Source of the DNA: an uncultured Gammaproteobacteria bacterium
GTDB taxonomy: Bacteria > Patescibacteriota > Microgenomatia > 2-02-FULL-39-11
Direction of reading: 5' to 3'
Length of the DNA stretch: 64,000 nucleotides
Assembly (NCBI GenBank): GCA_964354025.1
Contig: CAYGXQ010000001.1
Coordinates: forward strand, 70,567 to 134,566
In this document: piece by piece, positions 1-64,000 of the stretch
Numbering within the stretch: position 1 is the stretch's first letter
Layout of the letters: every line of letters begins with the position of its first letter
The notes under the pieces: model-generated
Databases searched by the model: none
What the model saw: only the letters and a program-made list of their open reading frames with translations
What the model was told of the DNA's origin: nothing
Translations under genes and position numbers: made by a program

Positions 1-2188
1 GCATGAAGGGATGAAGAAGTTTCAGGCAGACGGTGTAAACATGGATCAGTGTTATCAAAGCATTTTTATCAAGACTTTTTAATCTTTCCTTGATAGACTC
101 CAGATGTTTATCGGCCAGCGTGTGCCAGATGAAAGTGTAAAGGTCTTCGGCCGCCCGGCCGAAATGGTAATCTTCGATGGATTTGGTGGTTTCTTTGACT
201 AATTTGTCCAATTGGGAAGCTATTTTTTTATCTTCCGCTTTTAACTGTTTTTTTATTGTTTCGAAATCAGTCAGGGTTACCCCCTGTTCTTTGTAGGCAT
301 CGATATTCATCCTGATAAACCGGCCGATGTTCCAGAGCTTGTTGGTGAAATTTCTCATGCCGACGATTTTTTCTTCGCTTAAACAAATATCGCTGGCGGG
401 CGCCACGCCCATCACCAAAGCAAATCTCAAAGCATCGGCACCGTATTTTTGCGTTATCAGCAGAGGATCAATGACATTGCCTTTGCTTTTACTCATCTTC
501 TGGCCGAATTTATCAACCACTCTGGAGTGCAAATGGATAACTTTGAAAGGCACTTCACCGGTGACATAAAGTCCCAACATCATCATCTTGGCAACCCAGA
601 AAAAGAGGATATCCCAAAGGGTATCCAGGACGCCGGTCGGGTAAAAATATTTGAATTCGGATGAGCTGTTTTTGGGCTCGTTGATATTTATCCCGAGAGT
701 TGTTAGCGGCCATTGGCCGGAAAGAAACCAGGTGTCGAAAGTATCGGTTTCCTGCAGGATATTTGAACTGTGACATTTATCGCATTTTCCGCCGGAGAGT
801 TGATAGCTGGCCTCTTTATCAGCCATCATCGACTGCAATCCGCCATTGATTTCCTCTAAATGATATTTGTCTTTGAGATTTCTGAACGTGTCGTTGATCC
901 GCTCGCCTTTTTTGTTGATAAAATTTATTTTTATTTCCGGATTACAGTCGAGACAATACCAGACGGGAATTCTCGGTCCCCAGACGATTTGCCTACTGAT
1001 GTTCCAGTCGCGGATATTTTTCAGCCAGTCGAAATACATTTTCTCAAATCTTTTTTTTGGGATGATTTTCGTCCGGCCGGTTTTCACCGCCACAATAGCC
1101 GGCTTGGCCAATGGTTTCATCTTGATAAACCATTGGGGGATGACCATCGGTTCGATAGTCGTATGACAGCGGTAGCAGGTAGCCACACTATGGAGATAAT
1201 TCTCATCAACATGGTCGATCAAACCCATTTCTCTCATGGCCGCAAAAACAGCAGTTCTCGCCGGCGCCACTTTCATGCCGGCAAACCTGCCGGCCAGTTC
1301 ATTTAACCGGCCGTTCAGATCAATGACTTTTTTGACCGGTAAATTATGTCTTTGGCCGATTTCAAAATCCATGGCATCGTGTCCGGGAGTGACTTTCTCT
1401 ATCCCGGTGCCGAATTTGGGATCGATCGCCTCGTCGGCAACCACTTTGACTTTAAAAGGACCGTTAACGCCTTTGATTTCTATTTCCTGCCCCAGATATT
1501 TCAGGTATCTTTTATCGCCCGGGTGGAAAGCCACTGCCGTATCGCCGAATTTGGTTTCCGGCCGGGTAGTCGCCAAAACAAAAGGACCGTATTTTAGGAA
1601 GTAGAGCGGGTCCTTTCTTTCAACATATTCGATTTCCAGATCGGAAAAGGCCGTGCCGCATTTGGTGCAAAAATTGACGATCCGTTCCCCCCGGTAAATT
1701 AAACCGTCTTGGTGGAGTTTGCGGAAAGTGGCCATCACTTTTTCGACGATTTCCGGCTCCAGACTGTAGTGGTACCTGGTCCAATCAAGCGAGAACCCGA
1801 GTTTTTTGAGCTGGTCGCGGTTGATAGCCCGGTTTTTCTCCACGAATTCCCAAATCATTTTATAAAGGGTATCGCGGTCAAAATCAAAACGGCTTTTATC
1901 CTGTTTGGCCAGATGTTTTTCAAAGACAAACTGGGTTTCGATTCCCGCGTGGTCAGCCCCAGGCAGCCAAAGGGTTGGGCTGCCTAACATCCGGTGGTAG
2001 CGGATCATGATGTCCTGGATGGTGAAAAGGGCATGTCCCATGTGCATCGGATCATTGGCGTTTGGCAGAGGCAAAAGGATAGTAAAGGGCTTTTTATTGT
2101 TATCAATTTTCGGAATAAAATAGCCGGCCTTTTCCCAAAGCTGGTACCATTTGTCCTCAATCGTGTTGGCTTTATAGACTTTATCCAT
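1..2188 (-). CDS. valS: valyl-tRNA synthetase, 3' part truncated by window start
   Basis: Manual minus-strand translation from ATG at 2188: MDKVYKANTIEDKWYQLWEKAGYF..., PMHMGHA (HIGH-like), PGADHAGIETQ, ATTRPET, DPKFGTG..VTPGHD, KMSKSKGNVIDP (KMSKS). Class I ValS signature order. Confidence 0.85.
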   Translation of the reverse strand, partial: MDKVYKANTIEDKWYQLWEKAGYFIPKIDNNKKPFTILLPLPNANDPMHMGHALFTIQDIMIRYHRMLGSPTLWLPGADHAGIETQFVFEKHLAKQDKSRFDFDRDTLYKMIWEFVEKNRAINRDQLKKLGFSLDWTRYHYSLEPEIVEKVMATFRKLHQDGLIYRGERIVNFCTKCGTAFSDLEIEYVERKDPLYFLKYGPFVLATTRPETKFGDTAVAFHPGDKRYLKYLGQEIEIKGVNGPFKVKVVADEAIDPKFGTGIEKVTPGHDAMDFEIGQRHNLPVKKVIDLNGRLNELAGRFAGMKVAPARTAVFAAMREMGLIDHVDENYLHSVATCYRCHTTIEPMVIPQWFIKMKPLAKPAIVAVKTGRTKIIPKKRFEKMYFDWLKNIRDWNISRQIVWGPRIPVWYCLDCNPEIKINFINKKGERINDTFRNLKDKYHLEEINGGLQSMMADKEASYQLSGGKCDKCHSSNILQETDTFDTWFLSGQWPLTTLGININEPKNSSSEFKYFYPTGVLDTLWDILFFWVAKMMMLGLYVTGEVPFKVIHLHSRVVDKFGQKMSKSKGNVIDPLLITQKYGADALRFALVMGVAPASDICLSEEKIVGMRNFTNKLWNIGRFIRMNIDAYKEQGVTLTDFETIKKQLKAEDKKIASQLDKLVKETTKSIEDYHFGRAAEDLYTFIWHTLADKHLESIKERLKSLDKNALITLIHVYTVCLKLLHPFM

Positions 2189-2218
2189 AAGTAATTTTCG
2201 TTTATTATAATCGCCAGG

Positions 2219-3310
2219 CTATCCAACTTCAACTTCCAAGTCCGGACGGGCCTGAATTTCTCTCCAGAGTACCGGGTGGTTGTGGAAATAAGCGTAACTG
2301 GCGATATAGCTGGCGTTGTCAGTGCAAAGGGAAGGAGGAGGAATATATAAATCAATTTTTAATTTTAAATTTTCAATTTTTAATTTGAACTTTTCCGTTA
2401 ACCGTTTATTAGCAGCGACACCGCCACCGAGGAGAATGGATTTCACCCGATATTTTTCGGCGGCTTTCAGGGTTTTATCCACGAGGACGTCAGTAATCGC
2501 TTCCTGGATTTCGTAAGATAGTTGTTGAATGGTGTAAGAATTAAGTTTCTTAAGTGCCTTAAGTTTATTTACTTCTCTTAAAACCGCGGTCTTCAGTCCG
2601 GAAAAGGAAAAATCAAAATTATCTTCATGCATCATCGGTCGGGGAAGTTTCACAATGTCATGCTGAACTCGTCCTGATTTAATCGGGATAAATTCAGGAT
2701 GATCATTACAGAACTTTGCAGCAGCATCTGCAATAGCTGGTCCACCGGGGTATCCAAGTCCCAAAAGTCTGGCAGTTTTGTCAAAAGTTTCTCCGGCCGC
2801 ATCATCGCGGGTCCCGCCGAGCCATATAATATCCCGGTGATTTTTCATCAAAAATAATTCCGTGTGTCCGCCGGAGACAACCAAAGCGATGGCTGGAAAA
2901 GAAGGAGGTTTTTCGACATCAAGCCAGTTGGCGTAAAGATGGGCCAGGACATGGTTGACCGGAATAATCGGTTTACCGGTAAGATAAACGATGGTTTTGG
3001 CTGTTTCTACGCCGACTAAAAGCGAACCGATTAAACCCGGTCCAATGGTTACTGCGATGGCGTCGATTTTTTCAATTGTTGCATTGTTGCATTGCTTGCC
3101 CTGAGCGGAGTCGAAGGGTTTCATTGTTTCATTTATTACGGGTATCATACACTTCACCTGTTCCCGGGCGGCCACTTCCGGAATAATCCCGCCGGTTTTC
3201 GTATGCAGGTCTTTTGAAGAGGAAACCACGTTGGAGAGAATTTTGACACCGTCCTCCACCAAAGCCGCAGCGGTTTCGTCACATGATGTTTCAATGCCTA
3301 AAATAATCAT
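2219..3310 (-). CDS. tsaD: tRNA N6-adenosine threonylcarbamoyltransferase TsaD (Kae1/YgjD family)
   Basis: MIILGIETSCDETAAAL..., AIAVTIGPGLIGSLLVG, VSGGHTELF. Start taken at internal Met (ATG 3308-3310) rather than the long ORF start that overlaps the upstream gene. Contains an in-frame repeat-derived insertion PFDSAQGKQ. Confidence 0.85.
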   Translation of the reverse strand: MIILGIETSCDETAAALVEDGVKILSNVVSSSKDLHTKTGGIIPEVAAREQVKCMIPVINETMKPFDSAQGKQCNNATIEKIDAIAVTIGPGLIGSLLVGVETAKTIVYLTGKPIIPVNHVLAHLYANWLDVEKPPSFPAIALVVSGGHTELFLMKNHRDIIWLGGTRDDAAGETFDKTARLLGLGYPGGPAIADAAAKFCNDHPEFIPIKSGRVQHDIVKLPRPMMHEDNFDFSFSGLKTAVLREVNKLKALKKLNSYTIQQLSYEIQEAITDVLVDKTLKAAEKYRVKSILLGGGVAANKRLTEKFKLKIENLKLKIDLYIPPPSLCTDNASYIASYAYFHNHPVLWREIQARPDLEVEVG

Positions 3311-3315
3311 AGGAA

Positions 3316-3771
3316 TTAATCTATTCTTAAAATTTTTGCCAGTTTTGAAGAGGAATAATTTTGGAAAAAAGGAATGATCCGCATTATTGCTCCGCAACTT
3401 TCCGCCTGGTTTTTCTTTCGCTCAAGGAGCGGATCATTTCCGGTAGCGGCGATGACAGCCGGTTTGATTTGCTGAATAATCTTGTCATATTCCGGATCGT
3501 TTTTCAGATACGGTAACAAGATTACATAATCAACAATGGTAAGTGAGGTGAGCATTTCCGCTCTTTCTTTTTGGTTGAAAATCGGTCGGGAAATTCCTTT
3601 CAGTATTTTTGCCTTCTTGTCACTTTCCAAAAGAATCACCAGTCTTTCGCCCCTTTTTTTGGCAGCCCGGAAGAAACGCAGATGGCCGGGATGGAGAAGA
3701 TCAAAACAGCCGCCGGCTAAAACAATATTATTTATTTTTTTTACCTCTTGTAAAGAAATGATTTTTGCCAT
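3316..3771 (-). CDS. RfaE/HldE domain II-like nucleotidyltransferase (cytidylyltransferase fold, HxGH motif)
   Basis: GGCFDLLHPGH and KILKGISRPI resemble the ADP-heptose synthase adenylyltransferase domain (CFDILHAGH ... KRLKGDSRPV). Confidence 0.6.
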   Translation of the reverse strand: MAKIISLQEVKKINNIVLAGGCFDLLHPGHLRFFRAAKKRGERLVILLESDKKAKILKGISRPIFNQKERAEMLTSLTIVDYVILLPYLKNDPEYDKIIQQIKPAVIAATGNDPLLERKKNQAESCGAIMRIIPFFQNYSSSKLAKILRID

Positions 3772-3785
3772 ATCTTCAAACTAAA

Positions 3786-5387
3786 ATGAAATTGTATAAA
3801 TATCCGCTGCTTTTTATTGTATTACTTTTTACCTTTGTCGTTTTTTTCCACTCAGACGGAGCCATCTTACAGGATTTGGGCCGCCATCTGACTTTGGGAA
3901 AAATTATCTGGCAAACCGGAAAAATCCCCGCCACCAATTTATTTTCCTATACTTATCCCGACTTTCCCGTTCTTGATCATCACTGGGGCAGCCAAGTGTT
4001 ATTTTACCTTGTTGAAGTGGCTTTTTCCATCAATGGCCTGATTATCCTGAAATTATTATTGGTGATGGCCGCCGTCGGTCTCGTTTCCTTCTTTACAGTT
4101 AAACGGGGAGACGGATTGGCATATCTGATCTCCGGTTTTTTGGCTCTTGAGATTTTGCGCGACCGGACGCAGATCCGGCCGGAGATATTTGCCTTTTTGT
4201 TTTTTTCGATTTTTTTAGTCATTTTATACAGAGAAAAAGAAAAACCGGGAAGGGGGATTTGGCTGCTGCCTCTCGTCGAAATCCTTTGGACAAACCTGCA
4301 CATCAGTTTTGTATACGGTTTGGCGGTCTTCGGTTGTTTCGCCCTGGAGAGAATACTGATGGCAAAATTCAGAAAGCATTATCTATATATAGGATTAGCG
4401 TTAGCCGTGTCGGTTTTGATAAACCCCTACGGCATAAACGGCGCTTTATACCCTCTGCGGATTTTCCAAAATTACGGCTATCCGATCGTTGAGAACCAGT
4501 CGGTCCTTTTTCTTTCTTCAATGATAAAAAATAATGCCCTTTTCTATTTTAAAGCTGCGGCAATAATATTTCTTGGCATATTGCCGTTATTAATATTTAA
4601 AAAGAAATATTTTGAATTATTGACCGCCGGACTTTTTTGCGGTTTATCCTGGCTGGCGGTAAGGAATTTCCCCTTTTTCGCCATTTCTTTTATTTATCCT
4701 TTGTCTTTAGGCGTCAGTTATTTATTGGAGAAAATTAAAGAAAACAAAATCCTCCCGCCGGACAATTTTCAACTGCTGCGGATTTTTTCTGTTTTGGCGT
4801 TAATCATTTTTGTCTTTTGGGAAATGTATCTGACGGTTTCCAATAAATACTATGATGCTTATAGCGCGCCGGTGCGATTTGGCTTGGGACAAGTCAGCGG
4901 GGAAAAAGGAGCGCTTGATTATTTTTTGGCCAACAACCTGAAAGGCCCGGTCTATAACAGTTTTGATAACGGCAGTTACCTCATCTACCGGTTGTATCCG
5001 AAGGAAAGAGTTTTTACCGACGGCCGGCCGGAGGCCTATCCGGCTGATTTTTTTCAAAAAACCTATATTCCAATGCAGGAAAAAGAAGAGGTCTGGAGAG
5101 AGATTGACCGGAAATACCAGTTTCAGACGATTATTTTTCCCCATACGGATGCGACTCCCTGGGGGAAAAATTTCTTGAAAAGGATCGTTAATGACGGGAA
5201 TTGGCAAGTCAGATATTTGGATGATTATTCGCTGGTTCTTTCACGAAGGGCAGGAACGGTGAAAGACAGCGGTGCTCAAAATTTGGCCGAGATAAAAAAA
5301 CAGGGTCTGGAGTTATTTAAAAAGATAAATCAACAGGATGGCATAAACCGTTTGCGGAGTTTCTTTGATCTGATAGGACTCCGTTAA
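3786..5387 (+). CDS. polytopic membrane protein with C-terminal soluble domain, unknown function (possibly GT-C like)
   Basis: Long ORF, multiple hydrophobic segments in N-terminal two thirds. ATG at 3786 preferred over the TTG at 3765 used by the track. Confidence 0.5.
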   Translation: MKLYKYPLLFIVLLFTFVVFFHSDGAILQDLGRHLTLGKIIWQTGKIPATNLFSYTYPDFPVLDHHWGSQVLFYLVEVAFSINGLIILKLLLVMAAVGLVSFFTVKRGDGLAYLISGFLALEILRDRTQIRPEIFAFLFFSIFLVILYREKEKPGRGIWLLPLVEILWTNLHISFVYGLAVFGCFALERILMAKFRKHYLYIGLALAVSVLINPYGINGALYPLRIFQNYGYPIVENQSVLFLSSMIKNNALFYFKAAAIIFLGILPLLIFKKKYFELLTAGLFCGLSWLAVRNFPFFAISFIYPLSLGVSYLLEKIKENKILPPDNFQLLRIFSVLALIIFVFWEMYLTVSNKYYDAYSAPVRFGLGQVSGEKGALDYFLANNLKGPVYNSFDNGSYLIYRLYPKERVFTDGRPEAYPADFFQKTYIPMQEKEEVWREIDRKYQFQTIIFPHTDATPWGKNFLKRIVNDGNWQVRYLDDYSLVLSRRAGTVKDSGAQNLAEIKKQGLELFKKINQQDGINRLRSFFDLIGLR

Positions 5388-5390
5388 TGG

Positions 5391-6854
5391 TTATGTCTTA
5401 GTTCCATGCAGGAAGACTGCCTGCCAGGGTTGGTAATTGGAATAATAAGTGGTTTGAATAAGCGTTTCTCCGTTTCTGGTGACTTTATAATCAAAGTTAA
5501 CTTTAGCGCCCCAGGCTTTCCAGTCAACCTGTTTAACCGTACCTACCGGCAGGGTCGGGTCATCCTGATTAAGGTCCGGCGGCGGCGGATTCGAGGAAGT
5601 GATGACCGATTTGGAGATTTCCGCCTTTCTGCCATCAGCGGTTCCGTATATTTCAAAGGTTAAAGCGAAATTACCCGGATCCGGTTTGGCCTGGATAAGA
5701 ATATAATTTGGGGTGTCATTTTTGAATTTCAGGTCATAGCTGGGAGCAAAAACAGTGGCGTCAATCCCTGGCGGGGTACCCTGTTCGTAATAGCTAACCC
5801 GGTAGGAATGGGCATGGCGTTCAGTAACCGGCAGTCCGGCATTTAAGATGGCCCGAAAAAGTGTGGTGGAAACCTGGCAGACGCCGCCGCCGTCTCCCAG
5901 GACTGTCCGGCCGTCTTTGATGATGTAAGCCGGCTGGAAACCGGTACTCCCTGAGACGTCTCCCAAGGTGTCGTTAAAAGAAAAAATTTCGCCCGGCGGC
6001 AGCAGATGGCCGTTGATCCGGGAAGCCGCCAGGACGATATTGTGAATCCGGCCGGGGATGGAACCGGCATATTTGGAAGTGCCGACGCTTAAAAGTTCTT
6101 TGACGCCAAAATTATTGGAATCCTCAGTCGTAATCTGCGGCCTGACGGTTTTCACCGGCAGGTCAATGGCGATATTTTGAGGCTCAAACTGCGTTTGATT
6201 ATTTAAGGTATCGATATAGGAAGCAATCATCTGTTTCGTCTGCTGCTGGTCCAATTGCCGGCCCGGTTTTGACATTTTGAAAACAGAGACTTTGCCTTTT
6301 TCAAACTGGAAGAGGGCATCTTCGGTCGGGATATCGATACTGGTGGCCATAGAGGAAACGGTATCGTCGATAAGACCGGTATCCATGCGAAGAACGCTGG
6401 TTAAGTTGATGCCGATGGTAGCCCCTTTCCATTTCTGGTATAAGTCTGAAAAAATATGGCCTGAGCGTCCGATAGAATAAGCCTGTGTAGCCGAAAGTTT
6501 GGCATCATAGGCGATATTCAAATTCCGGCCGGAGATAGTGGCGATTTTATCTTCAAAAACGAGAGTGAATTTCAGGAGGGCAAACGGCAGGTTTTTCCGG
6601 TTATAGTAATCTTCGACCTCGGCCGGAGTTTTTCCCCCGTATGAGATTTTATCCACTCTGACCCCGGGATAGATTTTTCCCTGAAAATTTTTTTCAAAAT
6701 AATAATAACCGCCAAAAACAAGAATAATTGTTAGAAACACTAAAATGAGAATCAGATAAAAAAGGTAAGCAATAAAAGAAAAGCGGCCGGCAGGCTTAAT
6801 ATCAGGCTTTTGTTCATGAAGATGGGTTTTGGCGGATTTCTTTTCCTTGACCAT
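5391..6854 (-). CDS. VanW family protein, N-terminal TM anchor
   Basis: GGGVCQVSTTLFRAILNAGLPVTERHAHSYRVSYY matches the conserved VanW core. Hydrophobic helix near the N-terminus. Confidence 0.7.
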   Translation of the reverse strand: MVKEKKSAKTHLHEQKPDIKPAGRFSFIAYLFYLILILVFLTIILVFGGYYYFEKNFQGKIYPGVRVDKISYGGKTPAEVEDYYNRKNLPFALLKFTLVFEDKIATISGRNLNIAYDAKLSATQAYSIGRSGHIFSDLYQKWKGATIGINLTSVLRMDTGLIDDTVSSMATSIDIPTEDALFQFEKGKVSVFKMSKPGRQLDQQQTKQMIASYIDTLNNQTQFEPQNIAIDLPVKTVRPQITTEDSNNFGVKELLSVGTSKYAGSIPGRIHNIVLAASRINGHLLPPGEIFSFNDTLGDVSGSTGFQPAYIIKDGRTVLGDGGGVCQVSTTLFRAILNAGLPVTERHAHSYRVSYYEQGTPPGIDATVFAPSYDLKFKNDTPNYILIQAKPDPGNFALTFEIYGTADGRKAEISKSVITSSNPPPPDLNQDDPTLPVGTVKQVDWKAWGAKVNFDYKVTRNGETLIQTTYYSNYQPWQAVFLHGTKT

Positions 6855-6885
6855 GAGCTTCGTTTGCGGTTATCATAACATAAGG

Positions 6886-8484
6886 ATGAATAATAATACA
6901 CCTTCACCTTCGGGAGAAATCTTTTCCGGCGGCAACGTCAATAACGCTTCTTACCAGGAAGCATTAAACGTGACCCAGGACAACGAAGTGGCTCAAGCTC
7001 TGACTGACCAGCCGCAAGACCAACCGGGAGCGCAGGCAAACCCGAGTAATTCCGAAGGTTCAAGCGGTTTTCCCAATTATCCTTCCGGCAATCAGCCCAA
7101 TGTTCCATCGTCTGCCGAAGGCCCGCCGCCGTTTGTCGAGAATAACGCCAAGAAATTCCTGATTATCGGAGGAGTGATTGTTCTGCTTGTCATTTTCATC
7201 TTTCTGCTGTTTAAATTTCTCTCGGGCCGGTTTGCCAAACCGCCTGCACAGGCAAAAATCAATCTCACTTATTGGGGCCTTTGGGAGGAAGAGACAGTCA
7301 TCCGGCCGTTTATCGACGAATTCCAAAAGTCACATCCCAACATCACGGTTTCTTACAGCCGTCAGGACCCCAAACAATACCGGGAAAGACTGCAGGCGGC
7401 CATTTCCCGCGGTGAAGGCCCGGATCTTTTCCGCTTTCACAATACCTGGGTGCCGATGTTACTCGGAGAATTGGCGCCGATGCCCAAAACCGTTTATTCC
7501 GATAGCGACTTCGAAAAGATTTTTTATCCGGTGGCCGCTGAAAGTTTAAAAACCGGAGGCAATTTTTACGGGATACCTCTCATGATAGACGGTTTACTGC
7601 TTTTTTATAATGAAGACATATTAAAAAGCGCCAATGTTTCTGTCCCTGTCACCTGGGTTGATGTCCAAAACGCCGTCCCGAAATTGACCGTTAAGGAAGG
7701 TAACCGGATTGTCACTTCTGCCATTGCCCTGGGGACGGCTGAAAACATCGAACATTTCAGCGATATTTTGGGACTAATGATGTTGCAAAACGGGACCCAA
7801 CCGGTAAAATCCGTTTTCACCTGCACAGATCCGGCCAGCACCACCTGCGCGGTAGAAGCGCTTACCTTTTACCGCAAATTTGCCGAGACGCCAAATAATG
7901 CCTGGGATGCCACTTTGGAAAACTCCATTGTCGCTTTCGCCGGAGGGAAAGTGGCAATGATCCTTGCGCCCAGCTGGGAGGCGATTACCATCAAAAATCT
8001 CAGCCCCAATCTGAATTTCAAGACTGCCCAGGTACCGCAGCTTCCCTGTGACCGGACGCCCTGTCCGACGTTGAACTGGGCCAGTTTTTGGGTGGAAGGG
8101 GTTTCGGCAAAAAGCAAAAATCAGGAAGCGGCCTGGGAATTTTTGAAATATCTTTCTCAACCGGAAACGATGCAGAAAATGTATGCCGAGCAGGTGAAAC
8201 TGCGGCCGCTTTTCGGTGAACCTTACTCCCGGACGGATCTGGCCAAACTTTTGGCGGACAACGTTTACCTGGCGCCGCTTATTGTTTCGGCGCCGACGAT
8301 GAAATCCTTTTATCTTGCCTCGCGCACTTTTGACGGAGAAACCGGTTTGAATACTTCCCTTATCAATTACCTCAAAGACGCGGTTAATTCGCTTTCCCAA
8401 GGCACCAGTGTCGAGACGGCTTTAAAGACAGTCGACGATGGTTTCAAACAGGTGTTTGCCCGGTTTAACATCGGGGCCCCCTAG
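6886..8484 (+). CDS. membrane-anchored extracellular solute-binding protein (ABC transporter SBP family 1-like)
   Basis: Low-complexity N-terminal tail and one TM helix, then a domain with SBP-like layout (KINLTYWGLWEEE...). ATG 6886 with AAGG upstream; the track start at 6829 overlaps the convergent VanW gene. Confidence 0.55.
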   Translation: MNNNTPSPSGEIFSGGNVNNASYQEALNVTQDNEVAQALTDQPQDQPGAQANPSNSEGSSGFPNYPSGNQPNVPSSAEGPPPFVENNAKKFLIIGGVIVLLVIFIFLLFKFLSGRFAKPPAQAKINLTYWGLWEEETVIRPFIDEFQKSHPNITVSYSRQDPKQYRERLQAAISRGEGPDLFRFHNTWVPMLLGELAPMPKTVYSDSDFEKIFYPVAAESLKTGGNFYGIPLMIDGLLLFYNEDILKSANVSVPVTWVDVQNAVPKLTVKEGNRIVTSAIALGTAENIEHFSDILGLMMLQNGTQPVKSVFTCTDPASTTCAVEALTFYRKFAETPNNAWDATLENSIVAFAGGKVAMILAPSWEAITIKNLSPNLNFKTAQVPQLPCDRTPCPTLNWASFWVEGVSAKSKNQEAAWEFLKYLSQPETMQKMYAEQVKLRPLFGEPYSRTDLAKLLADNVYLAPLIVSAPTMKSFYLASRTFDGETGLNTSLINYLKDAVNSLSQGTSVETALKTVDDGFKQVFARFNIGAP

Positions 8485-8586
8485 TACTGTATTTCGTTAA
8501 TTTCGCGGCATTATTAGTGTTATGATAGATCGGTACAAAGGTTCAAAGAAAAATCTTTACACCGGAATATTCACGAAATACAGTAC
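8484..8586. repeat. MITE-like element bounded by perfect 14-bp terminal inverted repeats
   Basis: gtactgtatttcgt (8484-8497) and acgaaatacagtac (8573-8586) are exact reverse complements enclosing about 75 bp of AT-rich sequence. Confidence 0.6.
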
Positions 8587-8597
8587 AAGTAATTCTT

Positions 8598-9572
8598 ATG
8601 CCGCGACCACTTGAAAAAGCGATCATGAAAACTCTCATTTATGCTGATCTTTTTGATTATCCATTAACTAAGGAGGAGATTTGGAGAAGGTTGATAAAAT
8701 TACAAATTACAAATGATAAATTACAAATTAAATTAAAAAAATTAATAAATTCAATATTATTTGGGAAAAAAGAGAAATATTATTATTTGGTAGGGAGAGA
8801 GGAAATTATTCAATTGCGGAAAAGAAGGGAGAAATATTCGGAAGAAAAAGTAAAGATAGCCAGGCGGATTGCTAAACTTCTTAAATTTATTCCATTTGTT
8901 AAATTGGTCGGCTTGACCGGAGCGGTGGCCGCAGGAAACGCCGATGAAGATGATGATATCGATTTACTGATTATTACTTCGGGGAATTTGTTGTGGACGA
9001 CGCGTCTATTAGTTACTTTATCAGTTGATCTGATGGGACTTCGGCGAAGACCTGATGATAAAAAAGTGAAAAACAAAATCTGTTTAAATATGTTTATAGA
9101 TGAAAATTATTTGGCAATTGGTAAAGATGAAAGGGATTTGTTTACCGCTTACGAAATCACTCAGATGAAACCGCTGTTTGAAAAAAACCAGATATACAAG
9201 AGATTTATAAAAGCAAATGATTGGGTGGGAAAATATTTACCTAACGCTTTCAATGAACTAAGTACTTGTCCCATTGTCATCCCGACCGACCACAAGCGTG
9301 TAAACCACTTGTGGGAGTGGAGGGATCTTCCATATTCCGGAAGTTGGAAGATTCCTCCCCGATGGCCATCGGGACTCGGAATGACACTTTTTCGCTTGCT
9401 GGAAATACCAAGCAAGCGACTACAGCTTATATATATGAAAAAACGGCGCACGACCGAGAAAATCAAAACCGGAGTAATCCGATTTCACCCGAGGGATATC
9501 AGAAAGGAAATAATGAAACGGTTTGAGACGAGAGCCAAATCCCCCCTTGACAAGGTTTTTTTCACTGAGTAA
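8598..9572 (+). CDS. nucleotidyltransferase-domain protein (Pol beta superfamily) carrying two in-frame repeat insertions
   Basis: GLTGAVAAGNADEDDDIDLLII fits the GS-x(n)-DxD NTase motif. Residues KLQITNDKLQIKLKK are coded by the ttacaaattacaaat repeat (8697-8753). Residues CPIVIPTDHKRVNHLWEWRDL...LGMT are coded by a family-1 structured repeat (9276-9386). Confidence 0.55.
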   Translation: MPRPLEKAIMKTLIYADLFDYPLTKEEIWRRLIKLQITNDKLQIKLKKLINSILFGKKEKYYYLVGREEIIQLRKRREKYSEEKVKIARRIAKLLKFIPFVKLVGLTGAVAAGNADEDDDIDLLIITSGNLLWTTRLLVTLSVDLMGLRRRPDDKKVKNKICLNMFIDENYLAIGKDERDLFTAYEITQMKPLFEKNQIYKRFIKANDWVGKYLPNAFNELSTCPIVIPTDHKRVNHLWEWRDLPYSGSWKIPPRWPSGLGMTLFRLLEIPSKRLQLIYMKKRRTTEKIKTGVIRFHPRDIRKEIMKRFETRAKSPLDKVFFTE

Positions 9573-9600
9573 AATAGCACTCATCACAAGAAAGTGCCAA
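9547..9600 (+). promoter_or_regulatory. sigma70-like promoter (TTGACA-17-TAAAAT) overlapping a degenerate CIRCE operator upstream of groES
   Basis: TTGACA 9547-9552, TAAAAT 9570-9575. aTAGCACTC-N9-aAGTGCcAA at 9574-9600 matches the CIRCE consensus TTAGCACTC-N9-GAGTGCTAA at 15 of 18 positions. hrcA is present in the window. Confidence 0.6.
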
Positions 9601-9671
9601 TCCGCCAGCTGGCGGATTTAACCCAAATAAATATTTTAAAAAATTTGAACGGGTAAAGGAGGTCTTTATAT

Positions 9672-9974
9672 ATGGTTATTAAGCCAAATTCTATCAAACC
9701 GCTTTTTGATTACGTTCTCGTCAAACCCCTTGAAGAAGAAACCAAAACCCCGGGCGGAATATTGCTTCCCGATACAGTCAAAGAAAAACCCCAGATGGGT
9801 CAGGTCATGGCGATCGGTCCGGGAACAACAGACGATAAAGGTCATCCGGTAAAAGTTTTAGTCAAAGCCGGCCAAAAAGTGATGTACAAAAAATGGGGCG
9901 GCAACGAAATCAAAGTCGAAGGCAAAGAATGGTTGCTGGTCGAACAAAAAGATATCTTAGCTGTTATTGAATAA
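9672..9974 (+). CDS. groES: co-chaperonin GroES
   Basis: MVIKPNSIKPLFDYVLVKP...TPGGILLPDT...VEQKDILAVIE. RBS AAAGGAGGT at 9655-9663. Confidence 0.95.
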   Translation: MVIKPNSIKPLFDYVLVKPLEEETKTPGGILLPDTVKEKPQMGQVMAIGPGTTDDKGHPVKVLVKAGQKVMYKKWGGNEIKVEGKEWLLVEQKDILAVIE

Positions 9975-10106
9975 TAATTGTTATAAAGGTTAAGCCCGCC
10001 TGCTCTTACTTCTCGCCTTACCTACTATTCGTAGCGCGGCTCGAAGAGCGAGCTTAGGCGGGTTCAAGAAACTGTAATCCCGATAAGATCGGGAAACAGT
10101 TTCTAG

Positions 10107-11774
<1,668 letters not shown>

Positions 11775-11796
11775 AGTAATCAAAAATTATCAAAAT

Positions 11797-11829
11797 CAAA
11801 AAGTCCCGAGTCTACCTCGGGACTTTTTA
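11797..11829. terminator. bidirectional rho-independent terminator
   Basis: A-tract, stem gtcccgag / ctcgggac with 5-nt loop, then TTTTTA. Lies between convergent groEL and the minus-strand gene at 11849. Confidence 0.7.
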
Positions 11830-11848
11830 TATAGTTGATTTAGTCTCT

Positions 11849-12238
11849 TCACCATGAATTTATAATTGGAGTAACAGGAGATTTTATATTTTGTTGGAAA
11901 AAAAGAGATTTTTCTGATAAAAACGCGTATATTATAAACATATCAAGAAGTAGCGGAATAATTAAGAACAATGAGAAAGAGAAGATAAATGACAGGATAT
12001 TACCGATAGTGGTAAGAGTAATAGTTACTACTCCTGCGTACCAACTCCATTTTTTATGTCTTCTGATTGCAGAACCCAGGAAAAAAGAATAAATTCCTAA
12101 AATTAGTGCTATAAAACCCTGCCAGATTTGGCTGAGACTATCTACTTGACCACCACTAAAAAGTAATGGAAACAATACCATTACAATAAAAGAGAAAATA
12201 AATATCGGAGCTACAATTATAAACAGTAAAAAATACAC
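11849..12238 (-). CDS. small polytopic membrane protein, hypothetical
   Basis: 129 aa, about four hydrophobic helices. The predicted start is a GTG inside the flanking palindrome, so the true start is uncertain. Confidence 0.35.
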   Translation of the reverse strand: MYFLLFIIVAPIFIFSFIVMVLFPLLFSGGQVDSLSQIWQGFIALILGIYSFFLGSAIRRHKKWSWYAGVVTITLTTIGNILSFIFSFSLFLIIPLLLDMFIIYAFLSEKSLFFQQNIKSPVTPIINSW

Positions 12239-13008
12239 ACCAGGTGTGTATTAGCTTGACATATACGGGAAACTGATATAAATTGTAGTCATGCCGTACC
12301 GTAAGACCGTATTTGCTTGCGGAGAATATTACCACATTTACAACAGAGGCGTTGCTTATCAGCCGATTTATAAAAATAAAAGGGATTATGAAAGATTTTT
12401 ATTAACGCTTTCATATTACCGATTTCGGGACTGCCCGGTCAGACTTTCAAAATTATTGCTGACTCCTAAAGAAATCAGAGACGATATATTATCAGCCTTA
12501 GCTAAAGACAATAGTAAAAGAATAGAAATTCTTGCATATTGTCTTATGCCAAATCATTTTCATTTGCTTATTCAGCAAATCAAAGAAGGTGGAATATCAA
12601 AATATCTGCGTCAGTCAATAAATAGTTATGCAAAATACTTTAATACGAAATACAAAAGAGTAGGATCTCTTTTTCAGGATATGTTTAAGGCTGTCCGGAT
12701 AGAATCAGATGAGCAGCTTATACATGTTTCGCGATATATTCACCTTAATCCACTCGTTTCCTATTTGGTCAATCGAGAGGAACTACCCGAGTATCCTTGG
12801 TCATCACTGCAATCATATTTGGGAAAATCTGACTCTGATTTGGTAGTCGCGGAAACTGTTTTGGCCAATTTTAAAAACAAAAAGGAGTATATGCAATTTA
12901 TACTTGATCAGGAAGATTACGGAAAAAAGTTAGAACATATTAAACATCTTATGCTTGACGGAACATAATAATCCGTATGTGCAAACGTAATACACACCTG
13001 GTGTGTAT
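12233..13008 (+). mobile_element. HUH Y1 transposase gene (RAYT/IS200-like) flanked by inverted copies of a 19-bp palindrome
   Basis: atacacaccAGGtgtgtat at 12233-12251 and its reverse complement atacacaccTGGtgtgtat at 12990-13008 bracket the CDS. Confidence 0.7.
12291..12968 (+). CDS. REP-associated tyrosine transposase-like HUH endonuclease (Y1 transposase fold)
   Basis: HUH motif NHFHLLIQ and catalytic Tyr context SRYIHLNPL (compare RAYT YIHYNP). Own promoter TTGACA 12256-12261, ATAAAT about 12278-12283. Confidence 0.75.
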   Translation: MPYRKTVFACGEYYHIYNRGVAYQPIYKNKRDYERFLLTLSYYRFRDCPVRLSKLLLTPKEIRDDILSALAKDNSKRIEILAYCLMPNHFHLLIQQIKEGGISKYLRQSINSYAKYFNTKYKRVGSLFQDMFKAVRIESDEQLIHVSRYIHLNPLVSYLVNREELPEYPWSSLQSYLGKSDSDLVVAETVLANFKNKKEYMQFILDQEDYGKKLEHIKHLMLDGT

Positions 13009-13047
13009 GGTGTTGAAAAAAGGGTAGTTGGATGGTATAGTGAAGTC

Positions 13048-13896
13048 ATGAATAAGAAGGCTATCCTGATAGTCATTCTCTTTATTTCCGGTTTGGCAAT
13101 CGGCGGCTATAAACTCTTAAGCGCTCGCTCCATATCCAATTCCGGCATAAAAATAGCTTCTGTTCCTTCGGCCAGTGTTTTCTTAAACGACAAACTGGTC
13201 GGTAAAACCCCATATGAGGACAAATATCCGCCGGGAAAATATGTCGTCAAACTCATCCCCGAGGACACTTCCGCTAATTATTCTTCCTGGCAGGGAGAAG
13301 TTACCCTTAATTCCTCACTTTTGACCTATCTGAAACGGGAACTGGGTCCCAGTGAACTGCTTTCAGGCGGTGAGACTCTGACTTTAAGCAAGATTTCTAC
13401 GGCCACCGAGGCGCAAATTGACGTTTCTTCCCAGCCGGACGGAGCGAGAGTAATTTTTGACGGACAGGAAAAAGGGATGTCACCGGTTCTGATCCGCGAA
13501 GTTTCGCAGGGAGAGCATGATGTTTCGGTTTCTTCTCCCGGCTTCGTTCCGCGGACGATCAGGGCGCAGGTGACTTTAGGTTACAAACTCAATACCGCTT
13601 TTCAGCTGGCACTCCTTCCGAGCCAGCCGGCAACCGAATCGGGGGAAGTGACGACTACTCCCACTCCTCCTTCGAAAGAAAAGAGCGGTCAGGACAAGAC
13701 GGAAGTAACGATTAAAGATACGCCGACCGGATTTTTACGGGTCAGAAGCGGACCAAGCAGAAGTGCTTCCGAGGTCGCCCAGGTGAAACCGAAGGAAAAG
13801 TACTCCCTTTTGGACGAACAGAGCGGTTGGTACAAGATTGCTTATCTGGAGGGGAAAGAGGGTTGGATATCAAGCGCTTACGCTGAGAAGAACTAA
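13048..13896 (+). CDS. PEGA-domain protein with C-terminal SH3b-like domain, membrane anchored
   Basis: Two PEGA-like units (ASVFLNDKLVGKTPY ; GARVIFDGQEKGMSPV). C-terminal GFLRVRSGPS...SGWYKIAY...GWISSAY is SH3_3-like. Start taken at MNKKAILIV; the track start is a GTG inside the palindrome. Confidence 0.6.
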   Translation: MNKKAILIVILFISGLAIGGYKLLSARSISNSGIKIASVPSASVFLNDKLVGKTPYEDKYPPGKYVVKLIPEDTSANYSSWQGEVTLNSSLLTYLKRELGPSELLSGGETLTLSKISTATEAQIDVSSQPDGARVIFDGQEKGMSPVLIREVSQGEHDVSVSSPGFVPRTIRAQVTLGYKLNTAFQLALLPSQPATESGEVTTTPTPPSKEKSGQDKTEVTIKDTPTGFLRVRSGPSRSASEVAQVKPKEKYSLLDEQSGWYKIAYLEGKEGWISSAYAEKN

Positions 13897-14933
13897 TTGG
13901 ACAATTCTTTCTCATCCGGCAGTTTTCTGATCAGATTTACCCAAAAGATAAATCCCACAATAATGACCATCACCAATATCGTTACGAATACTTTCTGTTT
14001 CGAATTTAACATCAAAGCAAAGATGCCGAAAGCGGCGGTGATGAGCCAATAAAAAACGGCAATTTTTCGCTTCCCCCAACCCAACCGCAGCAGGTGATGA
14101 TGAAGGTGTTCCCGGGTGGCCCGAACCGGTGATTTATGGCTGACAATTCTTTTAAATAACATAAAAACGGCATCAGTCATCGGCATGGCCAAGACTAAAA
14201 GAGCCGTTCCTAATTTGCTGAAAGCCATAATGGAAAGGATAGCCAGTAAAAACCCGGCAAGAGTTTTGCCTCCGTATCCGGGCATAATTTTTTGCGGATA
14301 ATAATTCCACGGCAAAAAACCAAGGAAAGCGCCAGCGGTGAGAAAAGAAAGGACAAGAACCGGCAGTTGTTGCGGATCCAAAAGAGCGAAGCGCAGGGAC
14401 AAGAGTCCGATAATGACTGCCGCAATCGAGACAAAGCCGGGCAGTTGTCCGTCAACTCCTCCGGACCAGCCGATGATATTAGTCGTCCAGATGATCCAGA
14501 TGAAAGCAAGCAGATTTCCCGCCCCGGGAGAAAGCGGGAGGATACCGCCGAAAGGATTAGTGATGTAAGGGATAGTGACGCCGGATGAGACAACGATGAC
14601 AGCGGCCAGGCAGTTGGTAAAAAAGCGAAGATAAGGAGAGCGGTCTTTTCTGTCATCCCAAAGACCGACGGCAATCAAAATGACAGAGGCGATGAAGATG
14701 CCGATGATCTGTTTCATCTGCGGATATAGCAAAACCAGCGGCCAAAAGATGCCGATAAAAATGGCCAGGCCGCCGGCGCGCGGAATTATTCCCTGATGGG
14801 TGTGGGCGGGATGGGGACGGATTTTGGGATTATCTACCAGTTGGAAACGGAGGGCGATTTTTATCACATAAGGAGTAATCAGATAGGTGATGATGGCCGA
14901 AGTGATGATAGACCAGAGAATTAAAAATAGCAT
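13893..14933 (-). CDS. family 4 glycosyltransferase, polyprenyl-phosphate N-acetylhexosamine-1-phosphate transferase (MraY/WecA family)
   Basis: About ten TM segments; GLWDDRKD, NIIGWSGGVDGQ and HLHHHL motifs typical of MraY/WecA-type enzymes. Confidence 0.65.
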   Translation of the reverse strand: MLFLILWSIITSAIITYLITPYVIKIALRFQLVDNPKIRPHPAHTHQGIIPRAGGLAIFIGIFWPLVLLYPQMKQIIGIFIASVILIAVGLWDDRKDRSPYLRFFTNCLAAVIVVSSGVTIPYITNPFGGILPLSPGAGNLLAFIWIIWTTNIIGWSGGVDGQLPGFVSIAAVIIGLLSLRFALLDPQQLPVLVLSFLTAGAFLGFLPWNYYPQKIMPGYGGKTLAGFLLAILSIMAFSKLGTALLVLAMPMTDAVFMLFKRIVSHKSPVRATREHLHHHLLRLGWGKRKIAVFYWLITAAFGIFALMLNSKQKVFVTILVMVIIVGFIFWVNLIRKLPDEKELSN

Positions 14934-15311
14934 TTAAGTGACCAGAAAAATAATTTTTAAACAGGCGATCAGGAACAGAAAAGAAACTACCGTCCCTGAA
15001 ATAACCAGAAGATAAGCGGCGGTTTTCCTAGTTTCAAAGATGCCGGCCGCCAGAAAAAAATTGAGGGAAAAAAAGATGATAGAAAAAAGAAACGGGATAA
15101 AAATGCCGTAAGGGGAAGTAAGCTGCTCTACGCCTCTGGGGAGAGAGTAAAAAAGCGGCAATTGCGGCGGGAGTTTGTTCCATTTGAAGATGATGGCGAT
15201 CAGAAAAACCGCGATAATCCCCAAAAAGATCCTGATTAAATTTTCCGCCAGTTTATCTTTTAATAATACTTTAATCTTTTCTTTCATATCAGCGGATGAG
15301 AAGCAGGTCAT
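14934..15311 (-). CDS. small membrane protein, hypothetical
   Basis: 125 aa, three hydrophobic helices, co-directional with the GT genes. Confidence 0.4.
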   Translation of the reverse strand: MTCFSSADMKEKIKVLLKDKLAENLIRIFLGIIAVFLIAIIFKWNKLPPQLPLFYSLPRGVEQLTSPYGIFIPFLFSIIFFSLNFFLAAGIFETRKTAAYLLVISGTVVSFLFLIACLKIIFLVT

Positions 15312-16587
15312 AAGTCGCGTTATCTTTCATAAGATAAGTTTTTGAAGGCGGAGGAGGAAAATCCGCCCTGGAAACAGCCGGAAAAACGACGTTGACGCCG
15401 ATATAATCAGGAACGGTGATGCTATTGGGATTATAGATAAATACTTTTTCCGGGAATTTATAATAAAAAGCGGATTCCAAAAAAGCAATCGGAGTTTGGG
15501 TATAAACAAAATCAGACGCTTCAGCATTTTTGTTTATTTCCGAAAAAGCGCTCTTGAAATCGGTTTTGCGGTGACCCGGGACCAGGGCGATATCGATAAC
15601 AATGACTAAAAGAAGAAAAGCAGCGGCGGTAAAATTTCTCAATAATTTGTTTTTAATGCTCCAGATGCCCAAAGAGATGCCGAAGATTTCAAAAACAGTG
15701 ATAAAAATAAAATAGCGGTTGACATAAATCGGCCGGCGAAGATATGAATAGCCCAAAACTCCAAATAAGGTAAAAAATATCGGCGTCAAAAATAACAAAG
15801 CCTGTTTCTTATTTTGCCGAAATCCTATCCAGAAGAAAACAAGGATGATGACTGAAAGCCAAAAAGTCAAAGGCCACCAGTTGCCCGGCGTGCCTTCGAA
15901 GTTGGTAAAAAGATTGCCCAAAACTGATTTAACCAGTTGCAGGTCAACCGGGAAGATCCAGGAATCTTTTGAACGTATAAATTGATTTATGAGGACCGGC
16001 AGCCAGGGAAGGAAGAAAAGCAGCGGTTTGGCGGTATTGATTATCAGCCTGCGGTGGTTTTGTTTGGTCAGAAAATAATAAATGATGAAAGATACGGGGA
16101 TAAGGATAAAAAATGACTGGGTGTAAAGTCCCAGGACAGTCGCAACTAAATACCCTTTCCACTCTTTTTTGTACCAGAAATATAAGGAACAAACGGTAAA
16201 CAGGGCATAAAAAGAATACATCCGGATTTCAAAAGCGTAATAGAGAAGCATCGGGTTGAAAAAAGTGAAAGCGGCAACATATAGGGCAAAGCGGCGGGAA
16301 AAGATTTTCTCCGCCAGAAGCGAGGCCACATAAACACTGATAACGAAAGCCAGAAAAGAAAGCAGTCTCAGTCCTACGTCTGATTTGCCGACGATTTGCA
16401 TCCACAAATGCAAAATCAGGTAATAAAAAGGAGGGTTAAAATCATGGGCGGTATTGCTGATGATCTTTATCAGATCCGGTTTAGCCATAAAATATGAAAA
16501 AGCCTCGTCCCGCCAAATTGACTGGATCAGATAAAAAAGCGGTGTTTGGTAGAAAATATAATTAACAATATTCATTTTGTATTCCAA
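15289..16587 (-). CDS. GT-C fold glycosyltransferase (ArnT/PMT family 39/83-like)
   Basis: Polytopic; early DEAFSY loop motif characteristic of ArnT/PMT-type GT-C enzymes. Confidence 0.6.
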   Translation of the reverse strand: MEYKMNIVNYIFYQTPLFYLIQSIWRDEAFSYFMAKPDLIKIISNTAHDFNPPFYYLILHLWMQIVGKSDVGLRLLSFLAFVISVYVASLLAEKIFSRRFALYVAAFTFFNPMLLYYAFEIRMYSFYALFTVCSLYFWYKKEWKGYLVATVLGLYTQSFFILIPVSFIIYYFLTKQNHRRLIINTAKPLLFFLPWLPVLINQFIRSKDSWIFPVDLQLVKSVLGNLFTNFEGTPGNWWPLTFWLSVIILVFFWIGFRQNKKQALLFLTPIFFTLFGVLGYSYLRRPIYVNRYFIFITVFEIFGISLGIWSIKNKLLRNFTAAAFLLLVIVIDIALVPGHRKTDFKSAFSEINKNAEASDFVYTQTPIAFLESAFYYKFPEKVFIYNPNSITVPDYIGVNVVFPAVSRADFPPPPSKTYLMKDNATYDLLLIR

Positions 16588-16590
16588 CGG

Positions 16591-16652
16591 GATCCCTCGA
16601 TCCGCCAGCTGGCGGACTCGGGATGACAGAAAAGATTTAAATCTTTTCTGTC
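16591..16652. repeat. composite structured repeat: 16-bp perfect palindrome plus family-1 end module plus hairpin
   Basis: gatccctcga, then tccgccagctggcgga (16601-16616; the identical 16-mer is at 9601-9616), then ctcgggatgacag, then hairpin gacagaaaagatttaaatcttttctgtc. Confidence 0.6.
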
Positions 16653-18121
16653 ACTTTATATTCTAACCTTTTCCCCAAAAGAAGTCTGGTGTGCGCATCA
16701 AGGGCGGGAAGAGAGGAAAAAAGGAAAGAGACAATCGGCAGTAGAATCCACTGGAAAAGAAGAAGCGGAGTAGTGGAAATAGAAGTGTGAGCCGGCCTTT
16801 TCGGCCGGGATTTGGCATCCAGAATAATCAAGACCAAAAGAAAAGTAGTAGTAATCGTCAAAATCAAACCGGACATTTTCGGTAAATTATGCCCGAGGGT
16901 AGTTCTTGAAAAAACCGGATTAACCAAAGCCGGAATAGAAGCTCCCAACGTCAGGATGAAAAAAGAAGTCGGCCAAAAAAGATGGGTTTCGACAACGTAT
17001 AAGACGCGGTACAGCTTCGGCAGGATGGGGATATGTGAAGAGGTGAAAAACTTCTTCAAAGCATAAGGGACATCGGTAATTCCCCAAGCCCAGCGTTTTT
17101 CCTGTTCATAACGGGATTTGAAAGCATTTAAAAGAGTATTGCTGTTGACGGCATCGCGGGAAATCGTCAGATAAATAGGCAGCGTTTTTACTTTTTCACC
17201 TAAGGTAAAGAAAGCCTGAAGGAAAATATGCCAGTCTTCCGGAATGATATCCGTATCCCAATAACCGATTTTCTCAAGCATTTGTAAAGATAGAGAATAA
17301 GTGGAAATTTGGATTAAACTGCCAGGACGGGCAAGAGAAGCCAGGCGGGTAATGCTGGAAATGGTTGCCTGGATTCTGATGGGAAGAGGCACTTCCCAAA
17401 AATTGCTGTAAAGAAGAACCGGTGCCCAGTAGAAATGGTAGTAACGCTCTCCGTCAGTCAAAAACATAAAAGTCAGGTAGGAAAAATATTTTGCCGGGAA
17501 AAGAGAGTCGGCATCGCTTGAGGTGACGGTCACAAAATCCGGATTAATCTTTTTCTTTCTGATCACTTGGCTTAAATATTTGGCCGCCCAGGCGGCATTA
17601 CTGGCTTTGCCGGCAATTTCCCCGATTTTGGCCTGGTGGTATGTTGCCTCGATTAAGCCGAATTTACCTTTGAACTCGGCGATTAAAGCCTTTGCCCGTT
17701 CATGGGCCTGTTCACCCTCCCTTTCTTCCATGGCCAAAATGATGAAAATACGTTTGACGGGAAAATCCTGATTTACCAGAAATTCAAGGGTTTTTTTGAC
17801 TTTTTCCGTTGTTTCCTTGTAATTAGTGATGATGACAGCGTGATATATTTGGGCGTAATCGGGTAATTTTTTCGACTTTACAGCCCAATCAACCTGCGAA
17901 AGTTTGCGGAGCTTAAGGTAGGAAACGGTTGACATGATGGTCATGGATAGGGACTTGTAAAAGAAATAAACATCAAAACTGAGGATGAAATAGGCAACGA
18001 GGGCCGGGTGAAAAACAGAAAGCCAGACAGGTAAAGTGATGATCAGCCAGGTAGTGACCGGAATGATCATTTCAAAAAAACGCTCGATGAGATGCGGGTA
18101 ACGGTTAAAAAAGGCACGCAT
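16637..18121 (-). CDS. family 2 glycosyltransferase, cellulose/chitin/hyaluronan-synthase-like processive type
   Basis: DADS...QEKRWAWG (QxxRW) motif, cytoplasmic GT-A domain between N- and C-terminal TM bundles. Confidence 0.7.
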   Translation of the reverse strand: MRAFFNRYPHLIERFFEMIIPVTTWLIITLPVWLSVFHPALVAYFILSFDVYFFYKSLSMTIMSTVSYLKLRKLSQVDWAVKSKKLPDYAQIYHAVIITNYKETTEKVKKTLEFLVNQDFPVKRIFIILAMEEREGEQAHERAKALIAEFKGKFGLIEATYHQAKIGEIAGKASNAAWAAKYLSQVIRKKKINPDFVTVTSSDADSLFPAKYFSYLTFMFLTDGERYYHFYWAPVLLYSNFWEVPLPIRIQATISSITRLASLARPGSLIQISTYSLSLQMLEKIGYWDTDIIPEDWHIFLQAFFTLGEKVKTLPIYLTISRDAVNSNTLLNAFKSRYEQEKRWAWGITDVPYALKKFFTSSHIPILPKLYRVLYVVETHLFWPTSFFILTLGASIPALVNPVFSRTTLGHNLPKMSGLILTITTTFLLVLIILDAKSRPKRPAHTSISTTPLLLFQWILLPIVSFLFSSLPALDAHTRLLLGKRLEYKVTEKI

Positions 18122-18169
18122 ATTTTACGGGATTAATCCTTCGGCTACGCTCAGGATGAATCTATTGTA

Positions 18170-18973
18170 TCACAATCCGTGCGGTAAACGAAATAATTTT
18201 AGCGCGTTGGAACAGGTAATTTCCATTACTTTGTCGAGAGTAGTTTTTTTGATTTCCGCGACCGTTTGGGCGGTGTAAACCAAAAAAGCGGGTTCATTGC
18301 GATTGCCTCTTTGGGGGACCGGTGTTAAAAACGGAGCGTCGGTTTCCAGCAATAATTTATCATATGGCGCGTATTCCACCAGCTGCCGTAAATGCCCGTT
18401 TTCCGGATAGGTGATGTTGCCGTCAAAACCGAGGTAAAAGCCCATTTCCAACACTTGGGCCAGTTGTTGAATGTTACCGCTGAAACAATGGAATACACCT
18501 GAAATACTTTTATCCTTAATAATATTTAATAAATCATCAAAGGCTTCGCGGCAGTGCAGGATGACCGGCAAATTGTTTTCTTGAGCCAGTTCAAGCTGAA
18601 AAATAAACAACTCTTTTTGCCGCTTTTTTGAATCTTTATCAACCGCCGGGCCATCTTTATATTGATAATAATCAAGACCGATTTCGCCGACGGCCACTAT
18701 TTTGGGTTGTTTAATCAAGCCGGTTAGAATTTTTTCAAGATCACTCGCCTTGCCGGCATCTGATAACAGATCGGCATGGTGTGGGTGGATGCCGACGGCG
18801 GCAAAACAATTAGTATATTGCCCCGCGATTTCAATTGCTTTCCGGCTGGTATCAATTTTGGCGCCAGGAATAATAATTTTACCTATATTATTATTACTTG
18901 CCCGTTCGATGACTTCCCCAATATCCTTTTTGTATGACTTGAAATTCAAATGACAGTGAGTATCTATTAACAT
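18170..18973 (-). CDS. tatD: TatD family metal-dependent hydrolase
   Basis: MLIDTHCHLNF..., GEIGLDYY, conserved His/Asp pattern. The 5' extension MGLLRFARNDNPNKNS in the track ORF is a translated repeat and is excluded. Confidence 0.85.
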   Translation of the reverse strand: MLIDTHCHLNFKSYKKDIGEVIERASNNNIGKIIIPGAKIDTSRKAIEIAGQYTNCFAAVGIHPHHADLLSDAGKASDLEKILTGLIKQPKIVAVGEIGLDYYQYKDGPAVDKDSKKRQKELFIFQLELAQENNLPVILHCREAFDDLLNIIKDKSISGVFHCFSGNIQQLAQVLEMGFYLGFDGNITYPENGHLRQLVEYAPYDKLLLETDAPFLTPVPQRGNRNEPAFLVYTAQTVAEIKKTTLDKVMEITCSNALKLFRLPHGL

Positions 18974-18990
18974 TGAATTTTTATTAGGAT

Positions 18991-19060
18991 TGTCATTGCG
19001 AGCAAAGCGAAGCAATCCCATCCGAGATTGCCACGGCTACTTCGTAGCCTCGCAATGACA
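18991..19060. repeat. family-1 structured repeat with 12-bp perfect terminal inverted repeats
   Basis: tgtcattgcgag ... ctcgcaatgaca. The internal segment cgaagcgaagcaatcccatccgagattgc occurs inverted in the copy at 32483-32557. Confidence 0.7.
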
Positions 19061-19081
19061 AATAACAATATAATTTATGAC

Positions 19082-20530
19082 TTAAGACAATCTTGGGAAT
19101 AACGGTGATTCTGATTTAATTTCCGGACCCTGGAATTGTTTCAGAATTTTCTCCGCGGTTTGGGGAAGGAAAGGTTGAAGAAGAATGGCGACTTCCAGGA
19201 TTTTTTCGATATAGACATCAAGGACTTTTTTCAGATTGTTGCCTTCCAAAGTCCAGGGTTTATCCTTATCGATTATTTTATTGACGGCGGTAATTTTTTC
19301 CCAAATAAAATATATGGCGTCATTAAACCGGTATTCTTCAAGAGCCTTTTGATAAATGGAGTTACCACTATAATGATACGTATCATTAGAGTGCTTTGGT
19401 TTTGGATTGAAAGGCTGGCTGATTTTAGAAGTCAGGCGGGCAACCCGGGCAACCAGATTGCCCAGACCATTAGCAAGGTCAGCATTATAAATTTCCTTGA
19501 ACCTTCTTTCGGAAAAATCACCGTCGTCATAAGAGGGAATTTCTCTTAAAAAATAATACCGCAATGGATCAGTTCCGTATTTTTCGATCAAATAAAAAGG
19601 ATCGATGACATTGCCCAAAGTTTTGCTCATTTTTTGGCCTTCAACGGTAATATAACCATGGGCGAAAATTGTTTTGGGAAGTTTTAAGCCGGCAGACAAT
19701 AAAAATGCCGGCCAATAAACAGCGTGGAATCTGGTGATGCCTTTACCGATGACATGGACATCCGCCGGCCACCATTTTTCATATTGTTTGTTATCCCAAC
19801 CAAAACCGATACCGGACTGATAAATATTAAGGGCGTCAAACCAGACATAAATTCTTTGAGTGGGATCATCGGGTACAGGGACGCCCCAGTTTTTCGCTCT
19901 TTCATTTGAGCGTGAGATGCTGATATCGTTGAGCGGTTGTTTGAGGAAAGAGAGAACCTCATTTTTCCTAAACTGAGGAATAATTTTTAACTCGTCGGTC
20001 GACACCAGTTTAATCAATTGGTCCTGGTATTTGGAAAGCCGGAAAAAATAATTGACTTCGGAGATATTATCAAGTTTTTTACCCGGATGTTCATGGCATT
20101 CACCTTTTTCGTCAAGTTCATCAGGGGTATAAAATAGCTCGCAACCGACACAGTATAATCCCTCATAAGATTTTTTATAAATATCACCGTTTTTGGCGCA
20201 GCGGCGCCAAAGTTCCTGGCTCGCTTTGAAATGGTGCAACCGGTCACTGCCTTTTTGGAAAACATCAAATTGGACATTTAATTTTTCGGCCAACACTTGG
20301 AAAAGCTTGGCGTTCTTGTCAATAAATGTCTGTATATCTTCGTGGGCTTTTTCTGCTGCTTGGACATTTTTTAGCGCATTTTCGTCTCCGCCGGATAAAA
20401 GGCAAGTTTCTTCGCCTTGCAGACGGTGAAAGCGTGCGATTGCATCTGCCTGTATAAATTCGAGCGCGTGACCGATGTGAGGAGCGGCATTAACATATGG
20501 GATAGCGGTGGTGATATAAAATTTGTTCAT
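19082..20530 (-). CDS. metG: methionyl-tRNA synthetase (short form)
   Basis: PYVNAAPHIGHA, zinc-knuckle CVGCELF, KMSKTLGNVIDP. Confidence 0.9.
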   Translation of the reverse strand: MNKFYITTAIPYVNAAPHIGHALEFIQADAIARFHRLQGEETCLLSGGDENALKNVQAAEKAHEDIQTFIDKNAKLFQVLAEKLNVQFDVFQKGSDRLHHFKASQELWRRCAKNGDIYKKSYEGLYCVGCELFYTPDELDEKGECHEHPGKKLDNISEVNYFFRLSKYQDQLIKLVSTDELKIIPQFRKNEVLSFLKQPLNDISISRSNERAKNWGVPVPDDPTQRIYVWFDALNIYQSGIGFGWDNKQYEKWWPADVHVIGKGITRFHAVYWPAFLLSAGLKLPKTIFAHGYITVEGQKMSKTLGNVIDPFYLIEKYGTDPLRYYFLREIPSYDDGDFSERRFKEIYNADLANGLGNLVARVARLTSKISQPFNPKPKHSNDTYHYSGNSIYQKALEEYRFNDAIYFIWEKITAVNKIIDKDKPWTLEGNNLKKVLDVYIEKILEVAILLQPFLPQTAEKILKQFQGPEIKSESPLFPRLS

Positions 20531-20555
20531 AAATTTGGCTTATTATATCAAGAAG

Positions 20556-20861
20556 CTACCGGTTTCGAAAATACAAATAAAAAGTAATCGTGATACTGCC
20601 GAGAAGAATTAGATTTAAAAGATTGTCCAAGCGGTTTTGCCGCAGGAGAAGAAAAACAACAAGGATAATTGTTGAGAGGCAACTTTTTAGTCTGCCCGTG
20701 AAAATATTGAATGAGAAAAAGAAAGCCAGAAAGATATATAAGTAAAAGAAAAAAAAGGACAAGAGGTTTTCAGGGGGTAAAAAATTGAGGAACAGAAAAA
20801 GGAAAAACAGAGAGATTGCCGCCAGAATGATTTTTTTCCGGTCAAGATGTTTTCTACGCAC
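20556..20861 (-). CDS. small membrane protein, hypothetical
   Basis: 101 aa, very hydrophobic, Phe/Leu-rich; weak call. Confidence 0.3.
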   Translation of the reverse strand: MRRKHLDRKKIILAAISLFFLFLFLNFLPPENLLSFFFFYLYIFLAFFFSFNIFTGRLKSCLSTIILVVFLLLRQNRLDNLLNLILLGSITITFYLYFRNR

Positions 20862-20902
20862 AATTTCATTTTACTTTTTTTGGTGGTAGAATGGAACGAT
20901 GT

Positions 20903-20950
20903 AGTAGCAGACTTTAGTCTGCGTAAGCGCGAACTGAAGTTCGCTATTCC
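20903..20950. repeat. family-2 double-hairpin repeat
   Basis: tagcagacTTTAgtctgcg then agcgcgaacTGAAgttcgct, bounded by aatagc / gctattcc. Related copies at 33490, 38404 and 56392. Confidence 0.65.
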
Positions 20951-20973
20951 AATATTTCGCGTCGCCCATTTTT

Positions 20974-21966
20974 ATGTTGTCTGTAGAATTAATAACATTG
21001 TTAATTATTGTAATTTTCTCCTTGCTTATTTTTACCTTTTCCTTGAAAAAATGGATTACGGATTTGGCTGAGAAGCAAAAACCATCCGAGGATTTGCTTA
21101 AAATCATCCAGATGCTTCAGTCAGGCAGTAAAGAAGACCGGAAAGTTTTACTTGAGAGTTTACAAAGCAACACCCAGGCACTCAATCAGCGGTTGGATAA
21201 CGCCGCTCGGGTAATCGGCCAAGTGCAGAAAAATATCGGCGAGATGAGCGAAATCGGCCGGGGGATGAAGGAATTGCAGGAATTTCTCAAAAGCCCGAAA
21301 CTGCGCGGCAATATCGGCGAGCAGATTCTCAAAGAACTGCTTGGTCAAATGCTGCCCAAACAGTCATTCCACTTGCAATATGCTTTCAAATCCGGAGCCA
21401 TTGTTGACGCGGCGATCAAAACGGGCAGCGGTCTCATTCCGGTCGACTCCAAATTCCCGATGGAGAATTTCCGAAAGCTTTTGTCTGCAAAAGAAGACGC
21501 GGAAAGAAAAACGGTTCTTAAAGATTTTGAAAAAGATGTCAAAAAGCACATTGAAGACATTTCTAAAAAATATATTCTGACAGAGGAAGGAACAATGGAC
21601 TACGCCCTGATGTACATCCCCAGCGAAGCTGTTTATTACGAAGTTGTCAATGACCCTGCGCTTTTTGAATACAGCAGCGCTAAAAGGGTCCTGCCGGTTT
21701 CACCGACGACTTTTTACGCATACCTCAAGGCGATCCTCATGTCATTTGAAGGGCAGAAAATTGAAGCCAAAGCGAAGCAAATTTTACAAACGATCAGGGC
21801 GACTCAAAAAGATTATGAGAAGCTAGCCGATAATCTAGCGGTTTTAGGCAAACACTTAACTAACGCCTATAACCAGATGAATAATGTCACTAACAGTTTT
21901 ACCCTATTGGGACAAAAGCTATCCTCGACAAAAACATTAGAATTGAAAGAGAAGAAAGAACTTTAA
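20974..21966 (+). CDS. rmuC: DNA recombination protein RmuC
   Basis: N-terminal TM, coiled coil, KLRGNIGEQILKELLGQ (compare RmuC LRGNWGEQVLE). Confidence 0.75.
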   Translation: MLSVELITLLIIVIFSLLIFTFSLKKWITDLAEKQKPSEDLLKIIQMLQSGSKEDRKVLLESLQSNTQALNQRLDNAARVIGQVQKNIGEMSEIGRGMKELQEFLKSPKLRGNIGEQILKELLGQMLPKQSFHLQYAFKSGAIVDAAIKTGSGLIPVDSKFPMENFRKLLSAKEDAERKTVLKDFEKDVKKHIEDISKKYILTEEGTMDYALMYIPSEAVYYEVVNDPALFEYSSAKRVLPVSPTTFYAYLKAILMSFEGQKIEAKAKQILQTIRATQKDYEKLADNLAVLGKHLTNAYNQMNNVTNSFTLLGQKLSSTKTLELKEKKEL

Positions 21967-21968
21967 TC

Positions 21969-22056
21969 TGTCATCCCGACCGATCCCGACTTAGTCGGGA
22001 GAGTGGAGGGATCTTCCCAGAGGCGGAAGATTCCTCGACTTCGCTCGGAATGACAG
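21969..22056. repeat. family-1 structured repeat (full-length copy)
   Basis: tgtcatcccgac ... ggagggatcttccc ... ggaagattcctcgacttcgctcggaatgacag. Ends are inverted repeats with nested hairpins. Confidence 0.7.
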
Positions 22057-22066
22057 AGTTAGAAAT

Positions 22067-25063
22067 ATGGATCAAAAGAAGTTAAATAAGGAACAGCTTG
22101 AGGCGATCCGTCACTGGAAAGGCCCGCTTCTGGTGATTGCCGGCGCGGGGACGGGTAAAACAACGGTTATAACCGAGCGGATCAAATGGCTGATTGCCGA
22201 AGGCCTGGCCAAACCAGCCGAAATTCTGGCTTTGACTTTTACCGATAAAGCGGCTCGGGAAATGGAAGAACGGGTTGACCGGGCGCTTCCTTACGGTTAT
22301 ACCCAAATGTGGATTACCACTTTTCATTCATTTGGGGAGCGGGTTTTACGGCAGGAAGCGATCCAGATAGGTTTGAATCCGGGATACCGGCTCATGGCTG
22401 AGGCGGAGAGTATCATTTTTTTCCGCAAAAACCTCTTTAAATTTAACCTGAATTATTTCCGGCCAATGGGAAATCCGAACAAGTTTATTTCCGGTATGCT
22501 GCAGCATTTTACCAGGTTTAAAGATGAAGACATATCACCTAAAGAATATTTTAATTGGGCGAAATTAAACAATGAAACAACCCGCCAGCCGGCGAGGCAG
22601 GTGAAACAATTGAACAATGAGGAAAAAACTATTGAGAGTGAAAAATATATGGAACTGTCTGATGCTTTTCAAAAGTATGAAGAACTGAAAGTCAAAGAAG
22701 GTTTGATGGATTTTTCCGACCTGATAACTAACACTCTAAATCTTTTCCGGTTAAGGAAAAATATTTTGAAAAATTATCAGGAGCAGTTTAAGTATGTCTT
22801 GATTGATGAATTCCAGGACACAAATTTTGCCCAAAATGAACTGGCGGTTCTTCTGGCCGGAAACAGAAAAAACATAACGGTCGTCGGGGACGATGATCAG
22901 GCGATTTACCGATGGCGCGGCGCGGCTGTTTCCAATATTATCCAATTCCGGCAAAAATTCCCGGAGGCAAAGCCGGTGGTTTTGACGAAAAATTACCGTT
23001 CCACCACTGAAATTCTTGACCGGTCATATGACCTTATCCAAAACAACAATCCAGACCGGTTGGAAGTAAAAGAGAAAATTAATAAAAAACTAGAAAGCCA
23101 AAGAGGGATAAAAGGAGAAAAAATAGAATTGATTTATGAAAAGAGAGTGGAAGATGAAGCGGAAAAAGTAGCTAAACAAATTACAAATTATAAATTACAA
23201 ATTACAAATGACGAAGGGAAAGAATTATACAGTTGGAAAGATTTTGCCATTTTGGTTCGGGCCAACAGTCAGGCAGAACCGTTTGCCAGGGCACTATCCC
23301 GGGCCGGTATCCCTCACCAGTTTTTAGGACCGGGCATGCTTTTTAGGCAGTCTGAAGTCAAAGACCTGATCGCTTACCTTAAATTACTCGACGACTTCAC
23401 TGATTCGGTGGCCTTTTTCCGGGTTGTCACAATGCCGGTTTTTGGGATAAACACCCGGGATATTTATGCCGTCAATAATTTTGCCAAAAGAGTCGGGCTT
23501 TCCTTATTTGAAGCAGTTGAGGTGGTGGTGGCGTTTTTCTTAGGCGATGAAGGACATTGGAGCCGGATGAAAAATTACCAGAATTACCTGCCGTATACAG
23601 GCGAAACTACCAAAGAAAAACTGACCAAGATAATGAAAATGATCAACCGGCATTTGGATTTGGCCAGAAAAGAAACCGCCGGTCAGGTTCTCTACTACTT
23701 TCTGGAAGACAGCGGCATTTTGAAAGAACTGGTTGAGTACAAGACGGTCAAAGAGGAAAAGACCGCCTTAAATATCTCGAAATTTTTCGACAAGCTGAAG
23801 ACTTTTGAGACGGAACACGAAGAAGCAAATGTAGCGGCGGTGGTTGATTGGATTGAAATGGCGATGGAACTGGGTGAAAGTCCCCTGGCGGCGGATACTG
23901 ACTGGTCACAAAATGACGCGGTAAATATCCTGACAGTCCATTCGGCTAAAGGATTGGAGTTTCCGGTGGTCTTTTTAGTCAATCTGGTTAACCAGCGTTT
24001 TCCGACAGTTGAGCGGCATGAACAAATTCCCATCCCTGATGAGCTGGTGAAGGAGATATTGCCGGAAGGGGATTATCATCTGGAGGAGGAAAGACGGCTG
24101 TTTTACGTAGGTATGACCAGGGCCCGCGACCGGCTGATTTTGACCGCGGCCAATTTCTACGGAGAGGGCAAAAGAGAAAGGAAGATCTCGCAGTTTGTGA
24201 TGGAAACGTTGGGAGAGAAGAACATCAATAATTTAACAATTCAACCCTTCGACTTCGCTCAGGGTAAGCAATTGACTCTTTTAGAATGGAAAAAAACTGA
24301 AGAATTACCGGCCAAAACTATTAAACAACCCATCGAATATCTTTCTTATTCCCAAATTGAGAGTTTCACGACCTGTCCGCTGCAGTATAAATACCGCTAT
24401 ATCATCAGAATTCCGGCCCCTCCTTCGGCCGCCGGCTCTTTCGGAACATCCATCCATCTGACTTTGCAGAAATTTTACGAGCGGGTTAAAAGAGGCGAGC
24501 GGCCGCAAAAAGAGGATTTATTGCAGATATTGGATGAGGTCTGGCTGCCGGTCGGTTACGGTTCGAAACAATATGAAGAGAAAATGAAGACCAGAGGCCG
24601 CGACATGCTTCAGGCTTTTTTTGAGAAATTTTACGATCCCGACAAAAAGCCAAAAAGCCTGGAGCAGATTTTTAAGATAAAGCTGACACCGACTCTTAAA
24701 ATCGGCGGCAAAATCGACCGGGTGGATGAGACGCCTGACGGAAAGTTGGAAATTATCGATTACAAAACCGGCAAACGTCCCACCGATAAGGCCATCGCCG
24801 AAAACCTGCAGATGACGGTTTACGCGCTGGCCGCCTGCGACTCCGGTATTTACAACAGACGGCCGGAAGAAGTGGTTCTTTCTTTTTATTTTTTTGACGC
24901 CCGGGAGAAAGTAACTTCGACTAGGACAAAAGAACAGTTGGAAGAAGCCAAGAAAAAACTCCTGGAAAAAGCCCAAGATATTGCATCAAGCGATTTCTCT
25001 CCAAAAGTGGGCAAATGGTGCGATTTTTGCGATTTCCGCCTCATCTGTGAAGCCTGGCAATAA
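22067..25063 (+). CDS. UvrD/PcrA-family helicase fused to a C-terminal PD-(D/E)xK (RecB/Cas4-type) nuclease domain with Cys cluster
   Basis: Walker A GAGTGKTT, DEFQDT, VTLTKNYRS, C-terminal YSQIESFTTCPLQYKYRY...IDYKTGK...CDFCDFRLICEAW. Two in-frame repeat insertions at 23175-23212 and 24243-24264. Confidence 0.85.
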   Translation: MDQKKLNKEQLEAIRHWKGPLLVIAGAGTGKTTVITERIKWLIAEGLAKPAEILALTFTDKAAREMEERVDRALPYGYTQMWITTFHSFGERVLRQEAIQIGLNPGYRLMAEAESIIFFRKNLFKFNLNYFRPMGNPNKFISGMLQHFTRFKDEDISPKEYFNWAKLNNETTRQPARQVKQLNNEEKTIESEKYMELSDAFQKYEELKVKEGLMDFSDLITNTLNLFRLRKNILKNYQEQFKYVLIDEFQDTNFAQNELAVLLAGNRKNITVVGDDDQAIYRWRGAAVSNIIQFRQKFPEAKPVVLTKNYRSTTEILDRSYDLIQNNNPDRLEVKEKINKKLESQRGIKGEKIELIYEKRVEDEAEKVAKQITNYKLQITNDEGKELYSWKDFAILVRANSQAEPFARALSRAGIPHQFLGPGMLFRQSEVKDLIAYLKLLDDFTDSVAFFRVVTMPVFGINTRDIYAVNNFAKRVGLSLFEAVEVVVAFFLGDEGHWSRMKNYQNYLPYTGETTKEKLTKIMKMINRHLDLARKETAGQVLYYFLEDSGILKELVEYKTVKEEKTALNISKFFDKLKTFETEHEEANVAAVVDWIEMAMELGESPLAADTDWSQNDAVNILTVHSAKGLEFPVVFLVNLVNQRFPTVERHEQIPIPDELVKEILPEGDYHLEEERRLFYVGMTRARDRLILTAANFYGEGKRERKISQFVMETLGEKNINNLTIQPFDFAQGKQLTLLEWKKTEELPAKTIKQPIEYLSYSQIESFTTCPLQYKYRYIIRIPAPPSAAGSFGTSIHLTLQKFYERVKRGERPQKEDLLQILDEVWLPVGYGSKQYEEKMKTRGRDMLQAFFEKFYDPDKKPKSLEQIFKIKLTPTLKIGGKIDRVDETPDGKLEIIDYKTGKRPTDKAIAENLQMTVYALAACDSGIYNRRPEEVVLSFYFFDAREKVTSTRTKEQLEEAKKKLLEKAQDIASSDFSPKVGKWCDFCDFRLICEAWQ

Positions 25064-25090
25064 TTTTTCGGGCGTGCTATCATAATTTTA

Positions 25091-26230
25091 ATGGTTCCAG
25101 ATCAGATCAAAAAATTTCCCAAACCGCTCATTATCCTGCTGGCAATAATATTCTTTTTCATTGTTTGGCTTATCGCGATAAACATAAAACCGGCCGGTAA
25201 TCAGCCGGCAATTACCTCACGAATTACACCCTCTGCGTTTTTGACGGCGGTCCCGACTAAAACAACCGCGGACAAATCGGAAATTGCCCAAAAAGCCATC
25301 AATTGGCTTAACCTGCAAAAATCCCCGGACGGAGTCTATTATTTGAACCGGATAGTTTTACCAAACCAGCCAACATTACCGCCGACGGAGGATAAGCGGA
25401 TCGGAATAAATGTACTCTGGGGGAAATATAAATATTGGCAAAAAACAAAAGACCCAAAGATACCGGCTGAATTGTCAGAAGAGTTAAATACTCTGTCAGA
25501 TGAAAAACTGACCCGTCTTTTCCAGCCTGATTTTTGGAGTTGCCGGTTTTTATACGAAATCTGGACGGATAAGGATATCGGGCAGGAGATGAAAGACCAA
25601 GCGGACAGTTTATGTTCAAGAGCAAGTTTTGCCATCCCGTCCGCCGGTGAGTTGTCAACCTATCAGGAGAAAGAGACAAATTTACCATCTGTATTTTCCC
25701 CAAGTATAGACAAAATCACTTTGTCTGCCAAAGAAGAGATTGATTTGGGAAAGAAGTCTTACCAATATCCCGCCTTTGCTTCGGATTTTGCCGCCAAATA
25801 CTTATGGCATGGTAGAGTTAACGACCTGCAGACCGCCAAAGCACTTTTTAATCTGACAGTGGAGATTTACCAAAAACAATTGCGATCCGGAGTGATCCGC
25901 AATGAGTGTGTTCTGGGTATGGCTTCGCTTGATTTATACCGGCAGACAAATGACATGAAATATCTTATCTTTGCCGGAGATATTTTCAAAAATGATATTT
26001 TGGCCGGAAAGAGAAGTCTTTTCAGAAAAATTGCCTGTTATCTTTTCGTCGAAGAATTAGATACCGTCAGTCCGGAGATGAAATATGCCAATTTCGAAAA
26101 TAAACTGCTGGAAAATATCCTGTCGGAAAATTATGACCCCGTTTCCGGCGCGTTTTTCAGCGATATCGAAGATATCCGGCTTTATGAAACAAGAGATAAC
26201 GCTCTGATGCTGAAAATTTTATCTGAATAA
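25091..26230 (+). CDS. TM-anchored extracytoplasmic protein, cassette component A1 (paralog of 27192-28511)
   Basis: N-terminal TM. Motifs shared with the paralog: WLNLQKSPDGVYY/WLNMQKDEKGLYS, YWQKTKD/YWKKTKD, FWSCRFLYEIWTDK/FWHCKLFYEIWNDK, ECVLGMASLD/ECLLGIASLD. Confidence 0.6.
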   Translation: MVPDQIKKFPKPLIILLAIIFFFIVWLIAINIKPAGNQPAITSRITPSAFLTAVPTKTTADKSEIAQKAINWLNLQKSPDGVYYLNRIVLPNQPTLPPTEDKRIGINVLWGKYKYWQKTKDPKIPAELSEELNTLSDEKLTRLFQPDFWSCRFLYEIWTDKDIGQEMKDQADSLCSRASFAIPSAGELSTYQEKETNLPSVFSPSIDKITLSAKEEIDLGKKSYQYPAFASDFAAKYLWHGRVNDLQTAKALFNLTVEIYQKQLRSGVIRNECVLGMASLDLYRQTNDMKYLIFAGDIFKNDILAGKRSLFRKIACYLFVEELDTVSPEMKYANFENKLLENILSENYDPVSGAFFSDIEDIRLYETRDNALMLKILSE

Positions 26231-26234
26231 TATT

Positions 26235-27125
26235 ATGAAAAGAAATAATCTTTTTTGGGCTGTCAGCCTGTCTGTTATCCTGATCTTTTCTTTTACCCCC
26301 AAGAATGTTTTTGCCGACAACAGAACGGAGTGTGAAAGCTCGTCAAGCGATCCCAGCTGCGGACCGTGTGATTACAGCGATTCATGGGACGGCAAAAATC
26401 CGAACGGTGAATGTCACGCCGGCTGTTGGGACAATTCCGTTCCTTATGAATATCCGGGTCCCAAAAGAATGTGTACTTTTGAATGTACCTACTGCAATAA
26501 CGGCAATACCTGCGCTTATCCAATATCCGGTACTCCGCCGGTTCCCACCTCAATGCCCGGTACGCCTGTCCCTACCGTGGGTCCCTGTACTTGCGAAAAA
26601 GTAGACGTGGAAGGGATAATCGGCGCCGGCCAGACGATCACCCTGACCACTTATGCCCGTTCGCTTGACCCGGCCAAAAACAAAATTAACAGTATGATTT
26701 ATCATGTTGAGCAAAACGGTCAGGAGATTACCCATTCTGAACCAATCAGCGCCATTGAAGTAACCGGAGAACCCGGCCGGTATTACACCAACTGGACTTA
26801 TACCATTCCCTCAGACGGTATCGGTACGGTTGATTACCGGATTTGGGTAGATATCTTATGCGCTTATAAAACCGCCGCCAGCCAGAGTCAGACTGCGGTC
26901 CTGGGAATAGGGACAACCATCAAAATCGGCATCTTTGATCCCCTGGTCGGATTAATTCAATCAATTTTCACTCCCAAAAACGGCCAACCCGCCCCTTCTC
27001 TTGACACTAATCCGGATTCCTACACCATCCTCAGGCCTACCAGAGTGAATACCCTGCAATTGGGGACGTTTTATCCAACCCTTAAAAAAGGCTGTCATGA
27101 AATCAGTTTTTCCATCCATTTCTGA
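26235..27125 (+). CDS. secreted Cys-rich protein, cassette component B1 (paralog of 28504-30858)
   Basis: Signal peptide; N-terminal domain of about 60 aa with 10 Cys; C-terminal domain SMIYHV...YTIPS...GTVDY shared with B2. Confidence 0.6.
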   Translation: MKRNNLFWAVSLSVILIFSFTPKNVFADNRTECESSSSDPSCGPCDYSDSWDGKNPNGECHAGCWDNSVPYEYPGPKRMCTFECTYCNNGNTCAYPISGTPPVPTSMPGTPVPTVGPCTCEKVDVEGIIGAGQTITLTTYARSLDPAKNKINSMIYHVEQNGQEITHSEPISAIEVTGEPGRYYTNWTYTIPSDGIGTVDYRIWVDILCAYKTAASQSQTAVLGIGTTIKIGIFDPLVGLIQSIFTPKNGQPAPSLDTNPDSYTILRPTRVNTLQLGTFYPTLKKGCHEISFSIHF

Positions 27126-27191
27126 TTCTTGACTAAAATATCGGGAAACGTTAACCTTATTTTAAGGTAAACTTTTATCGGCATTTTTCTT

Positions 27192-28511
27192 ATGGATAAA
27201 AAGAAGATTTTGATTACCGCAGTTATAGTATTAATGGCAATTATCGCCATCGTTGCTATTTTTCTCTCCAAAAAAAATCAGCCGGGACAACCAGTCAGCT
27301 GCAATCTGCAAAATTGTCCTTCCGGCTGCTGCGCGGATGACAAATGCCAGACCCAGGGATCAATTTTTGCCGGCTACTTATGTTTGGGTGCCAATAACTG
27401 GCAGACGCCTGGTCGGCAAGTGGTGACTGGTGCGCCAAAAGAAGTCGCGGCAGAAGTGAAAAAGAATGCCGAAACGGATAAAATCTCTCCCAATCCTGCT
27501 TCGCAAAGAATAGAAATGGCCAAAAAAACGCTTGACTGGTTAAATATGCAGAAAGATGAAAAGGGCTTGTATTCCCTTTACCAAATCGTCCGTGCGAACG
27601 GTGAAGTGGTACCTTATATTACCGACAGCCGGGAAGTGATTGACGTCGTCCTGGCAAGATATGCATACTGGAAAAAGACAAAAGACACAAAGACACTGGA
27701 TCTGTTAAAACAGGATCTGGATGTACTAGGTGATGAGAAAAAACTGCCGCAGTTGATGCCTGAATTTTGGCATTGCAAGCTATTTTACGAAATCTGGAAT
27801 GATAAGCTTATGCCTGGGGATTTGAAAGATAAAGCCAAAGCCAGTTGCGCAAGAAGTATGACCTCCGGTTATCCTGATGTGGACCTTAAATCGATTTTAT
27901 CGGATACAATAACGGTGACTCCTTTTCCGGAAAAATCAATTCAGGAACTTGAGTCAGCCTTAAATAAACCGGAGAAGAATATTACTTTATCACCGCAGGA
28001 GGAGGAAGAACTCCAGCAGAAATATCCGAAATATGCCGCTTACGTTTCCGATTTCCTTAATAAATACCAATGGGAAAAAAAGAACCAGGATCTGGAAGCG
28101 GCCAAAACGTTTTTCAGCTACGCTTTAGACGCCTACAAGAGAGCGGAAGAGGCGGCAGTAATACCGCAAAAAGAATGCCTGTTGGGGATTGCTTCGCTTG
28201 ATTTTTTCAAAACGACTGCCGATGACAAATACCGCTCGTTTGCGCAAAAATTATGGGAAAAAATCTCAATCTCACCAAAAGGATCGCTTTTCTCACAAGC
28301 TACCTGCGCTATTTTTACCAATGAGATAAATACAATCACCCCTGATAAAAAATACGGTGATTTCCTGAAAAACTTGACTGATGAGATTATAAAAAATAAC
28401 CATGAAATAAATTCCGGCGCTTTCTTTTATAAAAGCAATGGAAGTATTATCAAAGAGATCAGGGATAATTGTCTCTTGGTGAAGGTTTTATCGGATTCTG
28501 ATAGTGAGTAG
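27192..28511 (+). CDS. TM-anchored extracytoplasmic protein, cassette component A2, with extra Cys-rich N-terminal segment
   Basis: Paralogous to A1 (see motifs there) plus CNLQNCPSGCCADDKCQTQG near the membrane anchor. Confidence 0.6.
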   Translation: MDKKKILITAVIVLMAIIAIVAIFLSKKNQPGQPVSCNLQNCPSGCCADDKCQTQGSIFAGYLCLGANNWQTPGRQVVTGAPKEVAAEVKKNAETDKISPNPASQRIEMAKKTLDWLNMQKDEKGLYSLYQIVRANGEVVPYITDSREVIDVVLARYAYWKKTKDTKTLDLLKQDLDVLGDEKKLPQLMPEFWHCKLFYEIWNDKLMPGDLKDKAKASCARSMTSGYPDVDLKSILSDTITVTPFPEKSIQELESALNKPEKNITLSPQEEEELQQKYPKYAAYVSDFLNKYQWEKKNQDLEAAKTFFSYALDAYKRAEEAAVIPQKECLLGIASLDFFKTTADDKYRSFAQKLWEKISISPKGSLFSQATCAIFTNEINTITPDKKYGDFLKNLTDEIIKNNHEINSGAFFYKSNGSIIKEIRDNCLLVKVLSDSDSE

Positions 28512-30858
28512 TATGAAAAGATTTTTTTATACAATATTTCTTGCCATTATCCTTTTGGGGATTTTTTATTCCTTTAAAAATAGCGCATATGCTGTAGATT
28601 GTTCGATTCTCAGCTCAAATCCTGCTTGCGGTAAATGTGTTATAGATCCATGGTCTGGGAGTGGTGCTTGTATGAAACAGTGTAATCCTGGTGCGATTAC
28701 GTGTTCCGGTAAGGAAGATCTGAATTCCTGCTGGTGGAGATGTAATGCAGCTGAAGGGGGATGTGATAATCCCTACCAATGCTGTTATCCGCCGAGTCCC
28801 ACTCCGACTAATTCACCACCCTCCTGTAACAGCCTGACTGTCCAGCCGGTTACCGTGATGCCTGGAGAGTCGATTACCCTAAAAGCAAACGTCGGCGAAT
28901 TGAACGGCTCGGTTACGAAAGTGGATTTTTATTACGGATTAGTATCGGAAATAGACGGAGGGGCGGCGGTCAATCCTCCAGGCGGTAACTGGCATCCTTT
29001 AGGCAGTGTGTCATCCAGTCAACCGACAATCCCCTTTGCTCCTTTGGTCACGCCGAATGTTAAAACAGGTAAAAGTTGTGACCAGATTTGTCAGGGATAT
29101 CAGGGCAGGTCCTGTTTGTCAGTTGGTACTGATACCGGGGGAACAAACGGGAGCGTGACGAAATTTAATAGTACTGGGAGTGAAGACGGCAGTTGTGATT
29201 CACAAACGGGCGGATGGGCAAGAGAGAAATGCAATGTAGCGATGAATGCTCATGGACAAATGCCTTGCGACTGGACAAATTGCCGCTGTTCGGATTGGCC
29301 GACTTTAACTACATTTACGGATGTTTCTTGGACCGGAACTTTTCCGGGAACAGGAGGAGCCTATTATTTCATCGCCAATGTCTTTGACGCTCAGGGCCTG
29401 TTTTGTTCCGGCAATCCTAAAAAACCGGCTGACGTAAAAGGATGTTCAGCCTGTATGTTGCAAACAACCGTGGTGACGCCATCACCGACTCCCAGTGAGT
29501 CTCCGACGCCTTCAGCAACACCTACATCTACCCCTACTTCTACTCCTACCCCGACACCTCTTGGATGCGGCAATCCCTGCAGCCCGGACAATAACGAATG
29601 TCCCGAAGAATGTCCATTTTGTCCGGTAGATAATTCCTTTTGCGTCGGTCCAAGTTCCACGCCCACTCCCACCCAAGTTCCTTGTAACGGCCCCTGTACT
29701 AACAGCAATGAATGTGATATAAACTGTCCTCTTTGTTCAACTGATCATACCTGTAGGGTACCTTGTGGTGATCTGTGCACCAACAGCAACGAATGCGATC
29801 TGTCCTGTCCGATTTGTACGGCTGATAACAAATGTTTGGCAGCCAGTCCGACTCCCACTAAAGTCCCCTGTACCCAACCATGTACCAATAGCCTAGAATG
29901 CGATATCAACTGTCCTCTTTGTTCAACTGATCATACCTGTAGGGTACCTTGTGGTGATCTGTGCACCAACAGCAACGAATGCGATCTGTCCTGTCCGATT
30001 TGTACGGCTGATAACAAATGTTTGGCAGCCAGTCCGACACCGACAGCTACACCGATTCCTCCGACAGCTACACCGACAGCGACTGTCACTCCGACACCGG
30101 AGCCATACTGCCTTTGCGATAGTATGGAATATACAGGATCTCCGGTACCGGGTGGGACAATGAGTTTCACTACCTGGGGTAGGATACCGGATTATGCCCA
30201 CAATAATTCAGGCATCCAGAGTATGATTTATCGGGTTTGGAACGGAAGACCGGAATCGCAATCTGTGCCTCCGGATGCAGCCGGACCCGTCACTGTACCA
30301 GCCCAAGGTCCGGTAACCGTCGGTGCTGATTACCGGTATTCGACGACTTGGAATTGGCAAATTCCGAGTACCGTGCCGACTTCCGGTTATGTCGATTATT
30401 ATTTCAACGCGGAAATCAAGTGTGTCAGACCAAGATCGACAGCGGATAGCGGCAGTAATCTGGTTCAGGCAAACACGGCGGTGCTGGGTACAACCGAGGA
30501 AAAAAGTCCCGGCTTTTTTGCCTCCATTCTTCGTTTCTTCGGTTCTCTTTTAGGAATTTCTCCATCTGTGGTTACTCCTTCACCGCTAGTACCTACTCCT
30601 ACCTCCTCTGCCCGGCTTGTTCCGCTGGCCGCCGAAGCACTTTCGCCTACACCTACCCAGGTCATGCTTCCTCCTTCTCCCACAATGGGAATGGGAGGGT
30701 ATTGCGCCAGTACTGTTCTTGCACCATCAGGAGTCCATAGCGATCAACTAGGCACTTTTACTCCCAATTGCGCCTGTCCTACCCCAGCAATTATCAAAAC
30801 ATGTACCTGGACAGTCTTAAGAATATATTACGGTGATGATTGTGTGAAGACACCGTAA
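28504..30858 (+). CDS. large secreted Cys-rich modular surface protein, cassette component B2
   Basis: Signal peptide; N-terminal Cys-rich domain homologous to B1; Pro/Thr linkers; five CxxxxECxxxCPxC modules; C-terminal domain homologous to B1. Confidence 0.6.
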   Translation: MSSMKRFFYTIFLAIILLGIFYSFKNSAYAVDCSILSSNPACGKCVIDPWSGSGACMKQCNPGAITCSGKEDLNSCWWRCNAAEGGCDNPYQCCYPPSPTPTNSPPSCNSLTVQPVTVMPGESITLKANVGELNGSVTKVDFYYGLVSEIDGGAAVNPPGGNWHPLGSVSSSQPTIPFAPLVTPNVKTGKSCDQICQGYQGRSCLSVGTDTGGTNGSVTKFNSTGSEDGSCDSQTGGWAREKCNVAMNAHGQMPCDWTNCRCSDWPTLTTFTDVSWTGTFPGTGGAYYFIANVFDAQGLFCSGNPKKPADVKGCSACMLQTTVVTPSPTPSESPTPSATPTSTPTSTPTPTPLGCGNPCSPDNNECPEECPFCPVDNSFCVGPSSTPTPTQVPCNGPCTNSNECDINCPLCSTDHTCRVPCGDLCTNSNECDLSCPICTADNKCLAASPTPTKVPCTQPCTNSLECDINCPLCSTDHTCRVPCGDLCTNSNECDLSCPICTADNKCLAASPTPTATPIPPTATPTATVTPTPEPYCLCDSMEYTGSPVPGGTMSFTTWGRIPDYAHNNSGIQSMIYRVWNGRPESQSVPPDAAGPVTVPAQGPVTVGADYRYSTTWNWQIPSTVPTSGYVDYYFNAEIKCVRPRSTADSGSNLVQANTAVLGTTEEKSPGFFASILRFFGSLLGISPSVVTPSPLVPTPTSSARLVPLAAEALSPTPTQVMLPPSPTMGMGGYCASTVLAPSGVHSDQLGTFTPNCACPTPAIIKTCTWTVLRIYYGDDCVKTP
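29677..30048 (+). repeat. tandem direct duplication of a 186-bp unit (62 aa, two Cys modules) inside B2
   Basis: 29722-29852 is 100% identical to 29908-30038 (131 bp); the upstream parts of the units are about 80% identical. Confidence 0.85.
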
Positions 30859-30913
30859 ACTACATCCAGTTTATGGGATTTCTTATGGGGCTTTATGCGT
30901 GGATGTAGTAAAG

Positions 30914-31228
30914 TTATTTATCCCGGATTTTGAGAGAAGCGAAACTGGTGATTCCTCCAAGAGTCAAGATGCCGCTGATTCCCAAAAGCAATAATGAGTT
31001 TTCCATATTTCCGGATACCGGCGGTTGGGGAGTGGCTGTGGGGCGGGGAGTCGAAGTGGGTGGTGGAGTATTGGTTGGTGCCGTAACGGGTGTACTGGTG
31101 GGGGCACAAGTGATACCGGGAATGGTCGTATCGCAGATGGGGCCGAAGGTATCCTGGGCAAAGACACTCCTTTTGGGAAGCAAAATGACTAAGACAAGAA
31201 TAAAATAGGATAATAATCGGGAATTCAT
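30914..31228 (-). CDS. small secreted Pro/Thr-rich peptide with C-terminal TM and basic tail (cell-surface anchor-like)
   Basis: Signal peptide MNSRLLSYFILVLVILLPKRSVFAQD, CDTTIPGITC, PT-rich linker, LLLLGISGILTLGGITSFASL then KIRDK. Confidence 0.45.
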   Translation of the reverse strand: MNSRLLSYFILVLVILLPKRSVFAQDTFGPICDTTIPGITCAPTSTPVTAPTNTPPPTSTPRPTATPQPPVSGNMENSLLLLGISGILTLGGITSFASLKIRDK

Positions 31229-31301
31229 CCTAAATCCATTGTGATGGATTATTTTTTGGGTGTCAAGTGGAAAGTTTTATGTTAAGATAAAAATTATAGA
31301 T

Positions 31302-31757
31302 ATGAAAAAAAAGCTGATCATCTTAATCGGTCTTATTATTTTAATTTTTATAGCAAAAATGACCGGTTTTAACGGGAAATATTTTTTTAAGTCTTTAGAA
31401 TTTTTACAGGATAATAGAAGTTACTCCGATTCCGGTATTTCCGCTTCAGAACCGACAAAGGTAACAGAAATAAACATCACAAAATGGGCAATCTCGCCGG
31501 AGTCATTGGCCAAATGTCTGGCTGAACGGCGTTTTAAGATGTACGGGACTGATACCTGCAGTTCGTGTAAGATGCAGAAAGAATTTTTCGGCGACAGTTT
31601 TCAGCTGATAAATTATGTGAACTGCGAAACGGAAAAAACTTTGTGTGACGCCAAAGGTCTGCATGCTTTTCCCGTTTGGGAAGACGACACCGGTAAGCAA
31701 TATAAAGGAGCGATAGAATTATCAGTTTTGGCCAATTTAACCGGTTGCGACAAATAA
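31302..31757 (+). CDS. membrane-anchored thioredoxin-fold protein with CxxC (CSSC)
   Basis: N-terminal TM, YGTDTCSSCKMQKEFFG, conserved distal Cys; immediately upstream of the ccdA-like gene. Confidence 0.5.
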   Translation: MKKKLIILIGLIILIFIAKMTGFNGKYFFKSLEFLQDNRSYSDSGISASEPTKVTEINITKWAISPESLAKCLAERRFKMYGTDTCSSCKMQKEFFGDSFQLINYVNCETEKTLCDAKGLHAFPVWEDDTGKQYKGAIELSVLANLTGCDK

Positions 31758-31760
31758 ATT

Positions 31761-32582
31761 ATGATTACCTCCGGTAATTTAATCGGCGCTTTTTTGGCAG
31801 GATTGACGTCCTTTTTTGCCCCGTGTCTGCTGCCGCTTTTTCCCTCTTACTTTTCCGCCGTCTCCGGCTTTACTTTTGCCCAGTTGTACGGACTGGATTT
31901 CGGCAAAATCAGGTTACGGGTCTTTGTCTCCAGTCTTTTTTTCTCGGCCGGATTTGCGATCGTTTTCACGGCTTTGGGAGCCACCGGTTCCCTTGTCGGA
32001 CAACTTCTGGAGAAGTACCTGCCGTATCTTTTGAGGCTAAGCGGGATATTTTTGATACTATTGGGTCTTGTACAACTGGGAATAATCAAAATTCCCTCTT
32101 TTGAATTTGACTATGCTTGGAAAATGCAGAAAAAAATGGCCGGTCTCGGGTTCTTAACCTCTTTGGTAACCGGGATTGCCGCCGCGCTGTCTTGGATTCC
32201 CTGTATCGGGCCGCTTTTGTCTCCGATCCTTTTGCTTTCTGCAGAAAGCGAGACGGTGTTTTCCGGCAGTTTACTTTTATTTATTTTTTCCCTGGGACTG
32301 ACGGTACCGTTTTTGGCCGGCGGATTATTTTTCCCGGCCGTAGTCAATCTTCTTCAGGGTCATAGGCAGCTGTTTCACCGGATTTCACAGCTGGCGGGAA
32401 TATTTATTATCATCCTCGGGATATTATTACTCGCAGATAAATATCAGTTATTGATAAAATTATTTGAAGGGATAGTTTTATCTGTCATTGCGAGTCCCGA
32501 TGTCACATCGGGACGCGGCAATCTCGGATGGGATTGCTTCGCTTCGCTCACAATGACATATAAACATAAATTCATTATATAA
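31761..32582 (+). CDS. ccdA: CcdA/DsbD-family transmembrane thiol-disulfide electron transporter
   Basis: Paired Cys motifs FAPCLLPL and WIPCIGPLL in TM helices. The last ~30 codons (VIASPDVTSGRGNLGWDCFASLTMT...) are read through a family-1 repeat and are probably not native. Confidence 0.75.
   Translation: MITSGNLIGAFLAGLTSFFAPCLLPLFPSYFSAVSGFTFAQLYGLDFGKIRLRVFVSSLFFSAGFAIVFTALGATGSLVGQLLEKYLPYLLRLSGIFLILLGLVQLGIIKIPSFEFDYAWKMQKKMAGLGFLTSLVTGIAAALSWIPCIGPLLSPILLLSAESETVFSGSLLLFIFSLGLTVPFLAGGLFFPAVVNLLQGHRQLFHRISQLAGIFIIILGILLLADKYQLLIKLFEGIVLSVIASPDVTSGRGNLGWDCFASLTMTYKHKFII
32483..32557. repeat. family-1 structured repeat with near-perfect 12-bp TIRs
   Basis: tgtcattgcgag ... ctcacaatgaca. 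Central module is the reverse complement of the central module of the 18991 copy. Confidence 0.7.
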
Positions 32583-32590
32583 GTCCTGAA

Positions 32591-33484
32591 TCATTTGAGG
32601 AAATTTTCCAAGAAGATAATTTTCTTTCCGCCAAAGCCTTCTTTGAATTTTGTAAATCCTTTCCAGGTAAGTGAAGCTTTGGGAAAACGGTCGTCGCAGA
32701 TGCCTTCAAAATCAAAAATCCGACAGCTTTTTCTTTTCGCTGTTCTCAGAGCTTCCCAAACCAAAAGAGTCGGCGCAAAAAGCTTTTTACCTTCCTTCAA
32801 AGCAGAAGCATACCAATAGTAGGCAACTTTATCATACATAAGCAGTAATATTCCGGCCAGGGGTTTCTCATTATTGATAGAAGCGATCGTTTGCATCCGC
32901 GTCAGGGGTTGACTTTTCATTGTTGGATAGGCCAACAGTAAAGCAGCGTGTCGTGGATGGAAATTTTTCCAGAGCATTTTCATTTCTTTGGTGATAAGAA
33001 AACCAATTAGTTTATATTGCTGCTTACGGACTTTGATAAAGGCTTCAAGATCGTTGGATTCTTTGACTGTAATTCCGTTTTTAACTGCCCGGCGGACACC
33101 TCTTCTTTTGGCTTCGGTAAAACTGTTAAATATTGTTTCTTCTTTTTGGGTCAGGTCTATCCGGATAGTGGTGGTGGGATTGAAAGGCGAATGTTCAATT
33201 TTAAAACCGCTACTTAATAATTTCCTTCTATAAAGTTCGGCATTTTTATCCTGAACAAGGAGATATGGGGCGATTTTCAGGCGGAAGATTATGTATTGTT
33301 TGTACAAATATTTTATTTGATTAAGAGAAAAATTTTTGTCCGGCCGGGGAATTTTGGCGAAATGGCCAAACAAAGGGAATTTTTTCAGATAGATATAAGC
33401 GGAACCTATTTTCGCCACCTGCCAGTTGAGATCTCTCATAAAAGCAGCAAATTGAGGTGATTGACGGATGTCTGTCATAATCAA
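32591..33484 (-). CDS. FemAB-family peptidoglycan branch aminoacyltransferase
   Basis: About 300 aa GNAT-like FemX/FemAB pattern (YIYLKKFPLFGHFAKIP ... LLMYDKVAYYWYASALKEG...). Confidence 0.6.
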   Translation of the reverse strand: MIMTDIRQSPQFAAFMRDLNWQVAKIGSAYIYLKKFPLFGHFAKIPRPDKNFSLNQIKYLYKQYIIFRLKIAPYLLVQDKNAELYRRKLLSSGFKIEHSPFNPTTTIRIDLTQKEETIFNSFTEAKRRGVRRAVKNGITVKESNDLEAFIKVRKQQYKLIGFLITKEMKMLWKNFHPRHAALLLAYPTMKSQPLTRMQTIASINNEKPLAGILLLMYDKVAYYWYASALKEGKKLFAPTLLVWEALRTAKRKSCRIFDFEGICDDRFPKASLTWKGFTKFKEGFGGKKIIFLENFLK

Positions 33485-33489
33485 CTCTG

Positions 33490-33534
33490 GGAATAGCGCA
33501 CTTTAGTGCGCGCGCAGACTAAAGTCTGCTATTA
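33490..33534. repeat. family-2 double-hairpin repeat
   Basis: aatagcgcacTTTAgtgcgc gcgcagacTAAAgtctgctatt. Confidence 0.65.
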
Positions 33535-35052
33535 CTTTTTATTTAAATTTTGAATTTTAATCATTATCTCTTTTAACTTTTCCTTCTCTCCCGTTTTTTC
33601 ATAAAGGTCAGCCAACGCATAATAACTGAAAATGAAAGTCGGATCCAGAGCGATTGCCTTTTGATATTCTTCCTCGGCTTCCTTATATTTCCCCTGTTCC
33701 TTATAGATATTGGCCAGGTTGTGGTGAGTATTGGGATAAACATCCGATAAAGCAATCAGATTTTTATATTCGGCTATCGCCAGATCCGTTTGTTTGTTTT
33801 CCGCGTAGGCCATAGCCAGATTATTGCGCATGGGAATATGCCAGGAAGATTGAGTCAGGCTTTTGGTATAAAAAGTGATCGGGTCGCGCCAGTCGTTATT
33901 GCGGATGATAGTCTTAATAATCAGAAGACTGAAGACGGTCAGACAGAAGACGGATAGAATTATCCGGTGATTACGATTGGAGAATTTCTGCCAGAGAAAT
34001 ATGAAAATAGAAGCAACCAGAAGAAAGAAACCGATTGAGGGGAGATACAGATAATGCTCGGAGGCAATACTGTTGATCGGGATAATGCCGCAAACTGGCA
34101 GGATGGTCAAGAAAAACCAGCCGGAGGAAAAAAAGAGGATTTTATTCTTTGTTTTATATATTAAAAAAAGAAGGCCAATGGTGATTAATAAAAACATTAT
34201 CACGGCCGGATTTACGGGAGAAGAAACATAAGTTATATTTCTGGCAAAAATCAGCTCTTTCGGGAAAAGAAGCAGCTGGAGATATTGGAAAAAAGCTTGA
34301 GGAAAAGTCAGCAATCTGACGAAAAGATTTTGGCTATAAAGATTACCAGTCTGGTAGAAGTTCAGGGTGTTGCCGAAATTCAGGACCGTCAGCCGAAGAA
34401 ATATATAGACAAAATCGATACCCAAAAAGACAACAGTTATTATAGACAATTTTTTATGAGAGTATTTACCTGTTTTATCGATTAGTAATATTAAAATCAG
34501 TAAAAAAGGCAAAATGACAGCCGTTTCTTTGGAAAGAAGCGCCAAAATAAAAAAAACAGTAGCGGGTAAAATATTTTTTCTTAAGGAGAAAAGGAGAGAC
34601 AGAAGGACAAAAAAAGAGCAAAGGAGATCGGTCCGGCCGGACGCGTAAGCGACGGCTTCCGTTTGGACCGGGTGGATGATAAATAACAAAGCAGTGACGG
34701 AAGCCAGGATTTTTCGCTTAAATAGACATTGGATAAGAAGAAAAACCAAAAAGGCATTTGCCGCGTGAAGAAAGATACTGGTCAGGTGATAGCCCAAAGG
34801 ATTTACGTTCCAGATGGTATGATCAATGGCAAAAGAAAGAAGGAGAACAGGACGGTACATATTGCTGGTTTTACCCGCCCCGGCCACCATATTTTCGGAA
34901 AAATATTTCGGCCAATATCGAAGGTCAGCGACGTAAGCATTTTTGTAGATCAGCTCTTCATCGTCATAAAAAAGTTTATTATTTAGGATATTGTGATAAC
35001 AGAGGAAGGTAACGAGTAAAAAAAATATCCCGATAAATAAATTATTTCTCAT
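33532..35052 (-). CDS. polytopic membrane protein with C-terminal TPR repeats (TMTC/PMT_2-like GT-C candidate)
   Basis: N-terminal multi-TM region with an early YDDEE loop, C-terminal TPR units (AIAEYKNLIALSD...AEEEYQKAIALDP...). Confidence 0.55.
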   Translation of the reverse strand: MRNNLFIGIFFLLVTFLCYHNILNNKLFYDDEELIYKNAYVADLRYWPKYFSENMVAGAGKTSNMYRPVLLLSFAIDHTIWNVNPLGYHLTSIFLHAANAFLVFLLIQCLFKRKILASVTALLFIIHPVQTEAVAYASGRTDLLCSFFVLLSLLFSLRKNILPATVFFILALLSKETAVILPFLLILILLIDKTGKYSHKKLSIITVVFLGIDFVYIFLRLTVLNFGNTLNFYQTGNLYSQNLFVRLLTFPQAFFQYLQLLLFPKELIFARNITYVSSPVNPAVIMFLLITIGLLFLIYKTKNKILFFSSGWFFLTILPVCGIIPINSIASEHYLYLPSIGFFLLVASIFIFLWQKFSNRNHRIILSVFCLTVFSLLIIKTIIRNNDWRDPITFYTKSLTQSSWHIPMRNNLAMAYAENKQTDLAIAEYKNLIALSDVYPNTHHNLANIYKEQGKYKEAEEEYQKAIALDPTFIFSYYALADLYEKTGEKEKLKEIMIKIQNLNKK

Positions 35053-35053
35053 T

Positions 35054-36079
35054 CTATAAGTTACTTTTAATTCTAAGGAAGAGATTTCTCATTCGATGAC
35101 CAAGGTTGTAGAAACGATAAAGAACCGGATCGATGATCAGATCGTAACTGCCGATAAATTCGACCGGTTTGGGAGAAAAGCCCATCTTAAACCGGTGGAA
35201 TCCAAACCAGGGGTCAGCCGGGTTTGGTTCGGGACCCAGCGCCCCCCACATGTCAAAAATTTTGGCTCCTTTTTTTTGGCCGAAACGGATTATTTCCCAC
35301 ATAAGAAGCGTAGAAGCCATGGTATTTCTGAACCGGTCACTTGAAGCGCCATACGGATAGTACAAAACACCGTTGAAAAGAAAAACAATCCAGGAGGCCA
35401 GAATATGTTTCTGCCCTTCATGAGAATAGGTGGCGGTAAAAAGGTGGGCCATACCGCTTTTTTTCAAGGTTTCCCACATCAGACGGTGATATTTTTCGTC
35501 GTGGGCGTAGAATTTTTGCCTTCTGGTGGTTTCAAAAGTCAGTTTTAAATAATTTTCAAAAGCTTCAGGAGAATCATCTTCGGCAATTACCACTCCGTGT
35601 TTTTGGGCGACTTTGATGTTGTACCGGGTTTTGGGATGCATATTCTTTAATAGATCTTCCTCACTTTTGGTCAGGTTGAGCTGAAGAGTGTATTTGGTGA
35701 AGAGTGGATGAGATGAATTTAGAATTATGAATCTAGAATTATGAATTAAGGATTGTGATTGGGTATTAGTAATAACATTTGGTTCTAATTTTATAAATAT
35801 ACAATGGTGTTTCTTCCCCACACAATATAACTCTTCTAACATTTCGTGGGAAGGAATATGACCTTTGGGGAAATAGCCGATGGTTTTTTTGATAAACGGA
35901 ATAGGATGGAGGGTGATCTGGGCGGTTTCCGCCAATTTATTATTGATATAATTGCCCAGGCGGATTTCTTCCAAACCTGTTTTTCGGCGAAAATCCCCCC
36001 ATTCCCATGACTGAAGGGGGTGGAGAGCCAGATAGTTAAAGGCTTCTTTATCTTCGATGGTAACTGGTTTGATACTCAT
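35054..36079 (-). CDS. FemAB-family peptidoglycan branch aminoacyltransferase (second paralog)
   Basis: FemAB-like length and pattern (LLMWEIIRFGQKKGAKIFDMWG...). Start set at MSIKPVTIEDK because the upstream extension translates the palindrome pair. Confidence 0.55.
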   Translation of the reverse strand: MSIKPVTIEDKEAFNYLALHPLQSWEWGDFRRKTGLEEIRLGNYINNKLAETAQITLHPIPFIKKTIGYFPKGHIPSHEMLEELYCVGKKHHCIFIKLEPNVITNTQSQSLIHNSRFIILNSSHPLFTKYTLQLNLTKSEEDLLKNMHPKTRYNIKVAQKHGVVIAEDDSPEAFENYLKLTFETTRRQKFYAHDEKYHRLMWETLKKSGMAHLFTATYSHEGQKHILASWIVFLFNGVLYYPYGASSDRFRNTMASTLLMWEIIRFGQKKGAKIFDMWGALGPEPNPADPWFGFHRFKMGFSPKPVEFIGSYDLIIDPVLYRFYNLGHRMRNLFLRIKSNL

Positions 36080-36097
36080 AGTATATCTTGTTCTCTT

Positions 36098-36130
36098 CAC
36101 ACCGGGTGTGTGCAGCACACACCCGGTGTG
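36098..36130. repeat. pair of CACACC-N-GGTGTG palindromes in inverted orientation
   Basis: cacaccGggtgtg (36098-36110) and cacaccCggtgtg (36117-36129); same core as the palindromes flanking the Y1 transposase gene. Confidence 0.7.
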
Positions 36131-36174
36131 GTTTTAAGGCACAATGATATTTTATATGTTATCATATCTATGAT

Positions 36175-36562
36175 GAGGAAAAGAAATACAAAATTTTTGC
36201 GTTCGCCACTGGCCAAGACGCCGAAGTGGTTATTGGTTGCTTTCGTTATTTTGATTGCCGGCTTAATTTCCCAAAAAGAAATAAGTTCAATTCAAAATAA
36301 ATATATGGACGGTTCAACTTCAAAATATGTCGAGATGGCAATTTCCGACCTGGTAAACAGGTTAAAAATCGGGAGAGAACAGATTGTACTGAAAGACATA
36401 AGTAAGAAAGACTGGTCGAATACGAGTTTGGGTTGTCCGAAGAAAAATATGATATATGCTCAGGTAATTGTCCCGGGTTATCTTATCACTTTAAACGCTT
36501 CCGGAAATTCCTATATTTACCACGCCGGTTCAAACCGGGTCGTTTCCTGCCAGAGTAACTAA
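36175..36562 (+). CDS. small membrane-anchored/secreted protein, hypothetical
   Basis: MMRKRNTKF..., one TM, about 100 aa extracellular part; the upstream track extension is palindrome-derived. Confidence 0.35.
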
Positions 36563-38371
36563 ATGTTCGGGGATATCAAGGATAAACCGGGAAATCTGGT
36601 TAGCATTCCTCTGACCGAAGTACAGCCGCTGCCGGGCAAAAGTGAGATATAAATTTTCCATCGCCCTCGTCACTCCCACATAACAAAGACGTCTTTCTTC
36701 CTCCAACTCCAAAGTGTCAAGAAGTGAGCGGGAATGGGGGAAAAGACCTTCTTCCATGCCGATGATGAAAACGGTTTTAAACTCCAGACCTTTGGCGGCA
36801 TGAAGAGTCATCAGGGTTAAGGCATCGTTTTTCTCTTGAGGAACAGGATGATCAGGGGTATATTCCTGTTCAACCAGCGCGACATTTTCCAAAAAAAGGG
36901 AAAGGTCGTCAAACTCAGCCGCCACCGAACGGAGCTCCCTGATATTTTCCAGCCGCGAAAATTCCTCTTCGATTTCCGGATCATATAAATCAAGATAGGT
37001 TGACGACTCGAGAGTTTGGTCCAAAATTTCCATAACGGTCAATTTCCGTGATTGTTCTGATTTTTTGAAATCCTGGGCAAAGACTAAAAAGCGCTCATAC
37101 TTTTTCTTGCCGATTTTTTCCGTCCTTTTAAGGGAAACCGAGTCGGCCGGATTAACCAGTAACCGAAGGTATGACAGGACATCCTTGATTTCCTTCCTTT
37201 CATAAAACCGGACGCCGCCAACCAGAAGATAAGGGATGCTTTTGGAAAGAAGCGCTTCTTCGATGACCCGGCTTTGGGCATTGGTCCGGTAAAGGACGAC
37301 GAAATCAGAATAAGCACTTTTCGGATGATAATATCTGTAATCGGAGACTACCCTGATGATGAAGTCCGCCTCATCGTGTTCGTTTCCCGCCTGATAAAGT
37401 TTAATCGCGTTGCCGCTTTTTTTGTCCGTCCAGAGTTTGAGGATCGGGTGCGACTGGTTTTTGGAGATTATCGAGTAAGCGGTATCCAGGATCATCTTGG
37501 TTGAGCGGTAATTTTGTTCAAGGTGGAAAACTTTGGTATCAGGGAAATCTTTCTGGAAATTGACAATATTGCGAAAATCCGCCCCACGCCAGGCGTAAAT
37601 GCTTTGGGAAGCGTCACCGACAACGCAGAGATTGCGCCATTTTTTGGCCAACAGTTTCGTTAATACATATTGGGCACGGTTGGTGTCCTGGTATTCGTCA
37701 ACTAAAATATAGCGGAATTTATTCTGTAAAAAGCCGGCCGTTTCCTTATCCTTTTCCAATAGACGGACGACCATAAAAATGAGATCGTCAAAATCCAGGG
37801 CTTGGTTTTCCCGGAGAATTTTTTGGTATTCAAGATAGATTTTACCGACTTCTTTTTGGAAAGGGCCGTAGGCATACTGCGGATATTCGGTCGAGGAAAT
37901 CAGTTCGTTTTTGGCTGAGGAAATCATAGCCCCAACGATGGTGGGTTTGAATTTGGTCCGGTCAAGATCAAGTTTGCCAACCGCCTCTTTGATAACCTCT
38001 TTTTGGTCCTGGTCGTCGTAAATGAGGAAACCGGGCGGGATGCCTAATTTGCAGCCGTATCGGCGAAGAATTTTAGCACAGATGGCATGGAAAGTACCGC
38101 AGATAGGAAGATTGGTCGCTGGTCGTTGGTCGCTGGTCTTTAGTAAACGGATAATCCTTTCCTTCATCTCCCCGGAGGCTTTATTGGTAAAAGTGACCAT
38201 CAGGAGGTTATCGGGAGAAATGCCTTTTTCAGCGATGAGGTAGGCGACTTTGTAAGTCAAAACCCGGGTTTTCCCCGAGCCGGCTCCGGCTAAAATCAGG
38301 ATTGGTCCGTCAGTCTGTTTGACAGCGGCCGCCTGCGCCGGATTAAGTTGTTTGAGAAGATTATCGCTCAT
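36530..38371 (-). CDS. ATP-dependent DNA helicase, UvrD/PcrA family
   Basis: LAGAGSGKTRVLT (Walker A), DEYQDTN, YRSTK, VGVTRAMENLYL. Confidence 0.9.
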   Translation of the reverse strand: MSDNLLKQLNPAQAAAVKQTDGPILILAGAGSGKTRVLTYKVAYLIAEKGISPDNLLMVTFTNKASGEMKERIIRLLKTSDQRPATNLPICGTFHAICAKILRRYGCKLGIPPGFLIYDDQDQKEVIKEAVGKLDLDRTKFKPTIVGAMISSAKNELISSTEYPQYAYGPFQKEVGKIYLEYQKILRENQALDFDDLIFMVVRLLEKDKETAGFLQNKFRYILVDEYQDTNRAQYVLTKLLAKKWRNLCVVGDASQSIYAWRGADFRNIVNFQKDFPDTKVFHLEQNYRSTKMILDTAYSIISKNQSHPILKLWTDKKSGNAIKLYQAGNEHDEADFIIRVVSDYRYYHPKSAYSDFVVLYRTNAQSRVIEEALLSKSIPYLLVGGVRFYERKEIKDVLSYLRLLVNPADSVSLKRTEKIGKKKYERFLVFAQDFKKSEQSRKLTVMEILDQTLESSTYLDLYDPEIEEEFSRLENIRELRSVAAEFDDLSLFLENVALVEQEYTPDHPVPQEKNDALTLMTLHAAKGLEFKTVFIIGMEEGLFPHSRSLLDTLELEEERRLCYVGVTRAMENLYLTFARQRLYFGQRNANQISRFILDIPEHLVTLAGNDPV

Positions 38372-38403
38372 GATATAATGGATATCTATAATAGCATATT
38401 GTA

Positions 38404-38453
38404 ATAGCAGACTTTAGTCTGCGTAAAACGCGCAATAAATTGCGCTAATCCAA
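38404..38453. repeat. family-2 double-hairpin repeat
   Basis: taatagcagacTTTAgtctgcg taaaa cgcgcaaTAAattgcgc taatcc. Confidence 0.65.
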
Positions 38454-38463
38454 TTATTAACTC

Positions 38464-39144
38464 ATGAAATACTTAATAGCAAACTGGAAATCCAACAAAA
38501 ACAGCCGGGAAGTGGAGATTTGGTTTTCCCAAATGAAGAAAAAATTTACGGACAATCCGGCCGTAAAAATCGACCGGCTGGAAATCGTTATCTGTCCGCC
38601 ATATCTTTATTTACCCCAAGCGGCGAAATTGATTAGTAAATATCAGCTACCTCTGAAATTGGGCACTCAGGACGTCTCACCTTTCCCTGCCGGAGCTTAT
38701 ACCGGAGCCGTCACCGCCCGGATGATTGCCGAATACGCTGCTTATACTATCATCGGCCACTCGGAAAGAAGAAAGTATTTTAAGGAAGATGAGGTTCAAC
38801 TTTCAGCCAAAGTAATCATGGCCAAAGATGAAGAATTAACTCCGGTTTATTGCATCGCCAACAAACAAAACCAGATTCCGGAAGAAGTGACCATTGTCGC
38901 TTACGAACCGGTAGAGGCTATCGGCAGCGGTCAACCGGAAACGCCGGAGAAAGCTTCGGAAATGGCTAATTTTTTGAAAAAACAAAACAGCCAGATCAAA
39001 AATATCCTTTATGGTGGCAGTGTTAAGCCCGGAAATATCAACTCCTACTTAAACGCATCCGGAATCGACGGGGTATTGGTCGGCGGCGCCAGTATGATTG
39101 TTGAGTCTTTTTGGGAGATGATCGTCAATGCTTCATCCGTTTAA
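38464..39144 (+). CDS. tpiA: triosephosphate isomerase
   Basis: ANWKSNKN, IIGHSERRKYF, AYEPVEAIGSG, GGSV. Confidence 0.85.
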   Translation: MKYLIANWKSNKNSREVEIWFSQMKKKFTDNPAVKIDRLEIVICPPYLYLPQAAKLISKYQLPLKLGTQDVSPFPAGAYTGAVTARMIAEYAAYTIIGHSERRKYFKEDEVQLSAKVIMAKDEELTPVYCIANKQNQIPEEVTIVAYEPVEAIGSGQPETPEKASEMANFLKKQNSQIKNILYGGSVKPGNINSYLNASGIDGVLVGGASMIVESFWEMIVNASSV

Positions 39145-40222
39145 GAGAAAATTGATTAAATTCAAGCGAATTCTCCTACCCACTTTGATCGTGGGAGTTT
39201 TTTTTGTGGCGATAATCATTTTAGTGCGGTTTTTTGCCCCTTATTATAACTTCGCCAGAGAAAATAATTTATCGTTCTCTTTAATCCAAAGTCTGGTTTT
39301 TGATAAAAAACCAGATTTGAAAGAATACAAAGGCAGGACAAACGTAGTCCTTTTGGGAATTTCCGGCGGCAGCCATGAAGGCGGAGATCTGACCGATACG
39401 ATCATTTTTACCAGCACGGATTTTGCCAAAAAAGACGTCGTGGTTGTCTCCGTACCAAGAGATGTTTGGCTACCGTCTTTGAAAGACAGGATCAATTCCG
39501 CTTATCATTACGGTGAAGAAAAAAAGCCGGGAGGGGGTTTGATTTTGGCCAAAGCGGCTATTGAGGAAGTTCTGGGACAGCCGGTGCAATACGGTTTGAT
39601 GATAAATTTTTCCGGGTTTGAGAAAGTGATTGATTTGATTGGCGGAGTCGATATTGAGGTGGAGAAATCATTTACGGATAAACTTTATCCGGTTGAAGGG
39701 AAAGAAAACGATACTTGCGGTAGCGACAAAACATACGCCTGCCGTTACGAAACACTGGTTTTTGAAAAAGGGAGGCAACATATGGACGGTAAACTGGCTC
39801 TGAAGTATGTTCGCAGCCGCCACGCCGAAGGGGAAGAGGGGACGGATTTTGCCAGAGGCAGACGGCAGCAGCAGGTGATTTTGGCCGTGAAAAATAAAAT
39901 TATTACCCAAAAACTTTGGAAAGATTTTAACTTAATGAAAAAATTGTATGAGGTTTTTATGCAAAACGTGGCCACTGATTTGAACTGGTCGGAGAAGATC
40001 CTTTTAGGGAAATTTTTCCTGACTATGCCGGAAGGTGTTGTCCGTCAACTGGTTTTGGATACCGGCGATGAAAAACAAAAGAGAAAAGGCTTTCTGGTCA
40101 ATCCGCCGGCCTGGCAGTATAAAGACATGTGGGTGCTGACTCCCCGAAGCGGAGATTTCACTGAAATCCAAAAATATATTTCCTGTCAACTGGAATCCCC
40201 AAGTTGTGAGATAAAACCGTAA
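39128..40222 (+). CDS. LytR-CpsA-Psr (LCP) family cell-wall glycopolymer ligase
   Basis: N-terminal TM; TNVVLLGISGG...DLTDTIIF...VVSVPRDVWLP...YGLMINFSGF. Confidence 0.75.
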   Translation: MLHPFKRKLIKFKRILLPTLIVGVFFVAIIILVRFFAPYYNFARENNLSFSLIQSLVFDKKPDLKEYKGRTNVVLLGISGGSHEGGDLTDTIIFTSTDFAKKDVVVVSVPRDVWLPSLKDRINSAYHYGEEKKPGGGLILAKAAIEEVLGQPVQYGLMINFSGFEKVIDLIGGVDIEVEKSFTDKLYPVEGKENDTCGSDKTYACRYETLVFEKGRQHMDGKLALKYVRSRHAEGEEGTDFARGRRQQQVILAVKNKIITQKLWKDFNLMKKLYEVFMQNVATDLNWSEKILLGKFFLTMPEGVVRQLVLDTGDEKQKRKGFLVNPPAWQYKDMWVLTPRSGDFTEIQKYISCQLESPSCEIKP

Positions 40223-40235
40223 AAATATTGTTCCC

Positions 40236-40448
40236 TTATACGGTTATCATTCTTCTTTCGATCTTTTGAGGAAGAGTATGATATGCACGGTTAAGTATCT
40301 CCTTAGCGTCCATAATCTCGAGAGCGACCGGTTGGCGGAATTTATTGAAATGCACGATGATATTGTCCTTCTTTTCCGCGAAGGCAATGGGATCGTCAGA
40401 TAATTCCATCATAAGTATATCGACGTCTTTACTGTATTTTAATTTCAT
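40236..40448 (-). CDS. DUF2283-like small protein (orphan TA-associated component)
   Basis: MKLKYSKDVDILMMELSD...IVHFNKFRQPVALEIMDAKE matches the DUF2283 pattern (YDKEADALYIKLSD...IVGIEILNA). Confidence 0.5.
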   Translation of the reverse strand: MKLKYSKDVDILMMELSDDPIAFAEKKDNIIVHFNKFRQPVALEIMDAKEILNRAYHTLPQKIERRMITV

Positions 40449-40654
40449 ATCTTCCTTTTAGACAATTTATCAAAATATTGCTTTAAGTTCAATAGAAGGA
40501 TCTTTCGCTTCTTCAGATCGGAAAAAATATATGATTTTATTGCTTAATTGTTCTATTGTTAAATTGTAAATTTTTCGTCTTCCCTCAATCCGTAAATAAT
40601 ATTTAGTCTCGTTAGGTTGTCTTACGTCTGTGTAAGTTATATACTAATACTATT

Positions 40655-40978
40655 GTGAACGTAATTAACAGTGAAACAGATCAAATAATCGAAAGAATAA
40701 TTCAACACTGCCAACCGGAAAAAATTATTCTTTTTGGTTCAGTCGCCAGAAATGAGATTAAAGAGAACTCTGACATCGACCTTTTAATCATCAAGGAAAG
40801 TGATAAAAAGAGGCCGTTCAGAGTAAAAGAAATATTCAAAGCTTTAAGAGGCATGGTGAGAAATTATCCTTTAGATGCAATTGTATATACGCCTGAAGAA
40901 TTGGATAAACGTATTCTGATAGGAGATTACTTTATAAAAAGAATATTGAGTGAGGGAAAGACTGTCTATGGCGACTGA
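40655..40978 (+). CDS. minimal nucleotidyltransferase (MNT) antitoxin-type protein
   Basis: ILFGSVARNEIKENSDIDLLII (GS...DxD). Confidence 0.75.
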   Translation: MNVINSETDQIIERIIQHCQPEKIILFGSVARNEIKENSDIDLLIIKESDKKRPFRVKEIFKALRGMVRNYPLDAIVYTPEELDKRILIGDYFIKRILSEGKTVYGD

Positions 40979-41366
40979 CAAACAAGTTCTTGCCAAGGAG
41001 TGGTTTGATGCGGCGATAAGCGATTACCGGTATGCGGAAATAGGTCTTAAGGAAAATCAGATTTATCCCCAGATTGCCTTTCTGTCTCAACAGGTGGCGG
41101 AGAAACTTCTTAAAGGATTTCTGATACTTCATGACGTTGAACCTCCAAGAATTCATGAATTACCTAAGCTTCTGGATGAATGTGTGAAAATAGATTCTTC
41201 TCTTGATTCTCTTCGTGACGCTTGTGAGTCGTTAACAGGGTTTTATACGGAAACCCGTTATCCACCGGATATCACCGATTATACAAAAGAAGAAATAACG
41301 GAAGCTTTCAATATGGCAAAACTCATCAAAGAGGAAATCGAGTCCATCCAAAACAAACCTCAATAA
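40968..41366 (+). CDS. HEPN-domain protein (toxin partner of the MNT)
   Basis: 4-nt overlap with the MNT gene; conserved TRYPP (R-x4-6-H-like HEPN region) and helical pattern. Confidence 0.65.
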   Translation: MATDKQVLAKEWFDAAISDYRYAEIGLKENQIYPQIAFLSQQVAEKLLKGFLILHDVEPPRIHELPKLLDECVKIDSSLDSLRDACESLTGFYTETRYPPDITDYTKEEITEAFNMAKLIKEEIESIQNKPQ

Positions 41367-41519
41367 TCTTATTTTTTCGCCTCTTCAGACCGGAAATAAT
41401 TCATGAGTTCATGGTTCAATTGTTACATTGTTAAATTGCTAAATTGTTAATTATTCGTCTTCCCTCAATCCTTGAATAGTATTTTTCGAAGACAGATGGC
41501 CGATGGCGGATGACAGATT

Positions 41520-41625
41520 TTTCCGTCCTCTGTATTCTGTCTTCCGATTTCTGTCCTCCATTTTCTGCTTTCAGTCTTCCGTATTCTGTCTTCTGACTTC
41601 CGTCCTCCAACTTCCGTCTTCGATA
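41520..41625. repeat. pyrimidine-rich tandem decamer array (consensus about TTCYGTCYTCC); complement strand GGA-rich
   Basis: About 9-10 imperfect units read directly in the sequence: ttctgtcctcc / attttctgct / ttcagtcttcc / gtattctgtcttc / tgacttccgtcctcc / aacttccgtcttcg. Confidence 0.6.
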
Positions 41626-41711
41626 AGTTTCAGGACTGGGGGAAACCTAAGGAGGTTTGCGCATCAGCGCTAAAGATAGTCAGCGGGGTAGGCTGGTAGA
41701 AATACAACTAT

Positions 41712-41990
41712 TTAACTGAATTGAACACGAAGCGGTGTGTTTAAAACATCAGCCAGGCGTTTAAGAAATGATAAGGTAGGCATTGTTCTGGCGTTTTCCA
41801 CCCGGGAAATAACTGACTGTTTGGTTTTGAGTCGTTTGGCTAGTTCTTTCTGGGTAAAACCGCGTTTTACTCTTGCCATAATCAGAGCACGGGCAATCTC
41901 GTATTCCAGCCGGTTGTCTTCAACGGCTTTACGAATCTCAGGATTTTTTAAAAGTCTTTTTTTATGGGTTTCCCAATCAGTGATGTGCAT
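41712..41990 (-). CDS. higA: XRE-family HTH antitoxin (HigA-like)
   Basis: GFTQKELAKRLKTKQSVISRVEN; lies downstream of the toxin gene on the same strand. Confidence 0.7.
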   Translation of the reverse strand: MHITDWETHKKRLLKNPEIRKAVEDNRLEYEIARALIMARVKRGFTQKELAKRLKTKQSVISRVENARTMPTLSFLKRLADVLNTPLRVQFS

Positions 41991-42030
41991 ATAAAAGATA
42001 ATATCACAATTTTGCTATATTGTCCAGCGG

Positions 42031-42387
42031 TTAAATCAGTGTCCGTGTTTTATATTCAGCTAATCTACTTAAGGCGATTTTAATTTCCTTTATTGGAGTT
42101 TTTTGTTTTTTCTTTTTGAAAGCATGCAACAGTAAAAAAGTGGATTCTTTCACGGTCACGTAGAAAATACGGAGGTTGTCTTCTCCTAATATCCTTATTT
42201 CCCAAAGCGGTGTTCCGGTTAATTTTTTCACGTGGGGTTCCCGAATAGTCAGTCCGAACTCGGTTAACAACTGAAATGTGTTATAAACCTTGGAGATTGC
42301 TTTAGGTGGTAAACTTTCGATAAATTCATAAATTGGTGATGTTCCGGTTAAAGGAGAATAATATTTTATTTTCCAAGTGCCTGTCAT
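42031..42387 (-). CDS. higB: RelE/ParE-superfamily toxin, phage Gp49-like (HigB-type)
   Basis: PLWEIRILGEDNLRIFY...LLLHAFKKKKQKTP matches the Gp49-like toxin family pattern; toxin-first gene order. Confidence 0.65.
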   Translation of the reverse strand: MTGTWKIKYYSPLTGTSPIYEFIESLPPKAISKVYNTFQLLTEFGLTIREPHVKKLTGTPLWEIRILGEDNLRIFYVTVKESTFLLLHAFKKKKQKTPIKEIKIALSRLAEYKTRTLI

Positions 42388-42756
42388 TAATAATAGTATA
42401 TAATATATTTTTTCGCTTCTTCAGAGCGTAAAAAAGTATTTTCTCTGTTTTCGTCCTGCCTTCAGTTTATTGAAGGAATGGACTCATCAGTACCGATTCC
42501 ATCGGTAAAACAGAGAAATTCAGATGGTAAAGGTTATGGTAGGAAGGTAATCCCGAAAAGGGATACAAATTAGAACCTAAGGTTCTAAAACCCCTTCCGG
42601 AAAATACCCAGACACCATAAACCAGCAAGAAAGGCTCATGCAGACAAAGCCGCACAATTTCTCGATATCCAATCGGATACCGATCATGCCTTTCTGCTCC
42701 CTCTGAATTCTCTTGAAGAAAAGATCGATTAGTCAAGGCCGCCAAGCCTTTGACTT

Positions 42757-43221
42757 TTACGGGTACCGGATGGGCTCGCAACCACCCCAGCCAGGGTTGT
42801 ATCTCCAGCCAGGCCCACAGTCGGTTTCAGCTGCACGGCCGAAATGGGCGAGTTCATAGAGCTCATGCCCGTTGGCGTCAATGACGACCAGGCGCCATGA
42901 CCCAGGAGCCGGTGTGTTCGTTCCTTGCTCGAAGACCGTCCGGTACAACTCCGGGTGAGCGAATCTTGCTTCGCGCATGTCATCGACTTCGTCATTGGGA
43001 ACGTACTCCCATTTCACCCGTGATGCAGCGAGTTCGGTATCGTTGCCCTGCACGTAGAACTTTGTTCTGTCCGGGTACCAGGCGCCGTTCACAACGGTGC
43101 CGGTTTTCGCGCCATTCTCGGTCAAGAAAGTGACATTGGATGCCGGCGCGGCGCTCACGTTCACGACGTTCATCAGCAACAAAGCGATCGTCGCGATGTA
43201 AACAATCTTGTAACGGTTCAC
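42757..43221 (-). CDS. small secreted protein, high-GC, probably foreign
   Basis: Signal peptide MNRYKIVYIATIALLLMNVVNVSAAPA; coding GC about 58% against a window background of about 40%. Confidence 0.5.
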   Translation of the reverse strand: MNRYKIVYIATIALLLMNVVNVSAAPASNVTFLTENGAKTGTVVNGAWYPDRTKFYVQGNDTELAASRVKWEYVPNDEVDDMREARFAHPELYRTVFEQGTNTPAPGSWRLVVIDANGHELYELAHFGRAAETDCGPGWRYNPGWGGCEPIRYP

Positions 43222-43578
43222 GGTTTACTCCTTTTTATCTTCTCTTGTACTTGTTTTTCGATAGACACTTCAGCTTGGCGGCGAGACTTGAATATAATAA
43301 GCAAAATTATACCCACGTCTAGCCGTCAAGCCTGATATCATCTTGATCTTTTCTTCATTTTTAAGGTGCGATAAAAATAACCTTTTATCCTGCGCAATTG
43401 CCGGATAAAGATTATTTTTACACGATTTTTCTCTGTAACTCGTGTTTCCTCAGCCCACAAACAAAAAGCGTTTCTGGGCTCAGGAAGTGAGGTAAATTTA
43501 GGGAAGGTTTGGTTGTCAGCGGGGTAGGCTGGCGACATTTCCCTCCTTTGGGTTTACCTCTAGCTTCTCTTGGGTAAT

Positions 43579-45336
43579 TTAGTGGCCTGGGGCCGCTGGG
43601 CGAACCGGCATGGGTTGCGTTGGTCCGGGAACAGTGGGGGTGACGGCGGCGCTCGCCGTGACGCCCGTTGCCTGGATCGTGAAGGGCCCGTACAGATTGT
43701 TTTCTTGCTGGCCCAAAATTTCATGCCTTTCGAGCTCGCCATTATACCAGTTGACCCGGTCGTCTGTATCGACCCGATAGTAGCCAATGCCGGAAAGGTT
43801 CGGATCAACGTTCGAGTAGTAGACCCAATAGTTGCAACCCTGTGACTCACTGGCCACAGTGCTGCATGTGATAGTCTCACCCGGTTTGAGTGAGACTGTG
43901 GTGCCGTTTGGCCACCAGTTGCTAAAAGCCACACCCCGACCAGTCCAGCGGGACCCATCCCAACCAGGGGAAAGATCTTGCCAGAAATCTCCGGGGCCGG
44001 GGACGCGAGGCGGGTTGACATACCCGTCAATCCACCATGAGCCAGTTGTCGGCGCCGTTCCGATGTTAGCAATAATGACCATTGCGTAATTGTTTCTAAT
44101 GGTGCCGGATACCACAACTAGGTCTGGGGCGTAAAGGAAATCGCGTTGTATGACTGGTAGGTACGTTCGGCAGGCGTCCATGCGGACTTGAGCCGCATCC
44201 ATAGCGCTCACGTTTTGTCCGTTTGCCCGGCCGGTGCTCGTGACGGTGTTAGTGAAACTTGCCGTTACGTTGGTCGTGCAGATATAGCCGTTGCTTGCGC
44301 CGACTACTAGCGTCCCGATGGAGCGACTGCAGGTTCCGACCGTGCCCGTCACCGTCACGTTAGACAGATCCAGGTCCCCTGTGTTAGTGACTGCGATAGT
44401 GAAAGTTGCGGATCGGTTGTAGCAGACGGTTTTGTTTTCCGGTTCGATGGTGATGGCGATTGCTGCGGTTTTGATCGTGAACATCGCCGTGACAACCTTG
44501 TTTGCCGTCATCATGACCGTCGTCGGGTTGGCCGTACCCGTGATTGCGCCGGTCCAATTGACGAACGTCGAGGTTATACTCGGCGACGCTGTCAACGTGA
44601 CGACCGTACCAGCCTGGTAGCTGGTCTGGTCCGGATTCTTCGTCACCGTGCCCTGGCCGACTACGTTGGTCGTCAGTTGGTAATTGCAGATGACCGAAAT
44701 CATCTCTTGGACGAGCTGGTCGAGCTCATCTGGCGACGAGGCATTTCCCCAGCTTCCATCGCCAGCCTCGGCGATTTCAGCCAGATAGCCTTCACGGGTC
44801 GAGTCGAGATCCACACCAATGGCGAAGACCCTGAGCCCCGCGAGTTGTGGATCGGCCTGTGCAACCTCGATCGCGGAAACTAGTTGATTGGTTTGAGTAA
44901 TGGTGATTTCCGCATCCGTTACCAACAGCACAACCGGGTCTTCTGCTCCGAGGAGCTGGTTCTTGGCCATAACGAAGGCAGGCACGATCTCTGTGCCGCC
45001 GTTGGCCGTTAGCGCGTTGACCGCGGCGATGACGTCCGTATAGACAGGAGTCAAGGCCAGGTCTACCCGAGGCGTGTCAGCGAAGCTAACCACCCCTTGG
45101 CGGGACCCGGGATTGCTGACTTGCGGTGTTACATGGGCGACCGCACCCTTCAACGCGTCCAGCCGGGTGCCGGAGCCGAAAGCGGTCCCCATCGAGCCCG
45201 ATCGGTCGAGTTGGTACATCAAGTTGACCGTCCGCGAGCAACCCAGCGTCATCGCTTGGTTCGTGATGAAACCAAGCGTCAATAAGGTGGCCAAAAAAAC
45301 CAGGCCCAAAACTTGCGCGAGTCTTCCGCGTTTCAT
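43579..45336 (-). CDS. secreted von Willebrand factor A (VWA) domain protein with C-terminal beta-rich repeats, high-GC
   Basis: Signal peptide; MIDAS DRSGSMG; T...D pattern; Thr/Val/Asn-rich Ig-like repeats; GC about 57%. Confidence 0.65.
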   Translation of the reverse strand: MKRGRLAQVLGLVFLATLLTLGFITNQAMTLGCSRTVNLMYQLDRSGSMGTAFGSGTRLDALKGAVAHVTPQVSNPGSRQGVVSFADTPRVDLALTPVYTDVIAAVNALTANGGTEIVPAFVMAKNQLLGAEDPVVLLVTDAEITITQTNQLVSAIEVAQADPQLAGLRVFAIGVDLDSTREGYLAEIAEAGDGSWGNASSPDELDQLVQEMISVICNYQLTTNVVGQGTVTKNPDQTSYQAGTVVTLTASPSITSTFVNWTGAITGTANPTTVMMTANKVVTAMFTIKTAAIAITIEPENKTVCYNRSATFTIAVTNTGDLDLSNVTVTGTVGTCSRSIGTLVVGASNGYICTTNVTASFTNTVTSTGRANGQNVSAMDAAQVRMDACRTYLPVIQRDFLYAPDLVVVSGTIRNNYAMVIIANIGTAPTTGSWWIDGYVNPPRVPGPGDFWQDLSPGWDGSRWTGRGVAFSNWWPNGTTVSLKPGETITCSTVASESQGCNYWVYYSNVDPNLSGIGYYRVDTDDRVNWYNGELERHEILGQQENNLYGPFTIQATGVTASAAVTPTVPGPTQPMPVRPAAPGH

Positions 45337-45435
45337 GATTTTTCCTCCATTTTGATTTTGTTTTTGTCAGCCTACCCCAGCTGGTGCTGAAGATAAATTG
45401 CTTTACTGCGGATTCAAAAAGAGTAAAATAAAATT

Positions 45436-45639
45436 ATGGTTAAGATTACCTCAAAGAAAATCGAAGTTTTCAGCGATCTGTTTACCGATCTTGCCGCGGG
45501 TTGTTTTGGGACGCTATTGATCTTTCCCGGCGTCATCGGCATAAAAACTCTTCTTGATTTGATACTCCTATTGATCATCAATCTTCCATTTGGTATATTA
45601 TGTTTGTTGATAGCATTAAAATTAAAAGAAAAAATATGA
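45436..45639 (+). CDS. small hydrophobic peptide, hypothetical (a second 35-aa hydrophobic ORF follows at 45638-45745)
   Basis: 67 aa with one or two TM segments; weak call. Confidence 0.25.
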   Translation: MVKITSKKIEVFSDLFTDLAAGCFGTLLIFPGVIGIKTLLDLILLLIINLPFGILCLLIALKLKEKI

Positions 45640-46224
45640 CTCCATCTATTACTTCAACGTCAATCGGTATGGGCATTGCTTTAGGTCTTTTAATTATTGC
45701 CTTTTTACTCTTCTGGAATACCTTCTACAAAAAAACCAGTAAGTAGCAGGTTGATTTTATCTTCAATACCAGCAGGGTAGAACTGACTCAAAAGTCCGCC
45801 TACGCATGAAGCTTCGGCGAGACAAGGGAGGAAAATACCCCTAATAATAAGATTATTACCCCAGTACCAGTCCTGATTTAACCTGAGGACGGTACGGGGT
45901 TGCGACTCCGTTTATTAATGGCGGAGTCTTACCCAAGGAAGCTTGTTAAAGAGCCCCTCGCTTCGCTCGGGGTAAACCCTTCTATTTGACTTAGGCTACC
46001 CTGAACTAAGCGAAGAAAGCCGTTATTAGTTGTCCAAATTTCAGTAATCAGAAGCAAATATCTGAACTTGAAAAAGACAACTTCAAACTTCTTCAGTTTG
46101 CATGCGGATTAATTAACCTATAGTTAAATATCCACAGCCGTTGTATTTATACAACTTTCTATGACAAAATCTTGATCATAAGAGGAGAAAAAGTATCAAA
46201 AATAGGGGATTTTTGACAAAATAC

Positions 46225-46253
46225 TTGACAAACTGTTTAAATTATAGGATAAT
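46225..46253 (+). promoter_or_regulatory. sigma70-like promoter (TTGACA-17-GATAAT) 8 nt upstream of the ATPase-wHTH gene
   Basis: ttgaca 46225-46230, gataat 46248-46253; a second TTGACA at 46213; essentially leaderless start at 46262. Confidence 0.5.
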
Positions 46254-46261
46254 ATCTCAAC

Positions 46262-47539
46262 ATGGATACGAACCAACAGATCCAAAATCAGTACTTCAAT
46301 TTTTATCGGGATAATCTGGAAAAGACAGCCCAAGCGATTCAAAAAGGCAAAGTGTTAATTTTTGTGGGGATGAATTCGATCGGCAAAACTTTGCTGATCA
46401 ACCAGATAACTTCTTCCAGATTCAAGCAGGAATACCTGTCAAATCAAAAAGTACAGACAGTATTTTTGGAATATAAAGACAAGAATCCGCCCACCCCGGC
46501 TCAACTTTATAAATATTGGCTTACCGAAACAGCTAAGATTCGGGGATATAATTTGCCTTTGAATGAAGAATTTAATGACTATTCTTTTTACTATCACCTG
46601 ACGGAAATGACCAAGAATTTAGGGGAAGAGAAACTGGTCTATATTCTCCAAGACACCCAAAAATTGCTTGACCAGGGAGAAGCTTTTTTTCGCAGTCTGA
46701 TCTACCTCCACCGCTTCACTTACGGAAAAGTTTCCTATCTGGTCTTTTCCGAACCGCAAATCCTGGATTGCAAAAACACCTGGGTACAAAGATTTGTGCA
46801 AGACCTTACCAACCATAAATTTATTTTTCTTAAATTATTGGATAAAGCCACGACAATTACTGACATTCAAAGGGAAGAACAGTTCCTGAAAGCTGATCTT
46901 AAACACAGATGGCCTTTGGTGATCAAGTATTCAGGCGGGCTGCATGGAGTAATCGGCGCCCTTTGTTATTTTTTGAAAAAATTTCCGGAAGTGAAAGATA
47001 TCAGACAACTGCGGAAAATTGTCGAAGATGACAAAATGTGTGAGTATTGGTTTAAGGATATTTTTGACAGTCTTCCGCTTGAGTCACTTCGAATTTTAAA
47101 AGAAGTAGTCATGCATAAAGATAACTGGAAAAAATACAACAGGGAGATTTTTGGGGAATACCTGGTCAATTTAGGATTTTTGAAAAATGACGGCACTTTC
47201 CGTCATCCACTGATGCTTTTGTCCCTCAAAAAATACGTGATAGGAGAAAGAAAAAACATCCAGGAACTTACATTGGTTAAAAATGCATTTTTTCTAAACG
47301 GTGCTAAAATAAAATTAACCAAAAGAGAGTTTGCGGTTTTACAGGTTTTGCATAAAAATAAGGGTAAGACGGTGACGACTGACCAGTTAGCCGAAGCTTT
47401 ATGGAAAGACAATCCGGAGGCATTCTCTCTTTGGGCGATCGCGCAGACAGTCCGGCGCTTGAGAAAAAAACTGGCTTTTTATTTTATCCCCCCTCAAACC
47501 ATTAAAAGCATCAGGGGAGAAGGGTATATGATGAGCTAA
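46262..47539 (+). CDS. P-loop ATPase with C-terminal OmpR/PhoB-type winged-helix DNA-binding domain
   Basis: Walker A VGMNSIGKT, Walker B-like VYILQD, C-terminal LTKREFAVLQVLHKNKGKTVTTDQLAEALW...VRRLRKKL...IKSIRGEGY (trans_reg_C pattern). Confidence 0.6.
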   Translation: MDTNQQIQNQYFNFYRDNLEKTAQAIQKGKVLIFVGMNSIGKTLLINQITSSRFKQEYLSNQKVQTVFLEYKDKNPPTPAQLYKYWLTETAKIRGYNLPLNEEFNDYSFYYHLTEMTKNLGEEKLVYILQDTQKLLDQGEAFFRSLIYLHRFTYGKVSYLVFSEPQILDCKNTWVQRFVQDLTNHKFIFLKLLDKATTITDIQREEQFLKADLKHRWPLVIKYSGGLHGVIGALCYFLKKFPEVKDIRQLRKIVEDDKMCEYWFKDIFDSLPLESLRILKEVVMHKDNWKKYNREIFGEYLVNLGFLKNDGTFRHPLMLLSLKKYVIGERKNIQELTLVKNAFFLNGAKIKLTKREFAVLQVLHKNKGKTVTTDQLAEALWKDNPEAFSLWAIAQTVRRLRKKLAFYFIPPQTIKSIRGEGYMMS

Positions 47540-47540
47540 T

Positions 47541-49856
47541 ATGATAGGAGAAACACCAACTGTTTTACCATCTATGTGGGCAAGAATAAGACAAAGACAG
47601 GCAGAAGCAAATGAATTGCAGGGGGATGCCAGAGTAGGAGCGCAAATAACTATTGATAGCTTAACGAGACGTATGCCCAATTTGCCGGAAGAAAAAAAAC
47701 AACTATGTATAGATTATCATCGTGTAGCCGAACCGGTTCTTACTGATTTGCGATGGGCGCCACGTATTACGACGAGAGATGATCTATTCAATACTTTTTT
47801 AAGAAGACGTATCGATGCCTGTCTTGATAATGGGGAAGATCGGGTATATATAGAGATGGCTTTTGGACAACTTAAGTCTTATATAGAACAGACACGCAAT
47901 GAAGTCGTTGATTTCCTTGAGGGATTAGTTCATAAAATGACTGCTACTAAAAATGCGGAAATGGTAGTGATAAATAATGAGGAGGTAAGTTTCAGCGAAA
48001 CCTTTTTAAGAGATTATTTGAGAGATTTTTTTAACAAGTATCCTTTGCAATGGAATGATAGTCAGGTTGATTTAAAGGATAGAATTTCGGCAGTCATGTA
48101 CGCCATCGATGATAATACCAAAGCCAAAGAGGGTGAACGTTATCTCCCGATTATTAAAGTAGGACAAAGGTTTGAGTTTGATATCCCAGAGGAATTCCAA
48201 TATGTTTTGGCCTTAAAAATTCTTGAACAAACTGATTTGACGGATGAAAGAACATCTCCACTATTATATACAAAATATATTAACTGGGATTTCTCGTCAG
48301 AAGCAGTCTTGGCAAAATTGGATGCGGTAAATTGTTTCAAGAATGGGAGATATAAGGATTTCCGTTTTTTATTATCAGCGATAGGAGAAATTATTTATGA
48401 TGATAGGAGTTATAGAGCGACGTTGATCGATTTTCTGACCGGAGTGACAGAAAGGATTGGAGGGAGAGATCCAGTCGAGATGCGCAAAGGATTTGCTTTT
48501 GCCAGAACAATTTTAGATGATTTTGCCAAGTATTACGTTAAGGACAGTAGGGAATCTATAGAATACAGGTTTTTGGAACAGACAAGAGAAGCATTGAACC
48601 AGCGCGAAAGAGAATATTTTTATCCAGACAGAAAACCGGTTGTTCCGGCTGATGTTATGGAGCAAGCGGTTTCGGCTATGGAAAGGAGAGGACCGTCTGC
48701 GATGAATGAAGCCATCTGGTTGGGAATGGTGCCGGAAGGATCAGTGGGAGCGCTTTTCCCGCCGGAGATGAGAGAGCAGATAGAACTAATAATCCAATAC
48801 GCTTTGAAACGGCGGAAAGCGGAAGCAGCAATCATTCCTGGGACTGCTGATGTTTATGGAGCAGATAGTGAGGAAGCGATTTGGATAATGAAACTAAAAC
48901 AGGCTTTTATTGGAGCAATGTTCGCTAAGGATGACGGATATGATATTCATCTACGAAGAGACAATGAGCCGACTTTGCAGGTAACAGAAGGTCCGACTGA
49001 TGCCTCCGAACGGGCGCTATTGATGATTCTGAATGTTATTAACGAAATAGTTAAGATAAAAGCTACAGATAACAGACTAGCTTTAGGTGTTTCTGAAATG
49101 ATGACTGCTGTTTATTATGGTGACGTGGCGAGTAGAAGTCTTTGTTGGGACAAAGAGAGAAAAAGATATGTCTGGGAAAATCCGAAATTTCTCGAACAGT
49201 ATGAGAAAGCAGAACGGGCAATTGCCGGTATTTTTGCCTGGTATCCGCTTTACGCTGGCGAAGTAACTGGATTTCCCGAATCAGGCGCTTTATGGGCTGA
49301 GGCTAACCGTGACTATGGCTATTTGATCTTAGTGGCGAATGATATGGAGGATATCTTGATAAGAGGAAAATATAAGAAACATGAGATGGGTAATGATATC
49401 GGTCAGAAGCCCTCTATTTACCAATGGCTTTTCATGCATCTTGAATTACCGGAAGATGATTCTTTATCTGCTTCCCTGGTTGCTGATCAAGAAATTGTCC
49501 GGAAAGCTTATGATGATATCGGCCGCAAAAGACACGCCGGAGAAAAACTAAACGATGTTGATTATCAGCAAATTGCTCAAGCTTGTGAAGCTCTAACGAA
49601 ATATGCACCAAGAATTATTCCCCAGATGCAAATCATGCTAGAACCGTTTTACACCAGAGCAAGAGAGTCTTTAGCTGAAGCATTTAAAAAATTGCCTTCG
49701 ATGGATAGACGGAATACCACTCAGCAGATAATTTTTGAAAATATGATTGATGGAGTCTGGCAGAAGATCTGCGGATTTTCTGGAAGCGGGGAAGAAGCAG
49801 CTATTGAACAATTATTTCAAGTAAGAGAAAAAGTAAAAGAGGAAGTTCTAGAGTAA
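47541..49856 (+). CDS. large soluble protein of unknown function, translationally coupled to the ATPase-wHTH gene
   Basis: 771 aa uninterrupted ORF starting 1 nt after the upstream TAA; no TM or recognisable motif. Confidence 0.5.
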   Translation: MIGETPTVLPSMWARIRQRQAEANELQGDARVGAQITIDSLTRRMPNLPEEKKQLCIDYHRVAEPVLTDLRWAPRITTRDDLFNTFLRRRIDACLDNGEDRVYIEMAFGQLKSYIEQTRNEVVDFLEGLVHKMTATKNAEMVVINNEEVSFSETFLRDYLRDFFNKYPLQWNDSQVDLKDRISAVMYAIDDNTKAKEGERYLPIIKVGQRFEFDIPEEFQYVLALKILEQTDLTDERTSPLLYTKYINWDFSSEAVLAKLDAVNCFKNGRYKDFRFLLSAIGEIIYDDRSYRATLIDFLTGVTERIGGRDPVEMRKGFAFARTILDDFAKYYVKDSRESIEYRFLEQTREALNQREREYFYPDRKPVVPADVMEQAVSAMERRGPSAMNEAIWLGMVPEGSVGALFPPEMREQIELIIQYALKRRKAEAAIIPGTADVYGADSEEAIWIMKLKQAFIGAMFAKDDGYDIHLRRDNEPTLQVTEGPTDASERALLMILNVINEIVKIKATDNRLALGVSEMMTAVYYGDVASRSLCWDKERKRYVWENPKFLEQYEKAERAIAGIFAWYPLYAGEVTGFPESGALWAEANRDYGYLILVANDMEDILIRGKYKKHEMGNDIGQKPSIYQWLFMHLELPEDDSLSASLVADQEIVRKAYDDIGRKRHAGEKLNDVDYQQIAQACEALTKYAPRIIPQMQIMLEPFYTRARESLAEAFKKLPSMDRRNTTQQIIFENMIDGVWQKICGFSGSGEEAAIEQLFQVREKVKEEVLE

Positions 49857-49970
49857 ATGTTACGATTTTTTCGATCAGATTACTGCCGGGAATTTATGCT
49901 TGAAGTAATATATCATGCTAAAAAGAGCCTGTCAAGCACTATAGGCTTAGTATAATTTACCACTAGATTG

Positions 49971-50026
49971 GAAGATCCCTCAACGAAGTTTATCCTGAGC
50001 GAAGTCGAAGGGTTCGGGATGACAGA
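49971..50026. repeat. family-1 structured repeat, half copy
   Basis: ggaagatccctcaacgaagtttatcctgagcgaagtcgaagggttcgggatgacag; contains the same 22-mer found in frame in tsaD and in the helicase. Confidence 0.65.
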
Positions 50027-50033
50027 TACAATT

Positions 50034-51476
50034 TTACGGAAACAGGAGGAGTTTGGTGCCTAAGAAAAGCAAGGCGGCGGAGGCGGCAAACAGGATGGTA
50101 GTAGGCCCGGTTGAGCCTGATCGGGGAGCGCCGACGGGCGGTGAGGTTGGTTGCGGTTGCAGAGTAGGCGCAATTACAGTCGGTTGAACCGCGGTCGGTT
50201 GAGGAGGGCTGGTGGGGGCCGGTGTAGCTGAAGGAACGGTCGGCGCGGTGGTTGGGATGGTTGTGGGAGACGGAAGGCAAACTGAAGGAGCACAGGTAAC
50301 GGTTATCAGTTCTCCCGATAAGGTGGCCTCGCCCAAGACGCTTTCCCCGCTTTTGAGAACATAAAAAGTTTTCTTGACAGTAACTAATTTCCCGGAAGAA
50401 TCATATGATTGGATAGTGACTTCATGCAAGCCCGGTTCAAGGTTTTTCGGCGGGGTCCAGGACCAGGTACCGTCTTTGGCGGTTTTTATTTTCCCCGTCT
50501 GCGGATCAGATTTAACCGTAATGAGAACCTGACTGCCCGGCCGGGCCACTCCCCGCAGTTTGGGTTTCTTATCCGGAGTATAATCACGGTCGTTTTGGGG
50601 GAAAAGGATATCGATCTCCGCGGGCTTTTCCGGTTTTTTCGTCATGGTGGGAAAAATGGTGACCGCGGTTTTCGCCCCCAAAATATTTTGATTGTTCAGT
50701 TTAGCCAGTTGGTCTTTTTTGGAAAGCAAATTGATAAAATTGTAAGAATTGCCGATGACCATGTCGGGAATTGCCAGGTTTTGTTTGATGGATTTCAGAT
50801 CAATGACGGCTGAAGAAACTCCATCAGAAGAATTTTTCACCGTTATTTGGATAAGATCACTGTCGGATAAATTCGGCCGTGAAAGAAGGTCTCCGGTTCG
50901 TAAATTATTAAAAGGGATAACCCAAAGCCCAAGTTTATCGGTTTTGCCGGACAAGATGGAATTATTGCTCACCGTCAAGTAGACGATAGCACCTTCTTGA
51001 GGTTTGCCGTTTTTATCTACGATGACGCCGTGAGTCGGCGGCAAGTCGAGCGTCGAAGACAATTTCGAAGCGGTTTTTTGGGAAAAAACCGGGCATGCCC
51101 GTTCTTCTTTACAGGAATTTGTCCCGCTGATGACTTTCACCGAATAGTTCGTGTCTTCGCTTAAATTTTTCACTGTTACATAATGAGTATTTCTTGGGCG
51201 CGGCAGATTGTCACTGTCGCCGTCATCCAAAAAGGTTAGCTTTTGCACGTCCGAAGAAACAACAACAGAACCGGTCGTTTCTTGGGCCGTCAGCCAGGAA
51301 ACGGTTAAGGAACTATCAGAGACATTGGTAAATTGGACATCCACCGGTACATTCGACGGATTAGCCATTGAGGTAAACGACTGGGGTCGGCGGTCCAAAT
51401 AAACACCAATGCCTAAGCCTCCGAGGATAAGGAAAAGGGCTATAATTGTCGGAATCTTTTTTTCTTTGCGGTACAT
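50034..51476 (-). CDS. surface protein with FN3-like and Ig-like domains, Pro/Thr linker and C-terminal TM anchor
   Basis: N-terminal TM; PVDVQFTNVSDSSLTVSWLT...TNYSVKV (FN3-like); Ig-like segment; PT-rich stretch; C-terminal ILFAASAALLFLGTKLLLFP. Confidence 0.5.
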   Translation of the reverse strand: MYRKEKKIPTIIALFLILGGLGIGVYLDRRPQSFTSMANPSNVPVDVQFTNVSDSSLTVSWLTAQETTGSVVVSSDVQKLTFLDDGDSDNLPRPRNTHYVTVKNLSEDTNYSVKVISGTNSCKEERACPVFSQKTASKLSSTLDLPPTHGVIVDKNGKPQEGAIVYLTVSNNSILSGKTDKLGLWVIPFNNLRTGDLLSRPNLSDSDLIQITVKNSSDGVSSAVIDLKSIKQNLAIPDMVIGNSYNFINLLSKKDQLAKLNNQNILGAKTAVTIFPTMTKKPEKPAEIDILFPQNDRDYTPDKKPKLRGVARPGSQVLITVKSDPQTGKIKTAKDGTWSWTPPKNLEPGLHEVTIQSYDSSGKLVTVKKTFYVLKSGESVLGEATLSGELITVTCAPSVCLPSPTTIPTTAPTVPSATPAPTSPPQPTAVQPTVIAPTLQPQPTSPPVGAPRSGSTGPTTILFAASAALLFLGTKLLLFP

Positions 51477-51665
51477 TTATTCCTCCCGTTTTTGTAGCTG
51501 TTTGATTATGTCATTATCAAAAGTGGGTGTCAACGGGACAACCTGTTTGAGTTGTATTTCAGTGACGGAAGTAGTTTTGCCGGCACCAAAGACGCTGAAA
51601 AAAATCCAGGCGATGACCGTCAGTAACATGATCAGGGCAATGATGGTAAATTCTCTACGGTTCAT
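51477..51665 (-). CDS. small single-TM protein, hypothetical (pilus operon)
   Basis: 62 aa, one TM, co-directional and abutting pilO. Confidence 0.35.
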   Translation of the reverse strand: MNRREFTIIALIMLLTVIAWIFFSVFGAGKTTSVTEIQLKQVVPLTPTFDNDIIKQLQKREE

Positions 51666-52275
51666 AGTAAGCGGTAGCCTTCAGGGCAATCCGCAAATTT
51701 TTATTATCAGTTCCGCCCTCACGGGTCATTTCCAATGAATTAATAGTGATTATCCTTTTCCAGTTGATAAGGTGTTGTACAAAAAAAGACATTGCCTGAT
51801 AATTGCCGGTTCCGATCAGGCTGAAACTGTATTTCTGGAGTTTGCCGGAAGGCGTGAGTTTAGAAATCGGGACATTATCAATCTGCAGCTGGTTGATGGA
51901 AAGTTCGGAAACCTGGGCAAAATTCTCAATCGCCTGTGCCAGCTTATGAAAAAGGGCGTTACCGGGAATCGCCAAATTAATCAAGGGGAGACTGTCTCTT
52001 ATCTGCTCGTATTCAGTTTGGGCCCGGATAATACCGCTGATTTTGTTTTCATATTCCAGGTCGATTTTTTTCAAATCGGAAACGCTTTTTATCAGTTTGA
52101 CCGCGGTTATGATCGTCGGGCGGATGGCGAAAAAGCCAAAAAATGAAAGCGTAAAAAGCGAGAGGGAAATAGTGAAATAAGAAACAGTCTTCTTGTTTTT
52201 GGTGATTTGCGGCAATTTTTTGTAAGCTTGTGTAAAAAGTGAACGGTTGATATTGAATAGCGGCATATTTATCAA
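51655..52275 (-). CDS. pilO: type IV pilus assembly protein PilO-like
   Basis: Single TM, coiled coil, C-terminal domain; placed directly after pilN. Confidence 0.5.
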   Translation of the reverse strand: MINMPLFNINRSLFTQAYKKLPQITKNKKTVSYFTISLSLFTLSFFGFFAIRPTIITAVKLIKSVSDLKKIDLEYENKISGIIRAQTEYEQIRDSLPLINLAIPGNALFHKLAQAIENFAQVSELSINQLQIDNVPISKLTPSGKLQKYSFSLIGTGNYQAMSFFVQHLINWKRIITINSLEMTREGGTDNKNLRIALKATAYYEP

Positions 52276-52277
52276 AA

Positions 52278-52832
52278 TTATTGGAAAAATTTTTGATTAA
52301 TTTTGGCCTTTACTTTATATTCTATCTTACCGTCTGTCCGGCGTAAAATATCCTCAAGGGTGACCTCAGAAAACTTGTTCTCTTTCTGAAGCTGTTGAAG
52401 AAGGTAGCTGAAACTGCGAAGGTTTGAGGCAGTGGCTGCGAAAGTGATCCGGTCGCCTGAAAGTGAGACGGTGGTGTAGTAAGTGTCGACCGGCGTATTT
52501 TCCTGCAGGAAATGCAGAACCTTACTGTATAAGTTTTGGTTTTCGGAGGTTGTGCGGATATCCGCCAGTTTTCCCTGTACACGTCTGATATCCGTTTCCA
52601 GATCAGCCACTGATTCGACGATAGCCTGTTTTTGGCTGACTGATTCTTTCAAATCGGTATGATCGCGGTCCAGCTTAAAGCGGAGAAAAAAAACGATCAG
52701 GACAGTGATTTGGGTCAGAATGATAATATAACGGCCGTAAGTTAAGGCCCAGGCAAGAAACTGTTCGGAAAAAGAGGTCGGTGCTTCCCGGACGACGAGG
52801 TTGATATTGACTTTCGGTTTTTGGGCAGACAT
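52278..52832 (-). CDS. pilN: type IV pilus assembly protein PilN-like
   Basis: N-terminal KVNINLVVRE (compare PilN INLLPWRE), single TM, periplasmic domain. Confidence 0.6.
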   Translation of the reverse strand: MSAQKPKVNINLVVREAPTSFSEQFLAWALTYGRYIIILTQITVLIVFFLRFKLDRDHTDLKESVSQKQAIVESVADLETDIRRVQGKLADIRTTSENQNLYSKVLHFLQENTPVDTYYTTVSLSGDRITFAATASNLRSFSYLLQQLQKENKFSEVTLEDILRRTDGKIEYKVKAKINQKFFQ

Positions 52833-52836
52833 AAAG

Positions 52837-52893
52837 ACAATTATAAATTACAAATTCTAAATTATAAATTAAATTAAAAATTCAATAATTAAG
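52837..52893. repeat. AT-rich ttacaaatt/ttataaatt repeat, intergenic copy
   Basis: acaattataaattacaaattctaaattataaattaaattaaaaattcaataattaag; same family as the in-frame copies at 8697-8753 and 23175-23212. Confidence 0.6.
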
Positions 52894-52916
52894 AATGAGA
52901 GAGATCTTTAACTAAA

Positions 52917-53183
52917 TTATACTACGGATTTCTTTTTTCGGGAGGTTTTCTTACCAACCAATTTTGCCAGCCGTGATTTCAGTCTGGCGACTTTATTCCG
53001 GTGAAAAATCTTTTTCTTGGCGGTTTCGTCCAGAAGGCTATAGATTTGGGAAAGGAGAGCCGTGGTAGGAGATTTACGGTATTTATTGATGATTTTCTTG
53101 ACTTCTTTTTTCACCAGCAGATTTTGGTTTTGTCTTTTTTTATCCTGGCGTAATTTTTTCCTGGCACCTCTAGTGATTGGCAT
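52917..53183 (-). CDS. rpsT: 30S ribosomal protein S20
   Basis: 88 aa, very basic, MPITRGARKKLRQDKKRQ...SRLAKLVGKK pattern of bS20. Confidence 0.7.
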   Translation of the reverse strand: MPITRGARKKLRQDKKRQNQNLLVKKEVKKIINKYRKSPTTALLSQIYSLLDETAKKKIFHRNKVARLKSRLAKLVGKKTSRKKKSVV

Positions 53184-53213
53184 ATACTTGGTAGTATACT
53201 AAAGAAGAGGCTT

Positions 53214-54881
53214 ATGGTCAAGCTATTTCGAAGTACGCTTTCACTTTTTACCCGCCAGCAAAAAAATATTTTTTCGGCGGCAACTGTCATCATGCTGACG
53301 GTTGCGCTGTCCCGCATCCTGGGTCTTTGGCGGGACAGGCTTCTGGCCGCCCGTTTTTCACCTTCGGATTTGGGTGTCTATTACGCCGCTTTCCGTTTGC
53401 CTAATATGATCTTCGAACTGTTGGTAATGGGAGCCTTAGCTGCCGCTTTTATCCCTGTTTTTACCAGCTATCTGGACACAAAGGGCAAAAAAGAAGCTTT
53501 CATGATGGCCTCGATTGTGATCAATATTGGTTCGGTCGTTTTTCTTATAATCTCTTTACCGTTGGTTATTTTCAGCCGGCAGGTTTCACAGGTATTGGCT
53601 CCCGGTTTTAACCAACAGCAGCTTGATCTGATGGCCGTTTTTTCCCAAATAATGATGCTGGCTCAGGTTTTTCCGCTCATTATCGGTAATTTTATTACCG
53701 GGATGCTGCAGTCTTTCCGCAATTTTTTTATTTCCTCACTGGCTCCGGTGGTCTACAATCTGGGTATTATTTTCGCCATCATTATTTTATCCCCGGCGAT
53801 TGGATTGTACGCGCCGGTAGTCGGCGTCGTTATCGGAGCTGTCCTTTTTGCCCTTGTCCAAATACCGACAATTGTCTCTTATGGCTACCGGCATAACTGG
53901 TTATTTGCCTATAAACACCCGGGAGCGCGGGAAATTGGAAAACTAATTCTACCGAGGACTTTGGGACTGGCGGTAACTCAGATAGATACGACGATTGACC
54001 TAATTCTTTCTTCATTGCTTGGAGCCGGGGCAGTCACGATTTTTAGTTTTGCCCAGCATCTGCAGCAATTGCCGATCGGTTTATTTGGCGTCAGCCTCGC
54101 CCAGGCAACTTTGCCTTCCCTTTCTTCGAATTTTGCCCAAAAAAATTGGCTGGAGTTTAAAAAGACTTTTATTTCCTCATTTCACCAGATTCTTTTTCTG
54201 GTTGTGCCGATGTCCGTCATTTTGATAGTCCTGCGGATACCGATTGTCAGGCTTGTTTTTGGCGCTTCAACTTTGTTTGACTGGGAGAGTACAGTGACTA
54301 CCGGTACGACTTTGGCCTATTTCAGCTTTTCTCTTTTTGCCCAAAGCCTGGTGCATCTTTTAGCCCGGTCTTTTTACGCCATGCATGATACAAAGACGCC
54401 GGTGATTGTGGGAGCTGTTTCTGTTTTGTTAAATTCGGTTTTATCGGTTTTAATGATTATTCATTTTCATCTTGGCGTCTGGTCGCTGGGTTTGACGGCG
54501 ACGGTGGCGAACCTTTTAAATATGTCGTTGCTTCTAATTTTCCTTGATAAGAAAATCGGCCATTTTAGTCGTAGAGAATTATTTTTGCCGGCCGGCAAGA
54601 TTTTTTTGTCCTCGGCTGTTTCCGGCCTGGCTCTTTATATCCCGCTTAAACTTTTTGACCAGCTGGTTTTTGACACCACCAGAACTATTAACCTAATCAT
54701 GCTTACCGGCGTGTCGACTTTTTTCGGCCTCTCGGTTTACCTTTTCCTGGTCTGGTTTTTGGAAGTGCCGCAAATCGGTCTTCTTCGTAAGTTATATAAA
54801 AAGATAAGGAAAGAACCGTATCAGGGAGTCTTGATCGATACCACCGCGGAGGCCGTCAACGTCCAGAAATCCGAGATTTGA
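53214..54881 (+). CDS. murJ: lipid II flippase MurJ
   Basis: SRILGLWRDRLLAARF...YYAAFRLPNMIFELLVMGALAAAFIPVF; 14 TM-type profile. Confidence 0.85.
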   Translation: MVKLFRSTLSLFTRQQKNIFSAATVIMLTVALSRILGLWRDRLLAARFSPSDLGVYYAAFRLPNMIFELLVMGALAAAFIPVFTSYLDTKGKKEAFMMASIVINIGSVVFLIISLPLVIFSRQVSQVLAPGFNQQQLDLMAVFSQIMMLAQVFPLIIGNFITGMLQSFRNFFISSLAPVVYNLGIIFAIIILSPAIGLYAPVVGVVIGAVLFALVQIPTIVSYGYRHNWLFAYKHPGAREIGKLILPRTLGLAVTQIDTTIDLILSSLLGAGAVTIFSFAQHLQQLPIGLFGVSLAQATLPSLSSNFAQKNWLEFKKTFISSFHQILFLVVPMSVILIVLRIPIVRLVFGASTLFDWESTVTTGTTLAYFSFSLFAQSLVHLLARSFYAMHDTKTPVIVGAVSVLLNSVLSVLMIIHFHLGVWSLGLTATVANLLNMSLLLIFLDKKIGHFSRRELFLPAGKIFLSSAVSGLALYIPLKLFDQLVFDTTRTINLIMLTGVSTFFGLSVYLFLVWFLEVPQIGLLRKLYKKIRKEPYQGVLIDTTAEAVNVQKSEI

Positions 54882-54891
54882 TATAGAGCGA

Positions 54892-56238
54892 TTATAACAA
54901 ATAATATGCCGGAATATACTTTATCATGATATTATCTGTCATTTTCTCTTTATAAATATCTCTGGTAACTAAAATCGCACTGTTTAACTTTTCCTGCCGG
55001 CAGAAATATAATAAATTTTTCAGGTCTTCCCGCCTGATCTGTTTCTGGTATTTTACTTCAATCGGGACTAATCCCTGATTTGTCTTCCAAATAAAATCTA
55101 TTTCCTGACCGGCACGTTTCCGCCAGAAATATACTTCTCCGCTTTGTTGGAATAAGTAATTAGCGACAAAACTTTCCGCCAATATACTTTCACTTGGAGC
55201 CCAGCTTGCCTCTTGTATTCCTGAGGCGGATTGCAGCGCCGATAAATTAACTGACGAGGGATAAATTTTTCTTTGCCGGACATTTCTGGTTCGAAATCCC
55301 ATTTTCCAGTTAAACAATTGTTTTACCAGCAAAGTTTTTTCCAACAAATCAATATAGTGCGACAGAGTATTTTTAGCCAGCTGCAAATCAGCAGACAAAT
55401 TTACCAGTTCTATCAGTTGTCCGGGTTTTTCTGTCAGTATCCGGGTCAAATTGACCAGTTCCGCTTCTCTGACCACCCGCAAATATTTGGGAATGTCCTG
55501 CTCCACCACTTTACCAATCACCCAGCTTCTTAAATACTCCTGCTTGTCTTTCCAGGCATCTAATTTTAGAAGATATGGAAATTCGCCCCAGGCTAAATAT
55601 TGTTTAAACAACTGTTCAATTTCCCATTCCGGTCTTTCAAAACTAATATTGGCAAATGGAGCAGTTTTGGTAAATTTTACCCCATGCTGTATACGTAAAA
55701 ACTCTCCAAAACCAAAAGGCCGCATGATAGTTTCTGATATCCTGCCGGCTAAACTTTCCCTGGCCTTGGTTTTAATAAATAGACTGGAAGAACCGCTGAT
55801 AATAAATTTAATTTGCGGATATAAATCGGTGAATTTTTTTAATATCGCGTTCCAATAGTCAACATACTGAATTTCATCGAAGAAAAAATAAAGCTTCCCT
55901 TTAGGATATTTATCTATCCGCATCTGGATAGTTTTTTCTAAAAATTTGGGTTCTTGGGCCAGCACAAACTCTTCGAAGGAAAAATAAAGGATTGTTTGTT
56001 TGTCTATGTCATGATGCAATAAATCAGCAATTACCTGTTTTATTAAGGTAGTTTTTCCTACCCGGCGCATTCCTATAATCGCGGTAATCAGATCTGACTC
56101 AGTAATTTTATTTTTCAGCATTTGATAAATTTCCCGCTTTGGTTTTTTTGCTTCTTCGATTTCCACCCCTTTATCCGCCCACCAGGGATTTTGCTTTATC
56201 AGTTCATTTGCGATTAATTTGTTATCAATATTGATCAT
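54892..56238 (-). CDS. AAA_14-type ATPase with DUF4143-like C-terminal domain
   Basis: NPWW start motif, Walker A GMRRVGKTTL, Walker B LYFFFDEIQYV. Start moved to MINIDNK (cat at 56236-56238). Confidence 0.65.
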   Translation of the reverse strand: MINIDNKLIANELIKQNPWWADKGVEIEEAKKPKREIYQMLKNKITESDLITAIIGMRRVGKTTLIKQVIADLLHHDIDKQTILYFSFEEFVLAQEPKFLEKTIQMRIDKYPKGKLYFFFDEIQYVDYWNAILKKFTDLYPQIKFIISGSSSLFIKTKARESLAGRISETIMRPFGFGEFLRIQHGVKFTKTAPFANISFERPEWEIEQLFKQYLAWGEFPYLLKLDAWKDKQEYLRSWVIGKVVEQDIPKYLRVVREAELVNLTRILTEKPGQLIELVNLSADLQLAKNTLSHYIDLLEKTLLVKQLFNWKMGFRTRNVRQRKIYPSSVNLSALQSASGIQEASWAPSESILAESFVANYLFQQSGEVYFWRKRAGQEIDFIWKTNQGLVPIEVKYQKQIRREDLKNLLYFCRQEKLNSAILVTRDIYKEKMTDNIMIKYIPAYYLL

Positions 56239-56391
56239 AAATGTCACATTAACGATCAATATCGTATCATGATTAACCGTAAATGTCAAATTGAGGATAA
56301 AGAAAGAATTATTCAGTTTTTTATTAATGGATGCGGTCTTTATTGATTTGGGTTGTGATGACAAGATTTAAAGCTTGGGAATTTGTTGGTA

Positions 56392-56564
56392 ATAGCGGAC
56401 TTTAGTCCGCGTCCTTCGGCTTCACTCAGGACAAGTTCAGCGCGCACTTAAAGTGCGCTATTCCAGAAACTGTGGCAAGCCAAATACGTGAATTCAAGGT
56501 GGAAGATCCCTCGACTTCTCCTTCGTCTCGCTTCGTTCGCTCAGGATTCGCTCGGAATGACGAC
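56392..56564. repeat. family-2 double-hairpin repeat fused to a family-1 half copy
   Basis: taatagcggacTTTAgtccgcg...agcgcgcacTTAAagtgcgctattcc (56392-56466), then ggaagatccctcgacttctcc...gctcggaatgacg (56501-56564). Confidence 0.6.
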
Positions 56565-56568
56565 TGCT

Positions 56569-58503
56569 TTATTTATCCACCCGGTTGTTGAAGGTTCTGG
56601 TGATGGTTTGCTCTCCTCCCAAGACTATTTTCAGATTATCGATAGCGGCATTAATCGGATAAAAACGGAGGATGATGCCGTTTCGGACATCAACCGCAGT
56701 TTCCAGTTTGGCGGCCGGCTGGTTATCCGCTGTTAACGACAAACCGTTGATACCCCAAGAAGCCAGTAGGTGATGCCAGGTTTCTCCTGTCCAATTATTG
56801 ATAGGGAGACTAACTCTATCTGTCAGGTTGTTGCCGCCCACCCCGAAAGTTAAAAAATCTCCGGTGTCTTTTTTCTCTTTGGCCAAAAAGAGCCGGTTAA
56901 TGACGGCGGAAGTGGTGGCGTAAGGGGCATCAAAAATCAGAAAAGTTTTATTCTCTCCGTTTTGCCAAAAAGGTTTGATATCAAAGCTGATTTCTCCGCT
57001 TGGACGCAGACGAAATTCCGGCGCACTTAAAATAAACGGAGCGTTATCAGCCAGAACCAGAGCCTGATCGGAAGCAGCGTTACTTCGTCCCGACACAAAT
57101 GAAGCGAGCGGGGCATTGGTTTCCAGTTCCAAAATCAAAATATTATTGGCGGAGATCGGAAATTCCTTAGTCAAATTTCCATTGGTAGCGATTAATTCAT
57201 AAGTACCGTTTGTCTGGCTTAAAGGATACAAATAATTTATTTTATAAGAAGAAGGCGGCAGGCCGGTAAAAGTGACCGGGACATTTTCCGTATTTTTTCC
57301 GTTCAGATCATAATTGGCAAGGACAACGGTAATTTTTTGCTCATTTTTGGAAGCTAGCCCACTGACATAAGTACCTGAGCCGGAAAGCCCAAGCTTTTGT
57401 CCGGAAAGCTTGCTAAGGGCCGAGTAGGCAAAAAAGCGCGGTTTAGGCGACATGGGCGGCGTATTTTTTTCATGGGTAAAAAGCCCCCAGCGGCCGCCTG
57501 ATGGTGGAGGGCCGTCTTTGACTTCAAAAGCAAAGGCCAGGTCAATATCATTGATAAACTGGGTAATCGCGAGTACGGTAAAAGAAGCCGCTGTTTCCGA
57601 ATTATTAATAGGCGTATTTTCCGAGTCAATGCCCCATTCGCTTAAAACAAGGGGCAGCTTGGCATATTTTGGGAAAGCGGCCAGATTTTTGCGGATATTT
57701 TGAGCATCCTGATCAAAAATTCCCGGCCGTTTGTGGTAACGGTGCCAGGAATAAAAATCCAGCCGGAGGTTATTTTGCACGGCGTAAGATAAAAATCCGT
57801 TTACCCAGTTGGGATAATACGAACCGACAGCCGGCCCGCCGAAGAAAAAGTTATTGGTTCCTTGCACTTCGGCAGCTGCGGTGGCCGCATGAAAATATAA
57901 GAGGCGGTAGTCTTTATCACCGCCGATTTTCCAACTGCCGAATTGGGGCAGTTCCGGTTCATTCCAAACCTCATAATAAACGCCGGTCAAATCTTTACCG
58001 GATTTACCGCTGTAGTGTTCAACAGTCGCCTTAACCAGATCCTTCCACCAGTTCCAGTTCGAAGGGACATCGATGACGTTGCCGGAAGCGGTGAAAACAT
58101 TCGGCATATAGGAGAGACTGAAGAAAGGTATTGCCCCGACAGCAATGATGTCGTTGACGGTTTCGTCAAGACGGGAAAAATCATATTCGAAACCGCTATC
58201 TTTCCGTTTGACAATGCCGTAATAATCGTAAATATGATCCAGACGGATGTATTTGGGAGAAATTTCCTTCAACTTCGATACAGCCGCCTTCAGCATCGGC
58301 GGCGGCTCTTCTCCGCCTTGAGAGTGTGAATTCCAAAGTAAAGGAAAGGGACCGAGCTGGTTTTGGGTATCGATGACGATATTGGCCGGTTGGGGAGCCG
58401 CTTTACTCAATAATTGCTGGACTTGTTCAGAGACGATAATCACCAGAGGTAGAGAAAGAAGAATCAGAAGCAGATAGAGCAGCTTGCGGTTCATTAATTT
58501 CAT
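56569..58503 (-). CDS. secreted glycoside hydrolase, clan GH-A TIM barrel (GH39/GH5-like) with C-terminal lectin/LamG-like domain
   Basis: Signal/TM; YYEVWNEPE (acid/base Glu context) and LVLSEWG (nucleophile context). Confidence 0.6.
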   Translation of the reverse strand: MKLMNRKLLYLLLILLSLPLVIIVSEQVQQLLSKAAPQPANIVIDTQNQLGPFPLLWNSHSQGGEEPPPMLKAAVSKLKEISPKYIRLDHIYDYYGIVKRKDSGFEYDFSRLDETVNDIIAVGAIPFFSLSYMPNVFTASGNVIDVPSNWNWWKDLVKATVEHYSGKSGKDLTGVYYEVWNEPELPQFGSWKIGGDKDYRLLYFHAATAAAEVQGTNNFFFGGPAVGSYYPNWVNGFLSYAVQNNLRLDFYSWHRYHKRPGIFDQDAQNIRKNLAAFPKYAKLPLVLSEWGIDSENTPINNSETAASFTVLAITQFINDIDLAFAFEVKDGPPPSGGRWGLFTHEKNTPPMSPKPRFFAYSALSKLSGQKLGLSGSGTYVSGLASKNEQKITVVLANYDLNGKNTENVPVTFTGLPPSSYKINYLYPLSQTNGTYELIATNGNLTKEFPISANNILILELETNAPLASFVSGRSNAASDQALVLADNAPFILSAPEFRLRPSGEISFDIKPFWQNGENKTFLIFDAPYATTSAVINRLFLAKEKKDTGDFLTFGVGGNNLTDRVSLPINNWTGETWHHLLASWGINGLSLTADNQPAAKLETAVDVRNGIILRFYPINAAIDNLKIVLGGEQTITRTFNNRVDK

Positions 58504-58524
58504 ACTAACAGATAAAGGACTCTC

Positions 58525-58561
58525 TTGACAAACATTAGCAGTCGTGGTATTTTAGTGCTAA
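58525..58561 (+). promoter_or_regulatory. sigma70-like promoter with canonical CIRCE operator upstream of hrcA
   Basis: TTGACA 58525-58530; TTAGCAgTC-N9-tAGTGCTAA at 58535-58561 (16 of 18 to consensus); -10-like TATTTT 58548-58553 inside the CIRCE spacer. Confidence 0.8.
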
Positions 58562-58563
58562 TT

Positions 58564-59295
58564 ATGGCAGAATTAACCCAAAGACAACTGCAGATTCTAA
58601 AGGCAGTTGTGGATGAATATATTGAAACCGCCGAACCGGTAGCCTCAGAAACATTGGACAAGAAATACAATCTGGGTGTTTCACCGGCCACCATCAGGAA
58701 CGAGATGGTTAAGCTGACCAAGATAGGATATCTTAAACAACCGCATACCTCAGCCGGAAGGGTGCCGACGCCGGTAACTTTAAAACTATATATCGGCAAA
58801 CTCATGAAACCTAAGGATTTGTCTGTGGCTGAGGAAGTTTCCGTCAAACAGAATATCTGGGAACATCGGACCCAGATGGAGAAAATTTTGAAGGATGCGA
58901 CGCTGGCTTTATCCAAATACACGAAAACGATGTCTTTAGCCGCTACAGATGAAGGTGAAGTCTATACCTCAGGCGTTGGCAATATTTTGGAAATGCCGGA
59001 ATTTTACGACATTGATATCACCAAACATCTTTTGGACACGCTTGACCAGTATAATTTCTGGTGGAATGTTTTATCAAAATATACCGGTGAAGGAGACGCT
59101 TTGTCGGTTATCATGGGCGAAGAGCTGGGGAGCAGTTTTTTGTCTCCCTGCGGCGGGGTTTTTATCCATTTTTCTTCACCGTCTCATAGCGGTGCCATCG
59201 GTGTCGTCGGGCCGGCCAGGCTGAATTACCCGCGGGTCATCCCGATGGTACGTTATATCGGAAGTCTTATTAATGAAATTTCTTCAAACTGGTAA
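58564..59295 (+). CDS. hrcA: heat-inducible transcription repressor HrcA
   Basis: MAELTQRQLQILKAVVDEYIETAEPVASETL...; precedes grpE-dnaK-dnaJ. Confidence 0.85.
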   Translation: MAELTQRQLQILKAVVDEYIETAEPVASETLDKKYNLGVSPATIRNEMVKLTKIGYLKQPHTSAGRVPTPVTLKLYIGKLMKPKDLSVAEEVSVKQNIWEHRTQMEKILKDATLALSKYTKTMSLAATDEGEVYTSGVGNILEMPEFYDIDITKHLLDTLDQYNFWWNVLSKYTGEGDALSVIMGEELGSSFLSPCGGVFIHFSSPSHSGAIGVVGPARLNYPRVIPMVRYIGSLINEISSNW

Positions 59296-59300
59296 GGGAA

Positions 59301-59771
59301 ATGAATAAAAAAACTGACATTTGCCAGCGGTGTGAGAAACAACTTAAAGAACTTCAGGACGAAAATGAAGGATTAAAAAGTAAATATTTACGGGCCCTGG
59401 CTGATTACCAGAACCTGGAAAAAAGAGTCTTCAGTGCGCGTGAGGAAACCGCCAAATACGCCGCCGAGAAAATAATTAAGGAACTTCTGGCAGTTTTGGA
59501 TACGCTTGAAAAAGCTGATAAACATCTGAATGATCCGGGCTTGAGGTTGGGAGTACAGGATTTTTTAAGAGTACTGACAGAAAACGGAGTCAAAAAGATT
59601 GAGGTATTGCATAAAAAATTTGACCCGAATTTCATGGAGTGTGTGGAGATAGCTGAAAGTGACAAAGAAGACGAAGCTATTGAAGAAATCAGAGCAGGCT
59701 ATACGCTTTGGGATAAAGTCATCCGGGTTGTCCAGGTAAAAGTGGGAAAGAAAACGCAAGTTAAAAATTAA
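59301..59771 (+). CDS. grpE: nucleotide exchange factor GrpE
   Basis: Coiled-coil N-terminus ([13 protein letters not shown]), C-terminal beta domain. Confidence 0.85.
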
Positions 59772-59788
59772 ATAAGGAGGTAAATTAT

Positions 59789-61705
59789 ATGTCAAAAATT
59801 ATCGGTATTGATTTAGGAACAACCAATTCCTGTGTGGCGGTGATGGAGGGCGGCAGTCCCAAAGTCATCCATTCAGCCGAAGGCCGGAATGTCATCCCCT
59901 CGGTCGTTGATCCGGTAAAAAGGGTTGTCGGTGATGTGGCCAAAAGACAGATAGTTATCAATCCCAAATCGACGGTTTATTCCATTAAAAGATTAGTTGG
60001 TAGAAAATATTCTGATAAATCAGTGCAGCATGATATAAAACTTTTACCTTATGCGATAAAAAGTGGTCGGGACAATATGGCGGTTGTGGAAGTGGCCGGC
60101 AAAACATACACCCCGCAGGAAATCTCGGCAATGATTTTACAGAAAATCAAGGCCGATGCTGAAAGTTATCTGGGCGAGAAAGTGACGGAAGCGGTCATCA
60201 CTGTACCGGCTTATTTTGACGACAGCCAAAGGCAGGCCACCAAGCAGGCCGGAGAAATTGCCGGTTTGACGGTTAAAAGGATCTTGAACGAACCGACGGC
60301 CGCCGCTTTAGCTTATGGTCTTGAGAAAAAACACGCCCATACAGTGGCAGTTTATGACCTGGGCGGCGGAACTTTTGACATCTCCGTTTTGGAACTGGGT
60401 GAGGGAGTCTATGAAGTCAAAGCCACCAACGGCGATACTCATCTGGGTGGAGATGATTTTGACAAAAAAATCCTTGACTATTTAGCCGACGAATTTAAAA
60501 AGGAAAACGGGGTGGATTTGCGCCGCGACCCGCAGGCACTGCAGCGTCTTCGGGACGCGGCGGAAAAAGCCAAAATAGAACTCTCAAGCAGTCTGGAAGC
60601 GGAGATCAATCTCCCTTTTATCACCCAGGGAAAAGAAGGGCCGCTGCATCTGGTGACCAAGCTAACACGCTCGAAGCTGGAGAGTATTGTCGGTGATTTG
60701 ATCGACAGCACTATTACTCCGGTTGAAGCTTGTCTGAAAGACGCCAAAATCACCAAAGATAAAATTGACGAGATTGTGATGGTTGGGGGAATGACGCGGA
60801 TGCCGAAAGTAGTGGAAGTAGTGGAAAAATTTTTCGGCAAAGAACCGAACCGTTCCGTCAATCCCGACGAAGTGGTAGCAATAGGAGCGGCAGTCCAGGC
60901 CGGTGTTTTGACCGGAGAAGTGCGTGATGTCGTCCTTTTGGATGTGACGCCGCTTACATTAGGAGTAGAAACTTTAGGACGAGTAATGACGCCGCTGATT
61001 ACCAGAAATACGACCGTGCCGACTTCTAAATCGGAAATTTTCTCAACCGCCGCCGATAATCAGACTTCGGTTGAAATAAACGTCCTTCAGGGAGAACGGC
61101 CGATGGCAGCAGATAATAAATCACTGGGCCGGTTTATCCTCGACGGTATCCCGCCGGCGCCAAGAGGAGTGCCGCAGGTGGAAGTGACTTTTGACATAGA
61201 CGCCAACGGCATCTTAAACGTTTCTGCTAAAGATAAAGCGTCCGGCAAAAGCCAGAGCATCAAGATCACCGGTTCGACCGGTCTTTCCAAAGACGAAATT
61301 GAGAAGATGACCAAAGAGGCAGAAGCTCACGCTTCGGAAGACAGCGACAAAAAAGAGAAGATCGAAACCAGGAATAAAGCGGATAACATGATCTATGTGG
61401 CGGAGAAGTCGCTGAAAGACGCCGGTGACAAAGTCAGCGCTGAAATAAAAAAAGAAGTCGAGGAAAAAATCAGCGTCTTGAGAGGGATTTTGGAAAGCGG
61501 TACCAAAGAAGATCTGGAAGTAAAGACGAAAGATCTTTCCGACTCAATGCAAAAAATCGGCCAGGCGATGTATCAACAGCAACAGCAAGCCTCTTCTGCA
61601 AAACCTTCCGAGGAGAAGCCAACCGGTGATGATAAGAACGGGGAGGATAAGAAAAAGAATCATGCGAAAAAAGAGGATGCGCAGGAAGGGGAAGTGGTTA
61701 GTTAG
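59789..61705 (+). CDS. dnaK: molecular chaperone DnaK (Hsp70)
   Basis: [33 protein letters not shown]; RBS AAGGAGG. Confidence 0.97.
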
Positions 61706-61735
61706 TTGTAAGTTGTAGGTTGTAAGTTATAAGTT

Positions 61736-61758
61736 GGGGCGCGCTTCGCGCGCCCTTT
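61736..61758 (+). terminator. GC-rich hairpin with UUCG loop followed by T-run (attenuator/terminator between dnaK and dnaJ)
   Basis: ggggcgcgc ttcg cgcgcccc ttt. Confidence 0.6.
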
Positions 61759-61763
61759 GATAT

Positions 61764-62669
61764 ATGTCAAAAGATTTTTATGGAGTTTTGGGAGTTTCCA
61801 AAACCGCCACGGAGGCGGAGATAAAACGCGCTTACAGGAAATTGGCGCTTCAGTGGCATCCCGACAGAAATAAAAGCGCTGAGGCAAACGAGAAATTCAA
61901 AGAAATCAACAAAGCTTACGAAGTTCTGTCCGATCCGAAGAAAAAAGAAGTTTACGACCAATACGGCGATTCGGCTTTCCAGCCCGGAGCAGGTTTTGGC
62001 GGAGGCGCTCCATACGGTCAGCAGCCCGGACAATACGGACCTTTTACGTATTCATATTCTAACTATGGTGGTAGTGGGGGAGGAACAGGATTCGAAGGGG
62101 TTGATTTCGGCGGATTTTCCGACCCGTTTGAGATTTTTGCTCAGTTCTTCGGCGGCGGCTCGCCTTTTGGCCGAAGATCACAAAGGCGTTCAATTTACCA
62201 ATTACCTTTGGATTTCATGGAGGCGGTGCAGGGAGTAGAAAAAACAGTGGAGATCGGCGGCAAAAAACAAAATATTAAAATCCCGGCCGGGGTAGACAAC
62301 GGCACCCGCATCCGTTTCCAGGATTACGATATTGTGGTTGAAGTCACTTCGGACCCCCGTTTTAAGCGGGAGGACTATGATCTGATTACTGATGTGGAGA
62401 TCAGTTTCCCCCAGGCGGTTTTGGGCGATGTCGTTTCCGTGCCGACCATAGACGGCCCCCTGAATTTGAAAATCCAGCCGGGAACACAGCCGGGCAGTTT
62501 GATAAGACTTCGTGGTAAAGGCGTCCCCCATGTCCGCAGCCACGGCCGCGGCGACCAATATATCAGGGTGAAAGTAACTGTCCCTACCAAACTTACCGGC
62601 AGGCAGAAAGAATTGTTAAATGAATTTGAAGCAGAAAATTCATCCCATAAAAAACACGGGTGGTTTTAA
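61764..62669 (+). CDS. dnaJ: DnaJ-family co-chaperone (J domain plus G/F region, no zinc-finger Cys repeats; CbpA/type II-like)
   Basis: [33 protein letters not shown], Gly/Phe-rich segment, no CxxCxGxG repeats. Confidence 0.8.
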
Positions 62670-62675
62670 ATATCA

Positions 62676-63452
62676 GTGAAAAAAATAATTGTCCTCATTA
62701 TTGTATTATTAGTACCAATATTAATTTTCTTTTTCCGTTGGCAATCTGCAAGAGATATAATTGTTGAACAAGCAGTCACAACCCCAATCATCTCTTCGTA
62801 TCCAAAAAACACGGCAGAAGTTATTTTCGATGAAAATTCATATAGAATTTCTTGGATAAAAATTGATGATGTTAATAAATTATCGCTTATTCCCAATTTT
62901 GCCGAAAAAGAAACAGCCAGGACATTTGCTGATAAAAATAAATGCAGATATTTGACCAGCGCCGGGTTTTATACCAAAGATAATCAGCCTTTGGGATTGT
63001 TTATCGCGGGTGGAAAAGTTATCAAAGAAAAAACAGTCAATAATCTGATTCCGGAAATATTTTATATCACGGATAACGGGCAATATGGTATTGCTGAATC
63101 ATTACCGTCAGGGACGATAAAATATGCCATTCAGCTTGGACCGCCGCTGATAAACAATAATTTACCGAGAAAATTAGCCATCCGTGATGACGAGCCGGCC
63201 AGAAGGATTGTTTTGGCGATTGATATTAATCGGGTAATTTATTTATTAGCCGTTTATGACAAAGAAAATAATTTTCAGGGGCCGACTCTGACGGATTTAC
63301 CAAAGGTACTTGCGGAATTTCAGAAAAAAACCGGTGTCAATTTTCAAAAAGCAGTTAATCTCGACGGCGGCAGTGCTTCGGCATTTATAAAAGATGATTT
63401 ATCGCTTGAGGAATTAACTTCCGTGGGCAGTTTCTTCTGCGTTACCGATTGA
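62676..63452 (+). CDS. phosphodiester glycosidase family protein (NAGPA-like, DUF2233)
   Basis: N-terminal TM; NLDGGSASAF motif near the C-terminus. Confidence 0.5.
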   Translation: MKKIIVLIIVLLVPILIFFFRWQSARDIIVEQAVTTPIISSYPKNTAEVIFDENSYRISWIKIDDVNKLSLIPNFAEKETARTFADKNKCRYLTSAGFYTKDNQPLGLFIAGGKVIKEKTVNNLIPEIFYITDNGQYGIAESLPSGTIKYAIQLGPPLINNNLPRKLAIRDDEPARRIVLAIDINRVIYLLAVYDKENNFQGPTLTDLPKVLAEFQKKTGVNFQKAVNLDGGSASAFIKDDLSLEELTSVGSFFCVTD

Positions 63453-64000
63453 GATATTGAGTGATGTTGGCGTTGTGTTCCTCGATGTCTTTGGCAAAAT
63501 GGGATTTGCCGTTTTTGTCAGCCACGTAATAAAGATAATCATTATCGGGCGCTTCAACGACGGCGTTGATGGCCGCCAGCCCAGGATTGGCAATGGGGGT
63601 GGGCGGCAAACCAGGATTCAAATAAGTATTATAAGGAGAATCAATCGCCATATCCTCGGCCGTCAGATCTTTTTTCCACCAGGATTTTTGCCCCGGCTGA
63701 TAACCGAGGGCATACTGGATGGTGGCGTCGATATCCAGCTTCATCCCGATTCTCAAACGGTTTAAAATGACGCCGGCCACCAGCGGCCGGTCTTCGGTCA
63801 GTTTGGCTTCCCGCTCTACCAGGGAAGCAACCGTGATCAACTCATCCAAATTCAAATTTTTCTTAGCGGCTTTATTTGCAATATCAGCGGTCACTTTTTT
63901 TTGGAAATTTTTGTTGAAAATATCAATAATGGCAGCGGCAGAAGCGTCCTGAGGGATAAGATAAGTGTCGGGAAAAAGATAACCTTCTTTACTCAATTTC
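63442..64000 (-). CDS. mltG: endolytic murein transglycosylase MltG/YceG, C-terminal part (N-terminus beyond window end)
   Basis: LDIDATIQYALGY, YNTYLNPGLPPTPIANPG, YLYYVADKNGKSHFAKDIEEHNAN. Confidence 0.75.
   Translation of the reverse strand, partial: KLSKEGYLFPDTYLIPQDASAAAIIDIFNKNFQKKVTADIANKAAKKNLNLDELITVASLVEREAKLTEDRPLVAGVILNRLRIGMKLDIDATIQYALGYQPGQKSWWKKDLTAEDMAIDSPYNTYLNPGLPPTPIANPGLAAINAVVEAPDNDYLYYVADKNGKSHFAKDIEEHNANITQYLNR

Follow-up and report, generated by a model that had tools for sequence, protein, structure and literature searches.

The 64,000-nt stretch of DNA analyzed here (the window) contains a helicase-nuclease gene interrupted in frame by short repeats, one of which recurs in tsaD, a gene whose product is essential in most bacteria. 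This locus raises the question of what such repeats are, how they enter conserved genes, and whether the peptides they encode matter.

Repeat insertions in a helicase-nuclease gene

The host of the window belongs to Gottesmanbacteria, in the candidate phyla radiation (CPR). The helicase-nuclease has UvrD-helicase (aa 6-299), UvrD_C (aa 304-695), and PDDEXK_1 (aa 759-995) domains identified with Pfam. Its sequence is 100% identical to P0001 from a 139-kb NCBI contig, and the nearest named homologs among the matches listed come from Candidatus Gottesmanbacteria. Three repeat-type insertions were found within the gene, namely a heptamer array, a 24-nt unit, and a GC-rich core:

22067..25063, + strand: helicase-nuclease gene, a fusion of a UvrD/PcrA-type helicase and a PD-(D/E)xK nuclease, 998 aa (Pfam)
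22581..22602, + strand: third insertion in this gene, GC-rich core CCCGCCAGCCGGCGAGGCAGGT, encoding TRQPARQV, aa 175-182
23176..23209, + strand: heptanucleotide array (ACAAATT) x4.9, encoding QITNYKLQITN, aa 371-381 (Tandem Repeats Finder)
24245..24268, + strand: 24-nt small dispersed repeat CCCTTCGACTTCGCTCAGGGTAAG, encoding PFDFAQGK, aa 727-734, in the helicase-nuclease linker (sequence match)

The initial annotation listed two repeat insertions in this gene. Both are present, but the GC-rich insertion at 22581-22602 was overlooked. It is bordered by a direct repeat (TTAAACAATGAA on one side and TTGAACAATGAG on the other) and is akin to a palindrome, TCCGCCAGCTGGCGGA, found at 9600, 11712, and 16601. 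Ortholog L121 shares the insertion, L128 and L129 lack it, and the AlphaFold2 (AF2) model of aa 178-180 has pLDDT <50.

The first of the two annotated repeats, described as a ttacaaatt-type repeat at 23175-23212 encoding QITNYKLQITN, was recovered with Tandem Repeats Finder at 23176-23209 (period 7, 4.9 copies, 92% matches, unit ACAAATT). The pattern AAATTACAAATTA (≤1 mismatch) occurs nine times in the 64-kb window, compared to 0.49 expected, and arrays of AAATTAC occupy three window loci, in the helicase-nuclease gene and at 8697-8740 and 52839-52896. Strict tandem tracts in the window have a period of 7 (n = 3) or 8 (n = 1), with none of period 5, 6, 9, or 10. The array adds ~7 aa relative to the PcrA structure 1pjr and forms the end of a helix (aa 361-378) and a turn in the AF2 model (pLDDT ~86). 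At this position, L121 (the closest ortholog) lacks a clean array, and the period-7 signal ranks in the top 1-4% of gene windows in four of six orthologs. The array is a separate, lately homogenized run of the genome's favored unit, AAATTAC, in a loop that is probably heptamer-derived across many orthologs. A contingency (phase-variation) locus, in which slipped-strand mispairing turns the helicase on and off, would fit a clean and recent array whose 7-nt unit is not divisible by 3, so that adding or dropping a unit would change the reading frame. We give this reading very little credence, as the array has only 4.9 copies, similar arrays at the same loop are in frame every time in many orthologs, and no frameshifted allele occurs among the 120 homologs listed.

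The 24-nt unit and its copies in the window

The second annotated repeat was a 22-mer at 24243-24264 (+). Two other copies, each with one mismatch, were located at 3099-3120 (-), within tsaD, and at 49993-50014 (-), between genes. The 22-mer has three matches in the window and 0.00 expected (100 shuffles). The repeat stands, but its boundaries shift, as the 22-mer belongs to a discrete 24-nt unit, CCCTTCGACTYCGCTCAGGGYAAG, which spans 24245-24268 in the helicase-nuclease gene. In these 64 kb, there are three near-exact and ~3 degenerate copies of this 24-mer, compared to 0 expected, and two of the three window copies are genic. Other copies and the repeat adjoining one of them are as follows:

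3095..3118, - strand: 24-nt copy CCCTTCGACTCCGCTCAGGGCAAG in tsaD, encoding PFDSAQGK, aa 65-72 (DNA alignment with orthologs)
3075..3099, - strand: octamer tandem repeat GCAACAAT (coding strand) x3, adjoining the tsaD copy on its 3' side (Tandem Repeats Finder)
49991..50014, - strand: intergenic copy (AA)CCCTTCGACTTCGCTCAGGATAAA, 20 nt past the stop codon of the ORF at 50034..51476 (sequence match)
56417..56440, + strand: degenerate relative CCTTCGGCTTCACTCAGGACAAGT, with a GC-rich hairpin on either side (sequence and folding)

Helicase and tsaD copies have 31 nt in common with two mismatches and, as annotated, use one element frame and one orientation relative to the gene, encoding PFD(F/S)AQGKQ. 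The placement of the helicase copy between the helicase and nuclease domains was also confirmed, with UvrD_C ending at aa 695, the element at aa 727-734, and PDDEXK_1 starting at aa 759. The linker segment that holds it (aa 726-748) is predicted to be disordered (pLDDT <50, AF2). RNA folds of the two genic copies are no better than shuffles (z ~0). The + strand of the intergenic copy can form an 11-bp stem that includes G.U pairing, with a fold no better than shuffles (z = 0.34), and no terminator-like site (GC-rich stem-loop and T run) was found over 49991-50014; an intrinsic terminator role for this copy is not supported. The region around the degenerate relative (56395-56470) folds at z = -4.86.

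Filled and empty alleles of tsaD

The tsaD gene occupies 2219..3310 on the minus strand. Ortholog alignment, which had been proposed as a check, revealed a clean 24-nt insertion in this gene. The window allele reads ACAATGAAA/24-mer/CAATG, whereas L123 (79% nucleotide identity to the window gene) has the empty site ACAATGAAA/CAATG. Filled and empty alleles differ by exactly 24 nt, and their alignment shows no target-site duplication >1 nt at the junctions. L124, 90% identical to L123, has an 18-nt palindrome, CCTGCCTGCGCAGGCAGG, at the same junction. L125 (70% identity) carries the 24-mer, matching at 23 of 24 bases (P = 0.002 under gene-wide identity). The octamer repeat at 3075-3099 belongs to the AT-rich target context ACAATGAAA/CAATG, and a different octamer, CAATGTTN x3, takes its position in L123. 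Solved TsaD structures have a 9-aa alignment gap where the copy sits, and AF2 confidence drops to pLDDT 63-77 at aa 61-80, compared to >90 around it.

A tree of 70 TsaD proteins contains four FD-type copies in four clades, each with empty-site sisters. This implies at least four independent gains at one codon junction, an approximate count given a neighbor-joining tree of one ~300-aa protein in which precise loss is not fully separable from gain. The filled and empty tsaD alleles, these gains, and the other carrier genes described below bear out the proposal that one DNA mini-element has repeatedly inserted into unrelated conserved genes.

The helicase linker has a different history. Variants of the 24-nt unit occur at the same junction in all orthologs of 71-90% identity, with no empty site among those compared, which points to a site that is probably old or repeatedly turned over and is not a private new insertion. 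L121 and L126 have the flanks of the tsaD site, ACAATGAAA and CAAT, in their helicase linkers. Decayed orthologous copies include L127, which retains 16 of 24 bases, and P0130, with the peptide PFASTQGK.

Distribution and contexts in other genomes

We searched for the exact 24-mer in public collections and found at least 120 loci each in GTDB genomes, JGI metagenomes, and IMG/VR; these scans returned exact matches only, and identity among the loci is thus the search criterion. The metagenome sequences that carry it span 28-71% GC. Among the cultivable carriers are Flavobacterium anhuiense, with a complete chromosome (L076), and Treponema saccharophilum DSM 2985 (L014). Copies in isolate genomes and in independent NCBI, JGI, ENA, and Logan assemblies rule out an assembly artifact. 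The 24-mer has no match in 5,426 Escherichia coli genomes and only chance-level partial matches (E ≥2) in cultured-phage records.

Most copies among the matches listed are intergenic. Context statistics were calculated for 114 of the listed copies and 1200 controls. Inverted 7-mers flank 24 of the 114 copies (21%), compared to 47 controls (P = 6e-10). Flanks with a period of 7 occur at eight copies and one control, and excising exactly 24 nt restores period-7 continuity in eight copies and in none of the controls. Heptamer arrays of differing units (AAAATCA, GGTGTAG, CTTCCGT, CTGATCA, and others) accept these 24 nt unchanged and between clean junctions, and the centers of inverted repeats also host the 24-mer without target duplication. 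The two helicase repeats had been called unrelated. This description is contradicted by the significant embedding of the 24-mer in heptamer arrays in metagenomes, from which we conclude that heptamer arrays and GC-rich cores are associated classes.

Searches for a known RNA family were negative. At the gathering score, neither the window nor 18 loci matched an Rfam family, and E-value mode added nothing meaningful for the window or for a complete Bacteroidota-type element. Matches to n00280 were attributed to helicase coding conservation, and a Flavo-1 match in L083 lies elsewhere in that locus, separate from the 24-mer. ARAGORN identified no tRNA or tmRNA in the window. Resemblances to a tRNA T-arm, 23S rRNA, and a hammerhead core were provisionally dismissed because the conserved positions seem not to fit. 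Neither the 24-mer as a DNA or RNA string nor its derived peptides had a match in the literature searched.

Frame usage and alternative explanations

In-frame genic copies supported by Pfam were found in at least 28 genes. Exact in-frame copies are carried by genes for ArgRS, LeuRS, FtsA, MnmA, Pth, aconitase, MutS, HsdS, and others in unrelated bacteria. The 24-mer is stop-free in five of six frames (four of six for the GGGTAAG variant in the helicase), and the 28 validated copies use all five in both orientations (9/5/5/6/3, chi-square P = 0.49). The initial annotation regarded the element as peptide-coding and held to one frame. Outside this genome, genic copies instead spread over frames and orientations largely as random use would predict, and two copies would share a frame by chance about one time in five. 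Because all five stop-free frames and both orientations are used, no peptide frame appears to be selected; the reading frame is preserved because 24 nt equal eight codons and five of six frames lack stops. The peptide PFDFAQGK is thus probably incidental. That it is a functional motif selected at the protein level, or ancestral loop sequence, is barely credible, even with both genic window copies in one frame and the PFDxAQ frame the most common (9 of the 28 validated copies). Against it stand a frame distribution indistinguishable from uniform, a majority of intergenic copies, the predicted disorder of the segment, and its absence from close orthologs. The tsaD copy of L125, nearly unchanged at the DNA level in a gene of 70% identity, likewise indicates selection or copying of nucleotides and not of protein.

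Two further explanations operate on DNA or RNA. The 24-mer could be a nucleic-acid signal under selection (an RNA structure or a protein-binding, recombination, or uptake site), with functional genic copies. Its nucleotide-level identity across many phyla, as recovered by exact-match scans, would suit such a signal, as would the 21% of copies between inverted repeats and the genome-maintenance roles of several carriers (this helicase, MutS, DNA ligase, and ComM). We nevertheless consider it decidedly improbable, as genic copies fold no better than shuffles, no Rfam family matches, orthologous genic copies decay, empty alleles are common, the intergenic copy is not terminator-like, and uptake signals are lineage-specific while the 24-mer is not. 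Somewhat less improbable, though still unlikely, is a route with no dedicated mobility, in which ordinary gene conversion or microhomology-mediated template switching copies the cores from one locus to another and AT-rich repeats supply the homology. Three insertion sites in two genes do have near-identical AT-rich flanks (AACAATGAAA ... CAATKSA), GC-rich variants swap at the helicase linker against the gene tree, and the left flank TTYGAYTT in HsdS resembles the element's own TTCGACTT. However, very different heptamer units receive identical 24 nt with clean junctions, leaving little flank homology to drive conversion, and nucleotide identity across genomes of 28-71% GC is left unexplained.

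Comparison with known repeats

Nostoc has the nearest precedents, its "very small mobile repeated elements"; the palindromic elements of Rickettsia are a precedent by analogy. The former, small dispersed repeats (SDRs), were reportedly described by Elhai and colleagues in 2008 as 21-27 nt long and often inside tandem heptamer repeats or other repeats. PMC3116915, PMC5861425, and PMC2884548 cite the work on SDR1-8 of Nostoc and Anabaena (Elhai et al.). SDRs and the 24-mer are alike in size class (21-27 and 24 nt), in having dispersed copies with no transposition machinery identified in either, in mobility inferred from presence or absence at orthologous positions, and in their tandem-heptamer and palindromic settings. 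In contrast, SDRs are reportedly limited to Nostocaceae while the 24-mer occurs in many phyla including CPR; in-frame occupation of housekeeping genes is prominent for the 24-mer; and no conserved fold was found in its genic copies. The Rickettsia elements (RPEs; Ogata et al. 2000, 2002), which PMC10969869 summarizes, are likewise in-frame DNA in unrelated metabolic and housekeeping genes, tolerated where the protein fold allows. RPEs are palindromes of ~100-150 bp in one genus, each with a conserved encoded peptide read in one frame, whereas the 24-mer has 24 nt, no long palindrome, many phyla, and five frames.

The STRR heptanucleotide repeats of cyanobacteria (Mazel et al. 1990; noted by PMC2670836 and PMC4748335) resemble the AAATTAC arrays in having tandem 7-nt units, with one unit at several genome loci in and outside genes. 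The AAATTAC arrays differ in their CPR host, AT-rich units, and 7-aa periodic loop peptides in conserved enzymes. REP/REPIN elements are mobilized by RAYT transposases (PMC3116915, PMC3733652), and REPs are extragenic palindromes of 20-40 bp with a GTAG or CGTC head (PMC3733652). They and the 24-mer are short, GC-rich, dispersed, and hairpin-associated, and both could plausibly be moved by a single-strand DNA enzyme acting in trans. Neither GTAG nor CGTC is present in the 24-mer or its reverse complement, and the 24-mer differs from REPs in its missing head tag and weak self-complementarity. MITEs are ~50-500 bp long with terminal inverted repeats and target-site duplication; the 24-mer does not qualify, with no terminal inverted repeats, duplication of ≤1 nt at tsaD, and clean heptamer-array junctions. 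Short GC-rich or over-represented motifs in AT-rich genomes, such as yeast mitochondrial GC clusters and DNA uptake sequences, gather in tolerant parts of ORFs through DNA-level drive. Their sequences, hosts, and mechanisms are unrelated to the 24-mer, and uptake sequences are lineage-specific.

Proposed mechanism

Because it enters tolerant loops of conserved proteins with the reading frame intact, the 24-nt repeat resembles selfish DNA more than a peptide with a purpose. We consider it probable that two associated non-coding-type repeat classes, AT-rich 7-8-nt arrays and GC-rich cores, colonize tolerant loops of this lineage's conserved proteins, and that the 24-mer is a very widely distributed, tiny mobile or repeatedly copied-in element. 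Its mobility is suggested by comparative presence and absence. It is added as exactly 24 nt with target duplication of ≤1 nt, enters one junction repeatedly in different lineages, and prefers the centers of inverted repeats and the interiors of heptamer arrays. Genic copies use any stop-free frame and reside in disordered or low-confidence loops, and older ones decay. With eight codons and five of six frames open, insertion in a coding loop would be nearly neutral, and copies could therefore survive even in housekeeping genes. Insertion may be performed in trans; the most likely agent is an enzyme, or a template switch tied to replication, that works on the single-stranded loops which slipped heptamer arrays and hairpins extrude. 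Where genomes are AT-rich, A-rich junctions ending in CAA may be favored. Recognition by a horizontally spread factor would explain nucleotide identity across phyla. A broader proposal is more tentative and, on balance, we doubt it somewhat: that horizontally spread putative machinery actively places this element, conserved base for base across many phyla of 28-71% GC, in heptamer arrays, at hairpin tips, and in coding loops, with no target duplication.

Implications

If truly mobile, the 24-mer would be among the smallest mobile DNAs known, with machinery yet to be discovered. Active insertion across phyla, if true, would give cyanobacterial SDRs a pan-bacterial counterpart, and no smaller mobile DNA able to remodel essential proteins would be known. 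How very small mobile repeats move is a long-standing question, which the 24-mer makes directly testable through its exact junctions, its cultivable carriers, and its preference for heptamer arrays and hairpin centers. The 24-mer also accounts for many odd peptides (PFDFAQGK, LRLRSGQA, PSTSLRA, LSEVEG, and PERSRR) that appear in predicted proteins and spurious metagenome ORFs. In CPR, it is a marker of hypervariable loops in housekeeping proteins, and 8-codon cassettes and coding heptamer arrays may diversify protein surfaces in reduced genomes.

Repeats in a helicase-nuclease gene

The gene encodes a 998-aa protein with the Pfam domains UvrD-helicase (aa 6–299), UvrD_C (aa 304–695), and PDDEXK_1 (aa 759–995). 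A protein on a 139-kb NCBI contig matches it at 100% identity; the named relatives of the gene product are from Candidatus Gottesmanbacteria (Patescibacteria/CPR). The initial annotation described two unrelated in-frame repeats in this gene and read one, a 22-mer, as a recurrently inserted peptide-coding mini-element shared with tsaD. Both repeats are present, which confirms the observation; the interpretation is correct in part. The 22-mer occurs three times in the window, which covers 64 kb of the host genome (0.00 expected), and both genic copies are sense to their genes in one frame, reading PFD(F/S)AQGKQ, as had been stated.

Repeat features of the helicase-nuclease gene and copies of the 22-mer
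22067..25063 (+), helicase-nuclease ORF, 998 aa
22581–22602 (+), third GC-rich in-frame insertion, CCCGCCAGCCGGCGAGGCAGGT, coding TRQPARQV, previously unnoticed
23176–23209, ACAAATT x4.9 (Tandem Repeats Finder [TRF], 92% matches), read as QITNYKLQITN
24243–24264, 22-mer AACCCTTCGACTTCGCTCAGGG
3099–3120 (-), one-mismatch copy in tsaD
49993–50014 (-), one-mismatch copy, 20 nt past a stop codon

In every ortholog of 71%–90% identity, the helicase linker holds a GC-rich segment at the same junction, with the ending GG(N)AAG/CAR, and it is flanked by ACAATGAAA and CAAT, as at the tsaD site. Among the orthologous loci, L126 reads ACAATGAAA / CCCTTCGACGCGACTCAGGGCAAG / CAATTG, the closest ortholog (L121, 86% nucleotide identity) carries a different 30-nt variant (CCCGCCTTCGCCGAAGCTTCGGAGGGCAAG), L128 carries another 30-nt variant, and in L127 the copy has decayed to 16 matching bases of 24; old copies evidently decay. 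A shared junction with varied segments in all orthologs indicates a site that is old or repeatedly turned over, and this turnover is out of step with the gene tree. The insertion at 22581–22602 lies between 12-nt direct repeats (TTAAACAATGAA / TTGAACAATGAG); it is common to L121 (90% identical) and absent in L128 and L129 (73%–74% identity).

A relative of the core inserted at 22581–22602, the palindrome TCCGCCAGCTGGCGGA, occurs at 9600–9617, 11712–11731, and 16601–16616, two of these directly past gene ends. One helicase ortholog, P0085 (1423 aa), has a ~400-aa insertion immediately past the GDDDQ helicase motif, and its precomputed Pfam domains include an intein-splicing match (PF14890), placing an intein in the helicase family.

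Filled and empty alleles of tsaD

Against solved TsaD structures the insert aligns to a gap of 9 residues, and its boundaries were settled by the DNA of three orthologous loci (L123, L124, and L125).

Junctions at the tsaD insertion site
Window: ACAATGAAA / CCCTTCGACTCCGCTCAGGGCAAG / CAATGCAAC, filled
L123: ACAATGAAA / CAATGTTCC, empty, 79% identity to the window
L124: ACAATGAAA / CCTGCCTGCGCAGGCAGG / CAATGTTCC, 18-nt perfect palindrome, 90% identity to L123
L125: TTGAAA / CCCTTCGACTACGCTCAGGGCAAG / CAATATAGC, filled, 70% identity to the window

No target duplication >1 nt was found at these junctions. The L125 element and the window tsaD copy are identical at 23 of 24 positions (P = 0.002 given gene-wide identity). 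A neighbor-joining tree of this single gene (70 TsaD proteins, insertion-site columns left out) placed four carriers of the window-type element (P0121, P0125, P0130, and P0142) in four clades, each with empty-site sisters, which implies four or more gains at a single codon junction, or as many precise losses. Recurrent insertion, as initially proposed, is supported. In the ortholog alignment suggested as a check, L123 supplied an empty allele for tsaD; for the helicase linker, no empty allele was found among the orthologs compared. The alleles establish a discrete unit of 24 nt, rather than the 22 first described, that enters without target duplication and uses one junction repeatedly.

An octamer array (3075–3099, minus strand), coding QCNNATI, adjoins the tsaD copy of the element. 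At the same place L123 (3001–4047) has another octamer, CAATGTTN x3, coding QCSNVTM, and the difference suggests that this coding tandem repeat evolves in concert. A further repeat-derived segment of tsaD is a heptamer/21-mer array of AATTTTT and related units in its 3' part (2352–2395, minus strand), coding KFKLKIENLKLKI near the TsaD C-terminus.

Distribution and insertion contexts

Collections were scanned for exact matches, and copy counts are lower bounds. The 18-mer core (CCTTCGACTYCGCTCAGG) was found at at least 120 loci in GTDB contigs (one genome per species), isolate genomes among them. Carriers include Acidobacteriota, Bacteroidota, Alphaproteobacteria, Chloroflexota, Spirochaetes, Planctomycetota, cyanobacteria, Saccharibacteria, and Curtissbacteria, among others. 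The core also occurs at at least 120 IMG/VR loci, and the exact 24-mer at at least 120 loci in JGI metagenomes, on contigs of 28%–71% GC. Among the matches listed, long ORFs hold a minority of copies. A search of 5,426 complete E. coli genomes gave no match, and GenBank phage records gave partial matches at chance level only; the element is not universal. The matches indicate carriage by many phyla and not by E. coli.

An inverted 7-mer is shared across the element in 24 of 114 copies (47 of 1200 random controls, P = 6e-10), and period-7 flanks surround 8 of 114 (1 of 1200 controls). When exactly 24 nt are excised and the flanks joined, period-7 continuity returns in 8 of 114 copies vs 0 of 1200 controls, which independently defines a 24-nt unit inserted without duplication. 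The arrays have many units (AAAATCA, AATTTTC, GGTGTAG, CTTCCGT, CTGATCA, CCAGTCA, and others). The element prefers inverted-repeat centres and heptamer arrays, and the two repeats first described as unrelated fall into associated classes.

The window has three strict tandem tracts of period 7 and one of period 8, and none of periods 5, 6, 9, or 10. Further arrays of the helicase heptamer, as AAATTAC, lie at 8697–8740, inside a nucleotidyltransferase ORF (8598..9572, NTP_transf_2 domain), and at 52839–52896, intergenic and upstream of ORF 52278..52832(-). The closest ortholog lacks a clean heptamer array at the helicase loop, several orthologs show a period-7 signal there, and many others have 7-aa periodic peptides of different units (KNLKLKIKN, SSIKYQVSSIKY, NAKCQMPNAK), indicating a heptamer site of long standing, with its unit re-homogenised in one lineage after another. 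The association of arrays with GC-rich cores also shows in helicase orthologs, where GC-rich peptides occur within 7-aa periodic peptides (e.g., SNLI-LRFGGQ-ISNLRY in P0049).

Other repeats were recorded alongside these. An (AGTTGTA) x4.7 array at 61704–61736 overlaps the end of ORF 59789..61705 and directly abuts a GC-rich palindrome (GGGCGCGCTTCGCGCGCCC, 61737–61755) followed by TTT. This pair, like the octamer array beside the tsaD copy, exemplifies within the window the association of tandem arrays with GC-rich cores, and it is possibly a terminator. A period 7/14 array (TTCTGTCTTCCGTC x6) is intergenic at 41535–41621, and heptamers of its family border the 24-mer in metagenome locus L249. 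Hairpins of the GCGSACTTTAGTSCGC family lie at 33496–33511, 56395–56410, and 56442–56458; the last two surround a degenerate 24-mer copy, and the region that contains them (56395–56470) is far more stably folded than shuffles (z = -4.86). Head-to-tail arrays with periods of 24–27 nt occur in genome loci L113 (six copies), L028 (three), and L101, so the element can also amplify in tandem.

Reading frames and predicted structures

Stops occur in one of six frames of the 24-mer and two of six in a GGGTAAG variant. A copy was accepted as genic when Pfam domains flanked or spanned it, which yielded 12 copies in the genome scan and 16 in the metagenome scan.

Frames of Pfam-checked genic copies
PFDxAQG, 9 copies: T2SS ATPase, agmatine deiminase, BipA, HsdS x2, ComF-like
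LRLRSGQ, 5 copies: DNA ligase, LeuRS, aconitase
PSTSLRA, 5 copies: ComM, ArgRS, FtsA
LSxVEG, antisense, 6 copies: MnmA, P-type ATPase, PKS
PERSRR, antisense, 3 copies: Pth, HflX, Mur ligase

None of these 28 copies uses a stop-containing frame. Use of the five open frames is compatible with uniformity (chi-square P = 0.49), as is orientation with the 3:2 open-frame ratio (P = 0.45), and any open frame is used. That both window copies use one frame (chance ~0.2) is thus no evidence for a peptide-coding element, and selection for one peptide frame is not supported; an 8-codon length and scarce stops suffice to account for intact ORFs. We infer that the encoded peptide plays no role. Two type I restriction-modification specificity (HsdS) genes (L239 4920–6245 and L147 892–2262; contigs of 28% and 55% GC) share the identical 24-mer in the same place, following WFV(K/Q)FDF, where the left flank resembles the element's own TTCGACTT.

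AlphaFold2 models of both proteins were built from alignments A1 and A2. Helicase linker aa 726–748 and, elsewhere in the protein, aa 178–180 are predicted coil (pLDDT <50); the latter belong to the loop with the insertion at 22581–22602. The TsaD insert (aa 65–72) falls between helix 45–69 and strand 84–90 with pLDDT 63–77 vs >90 in its surroundings. In these models every GC-rich insert, genic 24-mer copies included, sits in a flexible loop. The heptamer-coded helicase segment forms the end of helix 361–378 plus a turn (pLDDT ~86) and is ~7 residues longer than in PcrA (1pjr).

Known systems and a proposed mechanism

The closest precedent is the small dispersed repeats (SDRs) of Nostoc (Elhai et al. 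2008). Papers citing that work (PMC3116915, PMC5861425, PMC2884548) report the existence, size class, and suspected mobility of these SDRs and name HIP1 as the SDR5 target. In the features compared (size, heptamer embedding, and orthologous presence/absence), the 24-mer is like them. Elhai and colleagues reportedly found SDRs embedded in heptamer arrays. Rickettsia palindromic elements (PMC10969869) are analogous through in-frame insertion into unrelated genes, but they have a length of 100–150 bp, a long palindrome, and one coding frame, and the 24-mer lacks all three. MITEs are ruled out by the lack of TIR and TSD, and REPs or REPINs by the lack of a GTAG or CGTC tag (PMC3733652). No Rfam family matches the 24-mer, and no description of the element beyond cyanobacterial SDRs was found in the literature accessible to search. 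A Hammerhead_3 match at 42443–42515(-) is sub-threshold (29 bits vs a gathering score of 48.5, E = 0.043).

Movement of the 24-mer is suggested by its presence and absence at orthologous positions, and its genic copies would be those that, being near-neutral, survived a process of spread at the DNA level. Insertion may act in trans, on loops of single-stranded DNA that slipped arrays or hairpins extrude. Either replication template switching or a dedicated, horizontally spread enzyme could be the agent; the enzyme would account for base-for-base conservation. Its scale and precision are what set the 24-nt element apart from the ordinary.

Follow-up and report, generated by a model that had tools for sequence, protein, structure and literature searches.

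What four consecutive hypothetical genes do in a member of the CPR/Patescibacteria is the question raised by this locus. The CPR/Patescibacteria account for a large share of bacterial diversity. To our knowledge, every member in culture lives attached to other microbes, and the means by which hosts are recognized and bound are, as far as we know, largely unexplained. The genes lie in a 64,000-nt window (GCA_964354025.1, contig CAYGXQ010000001.1, positions 70,567 to 134,566, forward strand) from an assembly that is named as an uncultured Gammaproteobacteria bacterium and placed by GTDB in Bacteria; Patescibacteriota; Microgenomatia; 2-02-FULL-39-11. The four ORFs, all on the plus strand at 25091-30858, form an A1-B1-A2-B2 array. 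They are given here with their parts and with a gene pair found nearby:

25091-26230, plus strand: A1, 379 aa, a type II membrane protein with a predicted six-hairpin barrel
25121-25183, plus strand: A1 transmembrane helix, residues 11-31 (AF2 model and sequence)
25274-26224, plus strand: A1 predicted (alpha/alpha)6 barrel, residues 62-378 (AF2 model)
26235-27125, plus strand: B1, 296 aa with 13 Cys, a secreted Cys-rich protein starting 4 nt past the A1 stop
26316-26522, plus strand: B1 N-terminal Cys-knot domain, residues 28-96, ending in CTFECTYCNNGNTC
26583-26870, plus strand: B1 C-terminal variable domain (SMIY...YTIPSDG...VDY), from sequence comparison
27192-28511, plus strand: A2, 439 aa, the paralog of A1
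27297-27383, plus strand: A2 juxtamembrane Cys-rich insert, residues 37-64, 6 Cys, from sequence comparison
28504-30858, plus strand: B2, 784 aa with 61 Cys, secreted; 8-nt overlap with the end of A2
28594-28785, plus strand: B2 N-terminal Cys-knot domain, residues 31-94, with the Cys positions of B1
29566-30021, plus strand: five 6-Cys modules of B2, 24-26 residues each (sequence)
29657-30028, plus strand: B2 internal tandem duplication, 2 x 186 nt (repeat search)
30109-30453, plus strand: B2 C-terminal variable domain, residues 536-650, homologous to that of B1
31260-32582, plus strand: a 165-aa membrane-anchored CSSC protein and a DsbD_TM/CcdA protein (sequence, family match)

An Rfam search of the window returned no RNA families, and promoter and terminator scans of it were uninformative.

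A1 and A2 are paralogs, as a sequence-only reading of this DNA had proposed: their alignment over 378 aa shows 33% identity (E = 9e-71), and all the motifs cited in that reading were found. Each A protein is laid out as an N-terminal transmembrane helix, a flexible stalk of ~30 residues, and the barrel. In A1, the lysines K7, K8, and K11 lie ahead of the helix, which argues for an N-in topology. Three pairs of cysteines point the same way. Among 156 members of the family, both cysteines of pair 151/175 are present in 145, one in 1, and neither in 10; the corresponding counts are 126, 5, and 25 for pair 89/95 and 94, 17, and 45 for pair 273/316. Because the cysteines of a pair are gained and lost together, they are likely to form disulfides and thus to lie outside the cell, with C151-C175 and C273-C316 as the probable bonds of A1. 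B1 and B2 carry signal peptides of typical Sec type, ending VFA/D and AYA/V, so all four proteins are probably extracytoplasmic. The near-invariant residues of the A family are Y83, W110, Q145, W149, D/E232, D281, D349, F355, and N370 (A1 numbering). A1 retains what is near-invariant in the family except D131, where it has a conservative E, and the 89/95 pair, which is missing from its lineage. A2 deviates at three of these positions (W110L, Q145M, and D349E) and is, by sequence, the more derived copy. Its 6-Cys insert is absent from A1 and present in P0008 (L009).

The B proteins share both of their ends, as had been claimed. Their C-terminal domains are 29% identical over 219 aa (E = 2e-12); the N-terminal match is weak (E = 5e-4), but it is backed by seven cysteines at identical positions (33, 42, 45, 60, 80, 87, and 93). 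B2 also contains exactly five 6-Cys modules separated by Pro/Thr linkers, the number that had been read from the sequence. The modules, at residues 355-380, 394-417, 421-444, 456-479, and 483-506, follow the pattern C-x3-C-x5/6-C-x3-C-x2-C-x5/6-C. Two double-modules make up the 186-nt tandem repeat, whose copies are 90% identical and which is a recent duplication; Tandem Repeats Finder did not pick it up, and a separate repeat search did. The Pro/Thr linkers are probably O-glycosylated. The C-terminal variable domain of B1 and B2, which is also homologous to two B proteins at another locus (B' and B'' of L035), is probably a beta-sandwich.

Across loci, B partners have the N-terminal Cys domain in common (BLAST links of 1e-4 to 7e-12) and fall into at least three unrelated C-terminal classes. 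A profile comparison is no more than suggestive that the C-terminal domain of B1/B2 is homologous to the type found in L030 and L032 (hhalign P = 2e-4, probability 46%), and B1/B2 had no significant sequence match to the L001 partner. Searched against PDB and Pfam, profiles of the other two C-terminal classes retrieved nothing informative except a generic transthyretin/CarboxypepD_reg-like sandwich. Scans of A1, A2, B1, and B2 against Pfam and NCBIfam gave nothing significant, and no recognizable adhesin domain was found in B. Neither B1 (...KGCHEISFSIHF) nor B2 (...YYGDDCVKTP) has a sortase LPXTG-like motif with a transmembrane segment and basic tail; tails of this type are carried by a neighboring 104-aa ORF and by the fn3 proteins.

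To ask whether A and B belong together, we looked at the genes that follow A in relatives. We counted the next ORF as B-type if it was on the same strand, had a Cys content of 3.5% or more, and carried a hydrophobic segment at its N-terminus. Of 26 distinct A genes, 23 are followed by a gene for such a Cys-rich, secreted protein with Pro/Thr linkers and variable length, compared with 3 of 248 background ORFs. Chance adjacency was rejected, and a lack of co-occurrence of A and B homologs, which the sequence-only reading had named as its own refutation, was not observed. Where measured, the spacing from A to B ranges from -35 to +13 nt, and most pairs overlap or lie within 13 nt, consistent with translational coupling. 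At two loci (L005 and L007), A has no B-type partner and an fn3 "X" protein is encoded upstream of A. A literature search returned no earlier description of the A-B pairing. The family came to light through an exhaustive profile search, which found ~300 representatives at 50% clustering; a word-indexed search retrieved only four to six A relatives even with an 80-sequence profile, and a scan of genome contigs returned the already-known locus alone. The pair had been suggested as a candidate lineage-specific system; with a family of this size, it is not narrowly lineage specific.

The tandem arrangement is also found elsewhere. In an independent sample (L033), a helicase gene is followed by an A1-like gene (70% identity to A1), a B1-like gene, a conserved spacer, and an ORF whose start, MDKKRILII, matches that of A2, MDKKKILIT. 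Another locus (L035) holds an independent A'-B'-A-B'' array. Since tandem arrays occur in two other assemblies, the array is real rather than an assembly artifact, and it is ancient. Divergence agrees with this age: A1 and A2 are as distant from each other as they are from other members of their subfamily (30-39% identity). Evolution by duplication holds, with the correction that the two-gene event is ancient. That A and B were duplicated together, here and in the other two arrays, argues that they form cognate pairs.

What kind of protein is A? A single QxxxDGxY motif had been taken as a weak hint of an alpha/alpha-toroid fold, and the predicted structure of A indeed belongs to the six-hairpin superfamily. 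In an AF2 model based on 80 sequences, which replaced a model from five sequences with a pLDDT of 62, the A1 barrel has a pLDDT mostly above 90 and is predicted to be an (alpha/alpha)6 barrel like that of GH76. The closest barrels are GH76 alpha-1,6-mannanases (Aman6, BT2949, and Salegentibacter GH76A) and the fungal proteins Dfg5/Dcw1, at an identity of just 9-14%. GH76 proteins have a signal peptide, a lipoprotein anchor, or a GPI anchor, whereas A has a transmembrane anchor; A further differs in its two or three probable disulfides and in its Cys-rich gene partner. The GH76 catalytic residues D136/D137 (6shd/6y8f) align to R270/N271 in A1 and Q326/K327 in A2, in a register given by sequence profiles and not by structural superposition, and the two columns are acidic in just 26% and 37% of the 156 members. 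In this alignment, the Asp-Asp pair of GH76 is absent from A. None of 80 family members matched Pfam Glyco_hydro_76, A1 matched no Pfam family at E <= 1, and no GH family model reached threshold against A. With the dyad absent and no curated model matching, A does not appear to be a bona fide member of a known enzyme family; assignment to a well-known family unrelated to B would have told against the proposed system. Pfam GH88 matched 12 of the 80 members (best E = 3e-6), A1 and A2 not among them; the likeness of A to GH88/GH105 and to AGE-family epimerases/isomerases consists of partial hairpin matches under curated cutoffs. A search of a viral fold library gave no matches at E <= 0.001.

The gene neighborhoods of relatives connect the pair to type IV pili. 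A lies within type IV pilus operons in 7 of ~24 loci, and the whole pair does so in 6; the seven fall in three deep branches of the A family, and five of them have inherited synteny in common. The order S20/PilN-PilO-small-(fn3)-A-B occurs in L001, L030, L032, and L034: the PilN-PilO-small-fn3 operon ends in A-B in the last three, and L001 has no fn3 gene. The L031 contig runs in this order and stops after A; at two further loci, L006 and L013, prepilin genes surround the pair. The window has the flanking genes of L030 (GH39, MurJ, S20, LytR, TIM, UvrD, and FemAB), and it has kept the pilus operon on the opposite strand, ~19 kb from the A-B array:

52278-52832, minus strand: PilN
51655-52275, minus strand: PilO
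51477-51665, minus strand: small TM ORF
50034-51476, minus strand: fn3/Big_13 TM protein, 480 aa

The A-B cassettes of the window lie outside this operon, downstream of an AddA-like helicase-nuclease gene. The earlier suggestion of a surface system that may act in adhesion or in host interaction gains support from the pilus operons of relatives; its adhesion part is still conjecture.

Type IV pili are so far the one machine implicated in CPR host binding (PMC11623550; bioRxiv 10.1101/335083). The B proteins encoded among prepilin genes, of 1041 aa in L006 and 1244 aa in L013, occupy a position equivalent to that of PilY1, PilC, ComZ, and the PilX2 of Saccharibacteria, a large non-pilin protein of the minor-pilin operon (PMC11623550). 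By analogy with PilY1/PilX2-type proteins, these B proteins could be pilus-associated adhesins. B differs from PilY1-type proteins in being built of a Cys-knot and Pro/Thr linkers, with a Sec signal and, in every case, an A partner; searches of Pfam, NCBIfam, and PDB with B1, B2, and the giant B proteins detected no beta-propeller or vWA signature. Large, Cys-rich, strain-variable extracellular proteins with a proposed role in attachment have been noted, as little more than a curiosity, in CPR genomes of Peregrinibacteria (PMC4736985). Like B, they are secreted, very Cys-rich, and variable; that class is compositional and has no defined partner, whereas the A-B module has a specific N-terminal Cys-knot domain and a six-hairpin partner gene.

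We propose, at a probability of about 0.45, that a conserved surface module of Microgenomates-group CPR is present here in two copies that diverged long ago, and that in this module A serves in anchoring or maturation, B is variable and adhesin-like, and the ancestry is pilus linked. A would be tethered to the membrane and recognize carbohydrate; it would capture its cognate B, mature it, or do both, and keep that B at the cell surface. B would be a variable adhesin or host-recognition protein whose C-terminal domains evolve fast and which was ancestrally deployed beside the type IV pilus. The physical or enzymatic coupling of A to B, the glycan ligand, and the adhesin role are what we infer. 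A bolder and rather unlikely version unites the pair with the small TM and fn3 proteins encoded upstream, as an addition to the type IV pilus system that is specific to CPR. There, B would be a hypervariable host-recognition protein on or beside the pilus. A would represent a new family of carbohydrate-active proteins whose active site differs from that of GH76; it would load B, mature it, or open the glycans of the wall where cells make contact. If so, the copy number of A-B and the diversity of B would encode the host range of the episymbiont.

The conserved polar residues of A could equally mark an enzyme that acts on a substrate other than B. A might then be an active, noncanonical glycoside hydrolase or transglycosylase that remodels the cell's own wall or glycopolymer, or that moves B covalently onto wall glycan, with B as substrate or passenger. 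Wall remodeling could, for example, serve the passage of pili or large surface proteins, and the fungal GH76 proteins Dfg5/Dcw1 have been proposed to transfer GPI proteins onto wall glycan. We consider this reading doubtful, given the replaced GH76 dyad and the GH family models that all fell below threshold; general wall remodeling would also leave unexplained the one-to-one adjacency and co-duplication of A with a hypervariable partner. It is improbable, too, that both proteins are CPR-specific parts of the pilus itself, with B a PilY1/PilC/ComZ-like tip or priming protein, A and the small and fn3 proteins an envelope-side assembly platform, and the window copies relocated. This would account for the seven loci in three branches where A follows PilN-PilO or lies among minor pilins, and for the largest B proteins, which sit exactly at the PilY1-like position of minor-pilin operons, with a conserved TM protein of 256 or 267 aa encoded next. 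However, pilus genes are not adjacent at most loci, the window included, and two tandem pairs, as in the window, L033, and L035, are unusual for core machine parts. The signal of B is of Sec type and not that of a prepilin, and no similarity to PilY1, PilC, or ComZ was found.

Two further readings have very little in their favor. The tight two-gene cassettes, copy-number variation, and hypervariable secreted member, along with very weak YxzE-like bacteriocin matches at N-termini, would suit B as a bacteriocin or other secreted toxin, with A as its membrane-bound immunity or export partner. But immunity proteins are rarely conserved, enzyme-like ectodomains of 400 aa, B lacks a toxin domain and has the build of a surface protein (linkers, probable beta-sandwiches, and Cys knots), and the pilus operons are a poor fit, so we give this only slight credence. 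Slighter still is the chance that A is a LanC-like cyclase or other thiol-modifying alpha-toroid enzyme that forms thioether or similar cross-links in the Cys/Ser/Thr-rich B. The conserved cysteines of A covary as three pairs, as disulfides would, no His is conserved among columns of at least 60% conservation, and the Cys-Cys-His zinc site was not found. A thioester (TED) reading was rejected.

On the preferred reading of a conserved surface module, four hypothetical ORFs become a defined, testable unit whose ancestral home is in pilN-pilO and minor-pilin operons and which may belong to the cell-attachment apparatus of CPR. A is an unannotated, membrane-anchored family of GH76-like barrels, probably braced by disulfides; for CAZy-style curation, it is a candidate new six-hairpin family with a noncanonical active site. 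The A ectodomain, which should express, the conserved residues for mutation, and the cognate A-B pairs offer experimental targets.

Other neighbors of the module vary and include DprA, ComM, PBP, sortase, and VanW. A DNA-uptake theme appeared in some neighborhoods, with DprA in three loci, a ComM-like gene in one, and RmuC and the helicase-nuclease in the window. We set a DNA-uptake reading aside as no more than a lead, as these genes are on the opposite strand or reflect inherited synteny and other loci have wall or housekeeping neighbors. Thiol-disulfide genes occur nearby in the window (CcdA) and in L021 (VKOR; L023 by 68% identity), and the 165-aa CSSC protein with DsbD_TM/CcdA beside the 61-Cys B2 is a candidate thiol-disulfide exchange system. 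The module has genes for PMT-family O-mannosyltransferases in its vicinity in the window and in L001, L003, and L034.

The sequence-only reading had proposed a tandemly duplicated two-gene cassette of a membrane-anchored protein (A) and a secreted Cys-rich protein (B). All four open reading frames are present:

25091-26230, +, A1, 379-aa ORF
26235-27125, +, B1, 296-aa ORF
27192-28511, +, A2, 439-aa ORF
28504-30858, +, B2, 784-aa ORF

A1 and B1 are 4 nt apart, B1 and A2 are 66 nt apart, and A2 and B2 overlap by 8 nt. The proposed paralogy of A1 and A2 held (33% identity, E = 9e-71, alignment spanning both ends), as did the C-terminal domain common to B1 and B2 (29% identity over 219 residues, E = 2e-12). 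Similarity between the N-terminal Cys regions of B1 and B2 was weak (E = 5e-4), yet Cys 33, 42, 45, 60, 80, 87, and 93 coincide, and these identical positions reinforce the match. Between its Pro/Thr linkers B2 carries exactly the five Cys modules originally described, each with 24 to 26 residues and 6 Cys, and they look like iterations of the N-domain Cys knot. Inside B2, two tandem copies of a 186-nt repeat (29657-30028, +), overlooked by Tandem Repeats Finder, duplicate a pair of these modules; their 90% identity indicates that the expansion of B2 is recent and ongoing. Neither a transmembrane (TM) segment nor a sortase signal was found in the sequences of B1 and B2.

Neither A1 nor A2 was recognized by Pfam or NCBIfam. 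Apart from A1 itself, a word-indexed homolog search with A1 returned only three relatives. The window comes from a Candidatus Microgenomates (CPR) genome: its DnaK falls into one cluster, at 90% identity or more, with a protein assigned by name to Microgenomates, and the closest A homolog bears that label too. An exhaustive profile search returned 302 representatives (50% clustering), of which 132 had E ≤ 1e-30; lengths were about 370 to 520 aa in nearly all cases. In the AlphaFold2 model of A1 (80-member alignment; pLDDT 90.8, pTM 0.83), a TM helix (residues 11-31) and a disordered stalk (~32-60) precede an all-helical barrel (62-378). The A-family profile matched GH76 chains (E = 2.8e-8) over only about one and a half hairpins, and sub-threshold Pfam matches to GH88 or GH127 occurred in ~15% of members. 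The barrel model and these matches indicate that the alpha/alpha-toroid resemblance, initially offered as a weak hint, was right at the fold level. Assignment of A to GH76 itself was rejected: in the profile alignment, the catalytic Asp-Asp falls on R270-N271 of A1 and Q326-K327 of A2. Only 26% and 37% of 156 A-family members have an acidic residue in these columns. The family conserves Y83, W110, Q145, W149, S231, D/E232, D281, Y291, D349, F355, and N370 (A1 numbering), and so many invariant polar and aromatic residues suggest a specific ligand site. A1 holds all of them. Among the best-conserved columns it departs at just two points: D131 is replaced conservatively by E, and the 89/95 Cys pair is missing, as it is throughout the lineage. 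A2 carries W110L, Q145M, and D349E and is therefore the more derived copy.

The conserved Cys of the A family come or go strictly pairwise. Both residues of pair 89/95 were present in 126 members, one only in 5, and neither in 25; the corresponding counts were 145, 1, and 10 for pair 151/175 and 94, 17, and 45 for pair 273/316. This co-variation is the signature of three putative structural disulfides, two of which are predicted to be retained in the A1/A2 lineage. The pattern argues for an extracytoplasmic domain, where the sequence-only reading had placed A, and against a LanC-type zinc site. A juxtamembrane insert with six Cys is common to A2 and P0008, an A-family protein from related locus L009.

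We gathered related loci from other assemblies (L-numbers) by exact-protein look-ups and a metagenome scan, and analyzed neighboring genes computationally. Near-identical loci were collapsed before counting, leaving 26 distinct A genes. B-type ORFs were defined by a Cys content of at least 3.5%, a hydrophobic segment near the N terminus, and linkers rich in Pro/Thr. A B-type ORF came next after A on the same strand in 23 of the 26, compared with a background of 3/248 among other ORFs in the related loci, so the pairing is conserved in related genomes. Where the spacing was measured, A and B overlap by up to 35 nt or lie up to 13 nt apart, and partners were 225 to 1244 aa long. A lacked a B-type partner in L005 and in L007, where a transposase-like gene comes after A. 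The window contains an IS200-like Y1 transposase gene (12291-12968, +), and the 3' end of the L007 A gene is disrupted at a gene for a 171-175-aa protein that looks related to it (L007 4165-4692, 7307-7852), which accounts for one exception.

The N-terminal Cys domain, which typically closes with a C-x3-C-x2-C-x-N-x2-T-C knot, links the B partners by homology into a network (BLAST, 1e-4 to 7e-12). In their C-terminal parts they divide into no fewer than three unrelated classes. The B1/B2-type domain was found again in L035 (E = 1e-12), including the ...LQLGTF.P...KGC..... tail. A single ~495-aa B-type ORF of that locus (5401-6876, +) is called publicly as a spurious 104-aa out-of-frame product plus a 150-aa fragment. 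Gene calling seems to go wrong at long Pro/Thr linkers, and B-type proteins may thus be systematically under-called.

Tandem arrays were also found in other assemblies. In L033, from an independent sample, a helicase gene is followed by an A1-like gene (product 70% identical to A1), a B1-like gene, a conserved spacer, and the beginning of an A2-like gene. L035 holds an independent array, A'(405 aa)-B'(376 aa)-A(516 aa)-B''(~495 aa). A1 and A2 are no more similar to each other than either is to other subfamily members. The tandem array is real, recurs, and is of ancient origin, and the joint duplication of A and B genes argues for cognate pairs.

In four loci (L001, L030, L032, and L034), S20 is followed by PilN - PilO - small TM protein (64-110 aa) - (fn3/TM protein, ~440 aa) - A - B, tightly spaced on a single strand. 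L031 keeps the PilN-PilO order up to A, where the contig stops. In L006 and L013, whose A proteins are only ~23% identical to A1, prepilin (N_methyl) genes surround the pair. B is giant there (1041 and 1244 aa), and the next gene encodes a conserved 256/267-aa TM protein; in L006, PilM follows as well. The window contains the following operon:

52278-52832, -, PilN
51655-52275, -, PilO
51477-51665, -, small 62-aa TM ORF, probably unannotated
50034-51476, -, 480-aa fn3/Big_13 TM protein

This operon (50034-52832, -) is homologous to the one running on into A-B in L030, L032, and L034. The flanking genes GH39, MurJ, S20, LytR_cpsA_psr, TIM, UvrD, and FemAB are common to the window and L030, and these flanks are shared with L032 and L034 as well. 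The window's A-B array lies ~19 kb from the operon on the opposite strand, behind RmuC and an AddA-like helicase-nuclease. Because operon and flanking genes are present with the array elsewhere, we infer that a local rearrangement displaced it. Between the fn3 gene and LytR, the place of A-B in relatives, other genes occupy the window (46262-49856, +; 43579-45336, -): a 425-aa STAND-like NTPase with Trans_reg_C, a 585-aa secreted VWA and InlB-B-repeat protein, a 771-aa protein without a Pfam match, and several small genes. The A-family protein of L034 (P0025, GCA_035529355.1) is labelled 'Candidatus Bathyarchaeia archaeon' at source, but the synteny of its contig is typical of bacterial CPR (LepA, MurJ, S20, PilN, PilO); the contig is probably mis-binned. 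In other loci the pair neighbors DprA, a ComM-like gene, a class A PBP, sortase, VanW, or housekeeping genes. Given these mixed neighborhoods, the pilus link is recurrent across three deep branches, not universal, and probably ancestral.

We tentatively propose, with a probability of about 45%, that A and B form a cognate two-component surface module. A would be a membrane-tethered barrel recognizing carbohydrate, and B a variable adhesin-like protein stiffened by disulfides. In this model B would be captured or matured by A, plausibly via its conserved Cys-knot N-domain or via O-glycosylated Pro/Thr linkers, and retained at the surface; the ancestral place of action would be beside the type IV pilus. 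The main rival, which we hold to be rather unlikely, is that A is instead an active enzyme with a non-GH76 catalytic site, remodelling wall glycans or cross-linking B to them, the role proposed for Dfg5/Dcw1. We consider it more doubtful still that B is a PilY1-like tip protein and A part of the pilus machine. A LanC-like reading, which the disulfide-like pairing of Cys opposes, is disfavored, as are toxin-immunity and chance adjacency.

Large extracellular proteins rich in Cys, and type IV pili, do come up in the CPR literature (PMC4736985; bioRxiv 10.1101/335083; PMC11623550; PMC7143001). In our search of it, we found no description of the A six-hairpin family or its pairing with B, and no paper joining GH76 with type IV pili. 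The two-component module would thus bring a new, uncurated family to the six-hairpin superfamily, one locked to Cys-knot surface proteins of a defined class and with a probable pilus-operon origin.

Directly 3' of B2, which has 61 Cys, the window (31260-32582, +) encodes a membrane-anchored 165-aa CSSC protein with no Pfam match and then a DsbD_TM/CcdA protein. In L021 a VKOR-DHODH fusion is encoded upstream of the module, as is its 68%-identical homolog in L023. These genes could be dedicated disulfide formation or isomerization systems for B proteins. PMT-family O-mannosyltransferase genes occur near the module in L034, L001, L003, and the window (15289-16587).

A 104-aa ORF convergent with B2 (30914-31228, -) encodes a signal peptide and a body rich in Pro/Thr, and its C terminus consists of PPVSGN, a TM segment, and a basic tail. 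Tails of PPVSG, MPATG, or LPVAG plus TM also occur in fn3 proteins (L030 5589-6929, L032 4685-5992, L034 5618-6946) and a 311-aa protein of L034 (9330-10265). Such tails are candidate CPR variants of the LPXTG-like sorting signals used by sortases; L018 has a sortase gene close to the module.

DprA is directly downstream of B and convergent in the mutually divergent loci L015 (4243-5328), L021 (8644-9741), and L023 (8537-9637), all on the minus strand, and a ComM-like AAA+ gene takes the same place in L014 (9566-11089). With the RmuC and helicase genes ahead of A1, these neighbors may mark a DNA-uptake/competence neighborhood or simply inherited synteny. In the Roizmanbacteria-type loci L023 (5366-5707) and L024 (5375-5731), a ~113-aa TM protein with dockerin-like repeats (GDANCDNFIT...DFNKDSLVNYDDY) overlaps the A start, and cohesin-domain proteins lie a few genes from the module in L001 (3835-4593), L014 (3036-3677), and L035 (9414-9992). 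Two types of protein recur upstream of A. One is secreted (L005 190-1728, L006 3149-4387, L007 4803-5945) and has at its C terminus a conserved ~250-aa domain without annotation (LEGVAPxRLxFT...); it bears fn3 in L005 and L007 and is rich in Thr in L006. The other is Peptidase_C39_2-like (L012 84-1076, L013 4092-5879, L016 6-1343), by Pfam match in L013 and by homology in L012 and L016.

What the first reader, a model, noticed from the sequence alone, without database searches (positions are those of the whole stretch)
29677..30048. 131-bp perfectly identical tandem repeat inside the B2 surface protein gene
Two 186-bp units (62 aa, two Cys modules each) are tandemly repeated; 29722-29852 equals 29908-30038 exactly. 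Such identity implies very recent duplication or ongoing gene conversion. It allows copy-number variation of the surface modules by slipped-strand recombination. It is also a place where a short-read assembly could have collapsed additional copies.
Basis: seen in the sequence. Interest (0 to 1): 0.6.

Follow-up and report, generated by a model that had tools for sequence, protein, structure and literature searches.

The report
Homogenised tandem repeat in secreted protein
A secreted, cysteine-rich protein gene of an uncultured groundwater-type (CPR) bacterium carries two in-frame copies of a 62-amino-acid unit; the copies are old, but part of them was recently made identical by recombination, an ordinary way for surface-protein genes to change length.

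Summary
Window 29722-29852 equals 29908-30038 exactly (131 nt), with a 186-nt (62-codon) period, inside a 781-aa signal-peptide protein gene (28513-30858).

The two units are not a fresh duplication. The 22 codons before the exact tract differ at 69% of synonymous sites, while the tract has 0 differences in 28 synonymous sites. That fits an old duplication plus recent homogenisation, most simply intragenic gene conversion.

Each unit holds two 24-aa six-cysteine modules that model confidently as knottin-like mini-domains. The similarity to known knottins is weak.

Module number varies in the family from 0 to 6. The two closest orthologues of this gene have only one module. In a homologue, two near-identical assemblies differ by exactly one two-module unit (177 nt), and the junction lies inside a 90-nt exact tract. 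Reads are needed to decide, both there and for this gene.

The host is a Gottesmanbacteria-like CPR bacterium. The phenomenon is a known kind (intragenic minisatellite in a secreted protein). The protein family and its gene cluster are undescribed. Interest is modest.

The parts
28513..30858 (+). Gene 'B2': 781-aa secreted modular protein. In order it has a signal peptide, an N-terminal Cys-rich region, a PT linker, a beta-rich region, a PT linker, five six-Cys modules, a PT linker, and a C-terminal beta-sandwich domain.
   Evidence: The ORF is. It is identical to NCBI protein P0001. It has no Pfam or NCBIfam family. It contains 61 Cys, and P+T make up 23% of residues.
29566..29643 (+). Module M1 (CGNPCSPDNNECPEECPFCPVDNSFC). 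This is the only module type present in the closest orthologues.
   Evidence: Coordinates. P0002 and L090 carry a single M1-type module.
29677..29862 (+). Repeat unit 1 (62 codons): module M2 (29683-29754), module M3 (29764-29835) and linker LAASPTPTK.
29863..30048 (+). Repeat unit 2 (62 codons): module M4 (29869-29940), module M5 (29950-30021) and the start of the PT linker.
29722..29852 (+). Exact tract, copy 1 (131 nt). It covers the 3' half of M2, all of M3 and part of the linker.
   Evidence: Exact identity shown. There are 0 of 28 synonymous sites changed.
29908..30038 (+). Exact tract, copy 2 (131 nt). It covers the 3' half of M4, all of M5 and part of the linker.
29656..29721 (+). Diverged 5' segment of unit 1 (linker end plus the first half of M2). 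Its counterpart is 29842-29907.
   Evidence: There are 20 differences in 66 nt, made up of 9 synonymous and 6 non-synonymous codon differences. pS is 0.69 and pN 0.19.
29842..29907 (+). Diverged 5' segment of unit 2 (linker plus the first half of M4).
30100..30855 (+). Family-defining C-terminal region. It has a beta-sandwich (30100-30429), a low-confidence linker with a short helix (30514-30543), and terminal strands (30787-30831).
   Evidence: AF2 model: pLDDT >90 for residues 1-110 and ~92 for the terminal strands. Foldseek gives only generic Ig-like/E-set matches. 219 representative proteins share this region.
27192..28511 (+). Gene 'A2', a membrane-anchored protein of unknown function. 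It is the conserved upstream partner of B-type genes. Paralogue A1 lies at 25091-26230, with B1 at 26235-27125.
   Evidence: A1 and A2 are 33% identical. B1 and B2 share the C-terminal domain. A-like genes lie upstream of B-type genes in L002 and L088.
30914..31228 (-). Small convergent ORF (104 aa): signal peptide, Cys pair, PT-rich stretch, C-terminal hydrophobic segment and a basic tail. It is a conserved neighbour of B-type genes.
   Evidence: Conserved in L002, L090, L086, L001, L003 and L085. The L085 counterpart has LPRTG followed by a hydrophobic stretch and KRSG.
31260..32582 (+). Thioredoxin-like protein (31260-31757) and a CcdA/DsbD-type membrane protein (31761-32582). This is probable disulfide-handling machinery next to the Cys-rich gene.
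   Evidence: DsbD_TM at 3.8e-16. The Trx domain resembles the VKOR-fused thioredoxin domain 3kp8 at E 2e-6. The pair is syntenic in L086 and L002.

Best explanation
The feature is an in-frame tandem pair of a 186-nt (62-aa) unit inside a secreted, modular, cysteine-rich protein gene of a Gottesmanbacteria-like CPR bacterium. Each unit encodes two ~24-aa six-cysteine mini-domains, probably with three disulfides each and knottin-like, joined by a 3-residue link and followed by a short Pro/Thr linker.

The two units are old paralogues. Their last 131 nt were recently made identical by non-reciprocal recombination between the units: intragenic gene conversion, or an equivalent sequence of unequal exchanges. 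The resulting 131-nt perfect direct repeat, separated by 55 nt, is a substrate for homologous recombination or replication slippage. Such events would remove or add whole 62-aa units without breaking the frame, giving 3, 5 or 7 modules. That would change the length of the module stalk between the N-terminal part and the C-terminal beta-sandwich domain.

Shown here:
- the repeat itself;
- the mosaic of identity;
- variation in module number among relatives;
- a one-unit difference between two assemblies of a homologue.

Inferred: gene conversion as the mechanism, present-day instability of this gene, an extracellular location, and a disulfide-knot fold.
For: 1. Identity and frame.

2. Two histories within one unit. 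In 29656-29721 versus 29842-29907, pS is 0.69 (10.5 of 15.2 synonymous sites) and pN 0.19. In the tract, 0 of 28 synonymous sites differ. If the tract had the same divergence, the chance of no synonymous change would be about 0.31^28, roughly 6e-15 (my arithmetic). The X1/X2 divergence exceeds that between this gene and its closest orthologue L090 (pS 0.37), so the units predate that split or were acquired already diverged.

3. Module relationships. M3/M5 are 100% identical, M2/M4 83%, M2/M3 67%, and M1 versus the others 53-60%.

4. Family behaviour.
- Among the 152 proteins examined (the best 150 of the 219 representatives, plus P0001 and P0003), 28 carry 1-6 modules and 124 carry none.
- Orthologues P0002 and L090 have a single module.
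- P0003 (L001) has four modules in two 177-nt units that share a 90-nt exact tract with diverged flanks.
- L003, from another sample, is 99.8-100% identical in the flanks. It lacks exactly 177 nt, and the junction lies inside that tract.
- A diverged strain (L085) also has two modules.

5. Rarity of long exact tracts. Other multi-module genes have no exact repeat longer than 17 nt among their modules; P0023's 51-nt repeat is a 24-nt-period linker repeat. Homogenisation is therefore episodic.

6. Module fold. AF2 of the unit gives pLDDT 88. The best PDB matches are cystine-knot peptides. The profile's best PDB sequence hit is the knottin evasin-3, E 0.019.

7. Secretion and disulfide context. 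The sequence shows a signal peptide, and Trx-like and CcdA genes lie downstream and are conserved in synteny.

8. Literature. [quoted passage not shown] CPR genomes encode large extracellular Cys-rich proteins with strain variation (PMC4736985).
Against: - The divergence estimate rests on only 22 codons.
- No reads are available, so exact identity could be inflated by assembler bubble-popping, and the true unit number could exceed two.
- No second genome of this population was found, so copy-number variation of this gene is not observed.
- The one-unit difference in the homologue comes from short contigs (2.9 and 1.5 kb) and could be assembly collapse through the 90-nt tract.
- Gene conversion cannot be told apart from expansion followed by contraction through unequal crossing-over.
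- With only two units, and orthologues that lack them entirely, the array may be evolutionarily labile without being 'actively' variable.
- The knottin assignment is statistically weak (Foldseek E > 1).
Confidence: 0.7

Rival explanations
1. A single, very recent tandem duplication of the 186-nt unit, with no later homogenisation.
For: There are two adjacent in-frame units and a long exact tract.
Against: A fresh duplication would make all 186 nt identical. Instead the first 66 nt carry 20 differences, with pS 0.69 next to 0/28 in the tract. dN/dS is well below 1, so there is no sign of rapid adaptive divergence confined to that segment.
Confidence: 0.04
2. Assembly artefact. Either the true copies differ slightly and were merged to one consensus, or the true number of units differs from two because a loop in the assembly graph was traversed once, or the join is chimeric.
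For: The 131-nt exact repeat is longer than most assembly k-mers and close to short-read length. In the homologue, one assembly lacks exactly one unit, with the junction inside the exact tract, which is what graph collapse would produce. The closest relatives of B2 in public data sit on very short contigs (L090 1.5 kb, L002 3.9 kb).
Against: - The gene lies on a 139-kb contig with an intact reading frame.
- Both junctions are unique sequence: the flanks differ at the first base on each side of the tract, so 150-nt reads or read pairs can bridge it.
- A false join would need a module end upstream of the second unit anyway.
- The same mosaic architecture is present in an independent lineage on a 52-kb contig.
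Confidence: 0.15
3. The identical tract, or the whole pair of units, was imported by recombination from a third copy, either a paralogue elsewhere in the genome or a foreign allele, rather than by exchange between the two units.
For: - The closest orthologues lack the units altogether.
- M2-M5 resemble the modules and the 'PTPTKVP' linker of the distant homologue P0003 more than they resemble M1.
- The 5' segments are more diverged than the orthologues are.
Against: No other copy of the tract exists in the 64-kb window. The paralogue B1 has no such modules. Import cannot by itself explain why two adjacent copies are identical to each other. P0003-type modules are only ~50% identical at the protein level.
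Confidence: 0.1
4. A template/variable repeat pair of a diversity-generating retroelement, which are common in CPR genomes.
For: There are two ~130-nt near-identical repeats in a CPR surface-type protein gene.
Against: The repeats are exactly identical rather than differing at adenines. The neighbouring differences involve all base classes. Both copies lie in frame within one gene. No reverse-transcriptase-like ORF was seen: there is a single chance YxDD motif in an ORF with no Pfam match.
Confidence: 0.01

Closest known systems
Intragenic minisatellites of cell-surface adhesins (yeast FLO1/FLO11; review PMC3899988, citing Verstrepen et al. 2005)
   Same: These are long (~100-200 nt), in-frame tandem units inside a secreted or wall protein gene. 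Unit number changes by recombination or slippage and alters the length of the exposed stalk. Purer repeats are less stable.
   Different: This gene has only two units, and only 131 of 186 nt are pure. The host is a bacterium. The units encode disulfide-rich mini-domains rather than Ser/Thr-rich glycosylated spacers. No phenotype or polymorphism has been shown for this gene.
Gram-positive surface proteins with long identical tandem repeats (e.g. group B Streptococcus alpha C / Rib family, staphylococcal and enterococcal repeat proteins). Recalled from my own knowledge, not checked here.
   Same: They carry nucleotide-identical repeats of ~200-250 nt that encode whole folded domains. The repeats are kept identical by concerted evolution, and in-frame deletions change protein size.
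   Different: Those proteins have many units, LPXTG anchors and Ig-like/Rib repeat folds. Here there are two units of cystine-rich modules, no recognised anchor, and no sequence relationship (no Pfam hit).
Large extracellular cysteine-rich proteins of CPR bacteria (Peribacteria genomes, PMC4736985)
   Same: They come from the same kind of host (CPR). They are secreted and very Cys-rich, are proposed to act in attachment, and show strain variation. A disulfide-forming protein is encoded in those genomes.
   Different: Those proteins are much larger (about 1,655 aa on average) and have other weak similarities. No relationship to this family was tested or shown.
Inhibitor cystine knot (knottin) mini-proteins (nemertide alpha-1 6ena, omega-atracotoxin 1hp3, MCoTI-II 2po8, evasin-3 6i31)
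   Same: Each has six Cys in ~24-30 residues with compatible spacing. The AF2 model of each module superposes on them (TM 0.6-0.8 normalised to target, rmsd ~1 A). The module profile's best PDB sequence hit is evasin-3.
   Different: Known knottins are mostly single eukaryotic toxins or inhibitors. Here the modules are strung in arrays of 1-6 inside large bacterial proteins. The matches are not statistically significant, and disulfide connectivity is unknown.

Membership tests
Intragenic tandem repeat (minisatellite) of a secreted/surface protein gene | Head-to-tail direct repeats within one ORF, with a unit length that is a multiple of three | tested here: met
   There are two adjacent 186-nt units (62 codons) in ORF 28513-30858.
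Intragenic tandem repeat (minisatellite) of a secreted/surface protein gene | High nucleotide identity between units (concerted evolution) | tested here: met
   131 nt are 100% identical and the units are 90% identical overall. The identity is mosaic, with the 5' 66 nt about 70% identical.
Intragenic tandem repeat (minisatellite) of a secreted/surface protein gene | Unit number polymorphic among strains of the same population | tested here: inconclusive
   No second sequence of this population was found. Orthologues L090 and P0002 have no units. In homologue P0003, assemblies differ by exactly one unit, but assembly collapse is not excluded.
Intragenic tandem repeat (minisatellite) of a secreted/surface protein gene | The product is extracellular or on the cell surface | tested here: inconclusive
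   The N-terminal signal-peptide-like sequence (MKRFFYTIFLAIILLGIFYSFKNSAYA), PT linkers and 61 Cys are seen in the sequence. Disulfide genes lie adjacent. No anchor motif was identified and there is no experiment.
Inhibitor cystine knot (knottin) fold | Six cysteines with knottin-compatible spacing in about 30 residues | tested here: met
   The pattern is C-x3-C-x5-C-x3-C-x2-C-x5-C. The six Cys are invariant in module alignments.
Inhibitor cystine knot (knottin) fold | Significant structural similarity to solved knottins | tested here: inconclusive
Inhibitor cystine knot (knottin) fold | Disulfide connectivity I-IV, II-V, III-VI with the third bond threading the ring | not testable with these tools
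This needs mass-spectrometric disulfide mapping or a solved structure.
Diversity-generating retroelement target (VR/TR pair) | Repeat copies differ at positions of template adenines, with a reverse transcriptase nearby | tested here: not met
   The copies are identical. The flanking differences involve all bases. No RT-like ORF was noticed in the window.

The most novel reading that the evidence does not exclude
The repeat is one visible episode in an undescribed, CPR-restricted system. The system is a family of secreted proteins built from arrays of knottin-like six-cysteine modules on Pro/Thr linkers, ending in a conserved C-terminal beta-sandwich domain that may act as a surface-attachment or sorting domain. 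The genes sit in a conserved cluster with a membrane protein (A), a small sortase-type anchored protein, and a dedicated thioredoxin/CcdA pair. Recombination between modules tunes stalk length, and possibly binding specificity, of a host-attachment structure between strains.
Probability: 0.3. Interest if true: 0.55.

Novelty: new member of a known kind. Interest (0 to 1): 0.3.

Why it matters
On its own the feature is a textbook case: a long, in-frame tandem repeat in a secreted protein gene, kept partly identical by recombination.

It is useful in three ways.
1. It flags a place where the deposited assembly may misstate unit number.
2. It dates the events.
3. It points to a protein family and gene cluster of CPR bacteria that have no family annotation. 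Module number in that family clearly changes between close relatives. CPR bacteria are thought to live attached to host cells, so secreted modular proteins that vary between strains are candidates for the attachment interface.

Tried and rejected
- Tandem Repeats Finder did not report the 186-nt period.
- Pfam and NCBIfam gave nothing for B2, B1, A1, A2 or the repeat unit.
- tRNA and Rfam scans of the window were empty.
- The same tool with a di-module alignment and with the two units as query returned nothing, not even the source protein. It is blind to this composition, so those negatives carry no weight. The full-length search also missed the 83%-identical P0006, which the exhaustive profile search later found.
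With B2 alone it found no relative in GTDB representative genomes, so the source genome is not a representative. The last genome scan was therefore spent on DnaK for taxonomy.
It was redone with natural substrings.
- The DGR idea was rejected: the copies are identical, there is no adenine bias and no reverse transcriptase.
- A simple recent duplication was rejected by the synonymous-site contrast.
- Positive selection on the diverged segment was not supported (pN 0.19 versus pS 0.69).
- A2 has no detectable solved-structure relative.
- The C-terminal domain gives only generic Ig-like/E-set matches, so no specific function could be assigned.
Full report
**1. The observation**

Window 29722-29852 and 29908-30038 are identical over 131 nt. 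This is the longest run of identity at an offset of 186 nt. The repeat finder gives two adjacent 186-nt copies, 29657-29842 and 29843-30028, at 90% identity. That is the longest repeat of any kind in the 64-kb window. A 60-nt piece of the tract occurs only at these two places even with three mismatches allowed, against none in 100 shuffles.

The repeat lies in frame in ORF 28504(GTG)/28513(ATG)-30858 on the + strand. Its 781-aa product is identical to an NCBI protein from a 139-kb contig. The minus-strand ORFs overlapping the region (29391-29708 and 29923-30201) translate the PT/Cys-coding sequence backwards, and I treat them as spurious.

**2. Anatomy**

The product starts with a signal-peptide-like sequence (MKRFFYTIFLAIILLGIFYSFKNSAYA). 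It has 61 Cys, and P+T make up 23% of residues. After two N-terminal regions and a long Pro/Thr linker come five six-cysteine modules:
- M1, 29566-29643
- M2, 29683-29754
- M3, 29764-29835
- M4, 29869-29940
- M5, 29950-30021

The shared pattern is C-x3-C-x5-C-x3-CPxC-x5-C. M1 carries two extra residues. M2-M3 and M4-M5 are each joined by only three residues (RVP), and the pairs are separated by LAASPTPTKVP. A repeat unit is therefore a two-module block of 62 aa.

Nucleotide identities between modules:
- M3/M5: 100%
- M2/M4: 83%
- M2/M3: 67%
- M1 versus the rest: 53-60%

A further PT linker leads to a C-terminal region (30100-30855).

**3. Two histories inside one unit**

Codon by codon, the 22 codons before the tract (29656-29721 versus 29842-29907) show 9 synonymous and 6 non-synonymous codon differences. 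The next 43 codons show none, and the first difference after the tract is at 29853. By Nei-Gojobori counting:
- 5' segment: pS = 0.69 (10.5 of 15.2 sites) and pN = 0.19
- tract: 0 of 28 synonymous sites changed

If the tract were as old as the 5' segment, the chance of no synonymous change would be about 0.31^28, roughly 6e-15 (my arithmetic). A single very recent duplication of the 186-nt unit is therefore excluded. The units are old and the tract is young.

The simplest mechanism is non-reciprocal recombination between the two units, that is, intragenic gene conversion. The tract is at least 131 nt long, and its right end coincides with the end of homology. An expansion followed by a contraction through unequal exchange would give the same picture. 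The 20 differences in the 5' segment involve all base classes. With pN well below pS, there is no sign of targeted mutagenesis or positive selection.

**4. Relatives**

The host is CPR. The window's DnaK is 84%, 83%, 79% and 78% identical to DnaK of four Candidatus Gottesmanbacteria genome assemblies (MAGs), followed by other Microgenomates.

The word-indexed protein search found only two relatives of B2. An exhaustive profile search with an alignment of B2, B1, P0002 and P0003 found 219 representative proteins. They share mainly the C-terminal region.

Among the 152 proteins examined (the best 150 of those representatives, plus P0001 and P0003), 28 carry the six-Cys module in 1-6 copies and 124 carry none. 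Examples: P0008 has six; P0007 and P0040 five; P0023 and P0030 four. P0023 also shows a two-module superunit.

The closest orthologues have one M1-type module between their PT linkers, with no M2-M5 units:
- P0002 has the same architecture and synteny.
- L090 is 80% identical in nucleotides over 30031-31211 and 83% in amino acids in the C-terminal region.

pS between B2 and L090 is 0.37, lower than between the 5' segments of the two units. So either the units predate that split and were lost in the sister lineages, or they entered this lineage already diverged.

**5. A direct precedent in a homologue**

P0003 (L001, on a 52-kb JGI contig) has four modules in two 177-nt superunits. These share a 90-nt exact tract (L001 8496-8585 = 8673-8762) with sharply diverged flanks. 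This is the same mosaic as in B2, in an independent lineage.

L003, a 2.9-kb contig from another sample, matches L001 at 100% and 99.8% on the two sides. It lacks exactly 177 nt, and the junction falls inside the 90-nt tract. A diverged strain (L085) also has the two-module form.

This is either true unit-number polymorphism by recombination within the identical tract, or collapse of the loop in an assembly graph. Without reads I cannot choose between them.

Other multi-module genes have no exact repeat longer than 17 nt among their modules. P0023's 51-nt repeat is a 24-nt-period linker repeat. Homogenisation is therefore episodic, not constant.

**6. What the modules and the rest of the protein look like**

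AlphaFold2 on one 62-aa unit, with a 30-row alignment of natural module pairs, gave mean pLDDT 88. The best PDB matches by Foldseek are inhibitor cystine-knot peptides: nemertide alpha-1 (TM 0.81 normalised to target, rmsd 1.2 A), omega-atracotoxin, MCoTI-II and engineered cystine-knot peptides. E-values are 1.8-9. The module profile's best PDB sequence hit is the knottin evasin-3, E 0.019. Pfam has nothing. I call the modules knottin-like as a working model only.

The C-terminal 252 aa model as follows:
- a confident beta-sandwich (residues 1-110, pLDDT >90);
- a poorly predicted linker with a short amphipathic helix;
- two confident terminal strands.

Matches are generic Ig-like/E-set domains.

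**7. Mechanistic reading**

*Shown:* a perfect 131-nt direct repeat with a 55-nt spacer, in frame.

*Established knowledge* (PMC3899988 for the general principle; bacterial examples from my own knowledge): such repeats undergo deletion and expansion by replication slippage, unequal exchange and gene conversion. Rates rise with repeat length and purity. Long in-frame repeats are enriched in surface proteins, where they change the length of the exposed part.

*Inferred for this gene:* loss of one unit gives a three-module protein, and gain gives seven modules. The rigid, disulfide-bonded module pairs on PT linkers would act as spacer or binding elements whose number sets the reach of the N-terminal part relative to the C-terminal domain.

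The adjacent thioredoxin-like gene (C-terminal domain similar to the VKOR-fused Trx domain 3kp8, E 2e-6) and the CcdA/DsbD_TM gene are syntenic in other lineages. That fits an oxidatively folded extracellular product. CPR genomes are known to encode extracellular Cys-rich proteins with strain variation (PMC4736985) and to be enriched in MdbA-like oxidoreductases (bioRxiv 10.1101/335083).

**8. Caveats and rivals**

- *Assembly artefact* (about 0.15). The tract is longer than usual k-mers, so the identity could be a merged consensus or the unit number could be understated. Against this, the flanks differ at the first base on each side of the tract, the contig is long and the frame is intact.
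- *Import from a third donor* (about 0.1). No other copy exists in the window, but the rest of the genome is unseen.
- *Simple recent duplication* (about 0.04) and *DGR* (about 0.01). Both are contradicted by the data above.

**9. Verdict**

Copy-number lability is plausible and has a precedent in the family, but it is not shown for this gene.

The phenomenon is a new member of a known kind. The surrounding protein family and gene cluster are unannotated and may deserve separate study. Interest: 0.3.

Noticed in passing
window 25091-32582; also L002, L086, L088, L090: There is a conserved gene cluster: an A-type membrane protein, a B-type Cys-rich secreted protein, a small convergent anchored protein, a thioredoxin-like protein and CcdA/DsbD_TM. 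In the window the A-B pair is duplicated (A1/B1, A2/B2; A1 and A2 are 33% identical). None of A, B or the small protein has a Pfam family.
   Followed up: partly
window 30914-31228 (-); L085 977-1252 (-): This is a small ORF with a signal peptide, a Cys pair, a PT-rich stretch, a C-terminal hydrophobic segment and a basic tail. Its counterpart next to the P0003-type gene carries a clear LPRTG sortase signal. It may be a wall-anchored partner of the B proteins. The window's copy has no canonical LPXTG.
   Followed up: partly
window 30100-30855 and the C-termini of P0002-P0152: The C-terminal 'CxCDG ... LQLGTF ... C' region ends within 10 residues of the protein C-terminus in all 92 full-length matches. 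It is fused to unrelated N-terminal parts (RHS repeats, Hint/intein, TPR, CarboxypepD_reg). It behaves like a C-terminal sorting or attachment domain specific to this group.
   Followed up: partly
P0121 (228 aa, from the representative search): This is a short secreted protein made almost entirely of related six-Cys modules. Its signal peptide and composition look eukaryotic rather than CPR. The module type may therefore extend beyond CPR bacteria, or it may be convergent.
   Followed up: no
window 18991-19035 and 32514-32558: A 45-nt inverted repeat pair (93% complementary) lies 13.5 kb apart. One copy forms the 3' end of the CcdA-like ORF, giving the peptide tail ...RGNLGWDCFASLTMT. It looks like a dispersed palindromic element of the kind that adds odd tails to ORFs.
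   Followed up: no
window 40531-40604 and 41411-41484; 40222-42757 overall: A 74-nt direct repeat (81% identical) lies 880 nt apart, in a 2.5-kb stretch without ORFs of 150 aa or more. AT-rich 'AATTACAAATTA' motifs recur at 8698, 23179 and 52839. None of these was examined.
   Followed up: no
L088 3266-3390 (gene of P0023): A 24-nt-period repeat encoding (GTPPPGGS/T)n forms the linker just before the module array of another family member, with exact runs up to 51 nt. It is a second kind of length-variable element in this family.
   Followed up: no
window 20974-25063: An RmuC-family gene and a UvrD-type helicase fused to a PD-(D/E)XK nuclease (998 aa, AddA-like) lie immediately upstream of the A1/B1/A2/B2 block. 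No link to the repeat was established.
   Followed up: no
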